Positions 1 to 64,000 of a DNA stretch of 64,000 nucleotides are shown here, piece after piece. Each line of letters begins with the position of its first letter. Position 1 is the stretch's first letter. Position numbers and translations under genes: made by a program. The notes under the pieces are model-generated. The model had not been told where the DNA came from, did not search any database, and saw only the letters and a list, made by a program, of their open reading frames with translations. Origin of the DNA: Candidatus Hydrogenedentota bacterium (GTDB lineage: Bacteria > Hydrogenedentota > Hydrogenedentia > Hydrogenedentales > JAEUWI01); contig JAXMOL010000002.1 in assembly GCA_034669905.1 (NCBI GenBank), forward strand, positions 96,001 to 160,000, given 5' to 3'.

Positions 1-432
1 TTTGCCGGCGGCGGCGTCATGCCCATGGAAACCGCCACCGCCTCCGAACCCGATTCGCCCCCCTTTAAGGCGGTAAACCCCCACTTGCGCAGTCTTCGAG
101 AGCTTACGGGCTACTCCATCTTCGTCGATGACGAACGGGTCGGCCGGGTGGATGCCTTCATGTGTTATGACGACACCTGGGAAGTGCCTTTCCTGGTGGC
201 CAATGTGGGGGGCTGGTTCCACAAGGAGCGCCTCATGGTGCCCACGAAACGGGTCGGTGAGATTGCCTTTACGGAACACCGCCTCACCCTCAACATGCGG
301 GCCGACACGCTGGATGACCTGCCCACCTTTGACCCGGAAGCACCGGAAGCGGGCCGCATGGAAATGTGTGTCTATGACTACCGCGGCAAGATGGTGGCCC
401 ACGAGCCGGTGGAAGACAAACACCATCGCTAG
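1..432 (+). CDS. PRC-barrel domain protein (probably 5'-truncated by the window edge)
   Basis: Frame is open from base 1. HLRSLRELTGYSI..VGRVDAF..DDTWEVPFLVANVGGW..LMVP..I..LTLN resembles PRC-barrel repeats. Confidence 0.7.
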   Translation, partial: FAGGGVMPMETATASEPDSPPFKAVNPHLRSLRELTGYSIFVDDERVGRVDAFMCYDDTWEVPFLVANVGGWFHKERLMVPTKRVGEIAFTEHRLTLNMRADTLDDLPTFDPEAPEAGRMEMCVYDYRGKMVAHEPVEDKHHR

Positions 433-748
433 ACGCCGCCGAAACCGGCCCATTCCCCCGGGCGCCGGTCCCAGAGTCCGCTCTGTGGCCGTCGCCCGTT
501 CCCTTACGCGTCATCCCGCTGTATAAGAACTACACGAAGCGACTGTGTGAATAGTTTCCAGCCCACCCTCTTGCGCTCACGCCACGCCCGCCTTAGTCCA
601 CGAATTCCAGGCCTTTCCGCCGTTTTTCGCACCGGCGGGCCTTTTCGGCAAGACTCTTGCACTATCCCGGTAGACCGAAGTTGTCGTGTGCCGCTCAAAC
701 GATGTCATGGCACTCAACCGGAAAACCGGTGGAAAGAAGAGGTAACCC

Positions 749-1243
749 ATGAACACCCCCAAAGCCCAAACCGAAACCGTCACCTCCCTCGGACGGACCC
801 GCCAGGCCAGCCTCGGCGAAGTCGTCCAACGGCTCATCGAGATCCACGCCCAACTCGCCGCACACTACAGCCGCATGGCCCTCCGCGTGCCCGGCGACCG
901 CTTCGGACTCGTCCTCACCTTCCTCGCGGGCCACGAAATGGCCCTCGTGGACTACCTCCAGCAATTTATGAAGGACGCCTCCGAGACGGTGCTGCACCGC
1001 CGCTTCAAATACGTGCCCGACCTGGCCGGTGCCGACCTCTTTGAACGGCTCCTGAACCAATCCACCACCGACCTCGACGCCCTCGCCGAACGGCTCCAGG
1101 AAATCCACGACGCCATCGACGCCGTCTACGAGCCCCTCGACGGGAACCTGCTCCCCGAGGACCTGGCCGAAGTAGTCGACAAACTCCGCCTCCAGGAAAA
1201 AGAACACCTCATCGCCCAGCTCCGCGCCATTAATGATGAGTAA
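749..1243 (+). CDS. Hypothetical all-helical protein, possibly ferritin-like
   Basis: 164-aa ORF with AGAGG RBS and host-like GC3 codon bias; helical pattern with His/Glu residues. Confidence 0.55.
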   Translation: MNTPKAQTETVTSLGRTRQASLGEVVQRLIEIHAQLAAHYSRMALRVPGDRFGLVLTFLAGHEMALVDYLQQFMKDASETVLHRRFKYVPDLAGADLFERLLNQSTTDLDALAERLQEIHDAIDAVYEPLDGNLLPEDLAEVVDKLRLQEKEHLIAQLRAINDE

Positions 1244-1276
1244 CCGGCAGGGCGATAGCGCAGCAGGATAGCGAGC

Positions 1277-1324
1277 AAAAAGCACACCCCCACACGCCAG
1301 CGAATACGTGTGGGGGTGATTTTT
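1277..1324. terminator. Likely bidirectional intrinsic terminator
   Basis: 12-bp stem CACCCCCACACG (1285-1296)/CGTGTGGGGGTG (1307-1318), with an A-run before and a T-run after, between convergent genes. Confidence 0.6.
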
Positions 1325-1455
1325 GATTGAGGTGTGGGGTGGCTTAAGGGACGCCCGTGCACTGCCGGTAGATGACGCATCGAGACGCCGATTCAACAAT
1401 GCGCCTGACACTCCCCTCCTGGGAGGGGCCGGGGTGGGTTTGGCGCGAAGGGCGC

Positions 1456-2223
1456 TTACCGAAAAACATGCTCCCGGTGATAAGCCACGTATTCGGGATC
1501 CGGCAGAAAGCGATGGGGAGCGACAATGGGCTTACCGGCGACCGCCTGTATGGCTTCCGCATCGTCACGCGGCAGCGCCATCACCTCTGACGACACCACC
1601 ACCCGAGACGCCTCATCCAACGTAATAAGACCCCGGTCAAAGGCCCGGTCGTGAAGGGCGTTGAGACAGAGCCCATTGCGCGGGTCCGTGCGCGCCTCAG
1701 GACGTGCAGCCCACGGAACAATATGACTCGCGTTCAACAGCGACGGCACAGCGAGGCCGGTAATGCAACACCGGCTGTGATAGGACTCCAAAACCATCCT
1801 GCGAAAGAATCCCTGATTAACCCGCTGCTTCACCAGCGCCTCCCGCGTGGCACCCTCCGGCACCACCACCGCCTCGTCAGGACACTCCGCAGTCACTGTC
1901 TCCTCTAACGACACCTTCAAGCGCGCCGCGAGAAGCCGTTCACTCTCAAAGACCATCCCATCCCAATCTGCGAAGAACTCTTCCCACACCGCACGGTCGA
2001 GCTTGCTGGCGTTTGTGGCACCCTTTCGCGCCAAGGCGGGGTCTATACTCGCCAAGTTTGCGAGCTTATAACTCACCGAGCCGGGCGTTCGCCCAAGAAG
2101 CTCTGCCAACGCGATTATCTTGGGATTGCGGTAGTGAATACTCCCGAAGGAAATCTTACAGTAGAGGTTCATCGCGAGGATGAGTTCCTCACGCGTCCAT
2201 GCTCTGCCCCGTGCTGCGCTCAT
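1456..2223 (-). CDS. HNH endonuclease (putative restriction-type)
   Basis: C-terminal RVNQGFFRRMVL..Y..RCCITG..LLNASHIVPW..NGLCLNALHDRAFDRGLI motif. ATG at 2223 overlaps the upstream stop (ATGA). Confidence 0.85.
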   Translation of the reverse strand: MSAARGRAWTREELILAMNLYCKISFGSIHYRNPKIIALAELLGRTPGSVSYKLANLASIDPALARKGATNASKLDRAVWEEFFADWDGMVFESERLLAARLKVSLEETVTAECPDEAVVVPEGATREALVKQRVNQGFFRRMVLESYHSRCCITGLAVPSLLNASHIVPWAARPEARTDPRNGLCLNALHDRAFDRGLITLDEASRVVVSSEVMALPRDDAEAIQAVAGKPIVAPHRFLPDPEYVAYHREHVFR

Positions 2224-2555
2224 GCAAACTCCATCATTCGCGCCATCACGCGTCGGGTGCTCCAACGCGCCTTCCCTGCCAAAACAAAACGCGCTAGAAA
2301 CTCGCTCGCCGTTAGTTCAACCGTAGGCGAATCCTTCACAGGGCACACCGCTACAATTTCATGCCAAACATGGTCGCATTCGCGGTAGGGCAGCTCTTGC
2401 AAATCTTCCAGCCCAACCTCGGACGGCACGAAGAAATCTCCCTCGTAAAAGTGCTCTTGGAGTTGCTCTAACGTGACCTCCCCTTTGAGCACTACTTCAT
2501 TAAAAAGCTTGTAGTTGCCCCCGTCTCGGTACATATACTCGATGTGTGTATTCAC
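2220..2555 (-). CDS. Hypothetical protein
   Basis: 111-aa ORF (YRDGGNYK..F.PSEVGL.DLQ..DHVWHE) translationally coupled to the HNH gene. Confidence 0.6.
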   Translation of the reverse strand: MNTHIEYMYRDGGNYKLFNEVVLKGEVTLEQLQEHFYEGDFFVPSEVGLEDLQELPYRECDHVWHEIVAVCPVKDSPTVELTASEFLARFVLAGKARWSTRRVMARMMEFA

Positions 2556-3224
2556 TAGTCGCTCCCGGTTGCGCCGGACATCGCGGTCGTCTCTTGCTCA
2601 ACGTATTCCTAATACACTATCTCAAACAAACAGCCCTCTTGAATTCTTGGCATGCTTTCTATCAGGGTCCATCCCACTTCCATTCTCAGACATTTGATTG
2701 CCAATTATGCAGTAAAGTAAATTGATTCCACTTAACTTAGCACATTATTCTAGCTTGCAAACAAGCACGACATTATGTGCCAATAAACATCAGATTAGGA
2801 TTTACCAATGAGTGACCAATCCGACGAGAGTGAGTTGGAAATAGAGGACGAGAATGATGAACCCGAAGCCCGAGTCAACTATGAAATCGCGACGTACCCG
2901 TCCGATTTTACACTTTCTGGCATCGCCCAGATGTGGAAGGACGGTGATATTGACATCCCGGACTTCCAGAGAGAGTTTGTTTGGTCCATTAAACAGTCTT
3001 CGCTGCTGATTGACTCATTCTTGTGCGGCCTCCCGGTACCGCCCGTATTTTTTTATATTGATGAGAAAAATAAGAATCTTGTCATTGATGGTCAGCAAAG
3101 AATTCTTAGTATAGTCTTCTACATCTCTGAGGGTTACTTTGGCAAAGAAAGCACACATGGAAAGAGAAGTGGACCCCATAGTTTGGACACGTGATCGTGT
3201 TTCTTAAGTGTATCCGCTTTGGGG

Positions 3225-4052
3225 TTATGCCGATGCCTTTGCTTCGGCGCTGATTGATTGGTAGTAGAAGGTATCTGGAGTCATCTTTTCAAGGGCCTGG
3301 TGTTTTCTCCTATGGTTGTAGAATTCCATCCACTGTCGGATGCGTTGTCGGGCGTGGGGAATACTTTCGTAAGCGTTAAGGTAGACCTCCTCATACTTCA
3401 GGCTCCGCCAAAGGCGTTCGATGAATACGTTGTCGACCCAGCGTCCTTTTCCGTCCATGCTGATTTGTACCCCGGCGTCTTTGAGCACTTGGGTGAAGGC
3501 TTCGCTGGTGAACTGGCAGCCCTGGTCCGTGTTGAAGATCTCCGGGGTGCCGTATTTGTGTAGTGCTTCATGGAGTGCCGCCACGCAGAAGTCCGTATCT
3601 AGCGTGTTGGAGAGTCGCCAACTGAGAACCTTTCTGCTGTGCCAGTCCATGATGGCGACCAGGTATATGAAGCCCTTGCGCATAGGGATGTAGGTTATGT
3701 CTGAACACCAGACGTGATTGGCGTGATCGATGTTCAGGTTGCGAAGCAGATAAGGATACACCTTGTGGGCGTGATTGGCACGACTCGTATTGGGCCTTGG
3801 GTACAGGGTCCTCATACCCATTCGGCGCATGAGTCGCTGTACCTTCTTCCGGTTGATGACATAGCCCTCCTCGGCGAGTTCGTCCACGATACGGCGGCTA
3901 CCATAGCACGGCAAACGAAGATGAATCTTGTCCATCGCAGCCATGAGCATCTCGTCGTAGGACCGGTCCACCGTCGGCTGATAGTAGGCGGAGGAACGGG
4001 GCACCGACAACAGGGCACATCGTCGATTCAGGGGTAATTTGTGGGCCTTCAT
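3225..4052 (-). CDS. IS3 OrfB, DDE integrase core
   Basis: WCSDITYI, NTDQGCQFTS, DNVFIERLWRSLKYE motifs. Confidence 0.95.
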   Translation of the reverse strand: MKAHKLPLNRRCALLSVPRSSAYYQPTVDRSYDEMLMAAMDKIHLRLPCYGSRRIVDELAEEGYVINRKKVQRLMRRMGMRTLYPRPNTSRANHAHKVYPYLLRNLNIDHANHVWCSDITYIPMRKGFIYLVAIMDWHSRKVLSWRLSNTLDTDFCVAALHEALHKYGTPEIFNTDQGCQFTSEAFTQVLKDAGVQISMDGKGRWVDNVFIERLWRSLKYEEVYLNAYESIPHARQRIRQWMEFYNHRRKHQALEKMTPDTFYYQSISAEAKASA

Positions 4053-4078
4053 AACGATTTCTTTGCGCTGCGCCCGGT

Positions 4079-4360
4079 CTAACGACCGAGCGCTTTGGCT
4101 AAAAAATCGTTTTCAAGCGTCAGCTGTCCAATCTTGGCGTGGAGCTTTTCCGTGTCGGCCTCGTTCAACCGACGGGTGTCCTCCGTCGAGCCAAAGACAC
4201 CAACCGCTTGCTCAGAAAGCTGCTGTTTCCACTGCTTCACCTGGTTCGGGTGGACATCGAAGCGTTCCGCCAACTCCGCCAAGGTCCCTTCCTCAGACAA
4301 AGCCGCCAGGGCCACTTTTGCTTTAAATGCCGGCGCATGATTCCGTCGTTTACGTCGCAT
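4079..4360 (-). CDS. IS3 OrfA (HTH)
   Basis: [50 protein letters not shown] upstream. Confidence 0.92.
4100..4106 (-). other. -1 ribosomal frameshift heptamer T_TTT_TTA joining OrfA and OrfB
   Basis: A -1 shift at GAT TTT TTA gives [20 protein letters not shown], which runs in frame into orfB. Confidence 0.75.
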
Positions 4361-5174
4361 AGTTCTATCTCCTTGCTTCAAAGAATACGTCAGGAGATAC
4401 ACTTAACGCACTGTCCAGTTTTCGGGGTCCACTTCTAAGAGACAGGTTTTCCGACTAACCGGACTCGGAGACAACAGCCCGTATGACAAGAAGACCTTCA
4501 AGGAACTCAGTGAATCCGACCAAAGAAAACTAAAGCATTCAGTACTCCGCGCAGTAAATATAAGGCAACTCAATCCCGTTGGAGAGAGCACTAGCATATA
4601 CCACATATTTGAGCGCCTAAACACCGGCGGAATACCTCTTAAACCTCAGGAAATACGAAACTGTGTGTTTAGGGGAGAGCTATGTCAATTCCTAAAAGCC
4701 GCGAACACTGATCCCAATTGGAGAAAGCTCATAGGCCGAAAGCACTTGGACAAGCACCAACGTGATGTCGAATTTGTTCTCCGAGTTCTTGCCCTTACTA
4801 GCTCCTCGGGCGAGTACGAGAAGCCGATGAAGGAATTTCTCAATAGTGAAATGAGTAAGAATATTACAGGGAAGTCGCAAAGTGTTCGAAGATTCTTCAA
4901 AGCATTTCCAACAATTACACGAACTCTTGCAAATCAACTCGGCGAAAAGCCTTTTCATATACGCGGCCCGCTTAATATTTCCGTATTAGATTCCGTCATG
5001 GCTGTTCTATTGGAGCACCCTCAGAAAACAAACAAACTAAAAGGCTTGAAAGAAAAATACGAAAGCTTGATCAATGATGCAGAGTTCCTCGAGGCAGCAA
5101 CTGTAAATACAACTGACACAAAAACTGTAAATACTCGTCTAGGAATCGTCCGAAGGGCGTTGCTCGGTGATTGA

Positions 5175-5681
5175 ATGTCATACTCGGACCATTTTAAGCA
5201 TGCGGATGATATAATCACACATTGGAAGACAACAGTCCCTAAGATTTCCGACGATTTGCTGAAAACTAAATATGTCGGTTTTTCTGCTATTGCTGGGGTA
5301 ACCGTATACGAGTTGGCGATTAAGCAAATCCTTACTGAATTTGCCGCTCGCAAACACAAGGTCCTTGGCAATTATGCGGGGAGTCACTTGACCCGCATGA
5401 ATGGAAAGATAAAAATATGTGACCTACGGAAAGACTTTGTACGCAAATTTGGGGACATATATGCCAATAGGTTTGATCGTATCTTGAAGGAAAAACAACG
5501 GCTGTACCTTATTGCCCAAAAGAGAGACTTCAGAAACTCCTACGCCAATATGATTAATTGGCGAAACTCCTTTGCCCACGAAGGTAACACTAATGCGACT
5601 GCTACATTCCAAGAAGTTGTCAGTGCATACGAAGATGGCAAACAGGTAATTCACTGCCTCGCTAAGACAATGACCAGATAA
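5175..5681 (+). CDS. HEPN-domain protein (putative RNase)
   Basis: R-x4-H motif WRNSFAHEG near the C-terminus of a helical 168-aa protein. ATG directly follows the DUF262 stop codon. Confidence 0.8.
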   Translation: MSYSDHFKHADDIITHWKTTVPKISDDLLKTKYVGFSAIAGVTVYELAIKQILTEFAARKHKVLGNYAGSHLTRMNGKIKICDLRKDFVRKFGDIYANRFDRILKEKQRLYLIAQKRDFRNSYANMINWRNSFAHEGNTNATATFQEVVSAYEDGKQVIHCLAKTMTR

Positions 5682-5918
5682 GGATACAAACGCGGCCCTC
5701 TGTCACTATCGAACTACTCCCCAAGACCGCCAGGTCCGGCAAAGAGGTCAATAATCGGAATTTTTTCGGACATGCGATAGATCTTTTCCAGGTAATAGCT
5801 TTCGAAGGAGCCCGATTATGCTACGCAACCGCCCCTGCCGCTAGGTTATGCGCCGCTCAAACCCGTCGTGTGGCATCCAGTGGTGTTAAAGAGATGTCGC
5901 CGAGCGATTGGCGCCGCG

Positions 5919-6063
5919 TTTTTGTGGGACGAGTGGGACGGTCGAATAGTGAATGATGAATTGAGAATAGTGAATTGACTGTCTCGTCTTTCGGTGCCAC
6001 ATCATCTGAACGACACAGGTCCCACAGGTCCCACAGGTCCCACAGGTCCCACAGGTCCTACAG
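5919..6063. repeat. Palindromic cassette of short-period repeats
   Basis: TGTGGGACGAGTGGGAC, then GAATAGT-type 7-mers, then five tandem CACAGGTCC (6014-6058). Confidence 0.85.
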
Positions 6064-6081
6064 AATCGGGTGAGCCCTGCT

Positions 6082-6660
6082 TTAATCCTCGTCGTGCCGT
6101 CGTCCCTTTTGCCCATCCCGAATTGCGAGGCGGGCCCTGGTCATGCGTTCGCGGAGGCCGCCGTGCTCGAGGAATTCTTTTTCGAGATGGCGTAGCTGTC
6201 GGTTGAGCAGGTAGGTGGTCTGGTGAATCAGACAAATCACAATATTTGCCACCGTCTCGGGCGGGCGGGTGGTGAGGAAGGGTTCGAAGGTGGCGTAGGT
6301 CACGCCCTCGCCTTGGCTCAGGCGGCGCACGTAGCGCGCTTCTTTGCTTTCCTTGTCCCAGAGGTCCCCGTCGTGGGTGCGCAGGTAGTCGAGGTAGTCG
6401 GCGAGGAGCTCTTCCAGGCTGGCGCGGGCGACGTTGGTCAGCTTGATTTCCATTTCCTTGGAGGTGCCGGCCGCCTGGCTGCCTTCGATGATGTTCTGCT
6501 TTCCCGAGCGCGCCGCCTGGACCATCTGGTCATAGGTGCGGTCCCGTTTGCTCAGAAATCGCCGACAGAAACAGACGGTGGCGTCGTAGACGATTTCTGA
6601 CTTCTGGTAGGAAAGGAGGTGGGCGTAGCCGCCGTGTTTTGGTATGAAGCCCTCGCTCAT
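6082..6660 (-). CDS. Four-helix-bundle protein, 'suffix-domain' type (23S-IVP/Avd-like superfamily)
   Basis: GGY..LLSYQK.EIVYDAT..FC.RFL..DRTYDQMVQAARSGKQNIIEGS..TNVARASLEELL.DY..F..GGLRERMTRAR. Confidence 0.85.
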   Translation of the reverse strand: MSEGFIPKHGGYAHLLSYQKSEIVYDATVCFCRRFLSKRDRTYDQMVQAARSGKQNIIEGSQAAGTSKEMEIKLTNVARASLEELLADYLDYLRTHDGDLWDKESKEARYVRRLSQGEGVTYATFEPFLTTRPPETVANIVICLIHQTTYLLNRQLRHLEKEFLEHGGLRERMTRARLAIRDGQKGRRHDED

Positions 6661-6735
6661 GATAACCGCCCCGCTATGCGTGTGTTGTGGTTTACTCCCT
6701 GGATGATGATAGAAACGCGGGGCGGGTTTCCAGTT

Positions 6736-6977
6736 TTTTGTGGGACGAGTGGGACTTGTGGGACCGGTGAGACAGCCGAAAAGAGAATTGATTGTCTCGT
6801 CGTGCGGCAGAGTCTTTCCGGAGTGAATTTAGAACCCCAGAAACTTTACTGGATTCCCGCATGCGCGGGAATGACAAATCGCCACCTCGAACGGGGTCGT
6901 GGGCCCGGTGAGCCTGCGTGGTCTACCTGACGTCGTCAGGCCGTCCCACAGGTCTCACCGGTCCCACTCGTCCCACA
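6736..6977. repeat. Second palindromic 9-mer cassette enclosing an ATTCCCGC..GCGGGAAT hairpin
   Basis: 6739-6773 is an imperfect inverse of 6943-6977. TGGATTCCCGCATGCGCGGGAATGAC at 6850-6875. Confidence 0.8.
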
Positions 6978-7007
6978 TAACTTCAAAAAGGACCCTCGGC
7001 CTTCAGC

Positions 7008-7082
7008 CTATTTCCATTTAATTTTCGCCACATACACCGAGTTATCCGAGCCATATTTCTCGATGCCCACGGGCTGCATCCA
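7008..7082 (-). repeat. Duplicated 3' end (24 codons + stop) of the 7618-8787 gene
   Basis: 69/75 identical to 7618-7692; all six differences are synonymous. Confidence 0.95.
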
Positions 7083-7619
7083 AGGGAGTACTGAATGATG
7101 AATTGAGAATAGTGAATTAATAGGACAAACTCACTTTTCTCTTCCTACTGCGCAGCTATAGAGCGCCGTTCATAAACCTTGATTCTTTTTGGTTTTCATC
7201 ACAATTACGACGAGTATACTCACAATTTCGTTGGCTTCCGTGACCATATCCTGCAGCTGCTTTTCCGAGCACAGTTCCACCGCCTGCAACAGCCGCAACC
7301 AATAGAGCGTTTCGCGGGCCTCTTTCAGTGCTATCGCCATTTTCGAAATGAAATCGGCTCTGCTTTGGCCTCCCTGCGCCTCCTCCACATTGGCACCTAT
7401 AGAGGTCCCAGCGCGCAGCAACTGGTTCGCCAAAGTCCGGGAGACACCTGGATTCTTGTCGAGAAACTGCGCCAACCTCACGACCCGGACCGCGAAGTTA
7501 AATGTCCGAGCGGTAATGTGCTCCTGAACCGCCAACTTGTCAGCCCTTCGCTATCTTTGAAACTGCGCCGCTCATTTCACAAAAATTCACTATTCTAAAT
7601 TCGCTATTCTCTACTCCCT
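7083..7619 (-). mobile_element. Putative IR-bounded mini-cassette carrying a four-helix-bundle gene
   Basis: 36-bp imperfect IRs at 7083-7118 and 7584-7619, abutting the two copies of the host-gene 3' end. Confidence 0.6.
7170..7535 (-). CDS. Four-helix-bundle protein (23S rRNA IVP / TIGR02436-like)
   Basis: RTFNFAVRVV..QLLRAGTSIGANVEEAQGGQSRADFISKMAIALKEARETLYWLRLL. Confidence 0.9.
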   Translation of the reverse strand: MAVQEHITARTFNFAVRVVRLAQFLDKNPGVSRTLANQLLRAGTSIGANVEEAQGGQSRADFISKMAIALKEARETLYWLRLLQAVELCSEKQLQDMVTEANEIVSILVVIVMKTKKNQGL

Positions 7620-8787
7620 ATTTCCATTTGATCTTGGCCACATACACCGAATTATCCGAGCCGTATTTTTCGATGCCCACGGGCTGCATCCATTCGGCGA
7701 CGCTGACCCAGGTTTCGTTGTCGCTCACTTTGGTGACGGCGAAGTTACCGAGGCGGGCGCCGCGTTCGGGGACGAGGATGCGTTCGGTGCTGCGGATGAC
7801 TTGCAGCGTGTCGGGGTTGACCTGGGCCATGAAGAGGGGTGCGCGGTGACGGAAGACGTGGTCGTTGTTGGCACCACGGCGGGTGTAGACCAGGAAGAGG
7901 CCGTCGGGGTGGGTGACCCAGTGTTGCTGGGTGTTGTAGGAGCCCAGCTCTTCGCCGTCGTCGAAGGTCCAGGGCTTGGCTTCGTCGAAGTGGAGGCCGT
8001 CGCTACCGCTGGTGACGTAGCCCTTCACATCGTTGCGGAGGGTGAGGAAAAAGCGGCCCTTGTATTCGGCGAGGGAGGGCTCGGGAAAGCCGCGTTCCAC
8101 GGGCACGGTGTGCATGCTGCCGTGCTCGACGTAGGAGAGGGTGTCGCCGTCAAAGCGGGCGCGCACCACGGTGGCGCTGTATTGCTTGGTGTCTTTCCCC
8201 TTGAAATAAATGGGCAGCAGGATGTCGCCATTGGGCAGGTCGACGCGCTGGGTGCAACCGGCGCCGTTGTTGAAGAAGTAGGGCTCGTCGGGCATCTCCA
8301 TGTTCTTCCACGTGGACCAGGTGCGGGCTTCGGGATTGTAGACCGAATAGGCGGTCGTCCGGGCCCGGTTGGTGTGGATGAGCTTGTTGTCCTTGTTGTA
8401 CATGGCGGTGTGGCCCGTGCCCAGGAGCTTGCCGGTGGCGGCGTGCCACTTGGGGGTGAAGTCACAGATGACCGCCGTGCCGCCGTCACCATAGGGGATG
8501 CGCCCGAGGTTTTCGTGCTCGGTGGGTCCGCTCCAGGTCTTGCCACCGTCGTCGGTCCGCATTTCGTTGAGGGCGTAGAAAATATCCGAGCCACTCAGGA
8601 GGAGCTTCTGCATGGTGAGCACCACCGTGGGCGTTTCCCCCGGGATGGTCCCCGCACGGGGATGGACCCAGCAGGTTTCTTTGTCGAATCCCGAGCTGAT
8701 GGTCTGTAAATCGATATCGTAATCGACGGCGGTTACGGGCAGTAGTCCGATAGTCAAAGCCAATGCCGTTATATAGCGTGTAATCAT
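7618..8787 (-). CDS. Secreted sialidase-like / BNR-repeat beta-propeller protein
   Basis: Signal peptide; Asp-box motifs TDDGGKTW and SDGLHF; AAGGAG RBS. Confidence 0.75.
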   Translation of the reverse strand: MITRYITALALTIGLLPVTAVDYDIDLQTISSGFDKETCWVHPRAGTIPGETPTVVLTMQKLLLSGSDIFYALNEMRTDDGGKTWSGPTEHENLGRIPYGDGGTAVICDFTPKWHAATGKLLGTGHTAMYNKDNKLIHTNRARTTAYSVYNPEARTWSTWKNMEMPDEPYFFNNGAGCTQRVDLPNGDILLPIYFKGKDTKQYSATVVRARFDGDTLSYVEHGSMHTVPVERGFPEPSLAEYKGRFFLTLRNDVKGYVTSGSDGLHFDEAKPWTFDDGEELGSYNTQQHWVTHPDGLFLVYTRRGANNDHVFRHRAPLFMAQVNPDTLQVIRSTERILVPERGARLGNFAVTKVSDNETWVSVAEWMQPVGIEKYGSDNSVYVAKIKWK

Positions 8788-9019
8788 GTCTTCTCCTTCA
8801 GCGTTTGCGCTGTTGTCCTTTACGTCCTTGAGGTCGTTTGTGTCTTTTTTAAACTAGTCGCTCGCCTTCGGCGTTGCCGCAGTAGCGGCAAGGCAGGTAT
8901 TCCTACGGGGGACCGTAGGAACAAGGCATTTCGGTTATGCCGGCGGGCCGCCGGCGCTCCATAGAATTCCCAATTCTAAATTCTAAATTCACTATTCAAA
9001 ATTCACCATTCTAACTTCT

Positions 9020-11140
9020 TCACTTCTCAATTCGAAACGCGACGTACGCATCGCCTTCGTCGGTGCCCATCTTGCCGCCGGCGGCAGCGGTCACGACGTA
9101 CTGCACGCCGTCGACCATATAGGTGGCGGGTGTGGCGTAGCCCCCGGCGGGGAGTTTGGTTTCCCACAGGAGCTTGCCGGATTTTTTGTCATAGGCGTGG
9201 AACATCTCGTCTTTCGTGGCGCCGATGAAAATTACACCACCCTTGGTCACGAGGGGGCCGCCGTAGTTTTCGGTGCCCGTTTGTTCGTGGCCTTCTTCAC
9301 GGAGGCGGGGCGTATCGCCGAGCACGGACTTCCACACGATTTCGCCCGTGTTCATATCGATGGCATTGAGGGTGCCCCAGGGCGGCTTGATGGCGGGATA
9401 GCCCAGGTGATCGACGAAGCGGTTCCAGCCCGTGTGGCGGAAGATGGGCTTCTTATCGGCGTCCGGTTTTTCGTCGTCCGCTTTTTCATCATGGGCGGTA
9501 TCGGCCGCGTAAATATAGTCGAGGATATTCTTCATACCCTGCTCCCCCAGGTTTTTGAAGGAAGGCATGAAGCCCTTGCCCGCGAGCATGAGGGCTTCGG
9601 CATCTTCCCGCTTGAGGCGCTCGCTGATGCCCTTGAGGGGCGGGTACATGCTGAAGGGATTCCCCTCGCGCTCGACGCCATGGCAGAAGAGACACTGCTT
9701 CGCATAAATCATGGCCCCTTCACGGAGGGCCGGGTCACTGCCGAGCTGATTGATATCCACCATGGTGAGAATCCACGGCATCTCGCTGGCGTTGATGTAG
9801 AGCAGGCCCGTCTCGGGGTCCACGGCCGCACCGCCCCATTCTCCGCCGCCATCGTAACCGGGAAAGACGAGGGTGCCTTCACGACTCGGCGGGGCGAAGC
9901 GCTCGCGACGGATGACCTCCCACCGTTTCATCACCATCTCGCGCGACTCGGGAGTAATGTCGGTGATGTCGTTAAAATCGAAGGTGCTGCGCGAAAAAGG
10001 TTCCGGCTTGGTGGGCACGGGTTGGGTCTTAGCGGCCAGCTCGCCCTCCAGGTCAGAGGCGGGCGCGGGCACTTCTTCAATCGGGAAAAGGGGCTCGCCG
10101 GTTTCACGATCGAAGAGGAAGACGAGGGCCGACTTGGTGATCTGTGCCACCGCATCGATCTTTTTCCCATCGTGCTCCACCGTGAGGAGGTTGGGCGGCG
10201 CGGGGAGATCGCGATCCCACAGGTCGTGGTGCACGGTCTGGAAATGCCACTTCCGCTCGCCGGTCCCCGCGTCCAGCGCCAGCAGGGTGTTGGCGAAAAG
10301 GTTGTCGCCGTGGCGATCGCCGCCGTAGAAATCAAAGGCCGCTGCGCCCGTGGGCACATAGACAATGCCCCGCTCGGCATCAAGGCTCATACCCGCCCAC
10401 GAGTTGGCCCCACCGGTAAACTCATGGGTGCCTTCCGGCCAGGTGTCATAGCCGAATTCGCCCGGCTGGGGAATGGTGTGAAAGGTCCACGCGATCGCGC
10501 CGGTGTGCACGTTGTAGGCCCGGATGTGCCCCGGTGCCGCGGGATGGGATTCCATGGTACGCAGGCCGATGATGTAAAGGTCTTGGTAGACCACGCCGGG
10601 GGACGAGGACTCGGCATAGATTTTTTCCGGGTCACGGCCGAGTCCTTCCGACAGCCGCACCTTTCCGCCGTCACCAAAGCCCTCCACCGGCTTCCCCGTG
10701 TCGGGGTCCAGGGCATACAGAAAGGGGCCGCCGCCATAGAGCAGGCGACGCTGGGTACCATCGGTCCACCAGCCAAAGCCGCGGCAGACCGACTTCTTCG
10801 GCTCATCGGCCGTAAAGGTCCATTTTTCCTCGCCCGTGGCGGCGTTGAGGGCGAAGACCTTCATAAAGGGGGACACGCCGTAAAGCACCCCGTCGATAAC
10901 GAGGGGGTTACATTGAATCTGACCCACCTTCTTCTCGTCGGCCCCTTCACTCGAATAGCGCCACGCGACGGAGAGCTTCGAAACGTTCTCCGTGTTGATT
11001 TGATCCAAGGTCGAGTATTGACCGCTGTCCGCCCCACCGAGATAGGCGCTCCAGTTGCGGTCCTGTGCGGTGGCCTGCGCGCCCGCCAGGAGCGCCGTGA
11101 GGCCCAGGGCCATCAGTTGGTGTTTCGCATGTTGCTTCAT
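9020..11140 (-). CDS. PQQ-dependent (glucose-type) dehydrogenase with an inserted cytochrome c domain
   Basis: PQQ propeller motifs (YSTLDQIN..NVSKL.VAW; WHFQTVHHDLWDRD; PPWGTLNAID; ATPATY) and a CLFCH haem motif. Confidence 0.85.
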   Translation of the reverse strand: MKQHAKHQLMALGLTALLAGAQATAQDRNWSAYLGGADSGQYSTLDQINTENVSKLSVAWRYSSEGADEKKVGQIQCNPLVIDGVLYGVSPFMKVFALNAATGEEKWTFTADEPKKSVCRGFGWWTDGTQRRLLYGGGPFLYALDPDTGKPVEGFGDGGKVRLSEGLGRDPEKIYAESSSPGVVYQDLYIIGLRTMESHPAAPGHIRAYNVHTGAIAWTFHTIPQPGEFGYDTWPEGTHEFTGGANSWAGMSLDAERGIVYVPTGAAAFDFYGGDRHGDNLFANTLLALDAGTGERKWHFQTVHHDLWDRDLPAPPNLLTVEHDGKKIDAVAQITKSALVFLFDRETGEPLFPIEEVPAPASDLEGELAAKTQPVPTKPEPFSRSTFDFNDITDITPESREMVMKRWEVIRRERFAPPSREGTLVFPGYDGGGEWGGAAVDPETGLLYINASEMPWILTMVDINQLGSDPALREGAMIYAKQCLFCHGVEREGNPFSMYPPLKGISERLKREDAEALMLAGKGFMPSFKNLGEQGMKNILDYIYAADTAHDEKADDEKPDADKKPIFRHTGWNRFVDHLGYPAIKPPWGTLNAIDMNTGEIVWKSVLGDTPRLREEGHEQTGTENYGGPLVTKGGVIFIGATKDEMFHAYDKKSGKLLWETKLPAGGYATPATYMVDGVQYVVTAAAGGKMGTDEGDAYVAFRIEK

Positions 11141-11250
11141 CGTTTTCCTTCCGCGCTCCCGGGTCTCGTACCAGGCCCATGGGACGTATGGGTCTTATCA
11201 GCCCTATATATCATGGGGATTATTTGCTCCACGGGCCGACAATCGATGTG

Positions 11251-12402
11251 TTACTCGGCCGCCAGCGTACCTATCAGCCAACCATACACCGAGTCGCCAA
11301 TCTGAAGATAGCCCGTGCCCGCCGGGTGCACACTGTTATTTTGCCGCGTCACTTCCACGTCATTGCGGCTGTTCGCCGGGCCCGTGCTGGTGGGATAGTT
11401 CCGCACACAGTCCAGGTTAATATAGGCCGGGATGAGGCTGATATGTTCGCCATCACGGCCACCATAGGTCTCGGCCATGCGCTCCACGACCCGGTGCTGA
11501 TTGCGGCGATACTGCCAACGGGTCTGGTTGTTCTTGTAGTTCGCCCCAAAGGCATCCTGACTCACCGTAGGCGGTACGGGCGCGAGGAGCCCGATTTTCG
11601 TGGCCGGGTTCACGCCGTGTATCTGGGCGATGAGGGCGTCCATGTGGCCAAACATCGCGTCGATAACCCCTTCAATGTTGTCGTCTTTGGCGCTGAAGGT
11701 ATCGTTGCAGCCCAGGAAAAGGGTCACCACATCGGGCGCCACGCCACCGTTCACCTCCGCACAATAACGGCCATAGTCGAGTCCAATTTCACCGGCTTCA
11801 TTCTTGTAGACAAAGGGGCTGGGACGTTCCTTGTAGGGCGCATCGCGGGGGGCGTCGGTGTAGTGGGTGGCGAAACGTGCCGCCGTCCAGCCGCCATAGC
11901 CCTCGTGGCGATTCCGCTTGTCATCTTTCGGCGCATGGCTACCCACCAGGGTCAGGGTCGGCGTATCGTCGGTGGCACAGAAATCCACCAGCGCCTGGGT
12001 GTAAATGGAGGCATGGGTGAGGCTGTCGCCAATGACGAGGGCCGATACGGCGCGGTCTTTCAAGGTCGCCGGGTCCGTCACCACCACGGTGCTCTTGCCC
12101 TCGGCAATGACCGCGTTACTCTGATTGAAGACCCGCAAGGTCAACGCATAGCTGCCCACTTCTTTCGTCTTGGGCGTATAGGTCCAGCGCTCGGCCTGCT
12201 GGATGCCCACGCCGCAGTCCACATCAAAGGCATAGTTATTGGCATTGAGGACCAGGACCACATTGTCGAAGTAGAGATTGGCTTCTACGCCCGGAGTCGC
12301 GTAGATCGTGGTGGGCATGGCCAGCCGCACGGGCGCCGATTCGGCTCCCACCACCCCTGCGATTGAGAGAAAAGACAAGAGCAGGACACGAACAAATAAC
12401 AT
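11251..12402 (-). CDS. Secreted SGNH/GDSL hydrolase
   Basis: IGDSLT, HEGYGGW, LGCND and NSVHP blocks. Start reassigned to ATG 12402 (GGAGG RBS, signal peptide). Confidence 0.8.
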   Translation of the reverse strand: MLFVRVLLLSFLSIAGVVGAESAPVRLAMPTTIYATPGVEANLYFDNVVLVLNANNYAFDVDCGVGIQQAERWTYTPKTKEVGSYALTLRVFNQSNAVIAEGKSTVVVTDPATLKDRAVSALVIGDSLTHASIYTQALVDFCATDDTPTLTLVGSHAPKDDKRNRHEGYGGWTAARFATHYTDAPRDAPYKERPSPFVYKNEAGEIGLDYGRYCAEVNGGVAPDVVTLFLGCNDTFSAKDDNIEGVIDAMFGHMDALIAQIHGVNPATKIGLLAPVPPTVSQDAFGANYKNNQTRWQYRRNQHRVVERMAETYGGRDGEHISLIPAYINLDCVRNYPTSTGPANSRNDVEVTRQNNSVHPAGTGYLQIGDSVYGWLIGTLAAE

Positions 12403-12640
12403 GGGAGAACCTCCAGAACGAAACGCCACACGATAGGAAGCTTCCCATGCTAGCGTTTGGCCCCGCAGATTGCAATGCCGTCGGGAGTCAGGCGGAGGGT
12501 TAGTGGTCCCCGCCTGACTAGAGACCCACGGAGGCCATCCCCGGTACGGGCTGTGGGGAAGGAGACGTAGTCGCCACACGACATCCCGCCATCCAGTGGG
12601 CTCAACAACATGCCATGACAAGCGGGACGCTTATCCCACT

Positions 12641-12686
12641 AAAAAAGCCGGGGCCATCTCCCTCGCAAGGAAGACAGCCCCGGCTC
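12641..12686 (-). terminator. Intrinsic terminator after the aldehyde dehydrogenase
   Basis: AGCCGGGGC/GCCCCGGCT stem followed by T6 on the minus strand. Confidence 0.7.
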
Positions 12687-12699
12687 CAAACTCTCTGGT

Positions 12700-14097
12700 T
12701 TACCCGGGAATTTCGGTCCGCAGGTGCATGCTCTTAAGCCGCGTAAAGCCCAGCAGGCCATAGGTCGACAGGGTCGCGCCGCGGCCCGTGTCTTTCACGC
12801 CACACCAGGGCAAGGCCGGGTCCAGGCAATCGCAGCGGTTCATGAAGAAGGTGCCCGTCTCAATCTGCTCACCAATGCGAATGGCCCGCTCCGTATCGCT
12901 GGTCCAGATGGAGGCCGTCAGGCCATAGGGACTGTCGTTCATGTATTGGATGGCCTCTTCATCGCTGGAGACCTTGCAGATGCCAATGACGGGACCGAAG
13001 CTCTCTTCCTGCATGAGGGAGCAATCCTGGGGCGCATCGGCCACCACGGCGGGCGCGAGGAAGTAGCCCTTCGACGGCGTCGTGAATTCATCGGGCGAAA
13101 CCACCAGGCGCCCACCGGCGGCCACGGCGTCTTGCACCTGCTGCTTCAAAAAGGGAATAGCGCCCTTGGAGGCCAGGGGCCCGAGGCTCGTCTTTTCATC
13201 CGTGGGATCGCCCACCACGTATTCGCGCGCTTTGGCGGCGTAGGCTTCCACGAACTTATCATAGATGGGTGCTTCCACGTAGATACGCTCCACCGCACAG
13301 CAGGACTGACCCGCGTTGTAAAAGGCGCCGTCCACGCAATTGGCCACGGCCCAGTCGAAATCGGCATCGGCGCACACATAGGCCGGGTCTTTTCCGCCCA
13401 ACTCCAGGCCCACTTCTATGAAGCGGTCGGCCGCACTGCGGTTGACCTGACGGCCACCAGACACGGAGCCCGTAAAGGAGACGTGGTCTACGCCCGCGTG
13501 TTTAATCAACAGCTCCGTCACGCTGTGGTCCGCCGCGATGGCCTGCACGAGCCCTTCGGGCGCGCCGGCGGCACGGAAGGCATCTTCAAAGGCCGTGGCA
13601 CAGAGGGGCGTCTTGCTGGAATGCTTGACGATGACTGCATTACCCGCGAGCACAGCCGGCACCACTACGTTGACGGCAATCAGCAGGGGATAGTTCCACG
13701 CGGCAATATCGAGCACGACTCCCAAGGGTTCGTGACGGATATACCGGGTGAAGCCTGCCTTCTCGGGGAGCGCATCATCGGCCAGGGTTTCTTCGGCAAT
13801 GGCGATCATGTGATTGCCCCGCTCTAAGACCCCGCCAATCTCGCCCTTCGCCTGGCCCAGGGGTTTGCCCATCTGCGCGGTAATGGCGGAAGCCACTTCG
13901 TCGCCGTTGGCTTCAAACCAGGCCAGGGCCCGTTCGCAGAGGGCTTTGCGTTCGCCCAGGGGCGAGGTGCGCCAGGCGGTGTAGGCCTCACGGGCACGGG
14001 ATACGACGGCGTCGACCCCATCGGCGGAAAGGCCCTCGACGGTGTAGACCACTTCTTCGGTGGCGGGACTGATAACTTCAATGACAGTACTGGCCAT
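12700..14097 (-). CDS. Aldehyde dehydrogenase
   Basis: AWNYP, FTGS, LELGGKDP, AGQSCCA, EESFGP motifs. Confidence 0.95.
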   Translation of the reverse strand: MASTVIEVISPATEEVVYTVEGLSADGVDAVVSRAREAYTAWRTSPLGERKALCERALAWFEANGDEVASAITAQMGKPLGQAKGEIGGVLERGNHMIAIAEETLADDALPEKAGFTRYIRHEPLGVVLDIAAWNYPLLIAVNVVVPAVLAGNAVIVKHSSKTPLCATAFEDAFRAAGAPEGLVQAIAADHSVTELLIKHAGVDHVSFTGSVSGGRQVNRSAADRFIEVGLELGGKDPAYVCADADFDWAVANCVDGAFYNAGQSCCAVERIYVEAPIYDKFVEAYAAKAREYVVGDPTDEKTSLGPLASKGAIPFLKQQVQDAVAAGGRLVVSPDEFTTPSKGYFLAPAVVADAPQDCSLMQEESFGPVIGICKVSSDEEAIQYMNDSPYGLTASIWTSDTERAIRIGEQIETGTFFMNRCDCLDPALPWCGVKDTGRGATLSTYGLLGFTRLKSMHLRTEIPG

Positions 14098-14501
14098 GAT
14101 AAACCTCGTATAGTTGGCAGGCGATCACCGGGGAATTTCGACGACACAAAAAGGATGGAGCCGTGATCGCAGGCCACATCGCTATCCGCTCTGGGTGGAA
14201 GGAAGTGCACAGAACATGCGGGGTGCGGCACCCAGAAACCGTGGACCCAGTATACGGCAGCGCCCATTTTCCGCGCAAGCATGACCTGTTTGCAAAGCCA
14301 CTGTTGAAGCGTTACCATGGTGGAAGGGAATGCTGTTTTCACCGTGTACAATATCTGGAGAGAGGTATTATCGTGGCTGTTTTCGTAATGGGTACGGGTG
14401 CGCAGCACTCGCTTCAAAATGTCGTTGCACTCTTGGAAAAACAGCTATTGCGCACGCAGGGAATCCCCCGACGCATCAACGCCTGGAGTGGTAACTTCCG
14501 G

Positions 14502-15875
14502 ATGGAAGCAGAGCGTGTCGACTTCGAGTCGCCCTTCTGTCGTTTCGTCGTTTTTCTGCCGGAAGATTGGCCCGACATCGCCGCACTTGAAGAAAAAGCC
14601 CGGAGTCTCGCACCCTATGGCGCGGTCTCGCACAATGAGGATAACGTCCAGTTTTCCTTCGCACCGCCCGAAGGCGAAGGACCAGAGAAAACGCTTGAAG
14701 CCTTCGATGCCTTCGCGGCCGAATTCACCCTCCCGGAAGTGTGGCGGGCAGAGGGCGACAAATACCGCCTCGACCACATCAGCGCCGAACTCCTCTTCAA
14801 GGCTATCATCCAATACCGTGCCAGTGACGTACACCTTTCCCCCGGCGTGAGTCCTGTGTTCCGCATCGACGGGGAGACGCGCTCCTCCGATCTGCTGGGT
14901 CCCCTTTCCGCCGTTCAGATTGAAAGCCTGATTCGCGAGATATGCCTCGACGAAGCCTGGAAAGAATTTGAACTGACCCGGCAAACAAGTTTTAACTACC
15001 ACCAGTCGGGCCTGGGGTATTCCCGCGTATCGGCCTTCGTCAAATCGGGCGCGCCCCATTGCACGATTCGATTCCTACCGGAGACCATCCCCAGCTTTGA
15101 GGAGCTTCACGTTCCGAAAGATACCATGGTCAAGCTGGCCGAACTCCACCGGGGGCTGCTCCTCGTAACGGGCATGACCGGCAGCGGTAAAACGACCACT
15201 GTGGCCGCCCTCATCGACTGGATCAATTCCACCCGATCCAGTCATATTCTCACCATCGAGAACCCCATCGAGTTTGTGCATACCAATAAGAAGTCTATCG
15301 TCTCCCAACGAAACCTCGGCCTGGATGTGGACTCGTTTTATGACGCCGTCACCGGCGCATTGCGCCATGACCCCGACGTCATCCTGATTGGTGAAATGCG
15401 GGACCCCGATACCATCCGGTCGGCCATCAACGCGGCGGCCACCGGCCACCTGGTGGTGAGTACGCTCCACGCCAACACGGCAGCCGAAGTGGTGAACCGG
15501 GTGCTCAGCTTCTTCGATCCCATTGAGCGCGACCTGGTGAAACTCCAGCTGCGCGACTGTCTCCAATGCGTTATCTGCCAACGCCTCGTCCCCAAACTCG
15601 GGGGTGGCCGCATACCCGCCCTCGAAATGATGCTCAACGATGTAAAGGCCATCGCCGATGGCATCATGGAAGGCAGCACCGACCACATTCGCATCGGGAT
15701 GCAGCAAACGGTTTCCCACTCCTTCCTCTTCGAGCACTACCTCCATAATCTGCTGAAGCAACAGAAAGTCGATCTGGCCCACGCCCAGGAGTTTGCCACC
15801 GACCAGAGCATGCTCGACCAGATTCGTATGGGCACCTACGCCGTACCCCGCTTGGAAGGCGTGCGCGCACACTAA
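14502..15875 (+). CDS. PilT/PilU-family type IV pilus ATPase with an N-terminal extension
   Basis: ASDVHL, GMTGSGKTTT, IENPIEF, ALRHDPDVILIGEMRD, TGHLVVSTLH. Start chosen at ATG 14502 (GGAG upstream). Confidence 0.9.
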   Translation: MEAERVDFESPFCRFVVFLPEDWPDIAALEEKARSLAPYGAVSHNEDNVQFSFAPPEGEGPEKTLEAFDAFAAEFTLPEVWRAEGDKYRLDHISAELLFKAIIQYRASDVHLSPGVSPVFRIDGETRSSDLLGPLSAVQIESLIREICLDEAWKEFELTRQTSFNYHQSGLGYSRVSAFVKSGAPHCTIRFLPETIPSFEELHVPKDTMVKLAELHRGLLLVTGMTGSGKTTTVAALIDWINSTRSSHILTIENPIEFVHTNKKSIVSQRNLGLDVDSFYDAVTGALRHDPDVILIGEMRDPDTIRSAINAAATGHLVVSTLHANTAAEVVNRVLSFFDPIERDLVKLQLRDCLQCVICQRLVPKLGGGRIPALEMMLNDVKAIADGIMEGSTDHIRIGMQQTVSHSFLFEHYLHNLLKQQKVDLAHAQEFATDQSMLDQIRMGTYAVPRLEGVRAH

Positions 15876-16182
15876 ATAAGCGAAGGTAGACCCCGATCAA
15901 ATCCAACTCGTTCGTTACGACAGCGCAGGCAAGCGCCTGCAACAGGCCAACGGACGTTCGGCTTGGCCACTATTGATTTAAAGAAGTCTTTGACATTTGG
16001 GAGCCCAGGCCCCAAATCTTTAAGATGGCAACCGAATAACTTGGAAAATGTCCGAGATGAATCTTCGCCTATTTAGGCGAAGACGGCGACCGACGACGAG
16101 AGACTACGGCGCTTCCACGGGATGGTGAGTGCTGCAAGACGTCGTGTGCGGCCCCCTTACGGGCACCGGGCTTCAAGCAGGG

Positions 16183-17703
16183 TCAGCCGGCCGACGTGAC
16201 CCCCGACCCCAAGGCCGGTACGGCATCTTCCGCGGCGGCGGGAACGGGCGGGGGCGTCGCGGCTTTCTTGCGCGCCAGATGGCGCAGACGGTGGATAATA
16301 ATCGCCTCGTTGCGAATGGAAACCGTCAGCGCAATCATGAACCAGTAGGGCTCCATGATGCGGACGATCAAGAATGAAATCGTGCCGAAAGAGTGGACGA
16401 TAAGGGCCGCCGTGGCCCCAAACATGCCCAGGGCAATACCCCGCGCCATCCAATCTTCCGTCCAGCGATACGCCTGGCGGGTCGTACGAAGCACCTGGAC
16501 CAATAAGAAGACAAACGCAACGAGCCCTACCACCCCGGTCTCGAGCAATACCCGGGCGTATTGGCTGTCCAGCACCGACTCCCACGAGACCCCGCCGCCA
16601 AAGAAAAAGAACTGGGGCCCCAGACTGAGAATAAACCCGACCTTTCGCCAGACGTGGACGCGCTCATAGGTGGACTTGTCGACGTTCACGCCGAAATCCC
16701 GGCCAGCTACGACCAAGTCACGGCCCCCGTCTTCTTGTATCGTATAGGCCACCCGCTCGATGACCTCCGCCGGCATGACCAGGGTGGATGAGGCGAGCAA
16801 AATGGCAATGCCGAGCAGTATCAGATACTTTCGGCTCATCAATGCGATAACCGTGAAGCCGACCAGCAGGGCCACGTAAGAAGCGCGCGAGAGCGTATAG
16901 AGCAGGGGAATAAACCCGATGGCGACCACGAAAAAATACACGCATTTCAGGCGTAGCTTTTTCGCCTGTAGCGCCAAGCCCAATGCCACGCAAAGACAAA
17001 TAACCAGATAGCCCCCCAACGTGTTCGGCTCCGTGCCGCCCTTTTCAAAGGGTGCACTCACGCGGGGGGTCGTCCCGATGCTGTAGATGCCATAGCCACT
17101 CACAATCAACATGACGATGAAGAACAGCAGGATCGGAGAACGAAGATCTTTGGACGCCCGTACGGAGTGGGCCACCATGAAAAAGATGAGATAGAACTCC
17201 AACATCTTTAACATGACGAAGAAGGCCGTCCGCTTATCCCACGCGGGCAAACTCCGTTCGTATGCCAGTATGGTCGCAAAAACACACACCGCAAAATAGG
17301 CGACGATGCCCGAGTTAATGGGACTTGGCTGCCAGAGGGCCAGTCGCCCCTCAAAGGTCAGCTTAATCATGACGCCAATGAAGATGACAATGATCAGCAG
17401 ATCGTCATAGCGGATATTGAGACTTCGATCGCCATTGGCCGCAGGCCGCAACTCGATCTCCGGCGACAACAACATGGCAATAATCAGGATAAACAGACCG
17501 AGTTCGACGCGGACAACCGTGCCGCCAAAGACCACCATGCTCACGGCCAGCGCCGCGGTGAGGCTGTCATTCCCCAGAATCAGGTGCTGGGCCACCAGAA
17601 TCATGCTGCTGAGGAGCATGAAGGCGGCGAAAATCGGGACTTCCAGTTGACTCTCGGCAACTTCACCACGACCGATTCCGCGCTCTGATCGGAAGAATGC
17701 CAT
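16183..17703 (-). CDS. O-antigen ligase / Wzy-like polytopic membrane protein
   Basis: About 12 hydrophobic segments; EPNTLGGYL, TLSRAS, DSQYARVLLETGVVG motifs. Confidence 0.8.
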   Translation of the reverse strand: MAFFRSERGIGRGEVAESQLEVPIFAAFMLLSSMILVAQHLILGNDSLTAALAVSMVVFGGTVVRVELGLFILIIAMLLSPEIELRPAANGDRSLNIRYDDLLIIVIFIGVMIKLTFEGRLALWQPSPINSGIVAYFAVCVFATILAYERSLPAWDKRTAFFVMLKMLEFYLIFFMVAHSVRASKDLRSPILLFFIVMLIVSGYGIYSIGTTPRVSAPFEKGGTEPNTLGGYLVICLCVALGLALQAKKLRLKCVYFFVVAIGFIPLLYTLSRASYVALLVGFTVIALMSRKYLILLGIAILLASSTLVMPAEVIERVAYTIQEDGGRDLVVAGRDFGVNVDKSTYERVHVWRKVGFILSLGPQFFFFGGGVSWESVLDSQYARVLLETGVVGLVAFVFLLVQVLRTTRQAYRWTEDWMARGIALGMFGATAALIVHSFGTISFLIVRIMEPYWFMIALTVSIRNEAIIIHRLRHLARKKAATPPPVPAAAEDAVPALGSGVTSAG

Positions 17704-17771
17704 GCCTGTCCCTTATCCTGTCCACACGGCGCACACACCAACACGGTGCGGGCCGGAATTCGCGCGATCGA

Positions 17772-20018
17772 TTAGAAGTGGTACCACTTGCGGCGGCCCG
17801 ACGACCCATCGTCATAGTAGTAGTAATAGTAGTAGTAGTGGCGGCGGGTCGTTTCCAGCCCGTTCACCACGACGCCGGCCACGGCCACCTTGGCCGTCGA
17901 CAGCAGCTTCTTCGCACGAATAACCGTTTCCCGGCGCGCATTGTTCGTCGACACGACCATCATGCAGGTGTCCACGTGGGTGGCCAGCAAGACCGGGTCC
18001 GTCACGACCAGCACCGAGGGCGCATCACAAATTACCAGGTCGAATGCCGCACCCAGCTGGTCCATCAACTCCGCCATGTGGTCCGAACCGATCAACTCGG
18101 ACGGGTTGGGGGGCACACGGCCGCTCGAAATAATCCAGAGATTGTCGATACGTGTAGGCCGGATTACGCTCTTGGAATCCACGCCCTCGCGCAACACATC
18201 AGCAAGCCCCGGGCCCCGTTCCATGCGCAACACGCGGTGCACATTGGGACGGCGCAAATCGGTGTCAACAATGAGGACCCGCATGCCCCGGTCGGCCATG
18301 GTTACCGCAAGGTTTACCGCCGTCGTCGTCTTCCCTTCACCCGGCACTGCGCTCGTCACCATTACCGTCTGGGGCTTGTCCTTAATGGTGGCAAACTGAA
18401 AATTGGTCCGCAGGGTTCGGTAGGCTTCCGAAATCGGCGACTTCGGGTCATGCTGCGTAACGATGCAGGAGTCGATTTGCTCCTCATCGACGGTACTGAC
18501 ATAGGTGGCCCGTCGTCTTCGCCCACCTCGGGGACGGCCAAAGCGCATCCGTGGAATCGTGCCGATCACCTCGAGGCCAATATACTCGTTAACATCCTCG
18601 ATACTTCGAATAGACGTATCGTTGTACTCCGTGACCATCGCAAAAACGAACATCACGATGAATCCAATAAGCCCGCCAATGGCAAAGTTGACCCACTGCT
18701 GACGGCTACCCGGCACGCCCATGGGCACCGCGGCCGCAATCGCATCTTTCCGCTCGACTGAGCCTAAGCCCCGCTCGATGTCCCGGCGAATTTCCATCTC
18801 CCGGTCGGAATACTGATTGAGGCGCTCTTCAATGTTTTCCACTTCGCGCTTCAGGCGATCCGAATCCACCTTGAGATTGGCCAACTCAGGCACGCGGGGA
18901 ATTAACTCTTCCCGCTCCTTCTTGATCGCCTGTTCCCGCAATTCCAGCCCCGTCATCTGAAGGCGGATTTCGATTTGCTGGCGGTAGATTTCGTTGCGCT
19001 TCACCCAGATATCGCTACCCCCTGGAACGCCCGAAGACTTCTGCTTCTCCGCTTCCAGGATGAGGGCCTGGGTCTCGGAAATAAGCTCTTCCAATTCAAT
19101 CAGGCGGGGCCAGCTGGGCTGATAAATGGCACTAAGGGTGAGCTTTTCTTCCAGCAGTTTATCGAGGTCCGCAAAGAGGCCGGTCACCAGGTTATCACTG
19201 GGCTGATTCAACGATTCCGAAAACTGTTCTGAAGCCAGCGCCAACTCCGCGTCCAGCTTGTTCAGCTTTTGCGTCGCCGCCACCTTGCTGACTTGAATCT
19301 CACGCAGCTCCCGCTCTTTCTCAGCCAGGCGCTGATCAATGTCTTCGTAGTCCTGGAAGCCGTGGGCCTGCATGAATTCCAGGCGCGCCTGCTCCGCTTC
19401 CGCCAGCTCATCCCGGAGAGACTGGATGATGCCTACCGCATCCTCGTGGCTATGCTGGGCCAATTCCAGATGACGGTGCCGATTCACTTCCAGAAAGGCG
19501 CGGGTCGCAATTTCGGCGATGGCGTTCGCCTCTTCGGCGGTCTCGCAGCGCTCCACCAGAATCTCAATATGCTGATCGCCCTGGGTCGCGATCCGTATTT
19601 TGCCTTGAATCGAGGCGACCAGGGCACGAAATTCGGCGGGGGAAACCACGTTGCTGGTGCGCCCTCCTGTCGCCACATCGGTCTGAATCAGGGCGCGGGC
19701 CACCTCTTCCGACAGGGCGTTCAGGCTCGTGCGCTCCACCAGACTCTCCGCCGTCATCACATATTGGGAAGGAGGCGACTTCGACATAATCCGGCTGGAG
19801 CGACCATCGGCAATCACGAGCTTGCCCGAGGTGCTGTATAAGGTTTCCGAGGTCTCCTGGGTAAACCAGGCAACGCCACCAAACGCCAACGCACCAAAGA
19901 GGGCGCCCAACAATAGGAGGAGCCAACGTTCGGAAATGACATTCCACAGAAATCGGAACTGATTGTCCTGGTTTTCCCGCGTCGTGTCTTCCAATACGGG
20001 TGCGTCTATACTCGACAT
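17772..20018 (-). CDS. wzc: Polysaccharide co-polymerase / tyrosine autokinase (Wzc-like)
   Basis: Two TM segments around a long coiled coil; SEAYRTLRTN, PGEGKTT, DTDLRRP, DAP motifs; C-terminal run of 8 Tyr. Confidence 0.92.
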   Translation of the reverse strand: MSSIDAPVLEDTTRENQDNQFRFLWNVISERWLLLLLGALFGALAFGGVAWFTQETSETLYSTSGKLVIADGRSSRIMSKSPPSQYVMTAESLVERTSLNALSEEVARALIQTDVATGGRTSNVVSPAEFRALVASIQGKIRIATQGDQHIEILVERCETAEEANAIAEIATRAFLEVNRHRHLELAQHSHEDAVGIIQSLRDELAEAEQARLEFMQAHGFQDYEDIDQRLAEKERELREIQVSKVAATQKLNKLDAELALASEQFSESLNQPSDNLVTGLFADLDKLLEEKLTLSAIYQPSWPRLIELEELISETQALILEAEKQKSSGVPGGSDIWVKRNEIYRQQIEIRLQMTGLELREQAIKKEREELIPRVPELANLKVDSDRLKREVENIEERLNQYSDREMEIRRDIERGLGSVERKDAIAAAVPMGVPGSRQQWVNFAIGGLIGFIVMFVFAMVTEYNDTSIRSIEDVNEYIGLEVIGTIPRMRFGRPRGGRRRRATYVSTVDEEQIDSCIVTQHDPKSPISEAYRTLRTNFQFATIKDKPQTVMVTSAVPGEGKTTTAVNLAVTMADRGMRVLIVDTDLRRPNVHRVLRMERGPGLADVLREGVDSKSVIRPTRIDNLWIISSGRVPPNPSELIGSDHMAELMDQLGAAFDLVICDAPSVLVVTDPVLLATHVDTCMMVVSTNNARRETVIRAKKLLSTAKVAVAGVVVNGLETTRRHYYYYYYYYDDGSSGRRKWYHF

Positions 20019-20021
20019 CGC

Positions 20022-21500
20022 CTAGTCCTTTCGCACTTCCGCACGGGCTTCAAGCGCGGCCAGAAACGGATCGGTATGGCCAAAGCCATCCATATCCAGA
20101 CTGCGCTCCCACCGAATATCTTCCGGCCGATCATGAATCGTCGGCGTAACAAAAATCATCAATTCGCGGCTGGTGCGCGTACGCTCTTTGTGCTTGAACA
20201 GGTTTCCGAAGATGGGAAGATTGCCCAGGCCCGGGAGCTTTTGAATCACCGTGTGGTTGTCGGCCATCACGATACCGCCGATCACCAGGGACTGACCATC
20301 CCGCACGATGCGCTGGCTGTTGCTGCTGCGCAGGGCGCGCACGGGCACCCCATTGGAAACGCCAACCGCGGTGGACACTTCGGGGGCCAACTCCACCAGG
20401 ACGTAACGTCCCCCATCTGGATCGCGGCGCACGTGGGGCACCACTTCCAACACAATACCAATCTCCAGGAACTGCACATTTTCGACGGAAGAAAAGCCGG
20501 CCGTCCCGACTTCGGAATAGGGAAACTCTTCCGTCATCCGAATCGTTGCCGGTTTGTGGTTGACCGTACCCACATAAGGGGACGCCAACAACTCGGCTTT
20601 GTCGTCGGCCACGAGGGCATCCAGCATGACCCCCAAATCGATCCCGCTGTTCATGTACCCGAGAAACATCTGGCCCGGGGCAGCGACCTGAACCGGTACC
20701 TGAAGGCGCCGATCAAAGTTTGCTTCATCCAGGAAACGACGGCTGGGCCCCCCGCCCCGATTACCGGTATCGAGTGACTCATTGAATTCAGGACCCACGG
20801 ACTGACGAATGGAGGTCAGCAGGGCATCCTGCCGCGGTGGTGGCGTGTATCCACCGCCCGCATGGTCTCCCTGGACGAACCAACGGATACCCAACTCTTT
20901 GGCGGCCGCCGTTTCCACTTCCACGATCTTGGACTCAATCAGCACCTGGGTAATCTGAGATTCCATCTGGTCCAACTCGTGGATGACGGAAATCATGTTT
21001 TGAAGAATCCCCGATTCGTCGGTCAGAATCAGGCTGTTGGTGTTGGGGTCGAAGCTGACGCTGCCACCAGCCGATGACATGCCATTCAGCGCTTTTTCCA
21101 GGCCGCCGGCGTCGGCATTATTCAAGGGGATAACCTTGGTCTGCATCGACTGGGTCCGCATGACGCCACCGGGAAGGGCCATAGCGCCCTCGATGCTTCG
21201 GGAAACGGTGACCCGCGGATTTTTCAGGATACTCTTGAATCCCATGGAGACCCGTGCTCCGGCATCATTCAGACTCAGCCCCTTCAAGGTGACGTTGCCA
21301 ATATACGGCAATTCCACGTTGCCCTGGCTGTCTATCTGGGTGGTCGTCGAAAGTTCCGGCTGACGATGCACGTTGATATACACCAGATCCCCGGGTTTCA
21401 AAAAATCCTCTTTCATCGGCTCGGCCGCAAAAGACGGCCCGCCGAGACAAAGGCAGACGAAAAGGGGAATCAGGGTGAACCGCGTTGGCAGGCTTAACAT
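20022..21500 (-). CDS. Fusion of a Wza-like polysaccharide-export domain with a secretin (N3 + C domains)
   Basis: LKPGD.V.I.V..QPELS..IDSQGNVELPYIG.V..GLS..KNPRVTV, then VIPLNNADA..DPNTNSLIL..QVLIESKIVEV and VRDGQSLVIGG..KLPGLGNLPIFGNLFK..ELMIFVTPTI. Confidence 0.85.
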   Translation of the reverse strand: MLSLPTRFTLIPLFVCLCLGGPSFAAEPMKEDFLKPGDLVYINVHRQPELSTTTQIDSQGNVELPYIGNVTLKGLSLNDAGARVSMGFKSILKNPRVTVSRSIEGAMALPGGVMRTQSMQTKVIPLNNADAGGLEKALNGMSSAGGSVSFDPNTNSLILTDESGILQNMISVIHELDQMESQITQVLIESKIVEVETAAAKELGIRWFVQGDHAGGGYTPPPRQDALLTSIRQSVGPEFNESLDTGNRGGGPSRRFLDEANFDRRLQVPVQVAAPGQMFLGYMNSGIDLGVMLDALVADDKAELLASPYVGTVNHKPATIRMTEEFPYSEVGTAGFSSVENVQFLEIGIVLEVVPHVRRDPDGGRYVLVELAPEVSTAVGVSNGVPVRALRSSNSQRIVRDGQSLVIGGIVMADNHTVIQKLPGLGNLPIFGNLFKHKERTRTSRELMIFVTPTIHDRPEDIRWERSLDMDGFGHTDPFLAALEARAEVRKD

Positions 21501-21564
21501 GAGTTTTCACTCCACAGGGTTATCTGTTACCGGGCCTCCCTGAGGGACGGACTCCGGTTTTTGA

Positions 21565-23622
21565 CTATTGGGTTGGACCCGGCGCTACCGGGGCAGCATC
21601 TACGGCATCTACGGCCTCCACGGCCCCGTCGGTGCCCTCAGCACCTTCCGGCACGGTAACTACTGCCGGAAACTCCGCCATAGGATTCTCTTCACGACTT
21701 TCGGCACCGGCTTCTGGCATTTCTTCCGGCATGACCTCCGGTGCTGCCTCCGGTGCGGTCTCGGCCGCCGGGCTACTATTCTGCCCCGCCGCTTCCGCCT
21801 CCGGCACCTGACCTTCCTCCACCGCCCCGGTTTCTTCGTAGCTCAGCCATTCCAGGTTCTTCTGCAACTCCGCCTTCATACTCGGCTCGATACCTGGGAC
21901 CTGGATAGCCCGTTGCCAATAGGACGCCGCGGTCTCCATAAAGGCTTCCCGGTCAGCGTCCGATGTCGCCAGATCGGCACGGACCTTAAACATCTCCCCG
22001 AGGCTGCGAAAATCCTGATCCACCGAATAGTTCCCCGGCAGGTAGGCGGCCTGAAGATAGGCGCTCTCTGCCGCGTCATACTCCGACTTCTGGCTATAGG
22101 CCCGGGCGAGATAGCGCAACATGGTCAGCGCTCCCTGGGGGTCGTTGGCGGGATCAGCCTGATCACGCAACAGGGCAATCGCCTTGTCGTAGTCGCCCAA
22201 TTCATAGTAGAGCCGACCCATAATCGTTTCCGCACGGGTCCGTTTGCGGTGCAATGGATTCTCTTCGATAAAGGTGCTGAACCGTTCGACGGCCGCTGTA
22301 TAACGGCGGCGCATTTCATCCCGTGAGCGGATGTCGCCCAGGGTCAAGGCATAGGCCGCACGGAACTGGGCGTCCGCCAGGGCCACCGGGTCTGCCCCCA
22401 CTTTGTGGGCCAGATTGTCGTAGGCCCGCGAGGCTTCCGGATATTTCCCTTCCTTCATCAAGCGGCTGGCCTTTACTTCCAGGTCTTCAGCCCGCTGCAA
22501 TACGGGAGCGACCACATAGATGTAGCCCGCGACCACCCCACCCACAACCACGAACAGCAAGGTGATCACGCGGATTACCTTGCCGGCCCGCCGTCCACCC
22601 CGCGTATGGCGCTTGGAACGGCGTCGGGCAGGGGCGGCACTGTAATCGTAGGATAAATCGGCATCCAGCTCGGCAGATGCCGGACTGGTAGCACTGTAGG
22701 TGGGCAACAAACTCGGCGCAGGCACGGGCGGTGCCGCTTCTTCCGGGGGACGTTTCCCCAGGGCCTGCATCAATTGCTCGGCTTCGGCGAGTGCATCCCG
22801 GGAAGGCGCTTTTTGTGCGGGTTCCGGTGGCGCCGTCGCAGGAGCGGGCTCCGCTTCCGGGCCTTCCTCGATGGCGTTAACCCCTTCCGCCACGGAATCC
22901 AACAGGGAATCCCAGTCATCGGTCAGGGCCTGGTCCGCAACGGGCACTTCGGGTGTCGGCGCTGCTGGCACGTCGGGGCTATGGGGAACTTCTTCGGCGA
23001 CGGGAGGCGTGTCCGGTTGGGCATTAACCTCCTCGATCTGTTCCAACAGCGCCAACAAATCCGCTGACGGTGAGGAGGTTTCTTCCGGCTCAGGAGGGGC
23101 TTCCAGGGCAGGACGATAGGGTGCCGTGACACGCGTATCGTCCGGCACCTCTGCGAACCCCGACTCGAGGCCCGCTACAATATCCTTAAAGGCGTCTACC
23201 GACGAGCCCGTGACCGGAGCATCGCTGCGGAGGGTATCTCCCCCCCGATCCGGCACCAGATTGGCATCCAGGGTAACATCCGACAAGCCGCCCACAGCCC
23301 CATCACCCCCATCATCTACGTCGGCCACACCCTTCTCATAGAAACTCAGGGGAGCCGAGGGATTCAGGTCGTCATCGCTTGCCGTGTCTTCGGCAGGTGG
23401 GGCGGCCGGGGCGCTCTCGCGAACGGGCGCCCGAGTAAGCCCGGACATCTGAATAAAGTCGAGGGGATTGGCACGCTGCCCATCGGGCACGCCGCTGCCA
23501 AAGCGATCGTCGTCGGGCATCCCGGCAAGCAGATCACCATCGATCGCCTCCACGGCATCCGGTGCAAAGGGATCGTTCCCCTCACCCGAAAAACCATGCT
23601 CCTGTTCGGCACCTGGCGCCAT
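21565..23622 (-). CDS. Bitopic membrane protein with an acidic Pro/Ala-rich N-terminus and periplasmic TPRs
   Basis: Basic patch followed by a TM segment (VITLLFVVVGGVVAGYIYVV); TPR-like MGRLYYELGDYDKAIALL. ATG 23622 lies just after the upstream stop. Confidence 0.75.
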   Translation of the reverse strand: MAPGAEQEHGFSGEGNDPFAPDAVEAIDGDLLAGMPDDDRFGSGVPDGQRANPLDFIQMSGLTRAPVRESAPAAPPAEDTASDDDLNPSAPLSFYEKGVADVDDGGDGAVGGLSDVTLDANLVPDRGGDTLRSDAPVTGSSVDAFKDIVAGLESGFAEVPDDTRVTAPYRPALEAPPEPEETSSPSADLLALLEQIEEVNAQPDTPPVAEEVPHSPDVPAAPTPEVPVADQALTDDWDSLLDSVAEGVNAIEEGPEAEPAPATAPPEPAQKAPSRDALAEAEQLMQALGKRPPEEAAPPVPAPSLLPTYSATSPASAELDADLSYDYSAAPARRRSKRHTRGGRRAGKVIRVITLLFVVVGGVVAGYIYVVAPVLQRAEDLEVKASRLMKEGKYPEASRAYDNLAHKVGADPVALADAQFRAAYALTLGDIRSRDEMRRRYTAAVERFSTFIEENPLHRKRTRAETIMGRLYYELGDYDKAIALLRDQADPANDPQGALTMLRYLARAYSQKSEYDAAESAYLQAAYLPGNYSVDQDFRSLGEMFKVRADLATSDADREAFMETAASYWQRAIQVPGIEPSMKAELQKNLEWLSYEETGAVEEGQVPEAEAAGQNSSPAAETAPEAAPEVMPEEMPEAGAESREENPMAEFPAVVTVPEGAEGTDGAVEAVDAVDAAPVAPGPTQ

Positions 23623-23623
23623 A

Positions 23624-24643
23624 TCAGCCCAATCCCTGATCGTGTCTGGCCCGCGCGGATCGCAACAGCAAATCGGCCGCGCGCTGGTCACGCGACTGCT
23701 GGTCTCGCACATTACGTTCCCGCATTCCGCCGGGTGCCACCGGTGCTACCGGGGCCGGTGGTCGAACGGATGCCCCGACAGCAGCGGCCACACGGGCACG
23801 CTTCTCGGGATCGGGCAACGTTGTCTTTTCAATCGTATGTAACACTATATCGTGCGTTATACGCTTGGTCTTTAGCTGGGCCGCCAACAGGAGGGAATTG
23901 CGGCACAGGGTCACCATGACCCGGGGGCTGCCCTCGGCATAAGCGTGAATCGCACGCAGGGCGCCCTCTTCAAACTCCGGTCCGATGCCTTCCTGGCTGC
24001 CTGCCTGACGCAATCGAAACGCAATAAACTGCTTGGCTTCGTCAAAATCGATGGGTTCCAGCGTATAGGTCAGGTTAATACGCTGCTCAAAATTCGGAGC
24101 CGCCTGGAGCACCTGCATCCACTCTAGCTGCGCGAAGAAGACCAGATTCAACAGCTTCTGCTGCTGGGTTTCCAGGTTCTGCACCAGCCGCAATAACTCC
24201 AGCTGGCCCCGCTTGTTCAGATTCTGCGCATCGTCGATGATAAGCGTACAAATCCGATTCCGGTTCTCCAGAAGGTGCTGGTTCAACGCTTCCATGTAGG
24301 CCACAAAGGATTGTTCCGCCGGACGCAATCCAAATTGCGCTACGATACTCTCCAGCAGGGCAAAGCTGGTCCAGGAAGGTATGGGCGACCCAATCACGGC
24401 CGTGAGATAGCGCTCGGGATCAGCGGCCATGCCGGTCATCAGCTTCCGCAACAAGGTCGTCTTGCCCGTACCATAATTTCCGAGCACCACCGCGATGCCA
24501 TGGGAGGCATCAATCCCATTCCAAAGGCGGTAAAGGCACTCTTTATGGCCCCGGGTGGCGTAGAAATACACCGGGTCCGCCGTGGGAGCAAAAGGTTGCT
24601 CCGCGAGACCCAGCTGCCTTAAATAGGTTTGCGTTCCATCCAT
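23624..24643 (-). CDS. ExeA/GspA-family AAA ATPase
   Basis: LGLAEQPF..TADP.YFY, GNYGTGKTTL, LIIDDAQNL, LELLRLVQNLE, GSPRVMVTLC. Confidence 0.88.
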   Translation of the reverse strand: MDGTQTYLRQLGLAEQPFAPTADPVYFYATRGHKECLYRLWNGIDASHGIAVVLGNYGTGKTTLLRKLMTGMAADPERYLTAVIGSPIPSWTSFALLESIVAQFGLRPAEQSFVAYMEALNQHLLENRNRICTLIIDDAQNLNKRGQLELLRLVQNLETQQQKLLNLVFFAQLEWMQVLQAAPNFEQRINLTYTLEPIDFDEAKQFIAFRLRQAGSQEGIGPEFEEGALRAIHAYAEGSPRVMVTLCRNSLLLAAQLKTKRITHDIVLHTIEKTTLPDPEKRARVAAAVGASVRPPAPVAPVAPGGMRERNVRDQQSRDQRAADLLLRSARARHDQGLG

Positions 24644-25118
24644 GCGCGTATGCCTGTTCCAATCGGTGTAGATTCACCAAGCCCTCTGCTCGGCGGACAA
24701 TACGGACCCACGTTCAGAGCGCCCCCAAATTCAGAGGGGACCACAGCGAAGGGGGCATCCCTGCACCCTGCGACGTAATCTTGGCCATTGCGGGCAGACC
24801 TGCTGCCACTGCGCACCACGACGAAAGCGATTCGCCGCAAAATTCGGGTCCATGACGGGCCCGCAAATCACACCCACGCAGCAGCTAAGCGATTGATTTC
24901 AATCGATCTAGCCACTCCTAATAATACTCCTGCAAAACAGGACTGTCAACCGATTACCGGGACCTGTCCGATTTTGAGCCAGAGATCCGAAACCCCGCAA
25001 GCTGCGGAAAGGACGAATTTCAGCGTTCCATCGCTGAGACGACGCAGATCACAGGCCCGGTCCCTTGCTATACTGCGGCCCGGAAACGCCCCAAACCACC
25101 CCCCAACAGGAGTTTTTT

Positions 25119-28787
<3,669 letters not shown>

Positions 28788-29018
28788 AATCTCTCACCAT
28801 AGACGGGGGCTGTATGGAGTGCGGGTTTTCGTACCCACAACACGGCCCAGGAGGGACGTGGTGGGCATGTTTTGCGGGGGATAGCCGTTGCTGCCCACCG
28901 GTCTCTAATTCGAAATAACCCATAATCCAACTTGCCCAAGCCCACGGAGTTGGGAACGAACGCCCAATCAGGCTAGAATGAGGGTGGCAATCACCGCAGG
29001 GGAAATACGGACGGCCCA

Positions 29019-29897
29019 TTGGACAAATCAGAAGCAAAGAAGGTCTTTCAAGAGGCGGATACCCTCTATCAACAAGGCCAATACGATGCCGCACTACACC
29101 TGCTGCAACGGTTGAACCGTGAATTCCCCCGCCAGAAGCACATCATGTATTCCGCCGCACTCTGCCTGGAGCAACTGGGCCGTGCCCAGGAATCCATCGC
29201 CCTGTGTGAACAACTCATTGAGCGCTTTCAGGATGACCGCGCCGAAGTGATTCTCAGCCGCTTCGCCGGAGAAGAGGCCCCTGAGCCGCCGGTCATCACC
29301 CCGAGCGGCTCCCGACGCCTCACGACCGATGACCACCGACTCATCGCCATGCTCATGCAAGACCCGGAAAACATGACGCCCCTGCCTGCGCAACGGGGCT
29401 CCGACCGCATCCTGCTCTATAGCATCGGCGTCATCGCGCTGGTAGTCACTTTTCTTTTCGCCGCCAGTGCCTTTGTGTTCTATGCCCCCGGCGCGGGCCC
29501 CTCCACCGGTATCTCGCTCAGCACCAACGGCGACACCCTCACTCTCGGGCAGGTCTTCGTCATTTTCCTGGCCACCAGCTTCGCCGCCAACACGGTGGCC
29601 ATGTTTGTCCTCCTGGCCCTCATGGGGCACCAGCGTTACGAATCCCCGGTCGACAATGTTTTCGATGTCATGCAGTACGCCTTCTACGTCAGCATTCTCC
29701 TCTGCGTCCCCGTAGTCGGCTGGATTGTCATTCCCCTGATGCTTCGGCGACATTATTTTTTCCCCATGGGCGAACTCTTCCTCTTTCTGCTCTTACAGAG
29801 TGTCATGGCCACGGGATTCGCAATTATCTTCGGCGCCATCATGCTCCTCCTCGGCTATGGCTGGGTATTCTCCCACCTCGCCGACGCGACCGCCTGA
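29019..29897 (+). CDS. TPR-containing membrane protein
   Basis: N-terminal TPR-like pair followed by several hydrophobic segments. Confidence 0.7.
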   Translation: MDKSEAKKVFQEADTLYQQGQYDAALHLLQRLNREFPRQKHIMYSAALCLEQLGRAQESIALCEQLIERFQDDRAEVILSRFAGEEAPEPPVITPSGSRRLTTDDHRLIAMLMQDPENMTPLPAQRGSDRILLYSIGVIALVVTFLFAASAFVFYAPGAGPSTGISLSTNGDTLTLGQVFVIFLATSFAANTVAMFVLLALMGHQRYESPVDNVFDVMQYAFYVSILLCVPVVGWIVIPLMLRRHYFFPMGELFLFLLLQSVMATGFAIIFGAIMLLLGYGWVFSHLADATA

Positions 29898-30250
29898 CAA
29901 GGCCAGCTTATAGCACTACAAGGGTGCCACCCTTACGGACGTGAGGTACGGGGACTGCCTCGACGTCGTCCACCCTGCCCCACGCATACCAACCCCGGGG
30001 CCAACCGGTCCCCCTACCCCCGTAACACGACCGCAACCGTCGGGGCCGTCCCCCTCCCCATGACGCTCGGGTTCCTTTCAGAGGGGGACAGCCTCGCCTT
30101 CCGAGATACCGCCTCCTGAAAATGACAATGGTTGAACACGACAGTTTTTACCTTACTGCGTCGCGATTGAAGTCGAGGCAGTCCCCGGAAGTTGCGCCTT
30201 GGCTCGGCCTGTCGTATTATTTGGGGTGCGCACGTCGCACGAGGATGCTT

Positions 30251-30706
30251 ATGGAACGACACATCGCTCAAAACAAGTTCGGGCAGGCGGATCTTCTTTT
30301 TCAGCAAGGACGCTTCGATGAATCGCTGTCGCTCTTAGATGAATTGGACCAGGCCTTCCCCAATTCGCCCAACGTCATGTTTCCCCGGGCACGGTGCCTG
30401 TTGGAGATCGGGGAGACCAACGAAGCTCTCGACATCCTTGATGAGCTGGCACTCCAGCACCAGCATCAGGGAGCCATCGAATTGAAAAGCGAAGTCGCCG
30501 ACGCCCTGATCACCTTGACCCAGCCGGCTCAGTCCGAGGCCCGCCACCGCGACGGCCCCACCCCCGATCAGGTAAGAGCCATGCGCTCATCGAGTCACGC
30601 CGGCAGTGTGCCGGAAATCACCGGCAACAAGATTGTCTTTGTCATCGTCGGCCTGATCCTGTTGGTGGTACTGCTCGGCATCGTGCTCCTGATCGTTGCC
30701 CAATAG
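30251..30706 (+). CDS. TPR protein with a C-terminal membrane anchor
   Basis: F.QAD.LFQQGRFDESL.LL..L..FP..PNVMF..A.CL..IG resembles the previous gene's N-terminus; GAGG RBS. Confidence 0.65.
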   Translation: MERHIAQNKFGQADLLFQQGRFDESLSLLDELDQAFPNSPNVMFPRARCLLEIGETNEALDILDELALQHQHQGAIELKSEVADALITLTQPAQSEARHRDGPTPDQVRAMRSSSHAGSVPEITGNKIVFVIVGLILLVVLLGIVLLIVAQ

Positions 30707-30712
30707 CCCCCG

Positions 30713-32350
30713 CTATTGCACCATGGCCTTGATGGCGTCGATGCGTTCGATCTTCTCCCGCACGTCCTGCAAGACCGCTTTTTCTTCCTGAAAGGCCAGA
30801 CGCGGCGCCAGGAAAGCCGTCTTCAAATCCTGAAGACTGCCCTGTCGGGCCATCCAGGCCACAGAACGGATGGCGAAAGACAAAATCACCAGTTCCACCG
30901 TCGTGATGATGGCCAGCACCGTGGCGGAATGAATCAAGAAGGACACATCCAGGAAGCGGGCTTCCAGATAGGACTTCACGACAATAAAGGCCGTGTAGCA
31001 CAGGAAGGCCACCGGCGGTGCATCCAGCACGACAGTCGTCAACCACCGGCTCAACCGCCGGGCGCCCTGTTGCACCCGCTCCCGGGCCGGCCCCTTAATC
31101 ACCGAGACCAGCCGCCGGTCCAATTCTTGTTGGAAGGCCGCTTCGCCGGCGCCTTCGCGCACTTCAATACCGGCGCGCACAAAGGTCAGGGCCAGTTCGC
31201 TCTGTTGGGTGCGGTAATATTCCAGGACCCGCTCCGGCGCGATGGTTTCTTCGTGGGGCATGAGGTCATCGCTCGTCAGCAACTCTGCCGCACGCCGTCC
31301 CTCGCTGTTTTTCAGCCCGGCCAACGACAGAAAACTCGGCATCCGCATGGGCAAACTACGCAGCGCATCGACCACGCGATAGCAAATGCCGATATAGCCT
31401 TTGGAGCGCACGCTCGTCTCCCGGCCCACGGCGTAGGTCCAGAGATGGGGCTCGGCAAACAGGTGATTGCTCACAAAACCGAGGCTCTCGCGGGCAAGGG
31501 CTTTGTCCGATTCCTGAATCCCTTTTTCCAACTCCGCCAGGGCGGGCCTGATTTCTTCCGCGATCTCATCGAGGCGCTGTGTCGCCTTCTGGAGGAGTCC
31601 CGCCACGTTGGACCGCTTGATACGCGCGATGCGTTCGCGGTTCAACTCCTGGCGCAAAAACTGGTCCAGGGCCGGGCCGTCGTATTCTTCTTCCTCAGGC
31701 GCACCACCCGCCATCTTGCGATCCAGCGTGCGCAGGGCGTTCACCCGAAAGTAGGGGCCCGTCTCAAAGCCCTGCTCCTTCAGCCGTTCCAGCCAATGCG
31801 CCTTGACCGAAGGATGGGGCCCCGCCTTGGTCTCCACACAGATCATGGCCCGCTGTCCCCGCAATGGACGCAAGAGGGACCAACTGGCTTCGTCCAGGTA
31901 TTTTTCCGTGCTCGCACACAACACGATCAAATCACATTGCTTCAAGACCTCGACGGTGCGCTCCCGGTGAATGTGAGCGATGCTGTCCGAGTCGGGTGTA
32001 TCAATCAGCACGAGGTGCTCGAGGGCCGACCGGGGCACCCCTTCCCATTCGTGGAAAGGTAACTCCGTTCCCGGCGGGTGATAGGCCATGGGCTTGGTGG
32101 TGCAGGGGCGCATGGCCGAGGTCAGGGCGATCTGGTCCCCCGCGATGGCATTGAGCAAGGTCGATTTTCCGACGCCAGATCCCCCAACGAGGGCCACCAC
32201 CAGCACATCGTCCAGGCGGGCTTCGCGGGTCTGCAACTCGTTCACCCGTTCACGAAGGCGCACCGTCTCCTGACGGAGGGCCTTCCAGGGGCCGTCATAT
32301 GCGGCCAGACTTTCCAGGTGTTCGAGGACGTTTAAGATACTGTCAGACAC
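30713..32350 (-). CDS. Dynamin-like / Era-type GTPase-domain membrane protein
   Basis: GGSGVGKST, RPCT, LIDTPDSD motifs; helical stalk; two C-terminal hydrophobic helices. Confidence 0.75.
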   Translation of the reverse strand: MSDSILNVLEHLESLAAYDGPWKALRQETVRLRERVNELQTREARLDDVLVVALVGGSGVGKSTLLNAIAGDQIALTSAMRPCTTKPMAYHPPGTELPFHEWEGVPRSALEHLVLIDTPDSDSIAHIHRERTVEVLKQCDLIVLCASTEKYLDEASWSLLRPLRGQRAMICVETKAGPHPSVKAHWLERLKEQGFETGPYFRVNALRTLDRKMAGGAPEEEEYDGPALDQFLRQELNRERIARIKRSNVAGLLQKATQRLDEIAEEIRPALAELEKGIQESDKALARESLGFVSNHLFAEPHLWTYAVGRETSVRSKGYIGICYRVVDALRSLPMRMPSFLSLAGLKNSEGRRAAELLTSDDLMPHEETIAPERVLEYYRTQQSELALTFVRAGIEVREGAGEAAFQQELDRRLVSVIKGPARERVQQGARRLSRWLTTVVLDAPPVAFLCYTAFIVVKSYLEARFLDVSFLIHSATVLAIITTVELVILSFAIRSVAWMARQGSLQDLKTAFLAPRLAFQEEKAVLQDVREKIERIDAIKAMVQ

Positions 32351-34104
32351 TGCGTGTGAATCCTTCGAAGGGTCTCCGCCGCCTCACTCTCGAGGGCTGC
32401 ACGGCCTTCCGCGAGCGGCACGAGGGCCGCTTTCAATATATGTTCATGGAGCGCCCGCTCAAATCGGGCCTGTTGTTCTTTGTGCCAGGGCGCCATAAGG
32501 TCCACCCACTTATCGGCAAATTGATGCTCCAGCACCCGGGAGAAAAACTCCCCCGCCAGGGGACTCGTCGCCGCCACCACTTCCGGCACCCCCACACCGC
32601 CCGAGTAAACCGCCAGCGGCAAGGCCACGGCCGTAGGGGCGAGCATGAGCATGGCATCCAACTGCACCAGGAAGAGACGACGCATCTTGTTGTCGTTCCA
32701 CCAGTCGTCCAGGGTCTTTTCCGCATGGGCACGAAAGGCTTCCGAAATATTGTCATCCACCAGCGTCGCCGCCTCCACCGCGGCAACGACCTCCGTAACC
32801 TCGAGCGCTTCAAAGCGCCTGGCCACCATATCCCGTGCGGGTTGGTCGAGGTGCTCTGCCATCTCCACACAGTCCCGGATAAAGTCCCGGGTGCGGATGG
32901 ATAACTCGCGCGAATGATGGGAGCGCAACTCGTCGGCCGTGGGCGGTTTCCTGGCCGAGGTGAGGGTCAGTCGGCTGCGCACCATTTCACCCAGCGAACG
33001 ACCCACATAGCTCACCCCATCCACCGCCGCCGCACCCACCTTACCGACCGTCCGGCTCACTGCGCCGCGACGGGCCTTGATGTGGTTGTGAAGTAGTTTC
33101 CCGACTTCCGCGCCGGGCTCCGGATCATAGGTCTGTGCCACGGCTTCTGCACGGTGCTCAAACAACTTCGCCACCCCATCAAAGGTCTTTGCAAAGTCGT
33201 CCAGTCGCGCCACGAATTCCTCGGTATGGGCCGTAAAATGTTTCAAGGTATCGCGGTACACCCGATCCTTGGTGTCGACCACATCCATCTGCTCCAGGTA
33301 GCTGCGCAGGGGCGCTGTACCGCTGAGCGAGGCGATGGCGTGGTCACAGGATTCCATCAGCGTAAAATCGTGGGGCACCACGAAAAAAATGCGTTCTTCG
33401 ATACCGACAGACTGACAGAAATCTTCCAGCTGGGCCCGCGCCACTTCAAAATCCTGGGCGTCATTGGCCTTGTTCATCAGGGGCAGGATGACCCGTCCCG
33501 AATCGGCCGCCTGACGAAAGTAGGCAATAACCTGCTCGTCCTGGTATTTCTCCCCTGTGAGGACCGCAATCAGCACATCGCACACCGCCTGGATATTCTC
33601 CGCCACATCCCAATTGATGAGGTCGATGGAATCCACGTCGGGCACGTCAAGCAGGACCATGTGGTCGGGCAGGCCGTCACTGGCTTTCATAAACAGGGTG
33701 TCGGGTGCGGCGCTCCGGTCGATAGGGTCGGTGTCGTGGGCCTGAAAACGTGCCTGAAGGCCCGGAACCAGGTTTCCCGCCACCCCCTGATCGAAGCGGT
33801 GCTGATTGCCGACCAGCAAGGGCCGACAGGTCGCCGCCGCCGTGGCCCGGACCGGACTCAATTCTTTGCCCGCCAGGAGGTTAAAGACGGTCGATTTGCC
33901 CGTATTCGTGCCACCCGCCACCGCCGCGACGAGCACATCCTTCCCCGCTAACTGGGGGAGGAGCTTAAAGGTCAGCAATTTCCGCCACTCGCCCGTATCC
34001 TCAAAGAGGGCCCCATGGAGCGCCGGCTGCCCTTCCAACGCGGCATCCAGCGCTTGAAGGGCGGTGTCGAAGACTTCCAGATCGTGATTCAAGGCATCAT
34101 CCAT
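32332..34104 (-). CDS. Dynamin-like GTPase-domain protein
   Basis: GGTNTGKST, LLDVPDVDS, MNKA motifs; hydrophobic paddle-like segment; overlaps the next gene. Confidence 0.75.
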   Translation of the reverse strand: MDDALNHDLEVFDTALQALDAALEGQPALHGALFEDTGEWRKLLTFKLLPQLAGKDVLVAAVAGGTNTGKSTVFNLLAGKELSPVRATAAATCRPLLVGNQHRFDQGVAGNLVPGLQARFQAHDTDPIDRSAAPDTLFMKASDGLPDHMVLLDVPDVDSIDLINWDVAENIQAVCDVLIAVLTGEKYQDEQVIAYFRQAADSGRVILPLMNKANDAQDFEVARAQLEDFCQSVGIEERIFFVVPHDFTLMESCDHAIASLSGTAPLRSYLEQMDVVDTKDRVYRDTLKHFTAHTEEFVARLDDFAKTFDGVAKLFEHRAEAVAQTYDPEPGAEVGKLLHNHIKARRGAVSRTVGKVGAAAVDGVSYVGRSLGEMVRSRLTLTSARKPPTADELRSHHSRELSIRTRDFIRDCVEMAEHLDQPARDMVARRFEALEVTEVVAAVEAATLVDDNISEAFRAHAEKTLDDWWNDNKMRRLFLVQLDAMLMLAPTAVALPLAVYSGGVGVPEVVAATSPLAGEFFSRVLEHQFADKWVDLMAPWHKEQQARFERALHEHILKAALVPLAEGRAALESEAAETLRRIHTQCLTVS

Positions 34105-34143
34105 AGACGTGAACCGGTGGAACGGGGCGAGCAAGGCGGGACA

Positions 34144-34326
34144 TCAGCTTGCCCACATGCCTTTGGTAAGAAACAGCAGCCAGAGAATGCCAAATATCGT
34201 AAAAATAATGGAAAACTTAATGAGCTTCTGTTTGAACAGGGGATCGCGCTGATACTTGCACGTGGGGCAGGGCGCATCGGGGTCGCTTAAGACTTGCCCA
34301 CATCCGGGGCACTGCGTTGGAGCCAT
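34144..34326 (-). CDS. Small zinc-ribbon membrane protein
   Basis: CPGC..CPTC followed by one TM helix. The start could be 34344. Confidence 0.55.
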   Translation of the reverse strand: MAPTQCPGCGQVLSDPDAPCPTCKYQRDPLFKQKLIKFSIIFTIFGILWLLFLTKGMWAS

Positions 34327-34485
34327 GATTTTGTTGCCTTCCATACTACCGGTACCGAGGAGAGACCGAACACCGGCCGGGCCTCCAACGGCACAACCGC
34401 CCTATCATACGTTATCTGAACCGGCGCAGAAAAATAGACCGGGCCCTTTGCCTCGGGAGAGGTATCGCACAAGGCCCACACCGGG

Positions 34486-35361
34486 CTAGTCGCGGACGAC
34501 GCCCTGAGCTACGGTGCGCACCACCGTCGTCTTATACGCCGTAATGCGGGACGCAATCTGCCGGGCAGATTCTTCGTCCCCGCACAACCCGAAGACCGTG
34601 GGGCCGCTCCCACTCATGGCGCTGGCCACACAGCCGAGGTCCCGCAGTTGGGCCTTGATAGCCGCCAGCTCCGGGTGATCGCAGAGTACACCCGACTCCA
34701 TGCGATTGAAGACAACATCGGCCACCTTCCCCGCAGCGAGCTGGGAAAGCGCGGCGTCAAATGCCGGCGTTCGCCCATTGACCGGGGCCGTCGTATTGCG
34801 GGTCAACTGGGGGTGCCCATAGGCGTGGCCCGCCGTCACAGCCAGCGGGGGATGGACCAAGACCAGCCACTGCGGCGCCAATGGCGTTAAGGGGGTCATC
34901 ACTTCCCCCCGTCCCGTGGCCGCAACCATGCCGCCCACGACACAAAAGGGCACATCGGAGCCCAGCTCGAGGGCCACTTCACAGAGTTGCGCCGTGTCCC
35001 AATCGAGGTGCCACAGATCATTCAAGGCCAGCAAGGCGGCCGCCGCATTCCCCGAGCCCCCGGCAAGCCCTGCGGCCACCGGCAAATTCTTCTCCAGGTG
35101 AAATAAGACGCCATCCTGGATACCCGTACGCGCCTGTACCAACGCGGCCGCCTGGTAAACCAGATTGTCCGGCCCGGCACTCAAGGCGGGATTGCTGCAC
35201 GTCATGCGAATCCCCGAGGCGAGGGGCTCTGCCAGCAGGCGATCACACAAGCTGATGGATTGGAGCACCGTTTCAATATTGGTAAACCCGTCGGGACGAC
35301 GGGCCAGCACATCAAGATAGAGATTAATTTTTCCATAGGAACGGTACGACAAAACCGGCAC
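34486..35361 (-). CDS. ispE: 4-diphosphocytidyl-2-C-methyl-D-erythritol kinase
   Basis: KINLYLDV..RRPDG, KNLPVAAGLAGGSGNAAA, LGSDVPF, MSGSGPTVF. Confidence 0.95.
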   Translation of the reverse strand: MPVLSYRSYGKINLYLDVLARRPDGFTNIETVLQSISLCDRLLAEPLASGIRMTCSNPALSAGPDNLVYQAAALVQARTGIQDGVLFHLEKNLPVAAGLAGGSGNAAAALLALNDLWHLDWDTAQLCEVALELGSDVPFCVVGGMVAATGRGEVMTPLTPLAPQWLVLVHPPLAVTAGHAYGHPQLTRNTTAPVNGRTPAFDAALSQLAAGKVADVVFNRMESGVLCDHPELAAIKAQLRDLGCVASAMSGSGPTVFGLCGDEESARQIASRITAYKTTVVRTVAQGVVRD

Positions 35362-35379
35362 AACACGTACTCCAAACCA

Positions 35380-37053
35380 CTAAAATTTTCGTGTCCATAG
35401 AATCGAAATAACGAGGATACTGCCCAGGAGTCCGGCAAAGATAAAGCCGGCCACCCCCAGGCGGCTGATCGTCGATTCCGTCGTGATCAGTAGACTGGAA
35501 CCGACAATGAGGGCGGCCACAATCATGCCCACCGTGTTTCGGCTGCTCGCCCGGTCAATGGTCGCCGCCAGATCATCCAGGTGCTCATGATGAATGGAAA
35601 ACTTGAGCTTCCCTTTGCGCAACTGCTCCAGGAGCTGGGCAATATCCCGGGGCACCTGATGGCCCAGGCGCAGCAAGACCCGCGTGTTGTGTTTCAGATC
35701 GCGGTAGAGTTGGCGGGGCGCATAGCGCCGTTTGATGAGCCGCTCGACATAGGGCTGAATTATAGGCACCATATCGAGATTGGGATCGAGGCTACGCCCC
35801 ACCATCTCAATGGTGGCCAGTGCCTTAATCAGGAGGGAGAAACGGGGAGCCAGCTCCATGTTGGCCCGCTGAAGGATCTGCGTGGTGCGCTCCAGGCCCC
35901 GGGCCACCTGACCGCCCCCGAGAATCGCACGGGCTTCAAAGGCAATAAATTCGGTGAGCTCCCGCTCCAGCACATCCTGATCGGACGGCTCGCCCCCTGT
36001 GGTCAGCAGGAGAATCGCGTCCACACAGGCCCGGCTATCCCGCTCAAACAGGGCGAGAAACAAATCACCAATAGCCGCCACATCACTCTGTTCCAGGTGC
36101 CCGGCCATGCCAAGGTCGAGGAAGGCCAGGTGATTGTCATGGGTAACGAAGATGTTGCCCGGGTGGGGATCGGCGTGGAACAACTGAAACTCAAAGACCA
36201 TCCGACAAAGGGCGTCACACCCGTTGATGGCGACCTGCTCCGGCGTACAATTTCGCTCCGGAAATGACGCCACCTGATCGACCCGAACCCCGTCGACCCA
36301 GTCCATCGTGATCAGGGTTCGGCCCGAAAACTCGGGGTAGACCTGGGGCATGTCCACCGCACTGTCATCTTCAAAATTGGTGCGGAATTGCTCGATGACC
36401 CGGGCTTCGATGCTCAAGTCCAATTCCCGGCGTATAGAGCGGGCGAACTCATCCACGATTCCCGGTGGATCGAGCCACTTGATATCGTCCAGGTGCTCTG
36501 CACTCCACTCGGCCACCTGACGCATGAGGCTCAAGTCCGACTCGATTATTTTCTCTACGCCAGGTCGTTGGATTTTCACCACGACTTCCTGACCAGTGAA
36601 GAGGGTCGCCCGGTACACCTGACTCAACGACGCCGAAGCAATGGGCGTCGTATCAAAGGTGGCGAACAATTCCTTGCACGACTTGCCCAGGGCCGCCGTA
36701 ACGACCCCGTCCATCGTTTCAAAGGGCAGGGCATCCACCCGATCCTGCAGGTTGCTGAGTTCCCGCGCGGTCTCGAGCCGAATCAGGTCGGGACGGGTGC
36801 TGAGAATCTGGCCCAGCTTCACAAAGGTCGGCCCCAGCTCCACCAGGGCCGCGCGCATCCGTTGCCCAAAGGTGTGGGGCGGTCCGGAGGTCGCCTCCAT
36901 GAGGTTTAGACTGCGCAGCAGCTTCGCGGGCAAACTCCGGTGAAATCCCGCCCGTTGCAGCAGATCGGCAAAACCGTGCTTCACAAACACCTGAAGCACT
37001 TCCGCCAGACGAACGGCGTTTACCGTCTGTTTTCCAAGCCGGGAGTAGTGCAA
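35380..37053 (-). CDS. AarF/UbiB (ABC1) family kinase-like protein
   Basis: LGPTFVKLGQILSTRPD, IASASLSQV, VVKIQRP, FHADPHPGN, DLGM. Confidence 0.92.
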   Translation of the reverse strand: MHYSRLGKQTVNAVRLAEVLQVFVKHGFADLLQRAGFHRSLPAKLLRSLNLMEATSGPPHTFGQRMRAALVELGPTFVKLGQILSTRPDLIRLETARELSNLQDRVDALPFETMDGVVTAALGKSCKELFATFDTTPIASASLSQVYRATLFTGQEVVVKIQRPGVEKIIESDLSLMRQVAEWSAEHLDDIKWLDPPGIVDEFARSIRRELDLSIEARVIEQFRTNFEDDSAVDMPQVYPEFSGRTLITMDWVDGVRVDQVASFPERNCTPEQVAINGCDALCRMVFEFQLFHADPHPGNIFVTHDNHLAFLDLGMAGHLEQSDVAAIGDLFLALFERDSRACVDAILLLTTGGEPSDQDVLERELTEFIAFEARAILGGGQVARGLERTTQILQRANMELAPRFSLLIKALATIEMVGRSLDPNLDMVPIIQPYVERLIKRRYAPRQLYRDLKHNTRVLLRLGHQVPRDIAQLLEQLRKGKLKFSIHHEHLDDLAATIDRASSRNTVGMIVAALIVGSSLLITTESTISRLGVAGFIFAGLLGSILVISILWTRKF

Positions 37054-37109
37054 TCAATTCCTTCCCAACGGCCCGAAGCAAACCCGGGGCTCCGTTGCAA
37101 ATGGGCCGG

Positions 37110-38834
37110 TCAAGATGCCGATTTCGCCGTCTTCACCGATGCCGCGCCACCCAGGGTTACGGTCCGTTCACCGACAACGGTACCGTTCTCGTCATACTCC
37201 ACCACATTCCAGTTGCGGGGTGCCCGCGCATTGGCGTCCATGGGTTGGCCCTGGACCGGAACGCGGGCGACCATGGCCGAGATATCCTCACGAAGCCCCT
37301 TGCTCAGTTTCCCGTAAAACTCGATGGGGCCGGGCCAGAAACTGGCCGCCGTCGCAAGGTCTTCGGAAATATCGGCGGAATTGCCCATCCGACATTGCAG
37401 TGGCGCGGGGATCACGCCATACATGGCCATACGGGCCACCGAGCCACTGGCATCCAACCAATCATCCACGTTGTCCTGAATAGCCCCGGACGAGGCGGGA
37501 AACACCGGTACGGGAGCGGCCGCCACGCGGAGCGCCTTGTAAGCGGCATTCTGCGCTTCGGACCGGGTGAGCTTGAATTCTGAAAGCACTGCTTCGGGGA
37601 TCAAGGATTTTTCGACTACGATGAAGGCCGCGCCCCACTCGCTCAGGGTCTTCACCTTGGCCGCCAGTGCCGACGCCGCACCGGGATCCAACGGGTTGAT
37701 CCAGGCCTGTCCATCGGAACTTTTCGCCGTCCAGGACGCACCACCCTCTTTCGCCACCAGCGGGTCAATCGACACGCCCACCTTCAATTCAGCGGTCGCC
37801 AAGGACCCGATGGCCGACTTCATATTCTTGGGGAAACGGCCCGCGGCACCACTCATGGAACCGGGACGTCCTTCCCAGCCACGGCCCAGCAGCACATGGT
37901 CAATACCTGCCTGCTTCCAACTGGTGCCAGCGGAGACGTAGTCATCCAGCCCCTGGGTATCGTCCAGCGTGTACCATCCCCGGGCCAGGAAATTGCGCTC
38001 GGGCGACTCCACAAACAGGCTATACGCCCAGCAGTAATACAGATCCACCCGATGGGGTTCGGGAACACCGTGAGACATCCAGAGGGGATCGGCCAGGAGA
38101 CTCTGTCCCGGAGCCAGCACCTTGGCGGGTCCGTAGTTACATACAATTTCACCGTGCCATTCGCCGTCCCGCTCGGTAAAACCGATGGTCGACTCGGCCA
38201 GACCGCCGGGAAGGAGCCCCACGCCGAAGCAGATGGGCTTGGACGGGTCATGTATCACCGCCATGGTTGCGTGATCCTGCCCCACAACCACGGGCTGTCC
38301 GCCCATATCCTGCAGGCTGCGGTAGCGGATCCGGGTCTGGGGGCTGAGTTGTTGCATGACCGACGTCTTGGCGACCACGGGGTGAATGCGCTGGATGGCC
38401 ACGTCTGTCGTACCCACGTTTTCCACCAGGATCTCGACGAATACGAAGGGGCGGGACTTGAAAGTTCGCATGACGTGCATGACTTTTAAGCCGTTCTTCG
38501 GCGCAAAAGTCACCGAATAGGTGGTGCCTTCGCCCAACGCATGGGTAAAGGCATCCCGGCTCGGCTTGCCTTCGCCCAGGTTCAACCCGTTCAGTTCCGT
38601 GCCGTCGGCGAGGACGATCGAAAAGCCCATGCTATCGGCCAGCACCGTTTCGTCTTTCAACAGCACACGCCACTCGGCGTTGTCCTCGGCGTAGATCAAG
38701 ACCCCTTCTTCAATCGGGATGCTGTAATGATTCCGCAGGTCCCAGGGAAGGTTCGGGTCCGCAAAGCTGGTGCTGGAAAGAAACACAAGGGCCACGATTA
38801 CAGGGCCCCAAACGATTCGTGTGGCAAGTGTCAT
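37110..38834 (-). CDS. Secreted protein resembling GH36/alpha-galactosidase-like proteins
   Basis: Signal peptide; beta-rich N-terminus; GWYT..GWEG..RFP..MKS..KVGV pattern. Catalytic Asp motifs are not evident. Confidence 0.5.
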   Translation of the reverse strand: MTLATRIVWGPVIVALVFLSSTSFADPNLPWDLRNHYSIPIEEGVLIYAEDNAEWRVLLKDETVLADSMGFSIVLADGTELNGLNLGEGKPSRDAFTHALGEGTTYSVTFAPKNGLKVMHVMRTFKSRPFVFVEILVENVGTTDVAIQRIHPVVAKTSVMQQLSPQTRIRYRSLQDMGGQPVVVGQDHATMAVIHDPSKPICFGVGLLPGGLAESTIGFTERDGEWHGEIVCNYGPAKVLAPGQSLLADPLWMSHGVPEPHRVDLYYCWAYSLFVESPERNFLARGWYTLDDTQGLDDYVSAGTSWKQAGIDHVLLGRGWEGRPGSMSGAAGRFPKNMKSAIGSLATAELKVGVSIDPLVAKEGGASWTAKSSDGQAWINPLDPGAASALAAKVKTLSEWGAAFIVVEKSLIPEAVLSEFKLTRSEAQNAAYKALRVAAAPVPVFPASSGAIQDNVDDWLDASGSVARMAMYGVIPAPLQCRMGNSADISEDLATAASFWPGPIEFYGKLSKGLREDISAMVARVPVQGQPMDANARAPRNWNVVEYDENGTVVGERTVTLGGAASVKTAKSAS

Positions 38835-39087
38835 GGTAAAACGCTCCACCAGCCGCAGAAAGGAAACCCGCCCGACGCGACCAGCCTTGGTAAAGGAATA
38901 TGTATCTGAGAAACTCTCACCGGCATAATAGCTTGCAGTATACCCTATATGGTGGTCGCGCTGGTACTGATCGAGATGGGGTAGTTGTTCGGGCCCTGCC
39001 TCGGCACATCCTGCGGCGGCCCCACCCCCACTTCCAGGTGCCCACCCGTCCCCCCGCATCACGCGCGCGAAACATTCGCACTCCGGT

Positions 39088-39117
39088 TTGACACTTTTCT
39101 CCGCCGTATGCTACGCT
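39088..39117 (+). promoter_or_regulatory. Putative sigma70 promoter for ffs-dnaX
   Basis: TTGACA, 18-bp spacer, TACGCT preceded by TGn. Confidence 0.4.
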
Positions 39118-39243
39118 TCCCTCCGTCTGTTTTCACTGGAATGCAGAAGTGTGCCCCCCGTTGGTATGCCCCCGACAAACCACCTTGGTTTACCGGTGGC
39201 CTGGACACCAGCCCGGGTACGCTTTTTCAAATACGGTGTAAAA

Positions 39244-39358
39244 GGTGATGGCGGTTGGGTCCTACTCAACACGACGTTGGCGAACCCGGTCAGGTCCTGA
39301 CGGAAGCAGCCGCAGTCTTCTGTTGTGTGTGCTGTAGGAGTGCCTGACCGTCATCACC
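39244..39358 (+). ncRNA. ffs: Signal recognition particle RNA (small bacterial type)
   Basis: GGTCAGGTCC-TGAC-GGAAGCAGCC helix-8 motif; 5' and 3' ends pair (GGTGATGGCGGTTGGGT / GCCTGACCGTCATCACC); located upstream of dnaX. Confidence 0.9.
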
Positions 39359-39432
39359 TTTTCCACCGTAACCAGAATCCCACCCGGGCAGACCAGGTCA
39401 ATCCGATGGCAGGGCGAAGGCCGGAGACGCGC

Positions 39433-41295
39433 ATGGCAAACAAACAATACTTGGTGTTGGCCCGCAAATGGCGCCCCCAGGCCTTCGAAAGCGTTGTCGG
39501 GCAGGATCACATCACCCGCACCCTGAAAAACGCCATCACGTCGGGCCGGATCCACCACGCCTTTCTCTTCATCGGCTCCCGCGGTATCGGAAAAACCACC
39601 ACGGCGCGCATTCTGGCCAAAGCGCTGAATTGCCTTTCCACCGAGGAACCCACGCCCGATCCCTGTGGCACCTGCACCAATTGCGAAGCCATCGCGGCGG
39701 GCAACAGCATCGATGTCATCGAGATCGATGGTGCCTCCAATAACAGCGTGGAAGACGTGCGGGAACTCCGTGACAACATCCGCATGGTACCGACCAATGC
39801 CCGCTACAAGGTGTACATCATTGACGAAGTACACCAGCTTTCCATCGCGGCTTTTAACGCCCTGCTCAAAACCCTCGAAGAGCCGCCGCCCCATGCCGTC
39901 TTTATTCTGGCCACCACGGAAGCGCACAAAATTCCCGCGACCATCGTATCCCGCTGTCAGCGCTACGACTTTCGCCGGGTCCCCGTACCCCAGATTATCG
40001 AACTGCTTCGGGGCATCCTCGAGAAAGAAGGCATTGCCGCCACCGACGAAGCCCTGCACGCCATTGCACGGGCCGCCGAAGGGGGCATTCGCGATTCGGA
40101 AAGTATCCTCGACGAGCTCATTACCTATTGCGATGGAGAGATTACCTTTAAAGATGTCTTCGACGTGCTTGGCCTCGTCGATTGGCAGCTCATGCACGAC
40201 ATCTGTGACGCCATCCTCGCCAAGGATGTGACCCGCCAGCTGGTACTGGTCGAAGAAGTGGTCACGGCCGGTAAGGACCTGACCCAGTTCGTTCAGGAAT
40301 TGCTGCGCTATTTCCGCAACCTCCTCGTGAGCAAGACGGCCAACGTCAGCGAGCTCATCCACCTGCCCGAAGAGGAATTGAACGCCCTGAACGCACGGGC
40401 CCAGAAGATTTCGCTCACCAACCTGATTCGGCTGGTGGAGCAGTTCGCGGAACTGGTCAATACCTTCGACTCCCAACTGGCCCAGCGCATCGCCCTGGAG
40501 TCCATGCTGATTCGGATCTCCAAGGTGGGCGTCGAGGTTTCTCTCGATACCATCATGGAGAAATTGATCGCCCTCGGACAGGGCGGACTCGGCACCGTCA
40601 ATGATGGAAGCGCACTCGCCGCACCTCCGGTAGCCGCTGCGGCACCCCCGACCGCCCCCACACCCCCGACCGCCCCCACACCCCCGACCGCACCCGCCCG
40701 GCAGCCGGAAAAACCGGCCCCCAGGGTAGAAACACCGCCCCCACCCCAACCGGACAGTCCACCGGACCCCACGGCGGCCGCGCCGGCTGAATCAGCGCCT
40801 GCGGCTCCGGCCCCGAAAGCGCGCATCAAGGTCACCCCGGAAAATCTGGCCCGGGCGTGGGGCGCTATCATTACCCGGACCAGTGAGGAAGACCTCAACC
40901 TCGGTACCTGGTTCAGCCGCGGCAAGACGCTCGGAATGAACGGCGACACCGTGTCGCTCCAGTTCTCCGACGACAATCCACAAGCCGTGTCCTTCGTGCA
41001 GGATCGCAACAACCAGCAGGCTATGGCGGAAGCGCTCCAACGGCACACCACCAACCTGAAAGCGCTGGACATTTCCGTCGTCGAGGCCAAAGCAACCCGA
41101 CAACACGCGGCGACACCGGCCAGTAGCGAGCAGCCCTTTTACCCCGGCACCAACCCGGAAGAGGCCCGCGAGGTATTGGAAGATCCCGGCGTGGCGACGG
41201 TGGTCCGTGTCTTCAAAGGGCGTATCGCCGATATCACATCCGTCGCCCCCACGGACCCACTGAACGGGGGAGATGCGTTGGATTCCGAGGCATAG
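39433..41295 (+). CDS. dnaX: DNA polymerase III subunit gamma/tau
   Basis: YLVLARKWRPQ.F..VVGQ, GSRGIGKTT, IEIDGASNN, IIDEVH, NALLKTLEEPP, SRCQ. Confidence 0.97.
   Translation: MANKQYLVLARKWRPQAFESVVGQDHITRTLKNAITSGRIHHAFLFIGSRGIGKTTTARILAKALNCLSTEEPTPDPCGTCTNCEAIAAGNSIDVIEIDGASNNSVEDVRELRDNIRMVPTNARYKVYIIDEVHQLSIAAFNALLKTLEEPPPHAVFILATTEAHKIPATIVSRCQRYDFRRVPVPQIIELLRGILEKEGIAATDEALHAIARAAEGGIRDSESILDELITYCDGEITFKDVFDVLGLVDWQLMHDICDAILAKDVTRQLVLVEEVVTAGKDLTQFVQELLRYFRNLLVSKTANVSELIHLPEEELNALNARAQKISLTNLIRLVEQFAELVNTFDSQLAQRIALESMLIRISKVGVEVSLDTIMEKLIALGQGGLGTVNDGSALAAPPVAAAAPPTAPTPPTAPTPPTAPARQPEKPAPRVETPPPPQPDSPPDPTAAAPAESAPAAPAPKARIKVTPENLARAWGAIITRTSEEDLNLGTWFSRGKTLGMNGDTVSLQFSDDNPQAVSFVQDRNNQQAMAEALQRHTTNLKALDISVVEAKATRQHAATPASSEQPFYPGTNPEEAREVLEDPGVATVVRVFKGRIADITSVAPTDPLNGGDALDSEA
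40642..40695 (+). repeat. About three 18-bp coding tandem repeats (PTAPTP) in the dnaX linker
   Basis: ACCCCCGACCGCCCCCAC repeated. Confidence 0.8.
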
Positions 41296-41354
41296 CCTGT
41301 ATTATCGTAGGCCCATACCCCTACCCTTATCCTACGGAAGGAATTATCCCCATC

Positions 41355-41942
41355 ATGCTTCGGAAGTCTTTAGCGCTCATTCTCGGTATTGCCCTCTTAT
41401 CGCTGACCCCGGTGGCCCACGCGGAACTGGAAGTCTCGCTAACCGTATCCGGTGAAATTCGCGAAATACAGGCCCTCCTCAGCTACATCGAGCAGCGCAA
41501 CCGTGAAGGTGCCAACGAAGGGGATAACCCCCTCAAGATCAGCGTGCACAGTATCGCGGGCGGAGGCAGCCCCACGGCAACCATGCCACGCCCCGTCACC
41601 CTCGCGACACCCCAGCTCTCCGCAGAAAAGCTGACGCCCGGGCAGCCCGCCCTGGTCACCGTCGCCGTGCGCGATGACCGCGATGAAGTCGACACCCTGG
41701 CCATCGAAGTGGTGGGCACCAATCTGAAAACCGACCTTTACGACGATGGCACCCATGGGGATGTGGACCCCGGCGACAACGTCTGGTCCGTCACCCTCAC
41801 CCCCATGGAAGCCACCCCGGCCGGTGAGTATGAATTGATTATCACCGGTTACGATCCCAAGGGCCGCCCCCTGACGACCATCCGTCAGGACGGCGCAGAG
41901 CATCCCGTTCAAGTACGTCGAAACGTTAGCATCGAGCGCTGA
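41355..41942 (+). CDS. Secreted protein with an Ig-like / choice-of-anchor X-type domain
   Basis: Signal peptide; LYDDGTHGD..GDNVWS motif. Confidence 0.6.
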   Translation: MLRKSLALILGIALLSLTPVAHAELEVSLTVSGEIREIQALLSYIEQRNREGANEGDNPLKISVHSIAGGGSPTATMPRPVTLATPQLSAEKLTPGQPALVTVAVRDDRDEVDTLAIEVVGTNLKTDLYDDGTHGDVDPGDNVWSVTLTPMEATPAGEYELIITGYDPKGRPLTTIRQDGAEHPVQVRRNVSIER

Positions 41943-41994
41943 ACTCGGGCATCCGGCCGACCCGTTGCCCGACGGCACACAGAGAAGGTCCCCT

Positions 41995-42756
41995 ATGGAT
42001 CCACAACGCATTCTAGCCCTGTTGAAGGATGTTGCCGCCGGGGAGCAATCGCCGGAGGCCGCCCTCCAGTCACTCGAGCACTTGCCCTTTGAAGACCTGG
42101 GCTTCGCCAAGATAGACCACCACCGCCCCCTGCGAAAGGGCTACCCCGAAACCATCTTCTGCGAAAACAAGACCCCCGACCAGGTCGTCACCATCACCCA
42201 ACACATGAGTGACAAGCAGAGTAATGTCCTCGGCACGCGGTGTACCCCCGTGATGATGGAGGCCATTCGCGCGGCCTTCCCGGAAGCGGAAATCAACACC
42301 CTCGCGCGCACGTTCACCATTACCCACACCCCGCCCGCCCGCGCACGGGGCACCATCGCCATCGTATGCGCCGGCACCAGTGACCTCCCCGTCGCCGAAG
42401 AAGCGGCCGTCACCTGCGAGGCCCTCGGCAATCCCATCGAACGCATCTCCGATATCGGCGTGGCAGGCATTCACCGTCTCCTCAACCAGCAGGACAAATT
42501 GAACAGCGCCAATGTGATAATCTGCTGTGCAGGCATGGAAGGTGCCCTCCCTTCCGTGTTGGGTGGCCTGGTCCAATGCCCCGTAATCGCCGTTCCGACT
42601 TCGGTCGGCTATGGGGCCAGCTTCGGAGGCCTTGCGGCACTCCTGGGCATGCTTAACTCTTGCGCCACGGGCGTCACCGTGGTAAACATCGACAATGGCT
42701 TTGGCGCCGCTTCGGCCGCCTCAACCATCAACCGTATGGCCGGTATTACCTCATGA
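41995..42756 (+). CDS. larB: Nickel-pincer cofactor biosynthesis protein LarB
   Basis: DLGFAKIDHHR..RKG.PE.I, AGTSDLPVAEEA, AGMEGALPS, PTSVGYG, VVNIDNGFGAA. Confidence 0.95.
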   Translation: MDPQRILALLKDVAAGEQSPEAALQSLEHLPFEDLGFAKIDHHRPLRKGYPETIFCENKTPDQVVTITQHMSDKQSNVLGTRCTPVMMEAIRAAFPEAEINTLARTFTITHTPPARARGTIAIVCAGTSDLPVAEEAAVTCEALGNPIERISDIGVAGIHRLLNQQDKLNSANVIICCAGMEGALPSVLGGLVQCPVIAVPTSVGYGASFGGLAALLGMLNSCATGVTVVNIDNGFGAASAASTINRMAGITS

Positions 42757-44291
42757 AAACCTGTTACTTCGATTGCTACAGCGGCATCAGCGGCGATATG
42801 ACCGTGGGTGCCCTCCTTGATGCAGGCGCCGATTTCGACGCTATCCAGGAAGGACTGAAGTCCCTGAAGATGGAGGGCTTCTCCGTAAAAGCGGAGAAGG
42901 TGCTCAAGAACGACGTCCACGCCACCCAATTCACCGTCATCGATGAATACGCCGGGCATAGCCATGACCACGATCATGGGCACAGTCACAGCCACGACCA
43001 TGGACACGACCACGATCATGGACACAGCCACGATCATGGACACGACCACGATCATGGACACAGCCACGACCACGGGCACAGCCACGACCATGGACACAGC
43101 CACGATCATGGACACAGCCATGACCACGGCCACGACCACGACCACGGACACAGCCACGGACACAGCCACGACCACGACCACGGACACAGCCATGATCACG
43201 GGCACAGCCACGACCACGGGCACAGCCATGATCACGGACACAGCCACGACCACGGACACAGCCACGACCATGGGCACAGCCACGACCATGGACACGGACA
43301 TCACCATCATCCCCACCGCCATCTTTCCCATATCGAAAAACTGATTACCGAAAGTGGACTGCCCCAGGCCGTGAAAGACGCGGCGGTCGAGACCTTTCAT
43401 CGACTCGGCCATGCCGAGGCAACGGTCCATGGCACCACCATCGACAAAGTGCACTTCCATGAAGTCGGCGCGGTGGACTCCATCGTCGATATCGTGGCCG
43501 CCCAACTGGGCTTTCATCTCCTCGGCATCAAGCAGTTCGTTTGCTCCCCGCTCCACGTGGGCTCGGGCACGGTGAAATGCGACCATGGCATCATGCCGGT
43601 CCCCGCCCCCGCCACGGCCCGCCTCCTCATGGGCAAGCCGACCTACGGCGGTAAGGTCGATGGCGAACTCGTCACCCCCACGGGAGCCGCCCTCATCGAC
43701 CAACGGGTCACCTCCTTTGGCGCCGCGCCCCTCATGCGCACCGAAGCCATCGGCTATGGCAGTGGCACCAAAAACCTCCCCGACCGCGCCAACGTCCTGC
43801 GCATCCTCATCGGCGAATGCGACGACACGTCGCGCACGCGGGAAACCATCCAGGTCATCGAAGCCAATATTGACGACATGTCGGGCGAGCTCCTGGCCCC
43901 CCTGATAGCTCACCTGCTGGACGCCGGTGCGGTCGACGCCTTCCTCACCCCCATCATCGGAAAAAAGGGACGGCCCGCCTATCAGGTCACGGCCCTGAGC
44001 AGCGACGCCCACGCCCAAGCGATCCATGAATGCCTCTTCGCCCATTCCACCACCCTCGGCGTGCGCATGCGCACCGAGCAGCGCCAGATACTGACCCGTG
44101 ACTGGAAATCGGTCGCCACGCCGTGGGGCACGGTGCGCATTAAACGGGGACTACAGGGAAGCGAGACCACGGTGGCTTCGCCCGAGTTTGAAGACTGCCA
44201 GGCCTTGGCGCAGACAGCTGGTGTACCGGTGCGCCAGGTATACGACGCCGCGCTCGCCGCAGGCATACAGGGAAACTTTATCGATGACTGA
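42753..44291 (+). CDS. larC: Nickel insertase LarC with a very long His-rich insert
   Basis: YFDCYSGISGDM.VGALLD, VHFHEVGAVDSIVDI, PVPAPAT, ELVTPTGAA, EANIDDM, KKGRP, STTLGVR, PEFEDC. Confidence 0.95.
   Translation: MKTCYFDCYSGISGDMTVGALLDAGADFDAIQEGLKSLKMEGFSVKAEKVLKNDVHATQFTVIDEYAGHSHDHDHGHSHSHDHGHDHDHGHSHDHGHDHDHGHSHDHGHSHDHGHSHDHGHSHDHGHDHDHGHSHGHSHDHDHGHSHDHGHSHDHGHSHDHGHSHDHGHSHDHGHSHDHGHGHHHHPHRHLSHIEKLITESGLPQAVKDAAVETFHRLGHAEATVHGTTIDKVHFHEVGAVDSIVDIVAAQLGFHLLGIKQFVCSPLHVGSGTVKCDHGIMPVPAPATARLLMGKPTYGGKVDGELVTPTGAALIDQRVTSFGAAPLMRTEAIGYGSGTKNLPDRANVLRILIGECDDTSRTRETIQVIEANIDDMSGELLAPLIAHLLDAGAVDAFLTPIIGKKGRPAYQVTALSSDAHAQAIHECLFAHSTTLGVRMRTEQRQILTRDWKSVATPWGTVRIKRGLQGSETTVASPEFEDCQALAQTAGVPVRQVYDAALAAGIQGNFIDD
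42955..43323 (+). repeat. Coding tandem repeat (GHSHDH)n, about 18-bp period
   Basis: GGACACAGCCACGACCAT-like units; about 120 aa, roughly half His. Confidence 0.95.
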
Positions 44292-44772
44292 ACGAATCGC
44301 CATCTACCCCGGTAGCTTCGACCCCCCCACGCTGGGCCACCTCGACCTCATTGAGCGCGCGGTAAATATCTTCGACCACGTTATCGTCGCCGTCGCCATG
44401 AACAACGAAAAAATTGGCCTCTTCTCGGTGGAAGAGCGGATGGAGATGCTCCAGGAATTGGTCTCCCACGTCCCCCGGGTATCCATCGAGCACTTTCGCG
44501 GACTCACCGTGCAATTCGCCCAGGAGAAGGGTGCCGTGGCGCTCATTCGGGGACTGCGCGTCGTCTCCGACTTCGAATTCGAGTTGACCATGGCCATCAA
44601 CAACCACAAACTCGCCCCCGAGATTGACACCGTCAACCTCATGCCCAGCGAACCCTACCTCTTCCTCAGCTCCCGGCTCGTAAAAGAGATCGCGGCCTTC
44701 GGCGGAAACCTCAGCCACTTCGTCAGTCCCGCCGTGGGCGAGCGCCTGAAAGCGAAGTTCGTCGAAGAGTAA
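44284..44772 (+). CDS. coaD: Phosphopantetheine adenylyltransferase
   Basis: AIYPGSFDPPTLGHLDLIERA, IRGLR.VSDFEFE, LSSRLVKE. Start overlaps the larC stop. Confidence 0.95.
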   Translation: MTERIAIYPGSFDPPTLGHLDLIERAVNIFDHVIVAVAMNNEKIGLFSVEERMEMLQELVSHVPRVSIEHFRGLTVQFAQEKGAVALIRGLRVVSDFEFELTMAINNHKLAPEIDTVNLMPSEPYLFLSSRLVKEIAAFGGNLSHFVSPAVGERLKAKFVEE

Positions 44773-44902
44773 GCGCTTTTTAAGACCCTGAGTTTTTAAA
44801 CCTATCCGCACCTCGGTAGCCACGCCGGGTTACACCGAGGAGAAACCTGGCAGCAAAGCCCCATAACCAACCACAACAAATTCGCCCGTTTGGCTAATGT
44901 AT

Positions 44903-46071
44903 TCGTAGGCTGCCCATTAGCTCTTCCGGGCCGTTTTCGTGTGGGACCTGTAGGACATGTGGGACCCGTGAGACCCGTGAGGCATGGCGTCGCGGGACGC
45001 TGTTATGGCAAACGGCTTGTGGCTCAACGCGCACAAGCCAACCCTCTTTAACCACAGAGAACACAAAGAACACAAGAGCATTGCTCCTCTGCGCTCTTTG
45101 CGTTCTTTGTGGTTAATCACCCCCCTCTTATTCGTGTAAATTCGTGTCCATTCGTGGTTAAAAAACAGCCGTCCCCCCATTCTGGCTACACGGCTCACGG
45201 ATTCAGCCTGTACCAAGGGTCGGAAACATGTAAGCTATCTCGTAGGCTGTCCATTGGTTTTTGGCTCGGAAAGGAATCGCGGCCTTCGGCGGAAATCTGA
45301 GCCACTTCGGTAGCCCCGCCGGGTTACACCGAGGAGAAACCTGGCACCAATGACCCATACATTCCAACCACTACAAATTTGCCCGTTTAGCTAATGTATT
45401 CGTAGGCAATCCATTGGCTCTTCCGGGCCGTTTTCGTGTGGGACCTGTAGGACATGTGGGACCCGTGGGACATGGCGTCGCGGGACGCAGTTATAGCAAA
45501 CGGCTTGTGGCTCAACGCGCACAAGCCAACCCTCTTTAACCACAGAGAACGCAAAGAACACAAAAGCATTGCTCCTCTGCGCTCTTTGCGTTCTTTGTGG
45601 TTAATCGCCCCCTTCTTATTCGTGTAAATTCGTGTCCATTCGTGGTTAAAAAACAGCCGTCCCCCCATTCTGGCTACACAGCTCACGGATTCAGCCTGTA
45701 CCAAGGGTCGGAAACATGTAAGCTTTCTCGTAGGATGTCCATTGGCTCTTCCGGACCGTTTTCGTGTGGGACCTGTAGGACATGTGGGACCCGTGGGACA
45801 TGGCGTCGCGGGACGCGGTTATGGCAAACGGCTTGTGGCTCAACGCGCACAGGCCAACCCTCGTTAACCACAGAGAACACAAAGATCACAAGAGCATTGC
45901 TCCTCTGCGCTCTTTGCGTTCTTTGTGGTTAATCGCCCCCTCTTATTCGTGTAAATTCGTGTCCATTCGTGGTTAAAAAACAGCCGTCCCCCCATTCTGG
46001 CTACACGGCTCACGGATTCAGCCTGTACCAAGGGTCGAAAACATGTAAGCTCTCTCGTCGGCTGTCCATTG
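44903..46071. repeat. Three tandem copies of a ~330-350-bp composite non-coding unit
   Basis: Units at about 44903-45256, 45400-45745 and 45729-46071, bounded by TCGTAGGCTGTCCATTG-like repeats. Each contains GTGGGACC 9-mers, a TTAACCACAGAGAAC..GTTCTTTGTGGTTAA hairpin and ATTCGTG 10-mers. Confidence 0.95.
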
Positions 46072-46078
46072 TTTTTTT

Positions 46079-46175
46079 GGCTCGGAAAGAGATTGGGGCC
46101 TTCGGCGGAAACATCAGCCACTTTGTCAGCCCCGCCGTCGGCGAGCGCCTGAAAGCGAAGTACAAAGAAGCGTAG
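46079..46175 (+). repeat. Diverged duplicate of the coaD 3' end
   Basis: Encodes KEIGAFGGNISHFVSPAVGERLKAKYKEA*, versus KEIAAFGGNLSHFVSPAVGERLKAKFVEE* in coaD. Confidence 0.92.
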
Positions 46176-46301
46176 CCCCCCCGTCCGGGGGTGCCCATTG
46201 CATACAGACGATCGGTGACGCATCAGCGCCTTCTCGAATCGCAGGAACGAAGCGACTGTCGCGGGGCTTCATTGATCGGCCGCAATCCGGAGCCTAGATA
46301 T

Positions 46302-46547
46302 GCATTACCACGGGGGACCGTGGTAACGAGCCAAGCCAAAAAAGAAATCGACAAAGGTGCCACCCGATCCGGCCCAGCCGGTTCGGGAGCCTTGAGCAAC
46401 GGGAAATTACGTCCATCTAATACAAACCGGGCAGTAGCCTCACTCCGCGTACCTACGGTTCCTCCAGGAGCACCGGATTTCACCTCGCCACTCCTATTCC
46501 GCAGGAGCGGAACCGTATGCATTACCACGGGGGACCGTGGTAACGAG
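46302..46547. repeat. REP-like palindromes (family A), two copies
   Basis: GCATTACCACGGGGGACCGTGGTAACGAG at 46302-46330 and within 46499-46547. Family also at 8877, 48175, 48235, 48477, 50610, 50775, 52804 and 61032. Confidence 0.85.
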
Positions 46548-46706
46548 CCAAATTTACTTTTCGGTGGTAATCCGCGAAGCGGATGACGGCGTAAAGCCTT
46601 GGGTGAAGCGAGGCACGAGCGCAACCCAAGGGAAACCGGTGCCACCGAAAACTCCAAACCCGCAACGCGGGTGACGGCATACCGCACCACACCCCCGACC
46701 CCGCGC

Positions 46707-48098
46707 TCAGGGCCGCGTATAGCCTGCGATGGCCTCCGTCCAGTCGTCGCCCTCCTCCACCACGTCCCGATGCAAGGCCACCATCTGGGCCTTCAATTCC
46801 GCCAACCGCGCTGGCTCTGATTCCGCCAGGTTCTTTTGCTGGCCCATATCGGTGCGCACGTTGAATAACTCAAAACGCGTCGGCGTGCTTTCCTTAATGA
46901 AGGGCATGTCCTCCGATGAAAGCCAATGGCTCCGCTTGGCCACCGGATCGTCGACGAAACCATTCAACACCCAGTCCCCGGCGCGCAGGGCCATCTGGGG
47001 GCTGTTGCGATAGAAATACCAGAACAGGGGCCGCGTGCGGACCAGCTCCTCCGCGCGAAAAAGGGGCGTCACATCCGTCCCATCCATCGCGCGATCCGTG
47101 GGGGCGTCCACCCCGGCCACGGCGCACAAGGTCGGCAACATATCCACGACCCCCACCGGCTCCGATGACGTAACGCCCGCCGAAATTCGCCCGGGCCAAC
47201 GCATGATCCCCGGCACCCGAATACCCCCTTCCCAGATATCCGACTTCTTGCCCCGCAAAGGCCCCTGGGAGCCTTCCCGCCAGGGGCCATTGTCGGAAGC
47301 AAACAACACAAACGTGTCTTTAACCAAATCTAACCCATCGAGGGTCTTGAGGATGCGGCCAATGGCGGCGTCCAGATTGGCGATGTTCGCGAAGTAGAGG
47401 GCATCCGCCTTGCTCGCACCCGCGTATTCCGCCTTGAGCTCCGGCGGCGACGCCAACTTTTTGTGGGGTTCGTGAAAGGCCACATAGGCGAAAAAGGGTG
47501 GGGCGTCCGCTTCCCGGGATTCGAGCCACCCAATCGTTTCGTCGGCCACGAGCTGACACGAGTAGCCCTTCTGTACCCCCAGCGGCGTACCGTTGCGATA
47601 AAAGTTGTCCGGGTCTTTGTGGGAAGGCTCCGCGTTGTTCCGCGTGCAATAGGTGTAGTCAAAACCATAGTCCGCAGGCTTGGGCTGGGTGCTACCCACA
47701 TCGGTATGACTCAGGTGCCACTTGCCGAAAAGTCCCGTGGCGTACCCCTCCTTTTGCAGCAACTGGGCAATCGTGATTTCATCGGCGGGCAGGTGCATCC
47801 CATGGGCGGGGGGAATGTAATTGAAGATCCCGGTCCGCGACGCGATACGCCCCGTCATCAGCGCGGCCCGCGACGGCGAACAGTTCGGTGCCCCCGCATA
47901 GAAATCGGTAAAGCGCATCCCCGCCCGGGCCAGTCCGTCGATGTGGGGCGTCTTGATGGTACTCCCGAAACACCCCACATCCTGGTAGCCCATGTCATCG
48001 GCGAAGAGGATGACGATGTTGGGCCGGGTATCGGCGTCGGCGTCGGAGAACAGGGCAAATAAAACGACCGCAAGGCCGAGGAACGTGAAGTGTCGCAT
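46707..48098 (-). CDS. Sulfatase (Cys-type)
   Basis: PNIVILFADDMGY, CSPSRAALMTGR, GKWHL, SDNGP, EGGIRVP; signal peptide. Confidence 0.93.
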   Translation of the reverse strand: MRHFTFLGLAVVLFALFSDADADTRPNIVILFADDMGYQDVGCFGSTIKTPHIDGLARAGMRFTDFYAGAPNCSPSRAALMTGRIASRTGIFNYIPPAHGMHLPADEITIAQLLQKEGYATGLFGKWHLSHTDVGSTQPKPADYGFDYTYCTRNNAEPSHKDPDNFYRNGTPLGVQKGYSCQLVADETIGWLESREADAPPFFAYVAFHEPHKKLASPPELKAEYAGASKADALYFANIANLDAAIGRILKTLDGLDLVKDTFVLFASDNGPWREGSQGPLRGKKSDIWEGGIRVPGIMRWPGRISAGVTSSEPVGVVDMLPTLCAVAGVDAPTDRAMDGTDVTPLFRAEELVRTRPLFWYFYRNSPQMALRAGDWVLNGFVDDPVAKRSHWLSSEDMPFIKESTPTRFELFNVRTDMGQQKNLAESEPARLAELKAQMVALHRDVVEEGDDWTEAIAGYTRP

Positions 48099-48174
48099 AG
48101 AAATTCCTTTGTGTTTCGGACAGACCCTGATTATGGCGACTCGAAAAGAAAACGGCAAGGGTGCTCCCCCTGTT

Positions 48175-48524
48175 CCGCAGGAGCGGAACGGTAGGCATTA
48201 CCACGGGGGACCGTGGTAACGAGCCAAGCCTATTCCGCAGGAGCGGAACGGTAGGCATTACCACGGGGACCGTGGGAACGAGCAAAGCCCAAAAAGAAAA
48301 CGGCAAGGGTGCCACCCGATCCGGCCCCGCCGGTCGGGTCGTAGATTCGCCGCAGGAGAATTCGGGTGCCTTGAGCCACGGCAACCCACCTCCATCCAAT
48401 CCAGACCGGCAGTACCCTCACCCCCCGTACCTCCAGTTCCTCCTTTAGCACCGACACTCCCTTCATCCCCCCTGTTCCGCAGGAGCGGAACGGTATGCAT
48501 TACCACGGGGACCGTGGTAACGAG
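48175..48524. repeat. Cluster of three REP-like double-hairpin units
   Basis: CCGCAGGAGCGGAACGGTAGGCATTACCACGGGG(G)ACCGTGG(T/G)AACGAG three times. Confidence 0.88.
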
Positions 48525-48618
48525 CCAAGCCCAAACCGTTACCCAACAATCCAGGTTGTAATTCCCCACGCCCCATCCTATAATTGGTTATAACAACTTG
48601 ACCCCACGACGGAGCACT

Positions 48619-50532
48619 ATGACCATGCCGAAATCTCTCCGGGCCCTGCTGGCCTTTCTACTCGTTGCCTTGCCCCTTACCACCGCCCACAGCGAAGCCC
48701 TCATCACCCTGACCGATGCCCAGGAGGCCAAGTGCCTCACTATCCTCCGTGGCACCCTCCAGTCCGATGAATTCTGGCCCGCCATGCACGCCGCGGAAGC
48801 CCTTACCCTCGCCGGACACGGCGAGGAAGTCCGCGCGGCCGTCGAACCCATGCTCGACACAGTGACCGACCTCCAACACCGCTGTGGCCTCGCCCGGGAG
48901 TTGGTGCGCGCGGGGGACCATAGCAAGGCCCAAATCCTCCTTGACCTGCTCGACGGCCCGGACCCCTACGCCCACATCCACGCGGCCGAAAGCTCGTATA
49001 AGGTGTGGGTGCTCGGTGACGGCGTGGATATGCGAAAGGCCTTCGCCGACAAAGAAAACACCAACCGCGCCCTCATGGCGGCCGCCGCCCTCGCACGGTG
49101 GGGCAATCAGGAGGCCCTCGTCCACCTGCGCCAGCAAATTCAGTCCGACAACAAAGACACGGCCCGCATTGCTGCCTGGATCCTCGGTCGGGTGGGGGAT
49201 GCCTCTGACATCCCGGCATTGCGTGATTGCCTGAAGCGATTTGACGACGAGATGGCCAATGGTTTTTTCGACCACGCCCTGGCTTCCCTCGGTGATCCCG
49301 CGGGTATCGTGGAGCTCGAGCGGAACCTCTTCAGCGACAACCCCACGCTACGCACCATGGCCGCCACTTTCGCCGGGGAGCTCGGCTTCCACCATCTCAA
49401 GGCCCTCTTGATTGCCCAACTCGACGACGACTACGAAGATGCCCGGGTACGGGCTGCCCAGGCCCTCCTCCAGATGGCCCACTACGCCCCGACCCACCCA
49501 GAGGGCATGCTCGTCTCGGAAGTCTATCCCGCGACGGAAGAAAACCCCCGCTACAGCGAAGGGGATGTCCACGTCCTCAACGATGGCCGCTATCTTTATG
49601 GCACGACCGAGTTCATGAATGACTGGAGCGACTTCGCCAAGGCCCGCATCGTAGGCCGTATCTCGGCGGACGGCGGCCAGACCTGGGGCGAGAAAACGGT
49701 CCTCCAGGAAAACATCGGCAAAAAGAACATTATGTCCCTCACCTTCCAGCAGCTTTCGGACTCGGAAGTGGGCATGTTTTATCTGCACAAGAATGACATG
49801 AACGACCTCGATGTCTACCTCCGTCGCTCCACAGATGGCGGGCTGACCTTTGGCGAAGCCTCCCTCGTCACCGACATGGCGGGTTACCACGTGATGAACA
49901 ATGACCGGGTGGTGCGCCTCTCCAGCGGCCGCTTGCTGGTCCCTGTTGCCTGGACCGAAGACGTGAAGACCGTGAATCACTTCACCTGCCGCACGTGGAT
50001 TTCTGACGACGCGGGCAAGACCTGGCGGGCCAGCAAGAACACGGTGGACTACGCCCAGCGGGGTGCCATGGAGCCCGAGTGCCTGGAACTCAACGACGGG
50101 CGCGTGCTCATGATATTCCGCAATCAGTTGGGCCACATCGGCGCGGCCTGGTCGGAAGACGGTGGCGAAACGTGGAGCGAAGGCAGCGACTGGGGCGTAC
50201 GCGCACCGGAAGCCCCTGCCACCCTGCGTCGCATTCCCTCCACCGGCGATCTGCTCCTTATCTGGAACGACAGCTTCGTGGAAGGCGCGGGACACGGCGG
50301 AAAACGTTCGCCCCTTACGGTCGCCATTTCGAAAGACGAAGGCAAGACCTGGGAACACAAGAAAAACATCGAAGCCGACGAAGAAGACGCTTCCTTCATG
50401 AGCGGCTTCTCCTACATCAGCGCCACCTTCGACCACGGCCGGGTGCTCTTGAGCTACTACGTCTCGAAAGAAGGCACCAAGATGATTTCGTCCCGCTTCC
50501 GTTCCTTCCCGATTGGGTGGCTGTATGAATAA
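48619..50532 (+). CDS. Secreted HEAT-repeat + sialidase-like (BNR) protein
   Basis: N-terminal HEAT-like repeats; Asp boxes SADGGQTW, STDGGLTF, SDDAGKTW, SEDGGETW, SKDEGKTW. Confidence 0.85.
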   Translation: MTMPKSLRALLAFLLVALPLTTAHSEALITLTDAQEAKCLTILRGTLQSDEFWPAMHAAEALTLAGHGEEVRAAVEPMLDTVTDLQHRCGLARELVRAGDHSKAQILLDLLDGPDPYAHIHAAESSYKVWVLGDGVDMRKAFADKENTNRALMAAAALARWGNQEALVHLRQQIQSDNKDTARIAAWILGRVGDASDIPALRDCLKRFDDEMANGFFDHALASLGDPAGIVELERNLFSDNPTLRTMAATFAGELGFHHLKALLIAQLDDDYEDARVRAAQALLQMAHYAPTHPEGMLVSEVYPATEENPRYSEGDVHVLNDGRYLYGTTEFMNDWSDFAKARIVGRISADGGQTWGEKTVLQENIGKKNIMSLTFQQLSDSEVGMFYLHKNDMNDLDVYLRRSTDGGLTFGEASLVTDMAGYHVMNNDRVVRLSSGRLLVPVAWTEDVKTVNHFTCRTWISDDAGKTWRASKNTVDYAQRGAMEPECLELNDGRVLMIFRNQLGHIGAAWSEDGGETWSEGSDWGVRAPEAPATLRRIPSTGDLLLIWNDSFVEGAGHGGKRSPLTVAISKDEGKTWEHKKNIEADEEDASFMSGFSYISATFDHGRVLLSYYVSKEGTKMISSRFRSFPIGWLYE

Positions 50533-50823
50533 TTAGCTGGGCTCGTTACACCGGTCTTCCGGTGTAACGCACTACCCTTCCGGTCCTCCGGAAGCAACCC
50601 CGCGAATCGCCGCAGGAGCGGCAAGGCAGGCATTCCCACGGGGGACCGTGGGAACGAGCGATTCCGGTCCTTCCCGATTGGCTGGCTGTATGAATAATTA
50701 TCTGCGCTCGTTACACCGGTCCCCCGGTGTAACGCACTACCCTTCCGGTCCTCCGGAAGCAACCCGGCAAGTCGCCGCAGGAGCGGCAAGGTAGGCATTC
50801 CCACGGGGGACCGTGGGAACGAG
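50497..50823 (+). repeat. 165-bp-period tandem duplication of a gene 3' end plus a REP doublet
   Basis: 50497-50658 matches 50662-50823; both begin with the FRSFPIGWLYE* coding sequence. Confidence 0.9.
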
Positions 50824-50843
50824 CATCTAAATTCCCAAGGCCG

Positions 50844-52586
50844 TTAATAACCCGCCGCACGCCCATGCTTGCGGGCATCACTCTTGCCGTAGAGGCGTCC
50901 CGCCTTCATCGCGACCACCTGACAGGCCGCCAGATTATCCCGCTGGGTAATCTGGTGGCCTTTTGCGGTAAGGGCCTCCGCTACGGGCGACTGGGCCAAT
51001 CCCGATTCCAGATAAAGCACGTCGGGACTCCACTGATGATGCATCCGGGGCGCGGCAACCGCTGCTTCCGGCAACATGTCGAAACGCGAGCTATTCAGCA
51101 ACACCTGAATCGTGGTGCTGATGATGCGCGGCCCGCCAGATGCCCCCAGCGCGAGTATCGCCTTTCCGTCGCGCACCATAATCGTGGGGGTCATGCTGGA
51201 GAGGGGCTTGTGTCGGGGACCCACGGTATTCGATTCCGACTGCATGAGCCCGAAGACGTTGGGCTCGCCGGGACGGGCGGTGAAGTCATCCATCTCGTTG
51301 TTCAAAACGATGCCATAGGTGGGCTCGACCACCCAACTGCCGAAGGCCGTGTTGATGGTTTCCGTGCAGGCCACCGCATTGCCCGCTGCGTCCATGACGG
51401 CGTAGTGGGTCGTACCGGCATCATCGGGCGTCACCGCCGACCCATAGGCCGAAGGGGACTGGGTCTGGTCCAGGCGGATGCGTCCAGCGATTGCTCGGGC
51501 GTAGGCGGTGCTCGTCAGTCGCTCTACGGGCACGTCGTGAAAGTCGGCGTCCCCCAGAAAGGTGCCTCTGTCCGCGAAGGCGTGCTTCAGGGACTCGGTG
51601 AGCAACTGGAGATACTCCGGCGAATTATGTCCCAGGCCAGAAAGGGGACCCTTCAGGGTGGTGGACTCGAAGGCCGCGAGGATGTTCAAGGTCTCCACCA
51701 GGGCGACGCCGCCACTGGAAGGCGGCGGCATGGAAACAATCTGAACACCTTCGAACCGGGCCGTGATGGGCTTGCGGGTGACCACGTCCATGGTGGCCAG
51801 GTCGGACGGTTGCCATATGCCGCCCTGTGCCGCGACACATTCCACGAGGGCGCGGGCCATGTCCCCCGTGTAAAAGGCCGCGGGGCCTTCGGCCGCCAAC
51901 ACCCGGAGTGCCGCCGCCTGGGGCGAATGAAACGGGTCTCCCACGGCCAGCTTACCTTCCTGCAGATACTCCCTCCAGAGCCCACGGTATTTCACCTGGA
52001 GTGTGGGGTCTTCCTCGAATTCCTTCGCGATGGATCGACGTCCAGCGACCTCATGTTCGTCGAGGGGGACGCCCTCCTCCGCATACCGGAGTGCGGGCGC
52101 AATGACCTCCGCCAGCGGCAGGGTGCCGTAGTGCTTTAAGGCATGACAAAGGCCCGCGACCTGCCCCGGCACACCGATGGCCATCCCGCCCTTCTCGCTG
52201 GACGGAATCGTCCCATCAGGTTGGGCTTTCGTAAACATATCCCGTGTTGCCGCCCCCGGTGCGCGCTCCCGAAAGTCGAGGGTAATGGCTTCGCCTTTAT
52301 CGGCGTCCCAGATAACCATGAAGCCCCCGCCGCCCAAGCCTGCGCTTCCGGGACGTAACACCGACAAGGCAAAACCCGTGGCCACGGCGGCGTCCACCAC
52401 ATTGCCACCCGCCTGCAGCATTTCCACGCCCGCGCGGCTGGCGAGTTCGTGGTCGGCCGCCACGACACCGTGTTCCCAGGCGGTGACGGGGCTTTCGGCG
52501 GCGGCGGGCAAACACGAAAGCCCCATAAGAAGCACCAGGGCGATGGCGCGGTACAGTAAGGGCGGTAGCGAAAAAGACATGGTCAT
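50844..52586 (-). CDS. ggt: Gamma-glutamyltransferase
   Basis: GGNVVDAAVA, GLGGGGF, DFRERAP, PPPSSGG, GTTHYAVMD, LNNEMDDF, PLSSMTP, GASGG.RI. Confidence 0.95.
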   Translation of the reverse strand: MTMSFSLPPLLYRAIALVLLMGLSCLPAAAESPVTAWEHGVVAADHELASRAGVEMLQAGGNVVDAAVATGFALSVLRPGSAGLGGGGFMVIWDADKGEAITLDFRERAPGAATRDMFTKAQPDGTIPSSEKGGMAIGVPGQVAGLCHALKHYGTLPLAEVIAPALRYAEEGVPLDEHEVAGRRSIAKEFEEDPTLQVKYRGLWREYLQEGKLAVGDPFHSPQAAALRVLAAEGPAAFYTGDMARALVECVAAQGGIWQPSDLATMDVVTRKPITARFEGVQIVSMPPPSSGGVALVETLNILAAFESTTLKGPLSGLGHNSPEYLQLLTESLKHAFADRGTFLGDADFHDVPVERLTSTAYARAIAGRIRLDQTQSPSAYGSAVTPDDAGTTHYAVMDAAGNAVACTETINTAFGSWVVEPTYGIVLNNEMDDFTARPGEPNVFGLMQSESNTVGPRHKPLSSMTPTIMVRDGKAILALGASGGPRIISTTIQVLLNSSRFDMLPEAAVAAPRMHHQWSPDVLYLESGLAQSPVAEALTAKGHQITQRDNLAACQVVAMKAGRLYGKSDARKHGRAAGY

Positions 52587-52679
52587 TGAAAACTCCTTGG
52601 GGAGGTTGGCATGGTCGATCATGGTAGCACAGGCAAACGTGATGACAATGGGCTTCGGCATGGGTTAAGAAACACAACG

Positions 52680-53091
52680 CTCGTTACACCGGTCCCCCGG
52701 TGTAACGCACTACCCTTCCGGTCCACCGGAAGCAACCCGGCGAAGTGACCGGCGGTCGGCACAAAACGCCCGGCTCGTCTCTCCTTTCGCCTTCGGCGAA
52801 TCGCCGCAGGAGCGGCAAGGTAGGCATTCCCACGGGAGACCGTGGGAACGAGCGAAAAACGGGCGATTGGGAAAGACGACTCTTTGGAGTGCGGCAGCTT
52901 GCTCCCCACCCCTGGAAGCAGGTTTAACCATCGCCCACCGGCCTGTGCCGTGAGCAAGCTCACTCCGTAAGAGCGTAAGCAAGCTTACGCACTCCAAGGG
53001 ATTTACCCGTTTAGTGAGAGGATGGAGTCTATGCTGCTGGGCTCGTTACACCGGCCCTCCGGTGCAACGCACGACCCTTCCGAGCCTCCGG
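52680..53091. repeat. Composite intergenic cluster of REP-like palindromes
   Basis: CTCGTTACACCGG..CCGGTG(T/C)AACG at 52680 and 53042; family A at 52804; TTGGAGTGCG..CGCACTCCAA at 52884-52996. Confidence 0.8.
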
Positions 53092-53260
53092 GAGGAATTC
53101 TGCAAGGTACCTGCCCGTCCACCCAAAACACCCGGATAGTCCCACCTTCCGCCTACGGCGCGTCTATGACGCGTGGCAAACAGGGGACCATGGGAAGGAG
53201 TACTAAATTGACGCACACCTTCGCTATTATGAATCCTCAACCTGCTACGAAAGGCTCTCC

Positions 53261-54655
53261 ATGCGAATTACGCTTCTATTATTGGCTTTAGCTGTCATCG
53301 CCCCATCCTTCGTCCCCGCCGCATCCCCCAACATCGTCCTGGTCTTTATCGACGATATGGGCTGGGGCGACTTTTCCGCCTTTGGCAACGAGGCGGTCGA
53401 AACCCAACACATCGACCGGCTGGCCTCCGAAGGGATTCGCTTCGAGCAATTCTATGTGAACTCACCCATCTGCTCGCCGTCACGGACCGCCATATCCACG
53501 GGCCAATATCCTCAGCGCTGGCGCATTGGCTCTTACCTGGCCGCGCGGGAGTTGAATGAGAAGCGGGGCGTTGCCCAATGGCTCGACCCGAAGGCCCCTA
53601 TGCTCGCGCGCATCCTCCACGAAGCGGGTTACGCCACCGGCCACTTCGGCAAGTGGCATATGGGCGGCCAGCGTGACGTGGGCGAAGCGCCCCTCATCAC
53701 CGAATACGGCTTCGACGAATCCCTGACCAATTTCGAAGGGCTCGGCCCCCGCGTCTTGCCCTTGTGCAACGCCTTCGACGGGAAGCCCCTGAAACGCCAC
53801 GACCTCGGCTCGGCGAAACTGGGCCGCGGCCCCATCCAGTGGGAAGACCGGGCGGCTATCACCCAGACCTTTACCCAAGCCGCACTGGGCTTCATCAAAA
53901 AGGCGGAATCGGCGGGAAAGCCCTTCTACGTCAATGTCTGGCCCGATGATGTCCATTCGCCCTTCTATCCGCCCGAAGCGCGGCGGGGTGACGGCAAAAA
54001 GCGAAGCCTCTACCACGGCGTCCTCGACACCATGGACGAACAGCTCGGCGAACTTTTCGACTACATCCGCAACAGCGAGACGCTCCGGGACAACACCCTC
54101 ATCCTCGTCTGTTCCGACAACGGCCCCGAGCAGGGTGCCGGTTCGGCGGGTCCCTTCCGGGGATTGAAGACCATGCTCTACGAAGGGGGTATCCGCTCGC
54201 CCCTCATTGCCTGGGGCCCGGGGCTGGTGAAGGGCGCGGGGACCGTCAATGAGCGCTCCTTCTTTTCTGCCATCGACCTTGTGCCCACCGTGCTCGATGT
54301 GGTCCAGGTGCCCATACCCGACGCAATCGACTTTGATGGCGAGGCGCTCTCCGGCGTATTGACGGGCACGTCGACCGCCTCCCGAAAGGAGCCTCTCTTT
54401 TTCCGCCGTCCCCCCGACCGGGATGCCTACTACGGTGTGGCCGACCTGCCCGATCTCGCGGTGCGGGAGGGCAAATGGAAATTGCTCTGTGAATACGACG
54501 GGAGTCAGCCGGAACTCTATGACCTGGAATCGGACCGGGAAGAGCGCAACAACGTGGCAGCCGAGCACCCGGAAGTCGTGACCCGCCTGACCGAGGCCGT
54601 CGTGTCGTGGCACGAGGCCATGCCACAGGACCACGGCGCCACCTTTAAAAAGTAG
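53261..54655 (+). CDS. Sulfatase (Cys-type)
   Basis: PNIVLVFIDDMGWGD, CSPSR, GKWHMG, SDNGP, EGGIRSP. Confidence 0.93.
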   Translation: MRITLLLLALAVIAPSFVPAASPNIVLVFIDDMGWGDFSAFGNEAVETQHIDRLASEGIRFEQFYVNSPICSPSRTAISTGQYPQRWRIGSYLAARELNEKRGVAQWLDPKAPMLARILHEAGYATGHFGKWHMGGQRDVGEAPLITEYGFDESLTNFEGLGPRVLPLCNAFDGKPLKRHDLGSAKLGRGPIQWEDRAAITQTFTQAALGFIKKAESAGKPFYVNVWPDDVHSPFYPPEARRGDGKKRSLYHGVLDTMDEQLGELFDYIRNSETLRDNTLILVCSDNGPEQGAGSAGPFRGLKTMLYEGGIRSPLIAWGPGLVKGAGTVNERSFFSAIDLVPTVLDVVQVPIPDAIDFDGEALSGVLTGTSTASRKEPLFFRRPPDRDAYYGVADLPDLAVREGKWKLLCEYDGSQPELYDLESDREERNNVAAEHPEVVTRLTEAVVSWHEAMPQDHGATFKK

Positions 54656-54942
54656 CCACGTCGTAGCAGTGGCGGGTACACGTCCGTTCACCCTGGACGT
54701 GCCGCGCGATCGCGCTTCGGGTGCGACGGAGTCGCGCCAAAACGCGTTCGTGCGCTCTTGGGTCATCTAGCCGGGGTGTCCTACCCAATCACTCAATTCG
54801 CCAATCGATGAGAGCGCAGAAATCACGAGGCCCATGCCCGCAATCACGCACGAACCCGTCAGACTCGTTGACACTCGCCTTTTGGGGATCGCGCGGCACG
54901 GTGATTCCAACCGGCTCGGGACCCTCAAGCGCGAGAAGCCGG

Positions 54943-56133
54943 TTAAGGCAACTCACCCATCGCCTTGTTAATCAACACCCGCTCGCGCGCGGCGTCCGAC
55001 GTAAAACGCCCTGCCATGATGTCTTCCTCCGTAAAGACCGCCATGAGAATATCCCGCTCCTTGTAGCGGCTGTAATCGTAGATGAGGTAGATGCGACCAT
55101 CCTTGGTTTCGACGCCATCCGGATAAGAAACCCCGCTCCGCTCGTCGACCATGAGTCCCCCCTCCCACGTGGCACCATCGTCGCCCGACAGAAAAGCCGT
55201 CAGGTGCGACCGGGTCTTACCGTCCGGCGGATTGTGGCGCACAAAGAGCAGTTTTCCCGAGGCCAGCCGCCGCAGGAAAAAGCGGGCGGACGGCAAGGGC
55301 GAGAAGGCCGCCGGGTTCGTTTCACCCCAGGTCTGGCCGCCGTCCTTGGAAACAGCCTGACCAATACCACGGCCCGTGCGCAGCAACATCCAGAGGCTGC
55401 CATCGCCCCGCTCGACGACCATGTGTTCGTCAAAGGCCGGGCTGGACATACGGGCGCCACCATAACGCGTCCACGTACCGCCCTGGTCCCGGGAGCCCAC
55501 CACATTGGCCCCCGCCTCTTCTGTCAGATGAAAGGCATGGTCTGGATTGGGCGCAACACGCCACAGGGCCGCCGGGAGAAGCCAGGCCCCTGTCGACGTC
55601 ACCGTCGGCTTATTCATCAACACCCCATTACACAAGCGACGGGGCGCGGACCACTCGGGGTCTTCCTCCCCGGGGCTTTCGGTCACCATGGCCCATACAC
55701 CCGCACGGCCATCCCAGATATTACTGACAGCCGTGGGGTTCTTATCGCCGCCATAGCCCTGCGACCAGAACAGCCAGAGCCGTCCCAGGGGATCAATCCA
55801 TAAGGCCGGGTCGAAGGCACGGACGATACCGTCAGGGTGAACGATACGTTTCTGGGTCCAGGTTTGGCCGTCATCGTCGCTCGTGTAGAGCAAGACATAG
55901 TTCCAAATACCCTCCGTAGGGCCGCCGCTATACCACGTGGCCCAGAGACGTCCGTTTTCCGCCCGCTCGATACCGGGGATGCCTTGCCAGATTCGCGCCT
56001 CGTCGGCGTATTCCGGGCCCGGGTCCACGATGACCTTTGGCGGGTCCAACGCGGGGTCTCCCTCCGGAACGGCAGCCGGCACAAGGATCAGGGCGAGGGT
56101 ATAGAATAGGGCGTTCATTGGCTTCAACTCCAT
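54943..56133 (-). CDS. Sialidase-like / BNR-repeat protein
   Basis: Asp boxes SDDDGQTW, SRDQGGTW, SKDGGQTW, SGDDGATW; SYPDG; signal peptide. Confidence 0.85.
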   Translation of the reverse strand: MELKPMNALFYTLALILVPAAVPEGDPALDPPKVIVDPGPEYADEARIWQGIPGIERAENGRLWATWYSGGPTEGIWNYVLLYTSDDDGQTWTQKRIVHPDGIVRAFDPALWIDPLGRLWLFWSQGYGGDKNPTAVSNIWDGRAGVWAMVTESPGEEDPEWSAPRRLCNGVLMNKPTVTSTGAWLLPAALWRVAPNPDHAFHLTEEAGANVVGSRDQGGTWTRYGGARMSSPAFDEHMVVERGDGSLWMLLRTGRGIGQAVSKDGGQTWGETNPAAFSPLPSARFFLRRLASGKLLFVRHNPPDGKTRSHLTAFLSGDDGATWEGGLMVDERSGVSYPDGVETKDGRIYLIYDYSRYKERDILMAVFTEEDIMAGRFTSDAARERVLINKAMGELP

Positions 56134-56388
56134 GGTCGTGACAAAAGCAGTACCGCATTCTACACCGGATCTGGTCGCGGGACAATCGAACGAAGCACGG
56201 GTGCCACCCTCAAGCGGAGGAGCAAAGCGGGGGAAGCTTGTGGGTGGGCGTCTGGAAGCCCGCCTGAGCCCCGCTCAGCGAGCGCTGGTCCCACCCTCCC
56301 GCATCCAGCCCATTGACTCCCGACACAGATCCGCCCTACACTTTCATTGAGTTCTAAACCCAACCCCACCAAGTGAAAGTGTATCATC

Positions 56389-58263
56389 ATGACCGGGCGT
56401 ATGCTCTCTATCCTTCTCACCCTCGTCGCCACCCACGTGATGGCCGCCGAAGGGCCCAACATCCTCTGGCTTTCCGTCGAGGACATCAGCCCCCACCTCG
56501 GCTGCTATGGGTATCCCAACGCCAAGACACCCACACTCGACACCCTGGCCACCGAGGGCACCCGCTACACCCACGCCTATAGCACAGCGGGCGTCTGCGC
56601 GCCCAGCCGCTCGGCCATCATCACGGGCATGTATCAGACCACCCTGGGCACCCAGCATATGCGGGCCAAGGCCCAACTCCCCGAGCACATCCAACCCTTC
56701 ACCATCCCCCTGCGCGAAGCGGGCTATTATTGCACCAACAACTCGAAAACGGACTACCAGTTCGACGCCCCCAAAGGAACCTGGGACGAATCGAGCAAGT
56801 CTGCCCACTGGAAGAACCGACCCAAAGACCAGCCCTTCTTCGCCGTATTTAACTATACCGGGTGCCACGAATCGGGCATTGCCAACACGCAGAAATATCA
56901 AACGGTCACCGAAGGCCTTACGCCCATCAAGCGCAACGTGGCCGCCGAATCTCTCCCGCCCTACTACCCCGACACGCCCACCGTGCGGGAAGATTGGGGC
57001 CGCTATTACGATATCATTACGGCCATGGACCGATGGGTCGCCGGGCACCTGAAGGCCCTGGACGATGCCGGACTCGCCGACGACACCATCGTCATCTATT
57101 GGTCGGATCATGGCGTGGGACTGCCCCGGGCGAAGCGCTGGCTCTATGAATCGGGCACCCACGTGCCCCTTATCGTGCGCATCCCTCCAAAGTATCGCAC
57201 CGGCACACAGGCCATTCCCGGCACCGTATCCGACCAGCTCATCAGCCTCATGGATCTGGGCCCTACCACCTTGAATCTCGCCGGAGTGACCGTGCCCAAC
57301 CACATGCAGGGACAGCCCTTCCTCGGGAAAAAACTCCCCGCACCCCGCACCTACATCTATGGCGCACGGGACCGGATGGACGAACGCTATGACATCATCC
57401 GCATGGTGCGCGGCAAACGTTTCCGCTACATCCGCAACTACGAACCTTTCAAGCCCTATTACCAATACATGAACACCCCCGAGAAGGGACAGACCATGAA
57501 GGCCATCCGCGCGGCCGAGGCCAACGGCACCGCCACGCCTGCCCTGGCCCTGAACCTCCAGCCCGGAAAGCCCATGGAGGAACTCTATGACGTGAACGCC
57601 GATCCCCACGAGATTCGTAACCTCGCGAAGGACCCAGACCACCAGAAGACCTTGAAGCGCCTGCGACAGGCTCACCTCGACTGGGTGCTGGAAACCCGCG
57701 ACGTGGGCCTCATCCCCGAGCCAGATATTGCGGAGCGTGCCGACGAACTCGGCAGTGCCTGGGCCATCCTTAATGGCGAAAACGGCGCAGCGCTCATGGA
57801 ACGGGTCCGCGATGCCGCCTCCCTCGCCCTGGCGGGACCGGAAAAAATGCCCGACATGATCGCCGCGCTGGGCGATGGAGATGCAGCCGTCCGCTATTGG
57901 GCCGCCACGGCCCTGGGCAATCAGGGCGCTGCTGCGAAACCCGCCCATGATGCCCTGGTAAAGACGCTGGCGGATACCTCAGCCGTCGTGCGGGTTGCGT
58001 CGGCACGGGCCCTGGCACGGATGGGCGACGTGGAGCCGGCCCTGCCCGTCTTAACCGAAGTGCTCGACAACGGCACCCAATGGGCACGGGTTCATGCCGC
58101 CATCGTGTTGGATGAAATGGATGAAGCCGCCCGGCCCGCCCTCGCCGCCATGGAGCGGAACAAAGCCTACCGGAAAGGCCTGGTCGCCGATGGCAAATAC
58201 ACCGTGCGCGTGTTAAACCGTGCGCTCAACGAACTACAGGGCACCAACAACGCGGTGAAATAG
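56389..58263 (+). CDS. Sulfatase with C-terminal HEAT repeats
   Basis: PNILWLSVED, CAPSRSAIITGMY, SDHG; AVRYWAATALG and VVRVASARAL repeats. Confidence 0.9.
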   Translation: MTGRMLSILLTLVATHVMAAEGPNILWLSVEDISPHLGCYGYPNAKTPTLDTLATEGTRYTHAYSTAGVCAPSRSAIITGMYQTTLGTQHMRAKAQLPEHIQPFTIPLREAGYYCTNNSKTDYQFDAPKGTWDESSKSAHWKNRPKDQPFFAVFNYTGCHESGIANTQKYQTVTEGLTPIKRNVAAESLPPYYPDTPTVREDWGRYYDIITAMDRWVAGHLKALDDAGLADDTIVIYWSDHGVGLPRAKRWLYESGTHVPLIVRIPPKYRTGTQAIPGTVSDQLISLMDLGPTTLNLAGVTVPNHMQGQPFLGKKLPAPRTYIYGARDRMDERYDIIRMVRGKRFRYIRNYEPFKPYYQYMNTPEKGQTMKAIRAAEANGTATPALALNLQPGKPMEELYDVNADPHEIRNLAKDPDHQKTLKRLRQAHLDWVLETRDVGLIPEPDIAERADELGSAWAILNGENGAALMERVRDAASLALAGPEKMPDMIAALGDGDAAVRYWAATALGNQGAAAKPAHDALVKTLADTSAVVRVASARALARMGDVEPALPVLTEVLDNGTQWARVHAAIVLDEMDEAARPALAAMERNKAYRKGLVADGKYTVRVLNRALNELQGTNNAVK

Positions 58264-58367
58264 GGGACGCCTGTTTTCTACCACGGAAGGCAGGAGGACG
58301 ATAAGGGTGCCACGGGAAAGCGCTCGGCTTGCCCGTGCGGATTGGCGTCTACGTCGTCTCCATTCCG

Positions 58368-58712
58368 CTAGTCTTTTCGGAGCATCTCGGACGACTCCAG
58401 AATGCGCGTTGCAATGGCATTGAGGCTCTCATTAGACGCACTGGCCGACTCGGCAAGACGTCGGTGTAATTCGGGAGATACGCGCAACACGAATTTCCCG
58501 GAGTACGGCTTATTCGGCTCTTTGCCAATACGCTCGCAATGGTTCAGATAGACCTCCACCGAGTCCCGAAAGGCTTCATGTAACTCCTCAATGGAGCGCC
58601 CCTGAAAATGTATGGTGTCGCGAATATTTGTCACCACACCAAAAAACGAGTCATCCTCCTGATCATATTCCAATCGGGCCTCATATCCCTTATAGCTCAG
58701 ATGGTCTTTCAT
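58368..58712 (-). CDS. hicB: HicB-family antitoxin
   Basis: YKGY.A..EYD.ED..F.G.V..IRD.I.FQG.S..EL..AF..SV..YL..C..G.EP.KPYSGKF.LR. Confidence 0.93.
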   Translation of the reverse strand: MKDHLSYKGYEARLEYDQEDDSFFGVVTNIRDTIHFQGRSIEELHEAFRDSVEVYLNHCERIGKEPNKPYSGKFVLRVSPELHRRLAESASASNESLNAIATRILESSEMLRKD

Positions 58713-58963
58713 AGTTCTACTCCAACTTCGTTCAAGAACCTTCGCACCGCCACCGCCACACCCCGACGTATGGTGGGTTGCGGATGGGGACGGTGGAACA
58801 CCGCCACATGCTCACCCATCGTTACCGTAACCCGTGAGCCTGCACCCTCATCGAGCACCGCACCCAACCCCACGAACAGGGACTCCACGTCGGCCCAACG
58901 GATATTGTTGCCCGCCTCTCCATGCATTATTCGCTGGAGGGTTTTTCGTTGCTTGTTATTCAC
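58709..58963 (-). CDS. hicA: HicA-family toxin
   Basis: NIRWADVESL..LGA..EGAGSRV..FHRPHP; 4-bp overlap with hicB. Confidence 0.92.
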   Translation of the reverse strand: MNNKQRKTLQRIMHGEAGNNIRWADVESLFVGLGAVLDEGAGSRVTVTMGEHVAVFHRPHPQPTIRRGVAVAVRRFLNEVGVEL

Positions 58964-58969
58964 CCGTTC

Positions 58970-58998
58970 ATAATACTATCTCTAGTACCATTCGTCAA
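58970..58998 (-). promoter_or_regulatory. hicAB promoter with an overlapping palindromic operator
   Basis: TTGACG (58998-58993), 17 bp, TATTAT (58975-58970); TACTA-N4-TAGTA palindrome at 58974-58987. Confidence 0.7.
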
Positions 58999-59168
58999 TC
59001 GCTGGCGGCTGCTGGCGCGACTTTGTTAAACCCTCGTTCCTACGCCCCCTGCAGGAACGAGGTGGGCTGATTCCAAGAGTCGTCTACAAACCCGAAAGCG
59101 ACTGAATTGACACGACGCACGTCGGTTACTAGACTGCTCTGGAAGCCAACTTTCAGGAGGATTCCATC

Positions 59169-60605
59169 TTGTTATTTTCTGCACGCCTGCTTGCCCTCAC
59201 ATTCTCCTTCGTCAGCCTCGCCTGTATCGCGCACGCTGCGCCGCCCAACATCGTGCTCATTGTGTCCGACGACCAGGGCTACAACGACCTGGGCCATGTC
59301 AGTGGCGAGATCTTCACGCCCCACCTCGATCGCCTTGCTGCCGAAGGCGTGCGCCTCACTGACTTCTACGTTTCCTGGCCTGCCTGCACCCCCTCGCGGG
59401 GGAGCATCCTCACCGGCCGCTATCCCCAGCGCAATGGCCTCTACGACATGATTCGTAACGACGTGGCCGACTTTGGAAAAAAAATATCCACCGCCGATTA
59501 TCCCTATACGCCCGAGCGCATCCTGGGCATGGACACCCGGGAAGTGGGCATCGCCGAAGTACTGAGCGACGCCGGATACCGCTGTGGGGTCTTTGGCAAG
59601 TGGGACGGCGGTCAGCTTAAGCGCTACCTCCCCCTCCAACGGGGCTTCCACGATTTTTATGGATTCACCAACACGGGCATTGACTACTACACCCACGAGC
59701 GTTACGGCACGCCCTCCATGTATCGCAACAACACGCCCACCACGAAAGACAAGGGTGAATACGCCACCGACCTCTTCGAACGGGAGGCCCTCCGCTTCAT
59801 CGAAGCAAACAAAGCCCGCCCCTTTTTCCTCTACGTACCCTTCAACGCACCCCACGGCTCTTCCAACTTAGACCCGGCCATTCGGGGCACCGTGCAGGCC
59901 CCCGATGCATACCGGGCAAGATACCCGGACCTTCTGGCGGAAGCAGGCCTGGAACCGGGCAAGCGTTACGGCAAAGAGGCCATGGTGCCCAACAAGGCCG
60001 AGCGCGTGCTGGGTTACAAGGCGGCCACCACCTGTATGGATGAGTCCATTGGCGCCATCCTCGATGCCCTGGACAAAAACAACCTGGCCGAAAACACCAT
60101 CGTGATCTTCTTCTCCGACAACGGCGGCAGCGGCAGTGCGGACAACCGCCCCTTGAATGGACGAAAGGGTCAGGTCCTCGAAGGGGGCATTCGCGTGCCC
60201 TGTATCATCCGCTGGACCGGCGTTACCAAACCCGGCACGGTCTCCGACGCCTTCCTCACCTCCCTCGAACTTTTCCCCACCCTATGCGCTGCCACGGGCA
60301 CCCCGACACCGGCGGGGGTAGTCCTCGATGGCTACGACATGGCCCCCGTGCTGGCCGGTGCCCCCTCGCCCCGTACGGAAATGTTCTGGCAGCGTCGCGC
60401 CGAAAAAGCGGCCCGTGTCGGACAATGGAAATGGGTGAAGGCCCGACGGGGTTCCGGACTCTACGATCTCGCCACCGACATCGGTGAACGCCATGACCTC
60501 TCCAAAGAGAAACCCGAGGTCCTGAAAATGGTCCAGGAGAAATTCGCCACCTGGCGGGCCACCATGGACGCCACCGAGCCCCGGGGACCCTTTCGGGATT
60601 ATTGA
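59169..60605 (+). CDS. Sulfatase (Cys-type)
   Basis: PNIVLIVSDDQGYND, CTPSRGSILTGRYP, SDNGG, EGGIRVP; AGGAGG RBS before a TTG start. Confidence 0.93.
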   Translation: MLFSARLLALTFSFVSLACIAHAAPPNIVLIVSDDQGYNDLGHVSGEIFTPHLDRLAAEGVRLTDFYVSWPACTPSRGSILTGRYPQRNGLYDMIRNDVADFGKKISTADYPYTPERILGMDTREVGIAEVLSDAGYRCGVFGKWDGGQLKRYLPLQRGFHDFYGFTNTGIDYYTHERYGTPSMYRNNTPTTKDKGEYATDLFEREALRFIEANKARPFFLYVPFNAPHGSSNLDPAIRGTVQAPDAYRARYPDLLAEAGLEPGKRYGKEAMVPNKAERVLGYKAATTCMDESIGAILDALDKNNLAENTIVIFFSDNGGSGSADNRPLNGRKGQVLEGGIRVPCIIRWTGVTKPGTVSDAFLTSLELFPTLCAATGTPTPAGVVLDGYDMAPVLAGAPSPRTEMFWQRRAEKAARVGQWKWVKARRGSGLYDLATDIGERHDLSKEKPEVLKMVQEKFATWRATMDATEPRGPFRDY

Positions 60606-60679
60606 GGAGTGCCACGGGGAGCAAGTTACAACAAGACAAAGTACGTGGGATAGGCGTCCCGCCTGTCATGGCGCGACGC

Positions 60680-61391
60680 AACACTTACCAAGTCGACGCA
60701 CACCAAATCCCACCACGCCCTGGAGTGCGTAAGCTTGCTTACGCTCTTATGAAGCAAGCTTGCTTGCGGCCCTGCCCATAGCACCCGGAACTCCTCGCCC
60801 TTCCACCGGCAGCAAGCTGCCTCAACAGGGCGGCAGCAAGCTGCCACACTCCAAAGAGTCACCCCCTAACGCGGAGAGCGGTCCCAAATAGAAACAGGGC
60901 CACTGGAATCCCAGTGGCCCTGCCCGTGGCACCCAACCGGTGTCGATGGCAGATCGCAAACATCCTGTAAAAGATGTAAAGACGGGAGCCGCCCGTAACG
61001 TGGCGACTCCCCACGAATTCGTTAGCTCTTACTCGTTACCACGGTCCTCCGTGGTAATGCCTATGGTTCCGCTCCTGCGGGACGGGGGGGGAGCATCGTG
61101 GGTGTAGGTCCGATAGGGTGGTCGGCATGCCCTTTCGCCTACGGCGTTGCCGCAGTAGCGGCAAGGTATGTAACACTTACCAAGTCGACGCACACCAAAT
61201 CCCACCACGCCCTGGAGTGCGTAAGCTTGCTTACGCTCTTATGAAGCAAGCTTGATTGCGGCCCTGCCCACAGCACCCGGAACTCCTCGCCCTTCCACCG
61301 GGAGCAAGCTCCCACACTCCAAAGAGTCACCCCCTAACGCGGAGAGCGGTCCCAAATAGAAACAGGGCCACTGGAATCCCAGTGACCCTGC
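60680..61391. repeat. ~220-240-bp direct repeat pair built of palindromes
   Basis: 60680-60923 matches 61172-61391; part of the unit recurs inverted at 52878-52999. Confidence 0.9.
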
Positions 61392-61412
61392 ATCAACGCA
61401 TCAAAAACAGAT

Positions 61413-62948
61413 TCACTTCGCGTCGACCGTCACACCCGGCCAGTCATCGGTCCGGAAGGGGCTCGCAGGCAAGCCGGCTTCGTTGTACAGCGTAGACACC
61501 GGATTGTCGGCCCAACCATAACGGACGGCCTTGGGCGCGGGCACGGCGTCCGAGGAAACGATAACCTTCTTGCCCTTGACCTCGGCATCGGCCCAGACAA
61601 ATTGCTGGTCTTCACCGGCAATCATAAAGCCCTTCAGTTCACCCGCCTTGGGGTGAAGGCCCTTGGCATAGTCGAAGGAAATGACGACCTTGTTGCCATC
61701 GATAGTGTGGGATTTATACAAGGGTCCCGACGGCACAACATCGCGCATGCCATAGTCGAAACGCAGCGCCCACCGGGCCAATCGCTTGCCCACATCCTGC
61801 TTGTTACGGGGATGGATGTCACCGGCCTCACCGATGTCGATGGCCGAGGCCATACCGGTGTTTTTCAGTTCCAGGGTCATCAACTGCGCTTCCCGCAGTT
61901 CCGCCCAATCACTATCGGCCACGGGCTCTTCCACACGCTTCTTATAGTTGGCCAGCTGCACGAAGTAAAAGGGAAAGTCCCCCTGGTCCCAATGCATGCG
62001 CCAGTCTTCAATCATGGCGGGGAAAATCGTGCGGTATTGAAAGGCACGGCTGGCGTTCGATTCGCCCTGATACCAGATGGCACCCTTAATACCAAAGGGT
62101 ACAATGGGATGAATCATGCCGTTGTAGAGACTCGAAATACGGTGGGGATGATCGGGACCATAGGGCGCACGAGGCTGACGTGCCTTAGTCTCACCCGCAT
62201 CCTTCTTCGCCTTCCACTCGGCCACAGTCTTGTCATAGGCCGCCTTCGTTTCCGGCCACTTCGCCAGAACGTCTTCCCAGCGTTTCGTAATCGGTGCAAA
62301 GGCCGCCACCTTGTCCACCGTCTCCGGGCTCGTCCAGGATTCCGAGGGCGTACCGCCCCACGACGTGTGAATCAGGCCCACGGGGATGTTCAGTTTCTGG
62401 TGCAACTCGCGCCCGAAGAAATAAGCCACGGCCGAAAAACCGGGAATGGTCTCCGGCGTGCACACCTGCCACGTGCCCTCACAATCTTCCTGCGGCGTAT
62501 CGGCGACCACGCGCTTGACAGAGAAAAGCCGGAGGTTGGGATACTTCGCCGCCGCGATTTCCTTTTCCGGATCGTTCGACTGTTTTACACTCCACTGCAT
62601 GTTGGACTGGCCGGAGCCCACCCACACTTCGCCGATGAGGATGTCATCGAAATAAAGCGACTCGGCTCCCAGGCTCACCCGCAGGTCATAGGCCGTGTTA
62701 CCTGCCGACATGGAATCCAACGCCGCCATCCAGCGTCCATCGGCACCCACCGTCACCTCCTGTACCCGATCACCAAACTGGACCGTCAGCACCGCGCCCG
62801 GATCGGCCTTACCCCAAATGGGATTCTTCTGTTTCTGCTGCAACACCATGTGGCTGCTGAAGATGCTCGGCATCCACAATTCCGCCTGGGCACTCAGCCC
62901 CACCGCAACGACAATGGCCAGCAGACCGAGATGACGAAGTATACGCAT
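61413..62948 (-). CDS. Sialate O-acetylesterase family protein
   Basis: IFSSHMVLQQ, GEVWVGSGQSNM, FSAVAYFFG, WGGT, WYQGESN, VQLANY, DIHPRNK. Confidence 0.92.
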   Translation of the reverse strand: MRILRHLGLLAIVVAVGLSAQAELWMPSIFSSHMVLQQKQKNPIWGKADPGAVLTVQFGDRVQEVTVGADGRWMAALDSMSAGNTAYDLRVSLGAESLYFDDILIGEVWVGSGQSNMQWSVKQSNDPEKEIAAAKYPNLRLFSVKRVVADTPQEDCEGTWQVCTPETIPGFSAVAYFFGRELHQKLNIPVGLIHTSWGGTPSESWTSPETVDKVAAFAPITKRWEDVLAKWPETKAAYDKTVAEWKAKKDAGETKARQPRAPYGPDHPHRISSLYNGMIHPIVPFGIKGAIWYQGESNASRAFQYRTIFPAMIEDWRMHWDQGDFPFYFVQLANYKKRVEEPVADSDWAELREAQLMTLELKNTGMASAIDIGEAGDIHPRNKQDVGKRLARWALRFDYGMRDVVPSGPLYKSHTIDGNKVVISFDYAKGLHPKAGELKGFMIAGEDQQFVWADAEVKGKKVIVSSDAVPAPKAVRYGWADNPVSTLYNEAGLPASPFRTDDWPGVTVDAK

Positions 62949-63264
62949 GTGTTTGTATTCCTTCCTGCAAGAGTTTCTTTCAAAAGCACAAGGAAGAAAG
63001 CGTAACAAAATGAGGGGGGAAGGGCAAGACGACGGGAGATGAACTATCAAAACGCCTTGACCGGTAGTCTCGTGGGCTCGGGTTGGAGTCTGGCCGCCGT
63101 GATTTCGAGCTCTTGACTGGGTATGGCTATGAGTTCAGCCCGTAATGAACTACGCATGGGCATCTCTGCATGGTGGATATTCCTCCTCGCTTTACAAGTC
63201 TACGAGACCCGCGTTAAAATCCACCCCGTAGCAGAAGCCCCAGGTGGTTGAGGAGTGTCTACCC

Positions 63265-64000
63265 GTGAGTGCAATTGTCACCAAGAACCTGAGCAAGATT
63301 TACCGCGAAGTCGGCAAGGCCTCGGTGAAATCGCTGGATGGCCTCGATCTGACGATTGAAGAGAATGAGGTCTATGGCTTCCTGGGCCGTAATGGTGCCG
63401 GGAAGACCACGACCATCAAGATTCTCTGTAGCCTGCTGAAACCCACTTCGGGGGAGGCCTTTGTCTTCGGAGAAAACGTCCGCACCCCCCAGGCCCGACA
63501 ACACATCGGCTATCTCCCTGAGCAACCCTATTTCTACGAGTACCTCACCCCCCGGGAAACCCTCGATTTCTACGGCAAACTCCGCAACTTGAGCCCGGCC
63601 GAGCGGGATCACCAATGGGACAAGCTCTCGGAGCTCCTCGACCTGCGGGATATTGCCCATCAGCGCATTAAGGGCTTCTCCAAGGGCATGCGCCAGCGTA
63701 TCGGCTTTGCCGTGGCCCTGATGGGTGACCCACCCTTACTTATACTTGACGAGCCCATGAGTGGCCTCGACCCCATTGGACGCCGCATGATCCGTGATAT
63801 CATCATGCGCTGTCGCGATGAAAAGAAGACCCTCTTCTTCAGCTCCCACGTCATGAGCGATGTGGAACAAATCTGCGACCGGGTCAGTATCCTGGTCAAA
63901 GGTAAACTGACCCACCGCGGGCGTATCGACCAGCTACTGGCCAGCCAGACTAAGACCGTGGAAATCATCACGGCGGGCCTCTCCGATGAAACGCGGGGCA
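63265..64000 (+). CDS. ABC transporter ATP-binding protein (3'-truncated; absent from the ORF track)
   Basis: GTG start after GAGGAG; GFLGRNGAGKTT, FSKGMRQRIG, LILDEP, SSH. Confidence 0.92.
   Translation, partial: MSAIVTKNLSKIYREVGKASVKSLDGLDLTIEENEVYGFLGRNGAGKTTTIKILCSLLKPTSGEAFVFGENVRTPQARQHIGYLPEQPYFYEYLTPRETLDFYGKLRNLSPAERDHQWDKLSELLDLRDIAHQRIKGFSKGMRQRIGFAVALMGDPPLLILDEPMSGLDPIGRRMIRDIIMRCRDEKKTLFFSSHVMSDVEQICDRVSILVKGKLTHRGRIDQLLASQTKTVEIITAGLSDETRG

Follow-up and report, generated by a model that had tools for sequence, protein, structure and literature searches.

A displaced gene tail behind a four-helix-bundle cassette in a Candidatus Hydrogenedentota genome, and its probable re-use in homologous recombination

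A 610-bp unit, composed of a gene end and a small cassette with a four-helix-bundle gene, was found inserted at the 3′ end of a protein-coding gene within the window, i.e. the whole 64,000-nt stretch analysed here (contig JAXMOL010000002.1 of assembly GCA_034669905.1, Candidatus Hydrogenedentota bacterium). With a probability that we put at roughly 0.7, the unit arose through one homology-anchored illegitimate joint and then spread by homologous recombination via the spare copy of the gene tail. On this best reading the scar belongs to a type already known, long target duplication or C-terminal displacement, and does not reflect a new mobile-element machine. New are the population snapshots of its re-use, and the location of the joint at the base of a predicted stem.

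The duplicated gene end and the cassette

The features of the locus are the following (window coordinates).

7618..8787, minus strand: host gene, 389 aa, secreted-looking, no family match
7618..7692, minus strand: tail copy 1, last 24 codons and stop, within the live gene
7008..7082, minus strand: tail copy 2 (orphan), stop-free, 6 synonymous differences, continuing into the flank seen behind the gene in the empty allele of congener G007
7584..7619, minus strand: 5′ arm, heptamer array of GAATAGT type, beginning inside the host stop codon
7170..7535, minus strand: four-helix-bundle gene, TIGR02436 / PF05635 (23S rRNA IVP family), 121 aa, PDB relative 2rld
7083..7118, minus strand: 3′ arm, inverted heptamer array, its last base closing the predicted stem and abutting the junction
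7082..7083, no strand: fixed junction between arm and tail copy 2, common to sequencing runs of other studies and present twice in metagenome contig L178
7083..7692, no strand: 610-bp unit (tail and cassette), absent from the empty allele

The host protein gave no match in Pfam, NCBIfam or the PDB sequences, and because of this lack of a family match “sialidase-like” stays a mere label for the gene; the protein contains what we take to be an Asp-box-like motif, and relatives of the gene were present in 28 of the 41 genomes searched. A direct repeat of 76 nt and 92% identity (7007-7082 / 7617-7692, repeat finder) covers its end, the coding tail part accounting for 75 bp. When the 25 codons are aligned in the host frame, 19 are identical, 6 differ synonymously (GAA/GAG, TAC/TAT, AAT/AAC, GCC/GCG, AAG/AAA, ATC/ATT) and none differs non-synonymously, and the encoded peptide is the same. 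Six synonymous changes out of six would be expected by chance with a probability of 4e-5 under random substitution, or 2e-4 with transition bias. Four changes are private to copy 2 relative to both copy 1 and the G007 gene, and all four are synonymous (p ~1e-3 to 3e-3).

The cassette measures about 537 nt. Its ORF 7170-7535 scores 97.5 bits against TIGR02436 (cut-off 24) and 81.8 bits against PF05635 (cut-off 33.8), the nearest solved relative of the product is 2rld (E 8e-25), and its best hits assign the organism to Candidatus Hydrogenedentota. The arms (7083-7118 / 7584-7619) form an inverted repeat of 36 nt and 83% identity, i.e. 30/36 matches (repeat finder), and no recombinase was found among the ORFs of the 610-bp unit. 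In all these respects the initial annotation of this DNA holds: it had described a duplication of the last 75 bp of the host gene with synonymous differences only, two copies that both evolved as coding alleles, and 36-bp inverted repeats matching at 30 positions around the four-helix-bundle gene of a recombinase-free cassette. Its picture of an element bounded by these repeats stands as far as the inverted arms are concerned, but the arms are not private ends. They consist of 7-nt repeat arrays found again at 5944-5976 and 8965-9011, with 53 regex matches of the arm pattern genome-wide, and are therefore not element-private terminal repeats.

The TIGR02436/PF05635 family has 6 matches in the genome, 2 of them in the window. 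All 4 family genes on other contigs are enclosed by inverted 7- or 9-nt arrays, beginning right at a host stop codon in 2 of the 4 cases, and the arms of the other family genes differ from those of the window cassette. Folded as RNA, the cassette is predicted to form a stem, at the base of which the AG of the host stop codon is paired with the terminal bases of the arm. This stem is present in both the MFE and the centroid structures (z -2.44, 2/100 shuffles as good), and the orphan junction follows directly upon its predicted base. Only 0.10-0.15 of the words are present in RNA runs X19 and X20.

A literature search, which left subscription papers mostly outside its scope, found no description of heptamer-armed four-helix-bundle cassettes or of gene-tail duplicates associated with them. 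The family is not mentioned in the accessible part of the work on Beggiatoa heptamer repeats (PMC4679880), and the part of PMC2884548 available to us is a general treatment of small variable segments with flanking repeats.

An insertion with an empty counterpart

In congener G007, whose host protein is 97% identical, the stop codon of the host gene runs straight into the flank that lies behind copy 2 in the window. This allele is thus empty, and the unit of tail and cassette, 610 bp, is a real insertion. The tail of the G007 gene differs from copy 1 at 3 positions and from copy 2 at 5, yet its flank is that of copy 2. A donor allele, in which the arm is followed by its original flank, was not found.

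The assembly is metagenome-derived and several strains occur in related runs, which might suggest that two strains had been collapsed into one artificial duplicate. We consider this most improbable. An 845-nt contig of run X2 covers positions 6974-7818, and thus both copies, without a single differing letter; X2 belongs to the same study as the best holder of the sequence, X1, and is possibly near the source sample. Cassette and junction occur as well in X3 and X8, from other studies, and in X5 and X10. Of the outcomes named in the initial annotation, an empty site in a related genome is at hand, and the duplicate does not dissolve into collapsed strain variants, as judged from contigs and the empty G007 allele.

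One junction followed by several tails

The junction between arm and orphan is followed by different sequences in different strains. In run X10, one 1149-nt contig leads from the end of the cassette through the same junction and an orphan into a spacer of another type, 120 nt long. Its orphan has 7 other letters over 7011-7150, and the match ends before the stop codon. The 120-nt alternative spacer type was also found in X5 and X8, and both spacer types in X3. The listed orphan differences (7038, 7041, 7047, 7059) all fall at third codon positions.

Among the metagenome contigs scanned for the junction, L178 was the single stretch with two junction matches, 608 nt apart. Its order is arm end, junction, tail A, whole cassette, junction, tail B, alternative spacer, and its cassette is identical to that of the window at 530 of 536 aligned bases. 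Tail A is G007-like, with 1 difference from the G007 gene end; tail B ends in Lys-Lys-stop, as the intact gene of G004 does. To judge from its sequence, L178 apparently represents a tandem of two units; the tandem starts at the contig start and the first 110 nt equal nt 609-718, so that an assembler loop is possible in this one contig. The single-unit alleles in X10, X5, X8 and X3 are evidence independent of L178. Among the joints listed for the six aligned runs there is none of the going-back kind.

In total, three orphan alleles (window, G007-like, Lys-Lys-stop) and two downstream flanks lie behind one and the same junction, and all five observed alleles agree over the first 23 bp of the repeat. 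Sequence comparison thus demonstrates that orphans and flanks have been exchanged behind a fixed joint. One locus is thereby available in several natural states: empty, single with two flanks, and as an apparent tandem.

A further state was found in G005, where an ORF-less heptamer hairpin behind the same host gene precedes a duplicate of that genome's own gene tail; 10 synonymous differences over 23 codons were counted from the sequence. The stem reaches from the stop codon to the start of the tail duplicate. This case may not be independent of the window, since a 19-nt arm stretch is common to both. The idea that the ORF-less hairpins of G005, G006 and G001 are decayed window cassettes was rejected: loop similarity was not above that of shuffles, 461, 46 and 219 of 500 of which, respectively, were as good.

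Spacers around the host gene

Two further features flank the locus.

8965..9011, minus strand: lone heptamer arm in the spacer upstream of the host gene, behind the stop of a PQQ dehydrogenase
5919..6980, minus strand: neighbouring nonamer-armed cassette region with a TIGR02436+TIGR04258 gene (6082-6660), common to G007

Full four-helix-bundle cassettes occupy the upstream spacer of the host gene in G007 (C471 ~20700-21300) and G006 (C86 ~2900-3600), the former with 71% DNA identity to the cassette of the window, and no tail duplicate was seen at these upstream cassettes. Cassettes of this kind are gained and lost on either side of the host gene. The region 5919-6980 is likely a downstream homology block. 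Its gene is enclosed by inverted arrays of nonamers in which heptamer pieces are nested, a REP-like palindrome lies near 6848-6877, and the spacer is strain-variable.

Displaced tails elsewhere, and four-helix-bundle genes

An orphan downstream copy of the last 12 codons was detected for 18 of 4511 genes (crude gene calls), against 1 upstream, 1 mid-gene and 1 start-downstream copy in the controls for the same 4511 genes, and a DNA-only scan retrieved nearly the same set. After removal of 5 of the 18 (two tandem repeats and three paralogues), 13 gene ends at 11 loci remained, i.e. ~0.3% of the gene ends in this genome (G000). Their codon differences comprise 60 synonymous and 35 non-synonymous ones in a screen that favours conserved peptides. 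The repeats measure 47-213 bp and affect unrelated genes, no common core was seen by eye at the junctions of the 11 loci, and the insert lacks a GAAT-type heptamer array at 9 of them. The cargo is equally diverse (Gp49/HTH pair, MazE-PIN pair, YhcG, MerC, ankyrin, GxGYxYP and unknowns), and a four-helix-bundle gene is found at 1 locus out of 11, that of the window; the other 5 family genes of the genome are absent from the list of tail duplicates.

A paralogous locus on C8 repeats the pattern with toxin-antitoxin cargo: G000 and G007 have the same junction and HigBA-like cargo there. Between the orphan and its own gene, 4 of 71 codons differ in G000 and 43 of 71 in G007 (26 synonymous, no stop), different DNA and cargo follow in each genome, and a similar HigBA-like pair lies behind an orphan in G003. 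At C1, G007 matches copy 1 and has cargo but no orphan; the four other congeners searched were empty but too distant. For C28, C41 and C53, no close allele covering the tail was found from which the polarity of donor and recipient could be read. An identical tandem duplication (30/30 codons the same) is present at C12. Mirror orphans at the 5′ end are rarer, with 13 raw cases against 22 for 3′ orphans, and about 1 clear (C18) plus 3 possible ones against 13 curated 3′ orphans. In the clear case (C18:60160-60233), the ribosome-binding site and first 18 codons are duplicated 321 nt upstream of the gene.

Further arrangements were observed in passing. At C8:127992-130476 and C54:20951-21622, the ends of two convergent genes are both duplicated around one insert. 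At C27:45196-46442, a YhcG/DUF1016 gene is inserted behind the end of an hsdM-like gene (a sequence label), whose tail is displaced; 14 nt separate a heptamer arm from the junction that follows it. In another species (G001 C22:146192-148347), a MazE-like gene akin to the C41 cargo is located ~1.4 kb behind the same host gene.

A wider survey comprised 110 loci of four-helix-bundle genes, of which 8 were dropped (no tblastn hit) and 102 scanned with crude gene calls (longest ORFs). Tail duplicates were scored at 2 of the 133 gene ends adjoining family genes, namely in the window and at L113, the latter being a heptamer artefact. No true duplicate was thus seen at the other 132 adjoining gene ends (upper 95% bound ~2.2%), and control gene ends in the same survey yielded 1/333 (distant) and 2/97 (intermediate). 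Enrichment of tail duplicates at four-helix-bundle genes is rejected on these figures, with 1 true case in 133 against 1/333 and 2/97. The scar type is common: ~0.3% of gene ends carry it in this genome, as does 1 control gene end among 333 in other taxa. The suggestion of an undescribed gene-end-targeting mechanism driven by four-helix-bundle genes finds no footing here: the 11 loci have unrelated cargo, the window is the only true case among 133 gene ends, congeners carry a related cassette on the other side of the same gene with no tail duplicate seen, and the anatomy is that of published insertion types.

Two survey loci deserve mention in their own right. At L140 (2439-4005, minus strand), which holds a four-helix-bundle gene, a tail duplicate with 7 synonymous and 2 non-synonymous differences continues for 24 nt beyond the stop, reaching into a heptamer arm. 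At L144 (279-1785, -/+ 1.6 kb), a gene-end repeat with adenine-rich differences in the downstream copy lies near a PF05635-like gene; on this cyanobacterial contig, it is probably a true TR/VR pair of a diversity-generating retroelement (DGR).

Origin and spread of the unit

Heptamer-armed cassettes, with or without a four-helix-bundle gene, are located right behind stop codons in the genus, and this also applies to the host gene of the window. We propose that a gene end together with such cassette DNA would once have recombined into a homologous gene, its far end becoming linked, where the arm stem has its base, to a position 75 bp ahead of the stop codon, either by homology-facilitated illegitimate recombination or by way of a circle that had closed there. 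Flanked as it now is by direct repeats of a conserved coding tail, the unit could enter other alleles by one crossover in the gene and another in the 75-bp repeat; alternatively, an excised circle could integrate by a single crossover. The gene end and downstream spacer of the recipient would then land behind the fixed junction, so that the orphan would always look like a coding allele newly taken out of use. Tandem units would result from unequal crossover or from repeated integration, and crossover between the repeats would lead to loss of the unit. These routes we infer from the end states. In the spread of the unit the four-helix-bundle gene is likely to be cargo. A gene for ComEC is present in the genome. 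Of the Campbell-like arrival put forward in the initial annotation, the homology-driven event that displaced the resident 3′ end is retained, in view of three tail alleles and two flanks, and the new mechanism is not.

Some points speak against our preferred reading. A repeat of 75 bp at 92% identity is a short substrate for RecA, and polarity is not clean, the G007 tail standing at 3 differences from one copy and 5 from the other. The joint lies at the stem base in the window and in G005, and 14 nt behind the arm at C27. Finally, credible mirror orphans at the 5′ end are fewer than 3′ orphans.

A joint at the stem base is unexpected from sequence-blind joining, and a variant in which the arms direct mobility therefore stays alive, if as an outside chance. 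The heptamer stem, as single-stranded DNA or RNA, would be cut or reverse-transcribed at its base and so set the joint, the four-helix-bundle protein perhaps binding the stem. Circles of gene end and cassette that target gene ends would result. The predicted stem does end at the junction, the ORF-less hairpin of G005 spans from stop codon to tail duplicate, an arm precedes the C27 junction, and IVS stems are cut by RNase III according to the available text of PMC4990558. Against this, none of the 132 other gene ends beside family genes is duplicated, the other 5 family genes of this genome have no tail duplicate, 9 of the 11 loci have no GAAT-type array, and G005 may descend from the same event. 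It is conceivable at similarly long odds that the cassettes are minimal selfish units, in which a cut or template switch at the stem base captures the tail in a circle as a self-made attachment site. If so, the captured tail would let them invade, amplify and leave again across strains and species without a recombinase. L178 would then be a tandem or circle joint caught in the act, and the spread of IVS-type elements would be explained.

Site-specific integration of the kind known for e14 at icd, with an integrase lost or acting in trans and an attP that carries an alternative gene end, appears improbable. The anatomy is the same, including synonymous differences between icd and icdC in the available account (PMC13626634), the left boundary is fixed with its 23 identical base pairs in five alleles, and the genome has 9 tyrosine recombinase (PF00589) matches. 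None of these 9 lies in the window, leaving action in trans, the unit runs from arm to arm with no integrase remnant, and the 11 loci involve unrelated genes and repeats of 47-213 bp with no common core by eye.

Duplication in cis, in which the orphan of a long target-site duplication would have drifted neutrally with no allele exchange, has the merit of simplicity, and the identical C12 tandem exemplifies its product. It is largely refuted by the allele swaps and retains very little probability: all 6 differences (p 4e-5 to 2e-4) and all 4 copy-2-private changes are silent, and three orphan alleles and two flanks share one junction.

The order of gene end, hairpin, Avd-like gene and repeat recalls a DGR with the target as VR and a template repeat, and PF05635 resembles Avd in the available part of PMC10053308; with adenine of either copy at only 1 of 6 differences, all changes silent, strain differences at third codon positions, and the single RVT_1 (PF00078) match of the genome on contig C70, this origin can in practice be discarded. 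An insertion sequence or MITE was rejected, given arms of a dispersed heptamer family, a duplication of 75 bp and different arms at other family genes.

Comparison with known systems

The first report of an insertion with long target duplication is said to be that of Nobusato et al. in 2000. In the accessible parts of Furuta et al. 2010 (PMC2853133), the repeats of such insertions are slightly diverged and sometimes located over a gene 3′ end, and invasion, amplification through the repeats and release are proposed, with direct evidence for amplification alone. As in the insertions described there, the direct repeat is unique and longer than 30 bp (here 75 bp), with a single copy in the empty genome (G007), and the insert is below 20 kb with no other mobile genes (here 610 bp with one known-family ORF). 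Restriction-modification cargo, which in those parts of the paper is a feature of the screen and not of the mechanism, is replaced by PF05635 here, and by TA pairs and others elsewhere. In contrast to that account, the repeat here is exactly a coding tail, and the swapped orphan alleles bear on re-invasion, a step that, according to those parts, lacked experimental evidence.

C-terminal displacement, or HFIR, in T6SS/Rhs/CDI arrays (Kirchberger et al. 2017, PMC5361080) is similar in that upstream homology anchors the incoming module and the resident 3′ end is pushed downstream; in the available text, successive events build arrays, like those of G003 and G007 at the C8 paralogue. As in HFIR, copy 2 continues into the G007 flank and the other orphans into another flank. 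Whereas the displaced part there is, as far as that text goes, a variable toxin tip or immunity gene under selection, it is here a conserved tail, and the new tail encodes the same peptide. The prophage e14 in Escherichia coli icd/icdC likewise provides a synonymous alternative 3′ end that restores the gene and leaves the old end as a pseudogene; unlike the unit of the window, which has no integrase in it or nearby, e14 is a 15-kb element using site-specific recombination (PMC13626634, available part).

ORF-bearing intervening sequences of 23S rRNA (S23p/IVP), as portrayed for Coxiella in the sections of PMC4990558 at hand, also have a PF05635 ORF within complementary stem ends and are 428-444 nt in size, compared to ~537 nt here. 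The cassette differs from them in lying behind the stop codon of a protein-coding gene and not in rRNA, and in its arms being heptamer arrays. Minimal mobile elements of Neisseria are small recombinase-free gene sets that occupy syntenic slots and are exchanged between strains; a duplicated gene tail is not described for them in the available part of PMC1797815.

Our findings support the view that gene tails, once displaced, are not dead scars and can be used again as homology arms in gene traffic that needs no recombinase. If the stem also fixes the joint, this would offer a handle on how IVS-type cassettes move.

Other features of the window

Elsewhere in the window, a GmrSD_N-type gene is apparently split by an inserted element and followed by a RiboL-PSP-HEPN gene (2808-5681). 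The splitting element, with two ORFs (3225-4402), is presumably IS3-like. Together with an HNH gene at 1456-2265, this region forms a small defence island.

Follow-up and report, generated by a model that had tools for sequence, protein, structure and literature searches.

A conserved OPX-D1::secretin fusion linked to Wzc as a probable secretin-gated polysaccharide exit in Hydrogenedentota

Introduction

Three kinds of outer-membrane exit for polysaccharides are set out in the available text of PMC9601211: Wza-type OPX barrels, synthase-type beta-barrels, and composites of an OPX protein with a beta-barrel. A gene in the genome of a Candidatus Hydrogenedentota bacterium fits none of the three. 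It lies in a 64,000-nucleotide stretch of DNA (assembly GCA_034669905.1, contig JAXMOL010000002.1, positions 96,001 to 160,000; hereafter the window), and it joins the D1 domain of polysaccharide export (OPX) proteins to a secretin within one polypeptide, which raises the question of whether polysaccharide can leave the cell through a secretin gate. If the answer is yes, this gene adds a fourth exit. Here we analyze the architecture of the fusion, its distribution, the genes with which it is inherited and lost, and the alternative cargoes that its secretin could carry.

Results

Architecture and predicted fold of the fusion

A first-pass annotation had read the gene as a signal peptide followed by a Poly_export domain, with the SLBB domains and C-terminal helix of Wza missing, and with one N3-like domain and a full secretin domain in an uninterrupted ORF. 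This reading held throughout. The ORF runs exactly from 20022 to 21500 (Table 1), and Pfam places Poly_export (PF02563) at residues 32-100 with 59.3 bits against a cut-off of 28, Secretin_N (PF03958) at residues 121-182 with 50.3 bits against 28.2, and Secretin (PF00263) at residues 295-455 with 117.2 bits against 27.5. These were the three families returned by Pfam at E<=0.01, with no match to SLBB, Wza_C, GfcC (PF06251), STN or N0. Inspected by eye, the N-termini of 41 family members look like cleavable, non-lipoprotein signal peptides, without a conserved lipoprotein cysteine. The protein scores below every NCBIfam secretin cut-off, at 185.6 against 351 for TIGR02517 and 179.3 against 284 for TIGR02515.

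Table 1. Features of the fusion gene and its neighbors; positions are those of the window
Feature	Position	Strand	Basis
OPX-D1::secretin fusion gene, 492 aa	20022..21500	minus	single uninterrupted ORF, three Pfam domains
Likely cleavable signal peptide, ~residues 1-26	21423..21500	minus	hydrophobic stretch 1-19; N-termini by eye
Poly_export / OPX D1, residues 32-104	21189..21407	minus	PF02563; fold match to WzaB 9n9a
Variable linker, ~residues 105-117, likely flexible	21150..21188	minus	low conservation, low pLDDT
Single secretin N (N3-position) domain, ~residues 118-183	20952..21149	minus	PF03958; Z 9-11 to secretin N domains
Secretin core, ~residues 184-456, long predicted hairpins	20133..20951	minus	PF00263; PDB secretins; model strands
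Conserved C-terminal tail, ~36 residues, secretin S-domain position	20025..20132	minus	family tails, conservation 0.52; role inferred
Wzc-type co-polymerase / tyrosine autokinase, 748 aa	17772..20018	minus	TIGR01007, PDB Wzc, motifs, hydropathy
Predicted Wzc helical arm tip, residues 296-304	19107..19133	minus	residue 299 aligns with E. coli Wzc Y334
Wzy_C-like membrane protein, 506 aa, ~12 TM segments	16183..17703	minus	PF04932 below cut-off; hydropathy; co-occurrence
Bitopic protein: acidic N-terminal part, TM 382-400, TPR domain	21565..23712	minus	TPR Pfam, hydropathy
AAA ATPase related to PEP-CTERM-system ATPase, first operon gene	23624..24643	minus	AAA_22, TIGR03015
PilT-family ATPase, convergent neighbor	14163..15875	plus	TIGR01420, 340 bits

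An AlphaFold2 monomer model built from a 67-sequence alignment has a mean pLDDT of 73.7, rising to 88-96 in the D1 blocks, and a pTM of 0.47, on account of which the relative placement of the domains is unreliable. The predicted D1 (residues 32-104) superposes on WzaB of Myxococcus xanthus (9n9a) with Z 13.7 and rmsd 1.2 over 73 aligned residues, and on Wza structures with Z 10.4-11.6 (7xfd: Z 11.6, rmsd 1.5). WzaB is also the nearest relative of this domain by sequence (E 2.7e-6), and alignments to WzaB and Wza show that the fusion lacks the insert present in D1 of E. coli Wza. Residues ~115-490 superpose on the secretins ExeD, GspD, pIV and PilQ with Z 12-14, with which Foldseek concurs; within this part, residues 115-183 match secretin N domains in structure comparison, and the model strands of the core span 318-359, 365-400 and 405-456. 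The sequence of the fusion matches PDB secretins down to E 1e-31.

Constraint on D1 and its putative docking residues

Column conservation is 0.69 in D1, equal to that of N3, and 0.72 in the secretin core. The linker between R101 and R115 varies from 8 to 14 residues among 37 sequences, with a column conservation of 0.25 and pLDDT < 50 at residues 105-111. In six within-genus pairs, pN of D1 is 0.03-0.11 against a pS of 0.26-0.78, similar to the secretin core; D1 of the fusion is under purifying selection.

In Wza, PslD and WzaB it is D1 that binds Wzc, and the PCP octamer encloses the polymerase. According to the available parts of the respective reports, the residues involved are D99, E102 and Y155 of Wza, which contact Wzc K332, Y334, T335 and H338 (PMC12881504); residues 118-121 of PslD, which bind motif 3 of PslE in a complex whose PCP ring holds the polymerase (PMC13434223); and R106-R107 of WzaB, the PCP-binding residues on its D1 (PMC12819527). 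Among 37 fusions, the position of Wza E102 is Glu in 33 and that of WzaB R106 is Lys or Arg in all 37; the position of Wza D99 is Arg in 36, that of Wza Y155/WzaB Y104 is mostly Ile or Val, and that of WzaB R107 is mostly Asn. A profile of the family's Wzc arm lands weakly (E 0.027) on residues 317-354 of E. coli Wzc, and in this weak alignment tip residue 299, at the position of Y334, is aromatic in 39 of 39 sequences and the positions of K332 and H338 are not conserved. A single-sequence search of the arm against the PDB gave no match. As docking residues of this kind are not conserved among OPX proteins, at least in the accessible portion of PMC13434223, their partial retention is compatible with docking of D1 onto Wzc and is no demonstration of it.

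Distribution of the fusion

The fusion recurs in relatives. All 71 homologues found with residues 1-190 share its three-domain Pfam architecture, an assembled contig of run X1 spans 18511-22500 without a difference (this run may be the source sample), and 63 of the 135 genomes of the phylum have a full in-frame match, so an assembly chimera is rejected. These 63 were found with a D1+N3 profile as single full-length matches with both domains in a stop-free frame. In four further genomes the match runs into a contig end: one covers the junction, two are broken, and one consists of the secretin half. The fusion gene is thus counted in 67 of the 135. It occurs in 9 of the 15 families of the phylum, and two large families have none (0/23 and 0/10). 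The Hydrogenedentota hosts are uncultured.

Of 78 genome loci matched by the search, 46 belong to the fusion family and 32 are ordinary secretins; D1 was matched in none of these 32, nor among the at least 80 metagenome loci listed, which are likewise ordinary secretins. The fusion was not found in the 301 and 168 genomes sampled from two other phyla. A cluster search gave one cluster of 57 members that combines the three domains, in which Hydrogenedentota is the commonest phylum, and no second such cluster among the matches listed. A search of 1.84 billion representatives uncovered a distant second group of identical domain composition (P0158, P0203, P0230, P0231 and P0224). In a quick secretin tree the two fusion groups have support of 100 and 99 each and are sisters weakly (81), and the fusions branch apart from the GspD and PilQ of the genome.

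Close relatives carry the label Candidatus Hydrogenedentota. Some other family loci are labeled Nitrospiraceae, Nitrospirales or Bathyarchaeia, and a wider host range on these grounds was not accepted: the labels Nitrospiraceae and Nitrospirales are not taken as range because the ATPases of those loci nest among the Hydrogenedentota ones, and the Bathyarchaeia-labeled locus has no ATPase and stands outside the ATPase tree.

The operon

The fusion is the third of five genes in an operon that encodes, in order, an AAA ATPase, a TPR membrane protein, the fusion, Wzc and a Wzy_C-like protein. Linkage of its homologues to wzc, as the first-pass annotation had implied, is borne out: wzc follows the fusion directly in 44 of the 46 loci, and the other two end inside the fusion gene. 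In the window, wzc starts 3 nt past the stop of the fusion. Its product scores 179.9 bits for TIGR01007 (cut-off 108), matches PDB Wzc at E 1e-55, and has two TM segments, a periplasmic part of ~400 aa, a Walker A motif and a run of eight Tyr. The wzy-like gene is present in 36 of the 46 loci, the remainder being nine contig ends and one true absence. Its product matches PF04932 with 21.9 bits, and because this lies below the cut-off of 31.7, its identity as a polymerase is not established; a single-sequence search of the PDB gave no match. The protein is likely a polymerase, with a ligase or transferase as the alternatives.

Upstream, the TPR gene is found in 41 of the 46 loci and the ATPase gene in 35, and the five-gene order is unchanged wherever the contig extends far enough. 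The TPR protein, the true start of which possibly lies ~30 codons later, is likely an accessory. The ATPase, which we take to be ExeA-like, scores 156.6 bits for TIGR03015, below its cut-off of 324.5. A PilT-family gene is close to the operon in 12 of the 46 loci and its product is probably outside the system. The only conserved neighbors are the ATPase, TPR, wzc, wzy-like and pilT genes and one for an FHA-GAF-HD protein, and there is no separate beta-barrel porin gene among them. Genes for a flippase, a priming transferase or a conserved glycosyltransferase are absent from the operon, as are those for a pilin, platform protein, exosortase or substrate. Its flanks are variable; among 40 flanking proteins, selected from >100, are two glycosyltransferases, no flippase and no priming transferase.

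Joint presence and loss across the phylum

Among the 67 genomes with the fusion, 66 have a Wzc orthologue and 66 a Wzy-like orthologue, against one and none, respectively, of the 68 genomes without it, counts that overstate independence, since the genomes share ancestry, many of them are incomplete, and a contig edge cuts 4 of 21 ATPase-only loci short. The ATPase behaves differently: it is present in 88 of the 135 genomes, and 22 of these keep it without the fusion, so it is rejected as an obligatory partner. Of these 22 ATPase-only loci, 21 were examined, and they have no match to the fusion or to wzy-like. Once the four at contig edges are set aside, the TPR domain is retained in 3 of the remaining 17 and missing from 14. 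In two (L192 and L199), the TPR gene or a remnant of it is joined straight to pilT; since pilT persists at loci that have lost the three export genes, it too is rejected as a part of the system. On the ATPase tree the fusion-less state requires 11 changes, at least five of them forced by well-supported branches, a count weakened by long branches and incomplete genomes. Given the agreement of the profiles, the ATPase-only loci and the tree, the unit kept or lost jointly is the set of fusion, wzc and wzy-like and not the five-gene operon, and it has been lost several times. The TPR gene tends to follow this unit; the ATPase and pilT genes do not.

Two partial cases, each a single one, agree with this unit. 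Genome G130 has lost the fusion and wzy-like and has kept Wzc, with Walker A intact and the Tyr tail eroded; the periplasmic part of this Wzc has diverged, with 25-29% identity to the consensus against a family median of 48-59%, and its tip aromatic is replaced by Arg. G130 also shows that an operon-type Wzc can outlast the pore for some time. In locus L035, apparently that of genome G075, wzy-like is absent, the secretin branch is long (1.25) and Wzc lacks the Tyr run.

Other export systems in the same genome

The genome has three Poly_export genes paired one-to-one with three Wzc genes, and the Wzc of the operon adjoins the fusion alone. The other two OPX proteins are ordinary and contain SLBB by Pfam, which the fusion does not; one lies in an exosortase locus and the other in a complete synthesis cluster. 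GspD and PilQ, the secretins of two T2SS clusters and one PilMNOPQ cluster, are encoded within those clusters. Clusters of flippase and glycosyltransferase genes without OPX or Wzc are located elsewhere in the genome, one of them ~50 kb off on the same contig. A search of the genome for one barrel family, PF10082, found no member. One priming transferase occurs in 50 of the 67 genomes with the fusion and 24 of the 68 without, and a second also in genomes lacking the operon; neither tracks the operon.

Discussion

A probable secretin-gated exit for polysaccharide

The fusion is a real, conserved and apparently undescribed domain combination that is strongly tied, genetically, to Wzc and the Wzy-like protein, and from this we infer its function. 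Its shared retention and loss with wzc and a gene that likely encodes a polymerase make it a likely outer-membrane exit for a polysaccharide, of a kind not described before. The reading that we favor, and consider probable, is that the fusion serves as a secretin-gated outer-membrane exit for a Wzy-made polymer of a Wzx/Wzy-type pathway. Wzc and the Wzy-like protein would build the polymer at the inner membrane from repeat units that may be supplied by glycosyltransferase and flippase genes elsewhere in the genome. Through D1 the fusion would attach to the arm tips of the neighboring Wzc, and the polymer would traverse the N3 ring and then the gate of a secretin that would both assemble and open for it, with the TPR protein possibly aiding assembly.

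Wzc is an octamer, and secretins as a superfamily form gated outer-membrane rings of 12 to 17 copies. They are typically C13-C15 in the available text of PMC12531336, and the resulting mismatch of 8 against 13 to 15 could be taken up by the flexible linker, with some D1 copies engaged. In the accessible portion of PMC12881504, four Wzc arms are suggested to be sufficient to recruit Wza, in a state that is possibly artefactual according to its authors. Several points count against this reading: the symmetry mismatch, the lack of an encoded energized pilus or piston that could open the gate, the absence of repeat-unit genes from the operon and the failure of the two priming transferases to track it, the Wzy_C match below cut-off, the partly kept docking residues, and the Wzc retained in G130. 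Our guess is that pressure from the polymer may open it with no pilus. We are slightly less confident, and still think it likely on balance, that the complex represents a fourth kind of outer-membrane translocon: a dedicated secretin docked through D1 on a Wzc octamer of different symmetry, opened by the growing polymer, replacing the Wza barrel and the separate porin, and occurring in roughly half of Hydrogenedentota genomes as well as a second clade.

Alternative readings

The cargo of the pore may differ if D1 merely tethers the secretin on a Wzc scaffold, so that the pore carries protein, a pilus or DNA and polysaccharide exits elsewhere or stays periplasmic. Upstream of the secretin lie an ATPase gene in 35 of the 46 loci and a TPR gene in 41, and the ATPase-TPR-secretin trio would presumably resemble a secretin assembly module such as ExeA/ExeB-ExeD or MshL/M/N. 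A PilT-family gene lies close by in 12 of 46, the genome has two further OPX genes, and nearly all characterized secretins are generally known to pass proteins or filaments. However, the secretin tracks wzc and wzy-like rather than the ATPase or pilT, which remain after its loss; the operon has no pilin or platform gene and the protein no N0 domain; the T2SS and type IV pilus clusters come with secretins of their own, and each of the other two OPX genes adjoins a Wzc of its own. We regard this tethering role as unlikely.

The Wzy_C-like protein might instead be a ligase or oligosaccharyltransferase, and the cargo a glycoconjugate, either a glycosylated protein or a lipid-linked glycan, passing through the Wzc-coupled secretin. 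PF04932 spans ligases and transferases besides polymerases, and the match of this protein to it is weak. Its best NCBIfam match and that of the ATPase, both below cut-off, are a PEP-CTERM-associated O-glycosylation ligase and ATPase, and the lumen of a secretin can accommodate folded proteins. Across families, the Wzy-like protein is moreover 49-63% conserved, which is unusually high for a sugar-specific polymerase. Against such a cargo, Wzc retains an intact kinase motif and a Tyr run, the hallmark of control over polymer chains, and the operon includes neither a substrate nor an exosortase gene, the exosortase of the genome being located with a different OPX-Wzc pair. We consider a glycoconjugate cargo quite improbable. 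That D1 is a vestigial or chance appendage, non-working and left from the fusion of neighboring genes, could draw on its lack of the SLBB domains that all OPX classes described in the available part of 10.1101/2022.02.11.480155 possess, but it is very improbable and largely refuted by conservation and pN/pS, given that D1 is in frame in 63 full matches from 9 of 15 families and in a distant second clade, is as conserved as N3 (0.69), and has a pN far below pS.

Comparison with known systems

The classification of OPX proteins comprises three classes, all with SLBB, in the available text of 10.1101/2022.02.11.480155. The fusion has no SLBB domain and differs from each class in turn: class 1 (Wza) has a C-terminal Wza_C helix pore, whereas the C-terminal two thirds of the fusion are secretin; class 2 (KpsD) has a GfcC domain, and the fusion has no PF06251 match; class 3 has a separate beta-barrel porin gene alongside, which the locus of the fusion lacks. 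On these grounds it belongs to no OPX class, though it is likely OPX-like in function.

The nearest relatives of its D1 are the composite systems WzaB-WzpB-WzcB and EpsY-EpsX of M. xanthus, as far as these are presented in the available parts of PMC12819527, PMC9601211 and 10.1101/2022.02.11.480155, with WzaB the closest. Like WzaB, the fusion has a D1 that lacks the Wza insert and is basic at the R106 position, forms no helical pore itself, and is encoded next to a PCP-2a; unlike WzaB-WzpB in the same texts, it has no SLBB/D2, no evident lipoprotein anchor, and a fused secretin, expected to be multimeric, in place of a separate 18-stranded barrel. The word "secretin" is absent from the main text of the paper on the composite OPX/beta-barrel system (PMC9601211) and from that of the WzaB paper (PMC12819527).

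With Wza-Wzc of E. coli (2J58, 9R60/9R64; PMC12881504) and PslD-PslE-PslJ of P. aeruginosa (PMC13434223), on the accessible portions of both papers, the fusion shares the union of a D1 of the PCP-docking type and a predicted outer-membrane pore in one polypeptide, the order of OPX gene then wzc, and a Wzc with kinase motif, Tyr tail and arm-tip aromatic. The pore differs, being a secretin without SLBB rather than the octameric helical barrel of Wza or the parallel-strand barrel of PslD, and a symmetry mismatch is expected; the operon also lacks wzb, flippase and glycosyltransferase genes. Like T2SS GspD, T4P PilQ, Tad RcpA, T3SS SctC and phage pIV, the fusion has an N3-position domain and a secretin core, but unlike these secretins it has no N0, STN or AMIN domain, occupies its own branches of the tree and has no accompanying pilin or platform genes.

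The first-pass annotation knew of no characterized example. This stands for the fusion itself, of which we found no description in a literature search that covered the main text of mostly open papers; the supplementary OPX tables of 10.1101/2022.02.11.480155 may list such proteins. It stands less well for the idea of exit through a secretin, which has a partial precedent in the published role of secretins in slime secretion: in the available text of PMC12475490, cyanobacteria and M. xanthus require PilQ/GspD secretins to secrete slime, and direct transport is the more plausible of two readings. The slime nozzles resemble the fusion in that a secretin is proposed as an exopolymer gate, but they are ordinary PilQ/GspD with no OPX domain or PCP link described in that text. 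The fusion bears on whether polymer passes through such slime-linked secretins, which is unproven there. Because it covalently joins a secretin to a Wzc-docking domain and is tied to wzc and wzy-like, the three-gene set could address the conduction of polysaccharide by a secretin, and it also bears on how an octamer meets a 13- to 15-mer and how a secretin gate opens without a pilus.

ATPase and signaling neighbor

The AAA ATPase of the operon may be associated with a signaling gene encoding an FHA-GAF-HD-GYP-type protein, since at 23 of the 46 family loci the two are divergent neighbors, with the signaling gene on the upstream side, and the same arrangement is found in many loci where the export genes were lost. 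In the window the operon is not adjoined by such a gene. At some of these loci a gene that is HDOD-like by its motif comes next.

Wzc and glycan synthesis genes

In G130, a relative from which the fusion and wzy-like genes are deleted, the remaining Wzc retains Walker A and has lost most of its Tyr run, together with the arm-tip aromatic. Stand-alone copies of the operon-type Wzc at three loci (L106, L107 and L108) have Tyr runs, and their genomes contain the full operon as well; no OPX match was found adjoining the copies at these loci. Elsewhere in the source genome, a glycosyltransferase cluster that lacks OPX, Wzc and a priming transferase is a candidate source of repeat units. The first of two priming-transferase-like genes on another contig has a truncated Bac_transf domain.

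Features within and beyond the window (G000, source genome; C, contig; L, locus)
Feature	Location	Strand	Remarks
PilT-family ATPase	window 14163-15875	+	N-terminal extension, ~200 aa
Dynamin-like GTPase genes	window 30713-34134	-	tandem pair
FHA-GAF-HD-GYP-type gene	L007:3995-5788	-	orthologues at other loci
ATPase-TPR-Wzc run	L105 (G130:C49) 7452-12497		fusion, wzy-like deleted
Stand-alone Wzc	L106:6007-8271		extra copy
Stand-alone Wzc	L107:7309-9618		extra copy
Stand-alone Wzc	L108:1317-3314		extra copy
Flippase, Wzy_C protein, ~8 glycosyltransferases	L214:1885-17921 (G000:C2)		~50 kb from operon
Two priming-transferase-like genes	L212:12026-14755 (G000:C7)		tandem, following bacA
Other-type secretin	L102:9023-10102 (G000:C14)		directly upstream of Kdo transferase gene
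Other-type secretin	L035:19871-21319		directly upstream of Kdo transferase gene
TPR gene, then two short secretins	L103:554-3916 (G000:C8)

Other secretins and domain combinations

The pairing of an other-type secretin with a Kdo transferase gene was seen in two genomes. Both short secretins at L103, which are encoded close to lnt and murJ, gave no match to the N-domain, and the scanned stretch contained no pilus or T2SS genes near them. The extension of the PilT-family ATPase had no Pfam match. The profile search of 1.84 billion representatives also returned numerous long proteins (P0072, P0084 and many others; 2,000-5,500 aa), in which 12-36 stretches match the portion of the profile that covers the secretin N-domain. 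P0214 (1,026 aa) has no secretin core and carries Poly_export twice and Secretin_N twice, a further combination of these two domain types besides the OPX-D1::secretin fusion.
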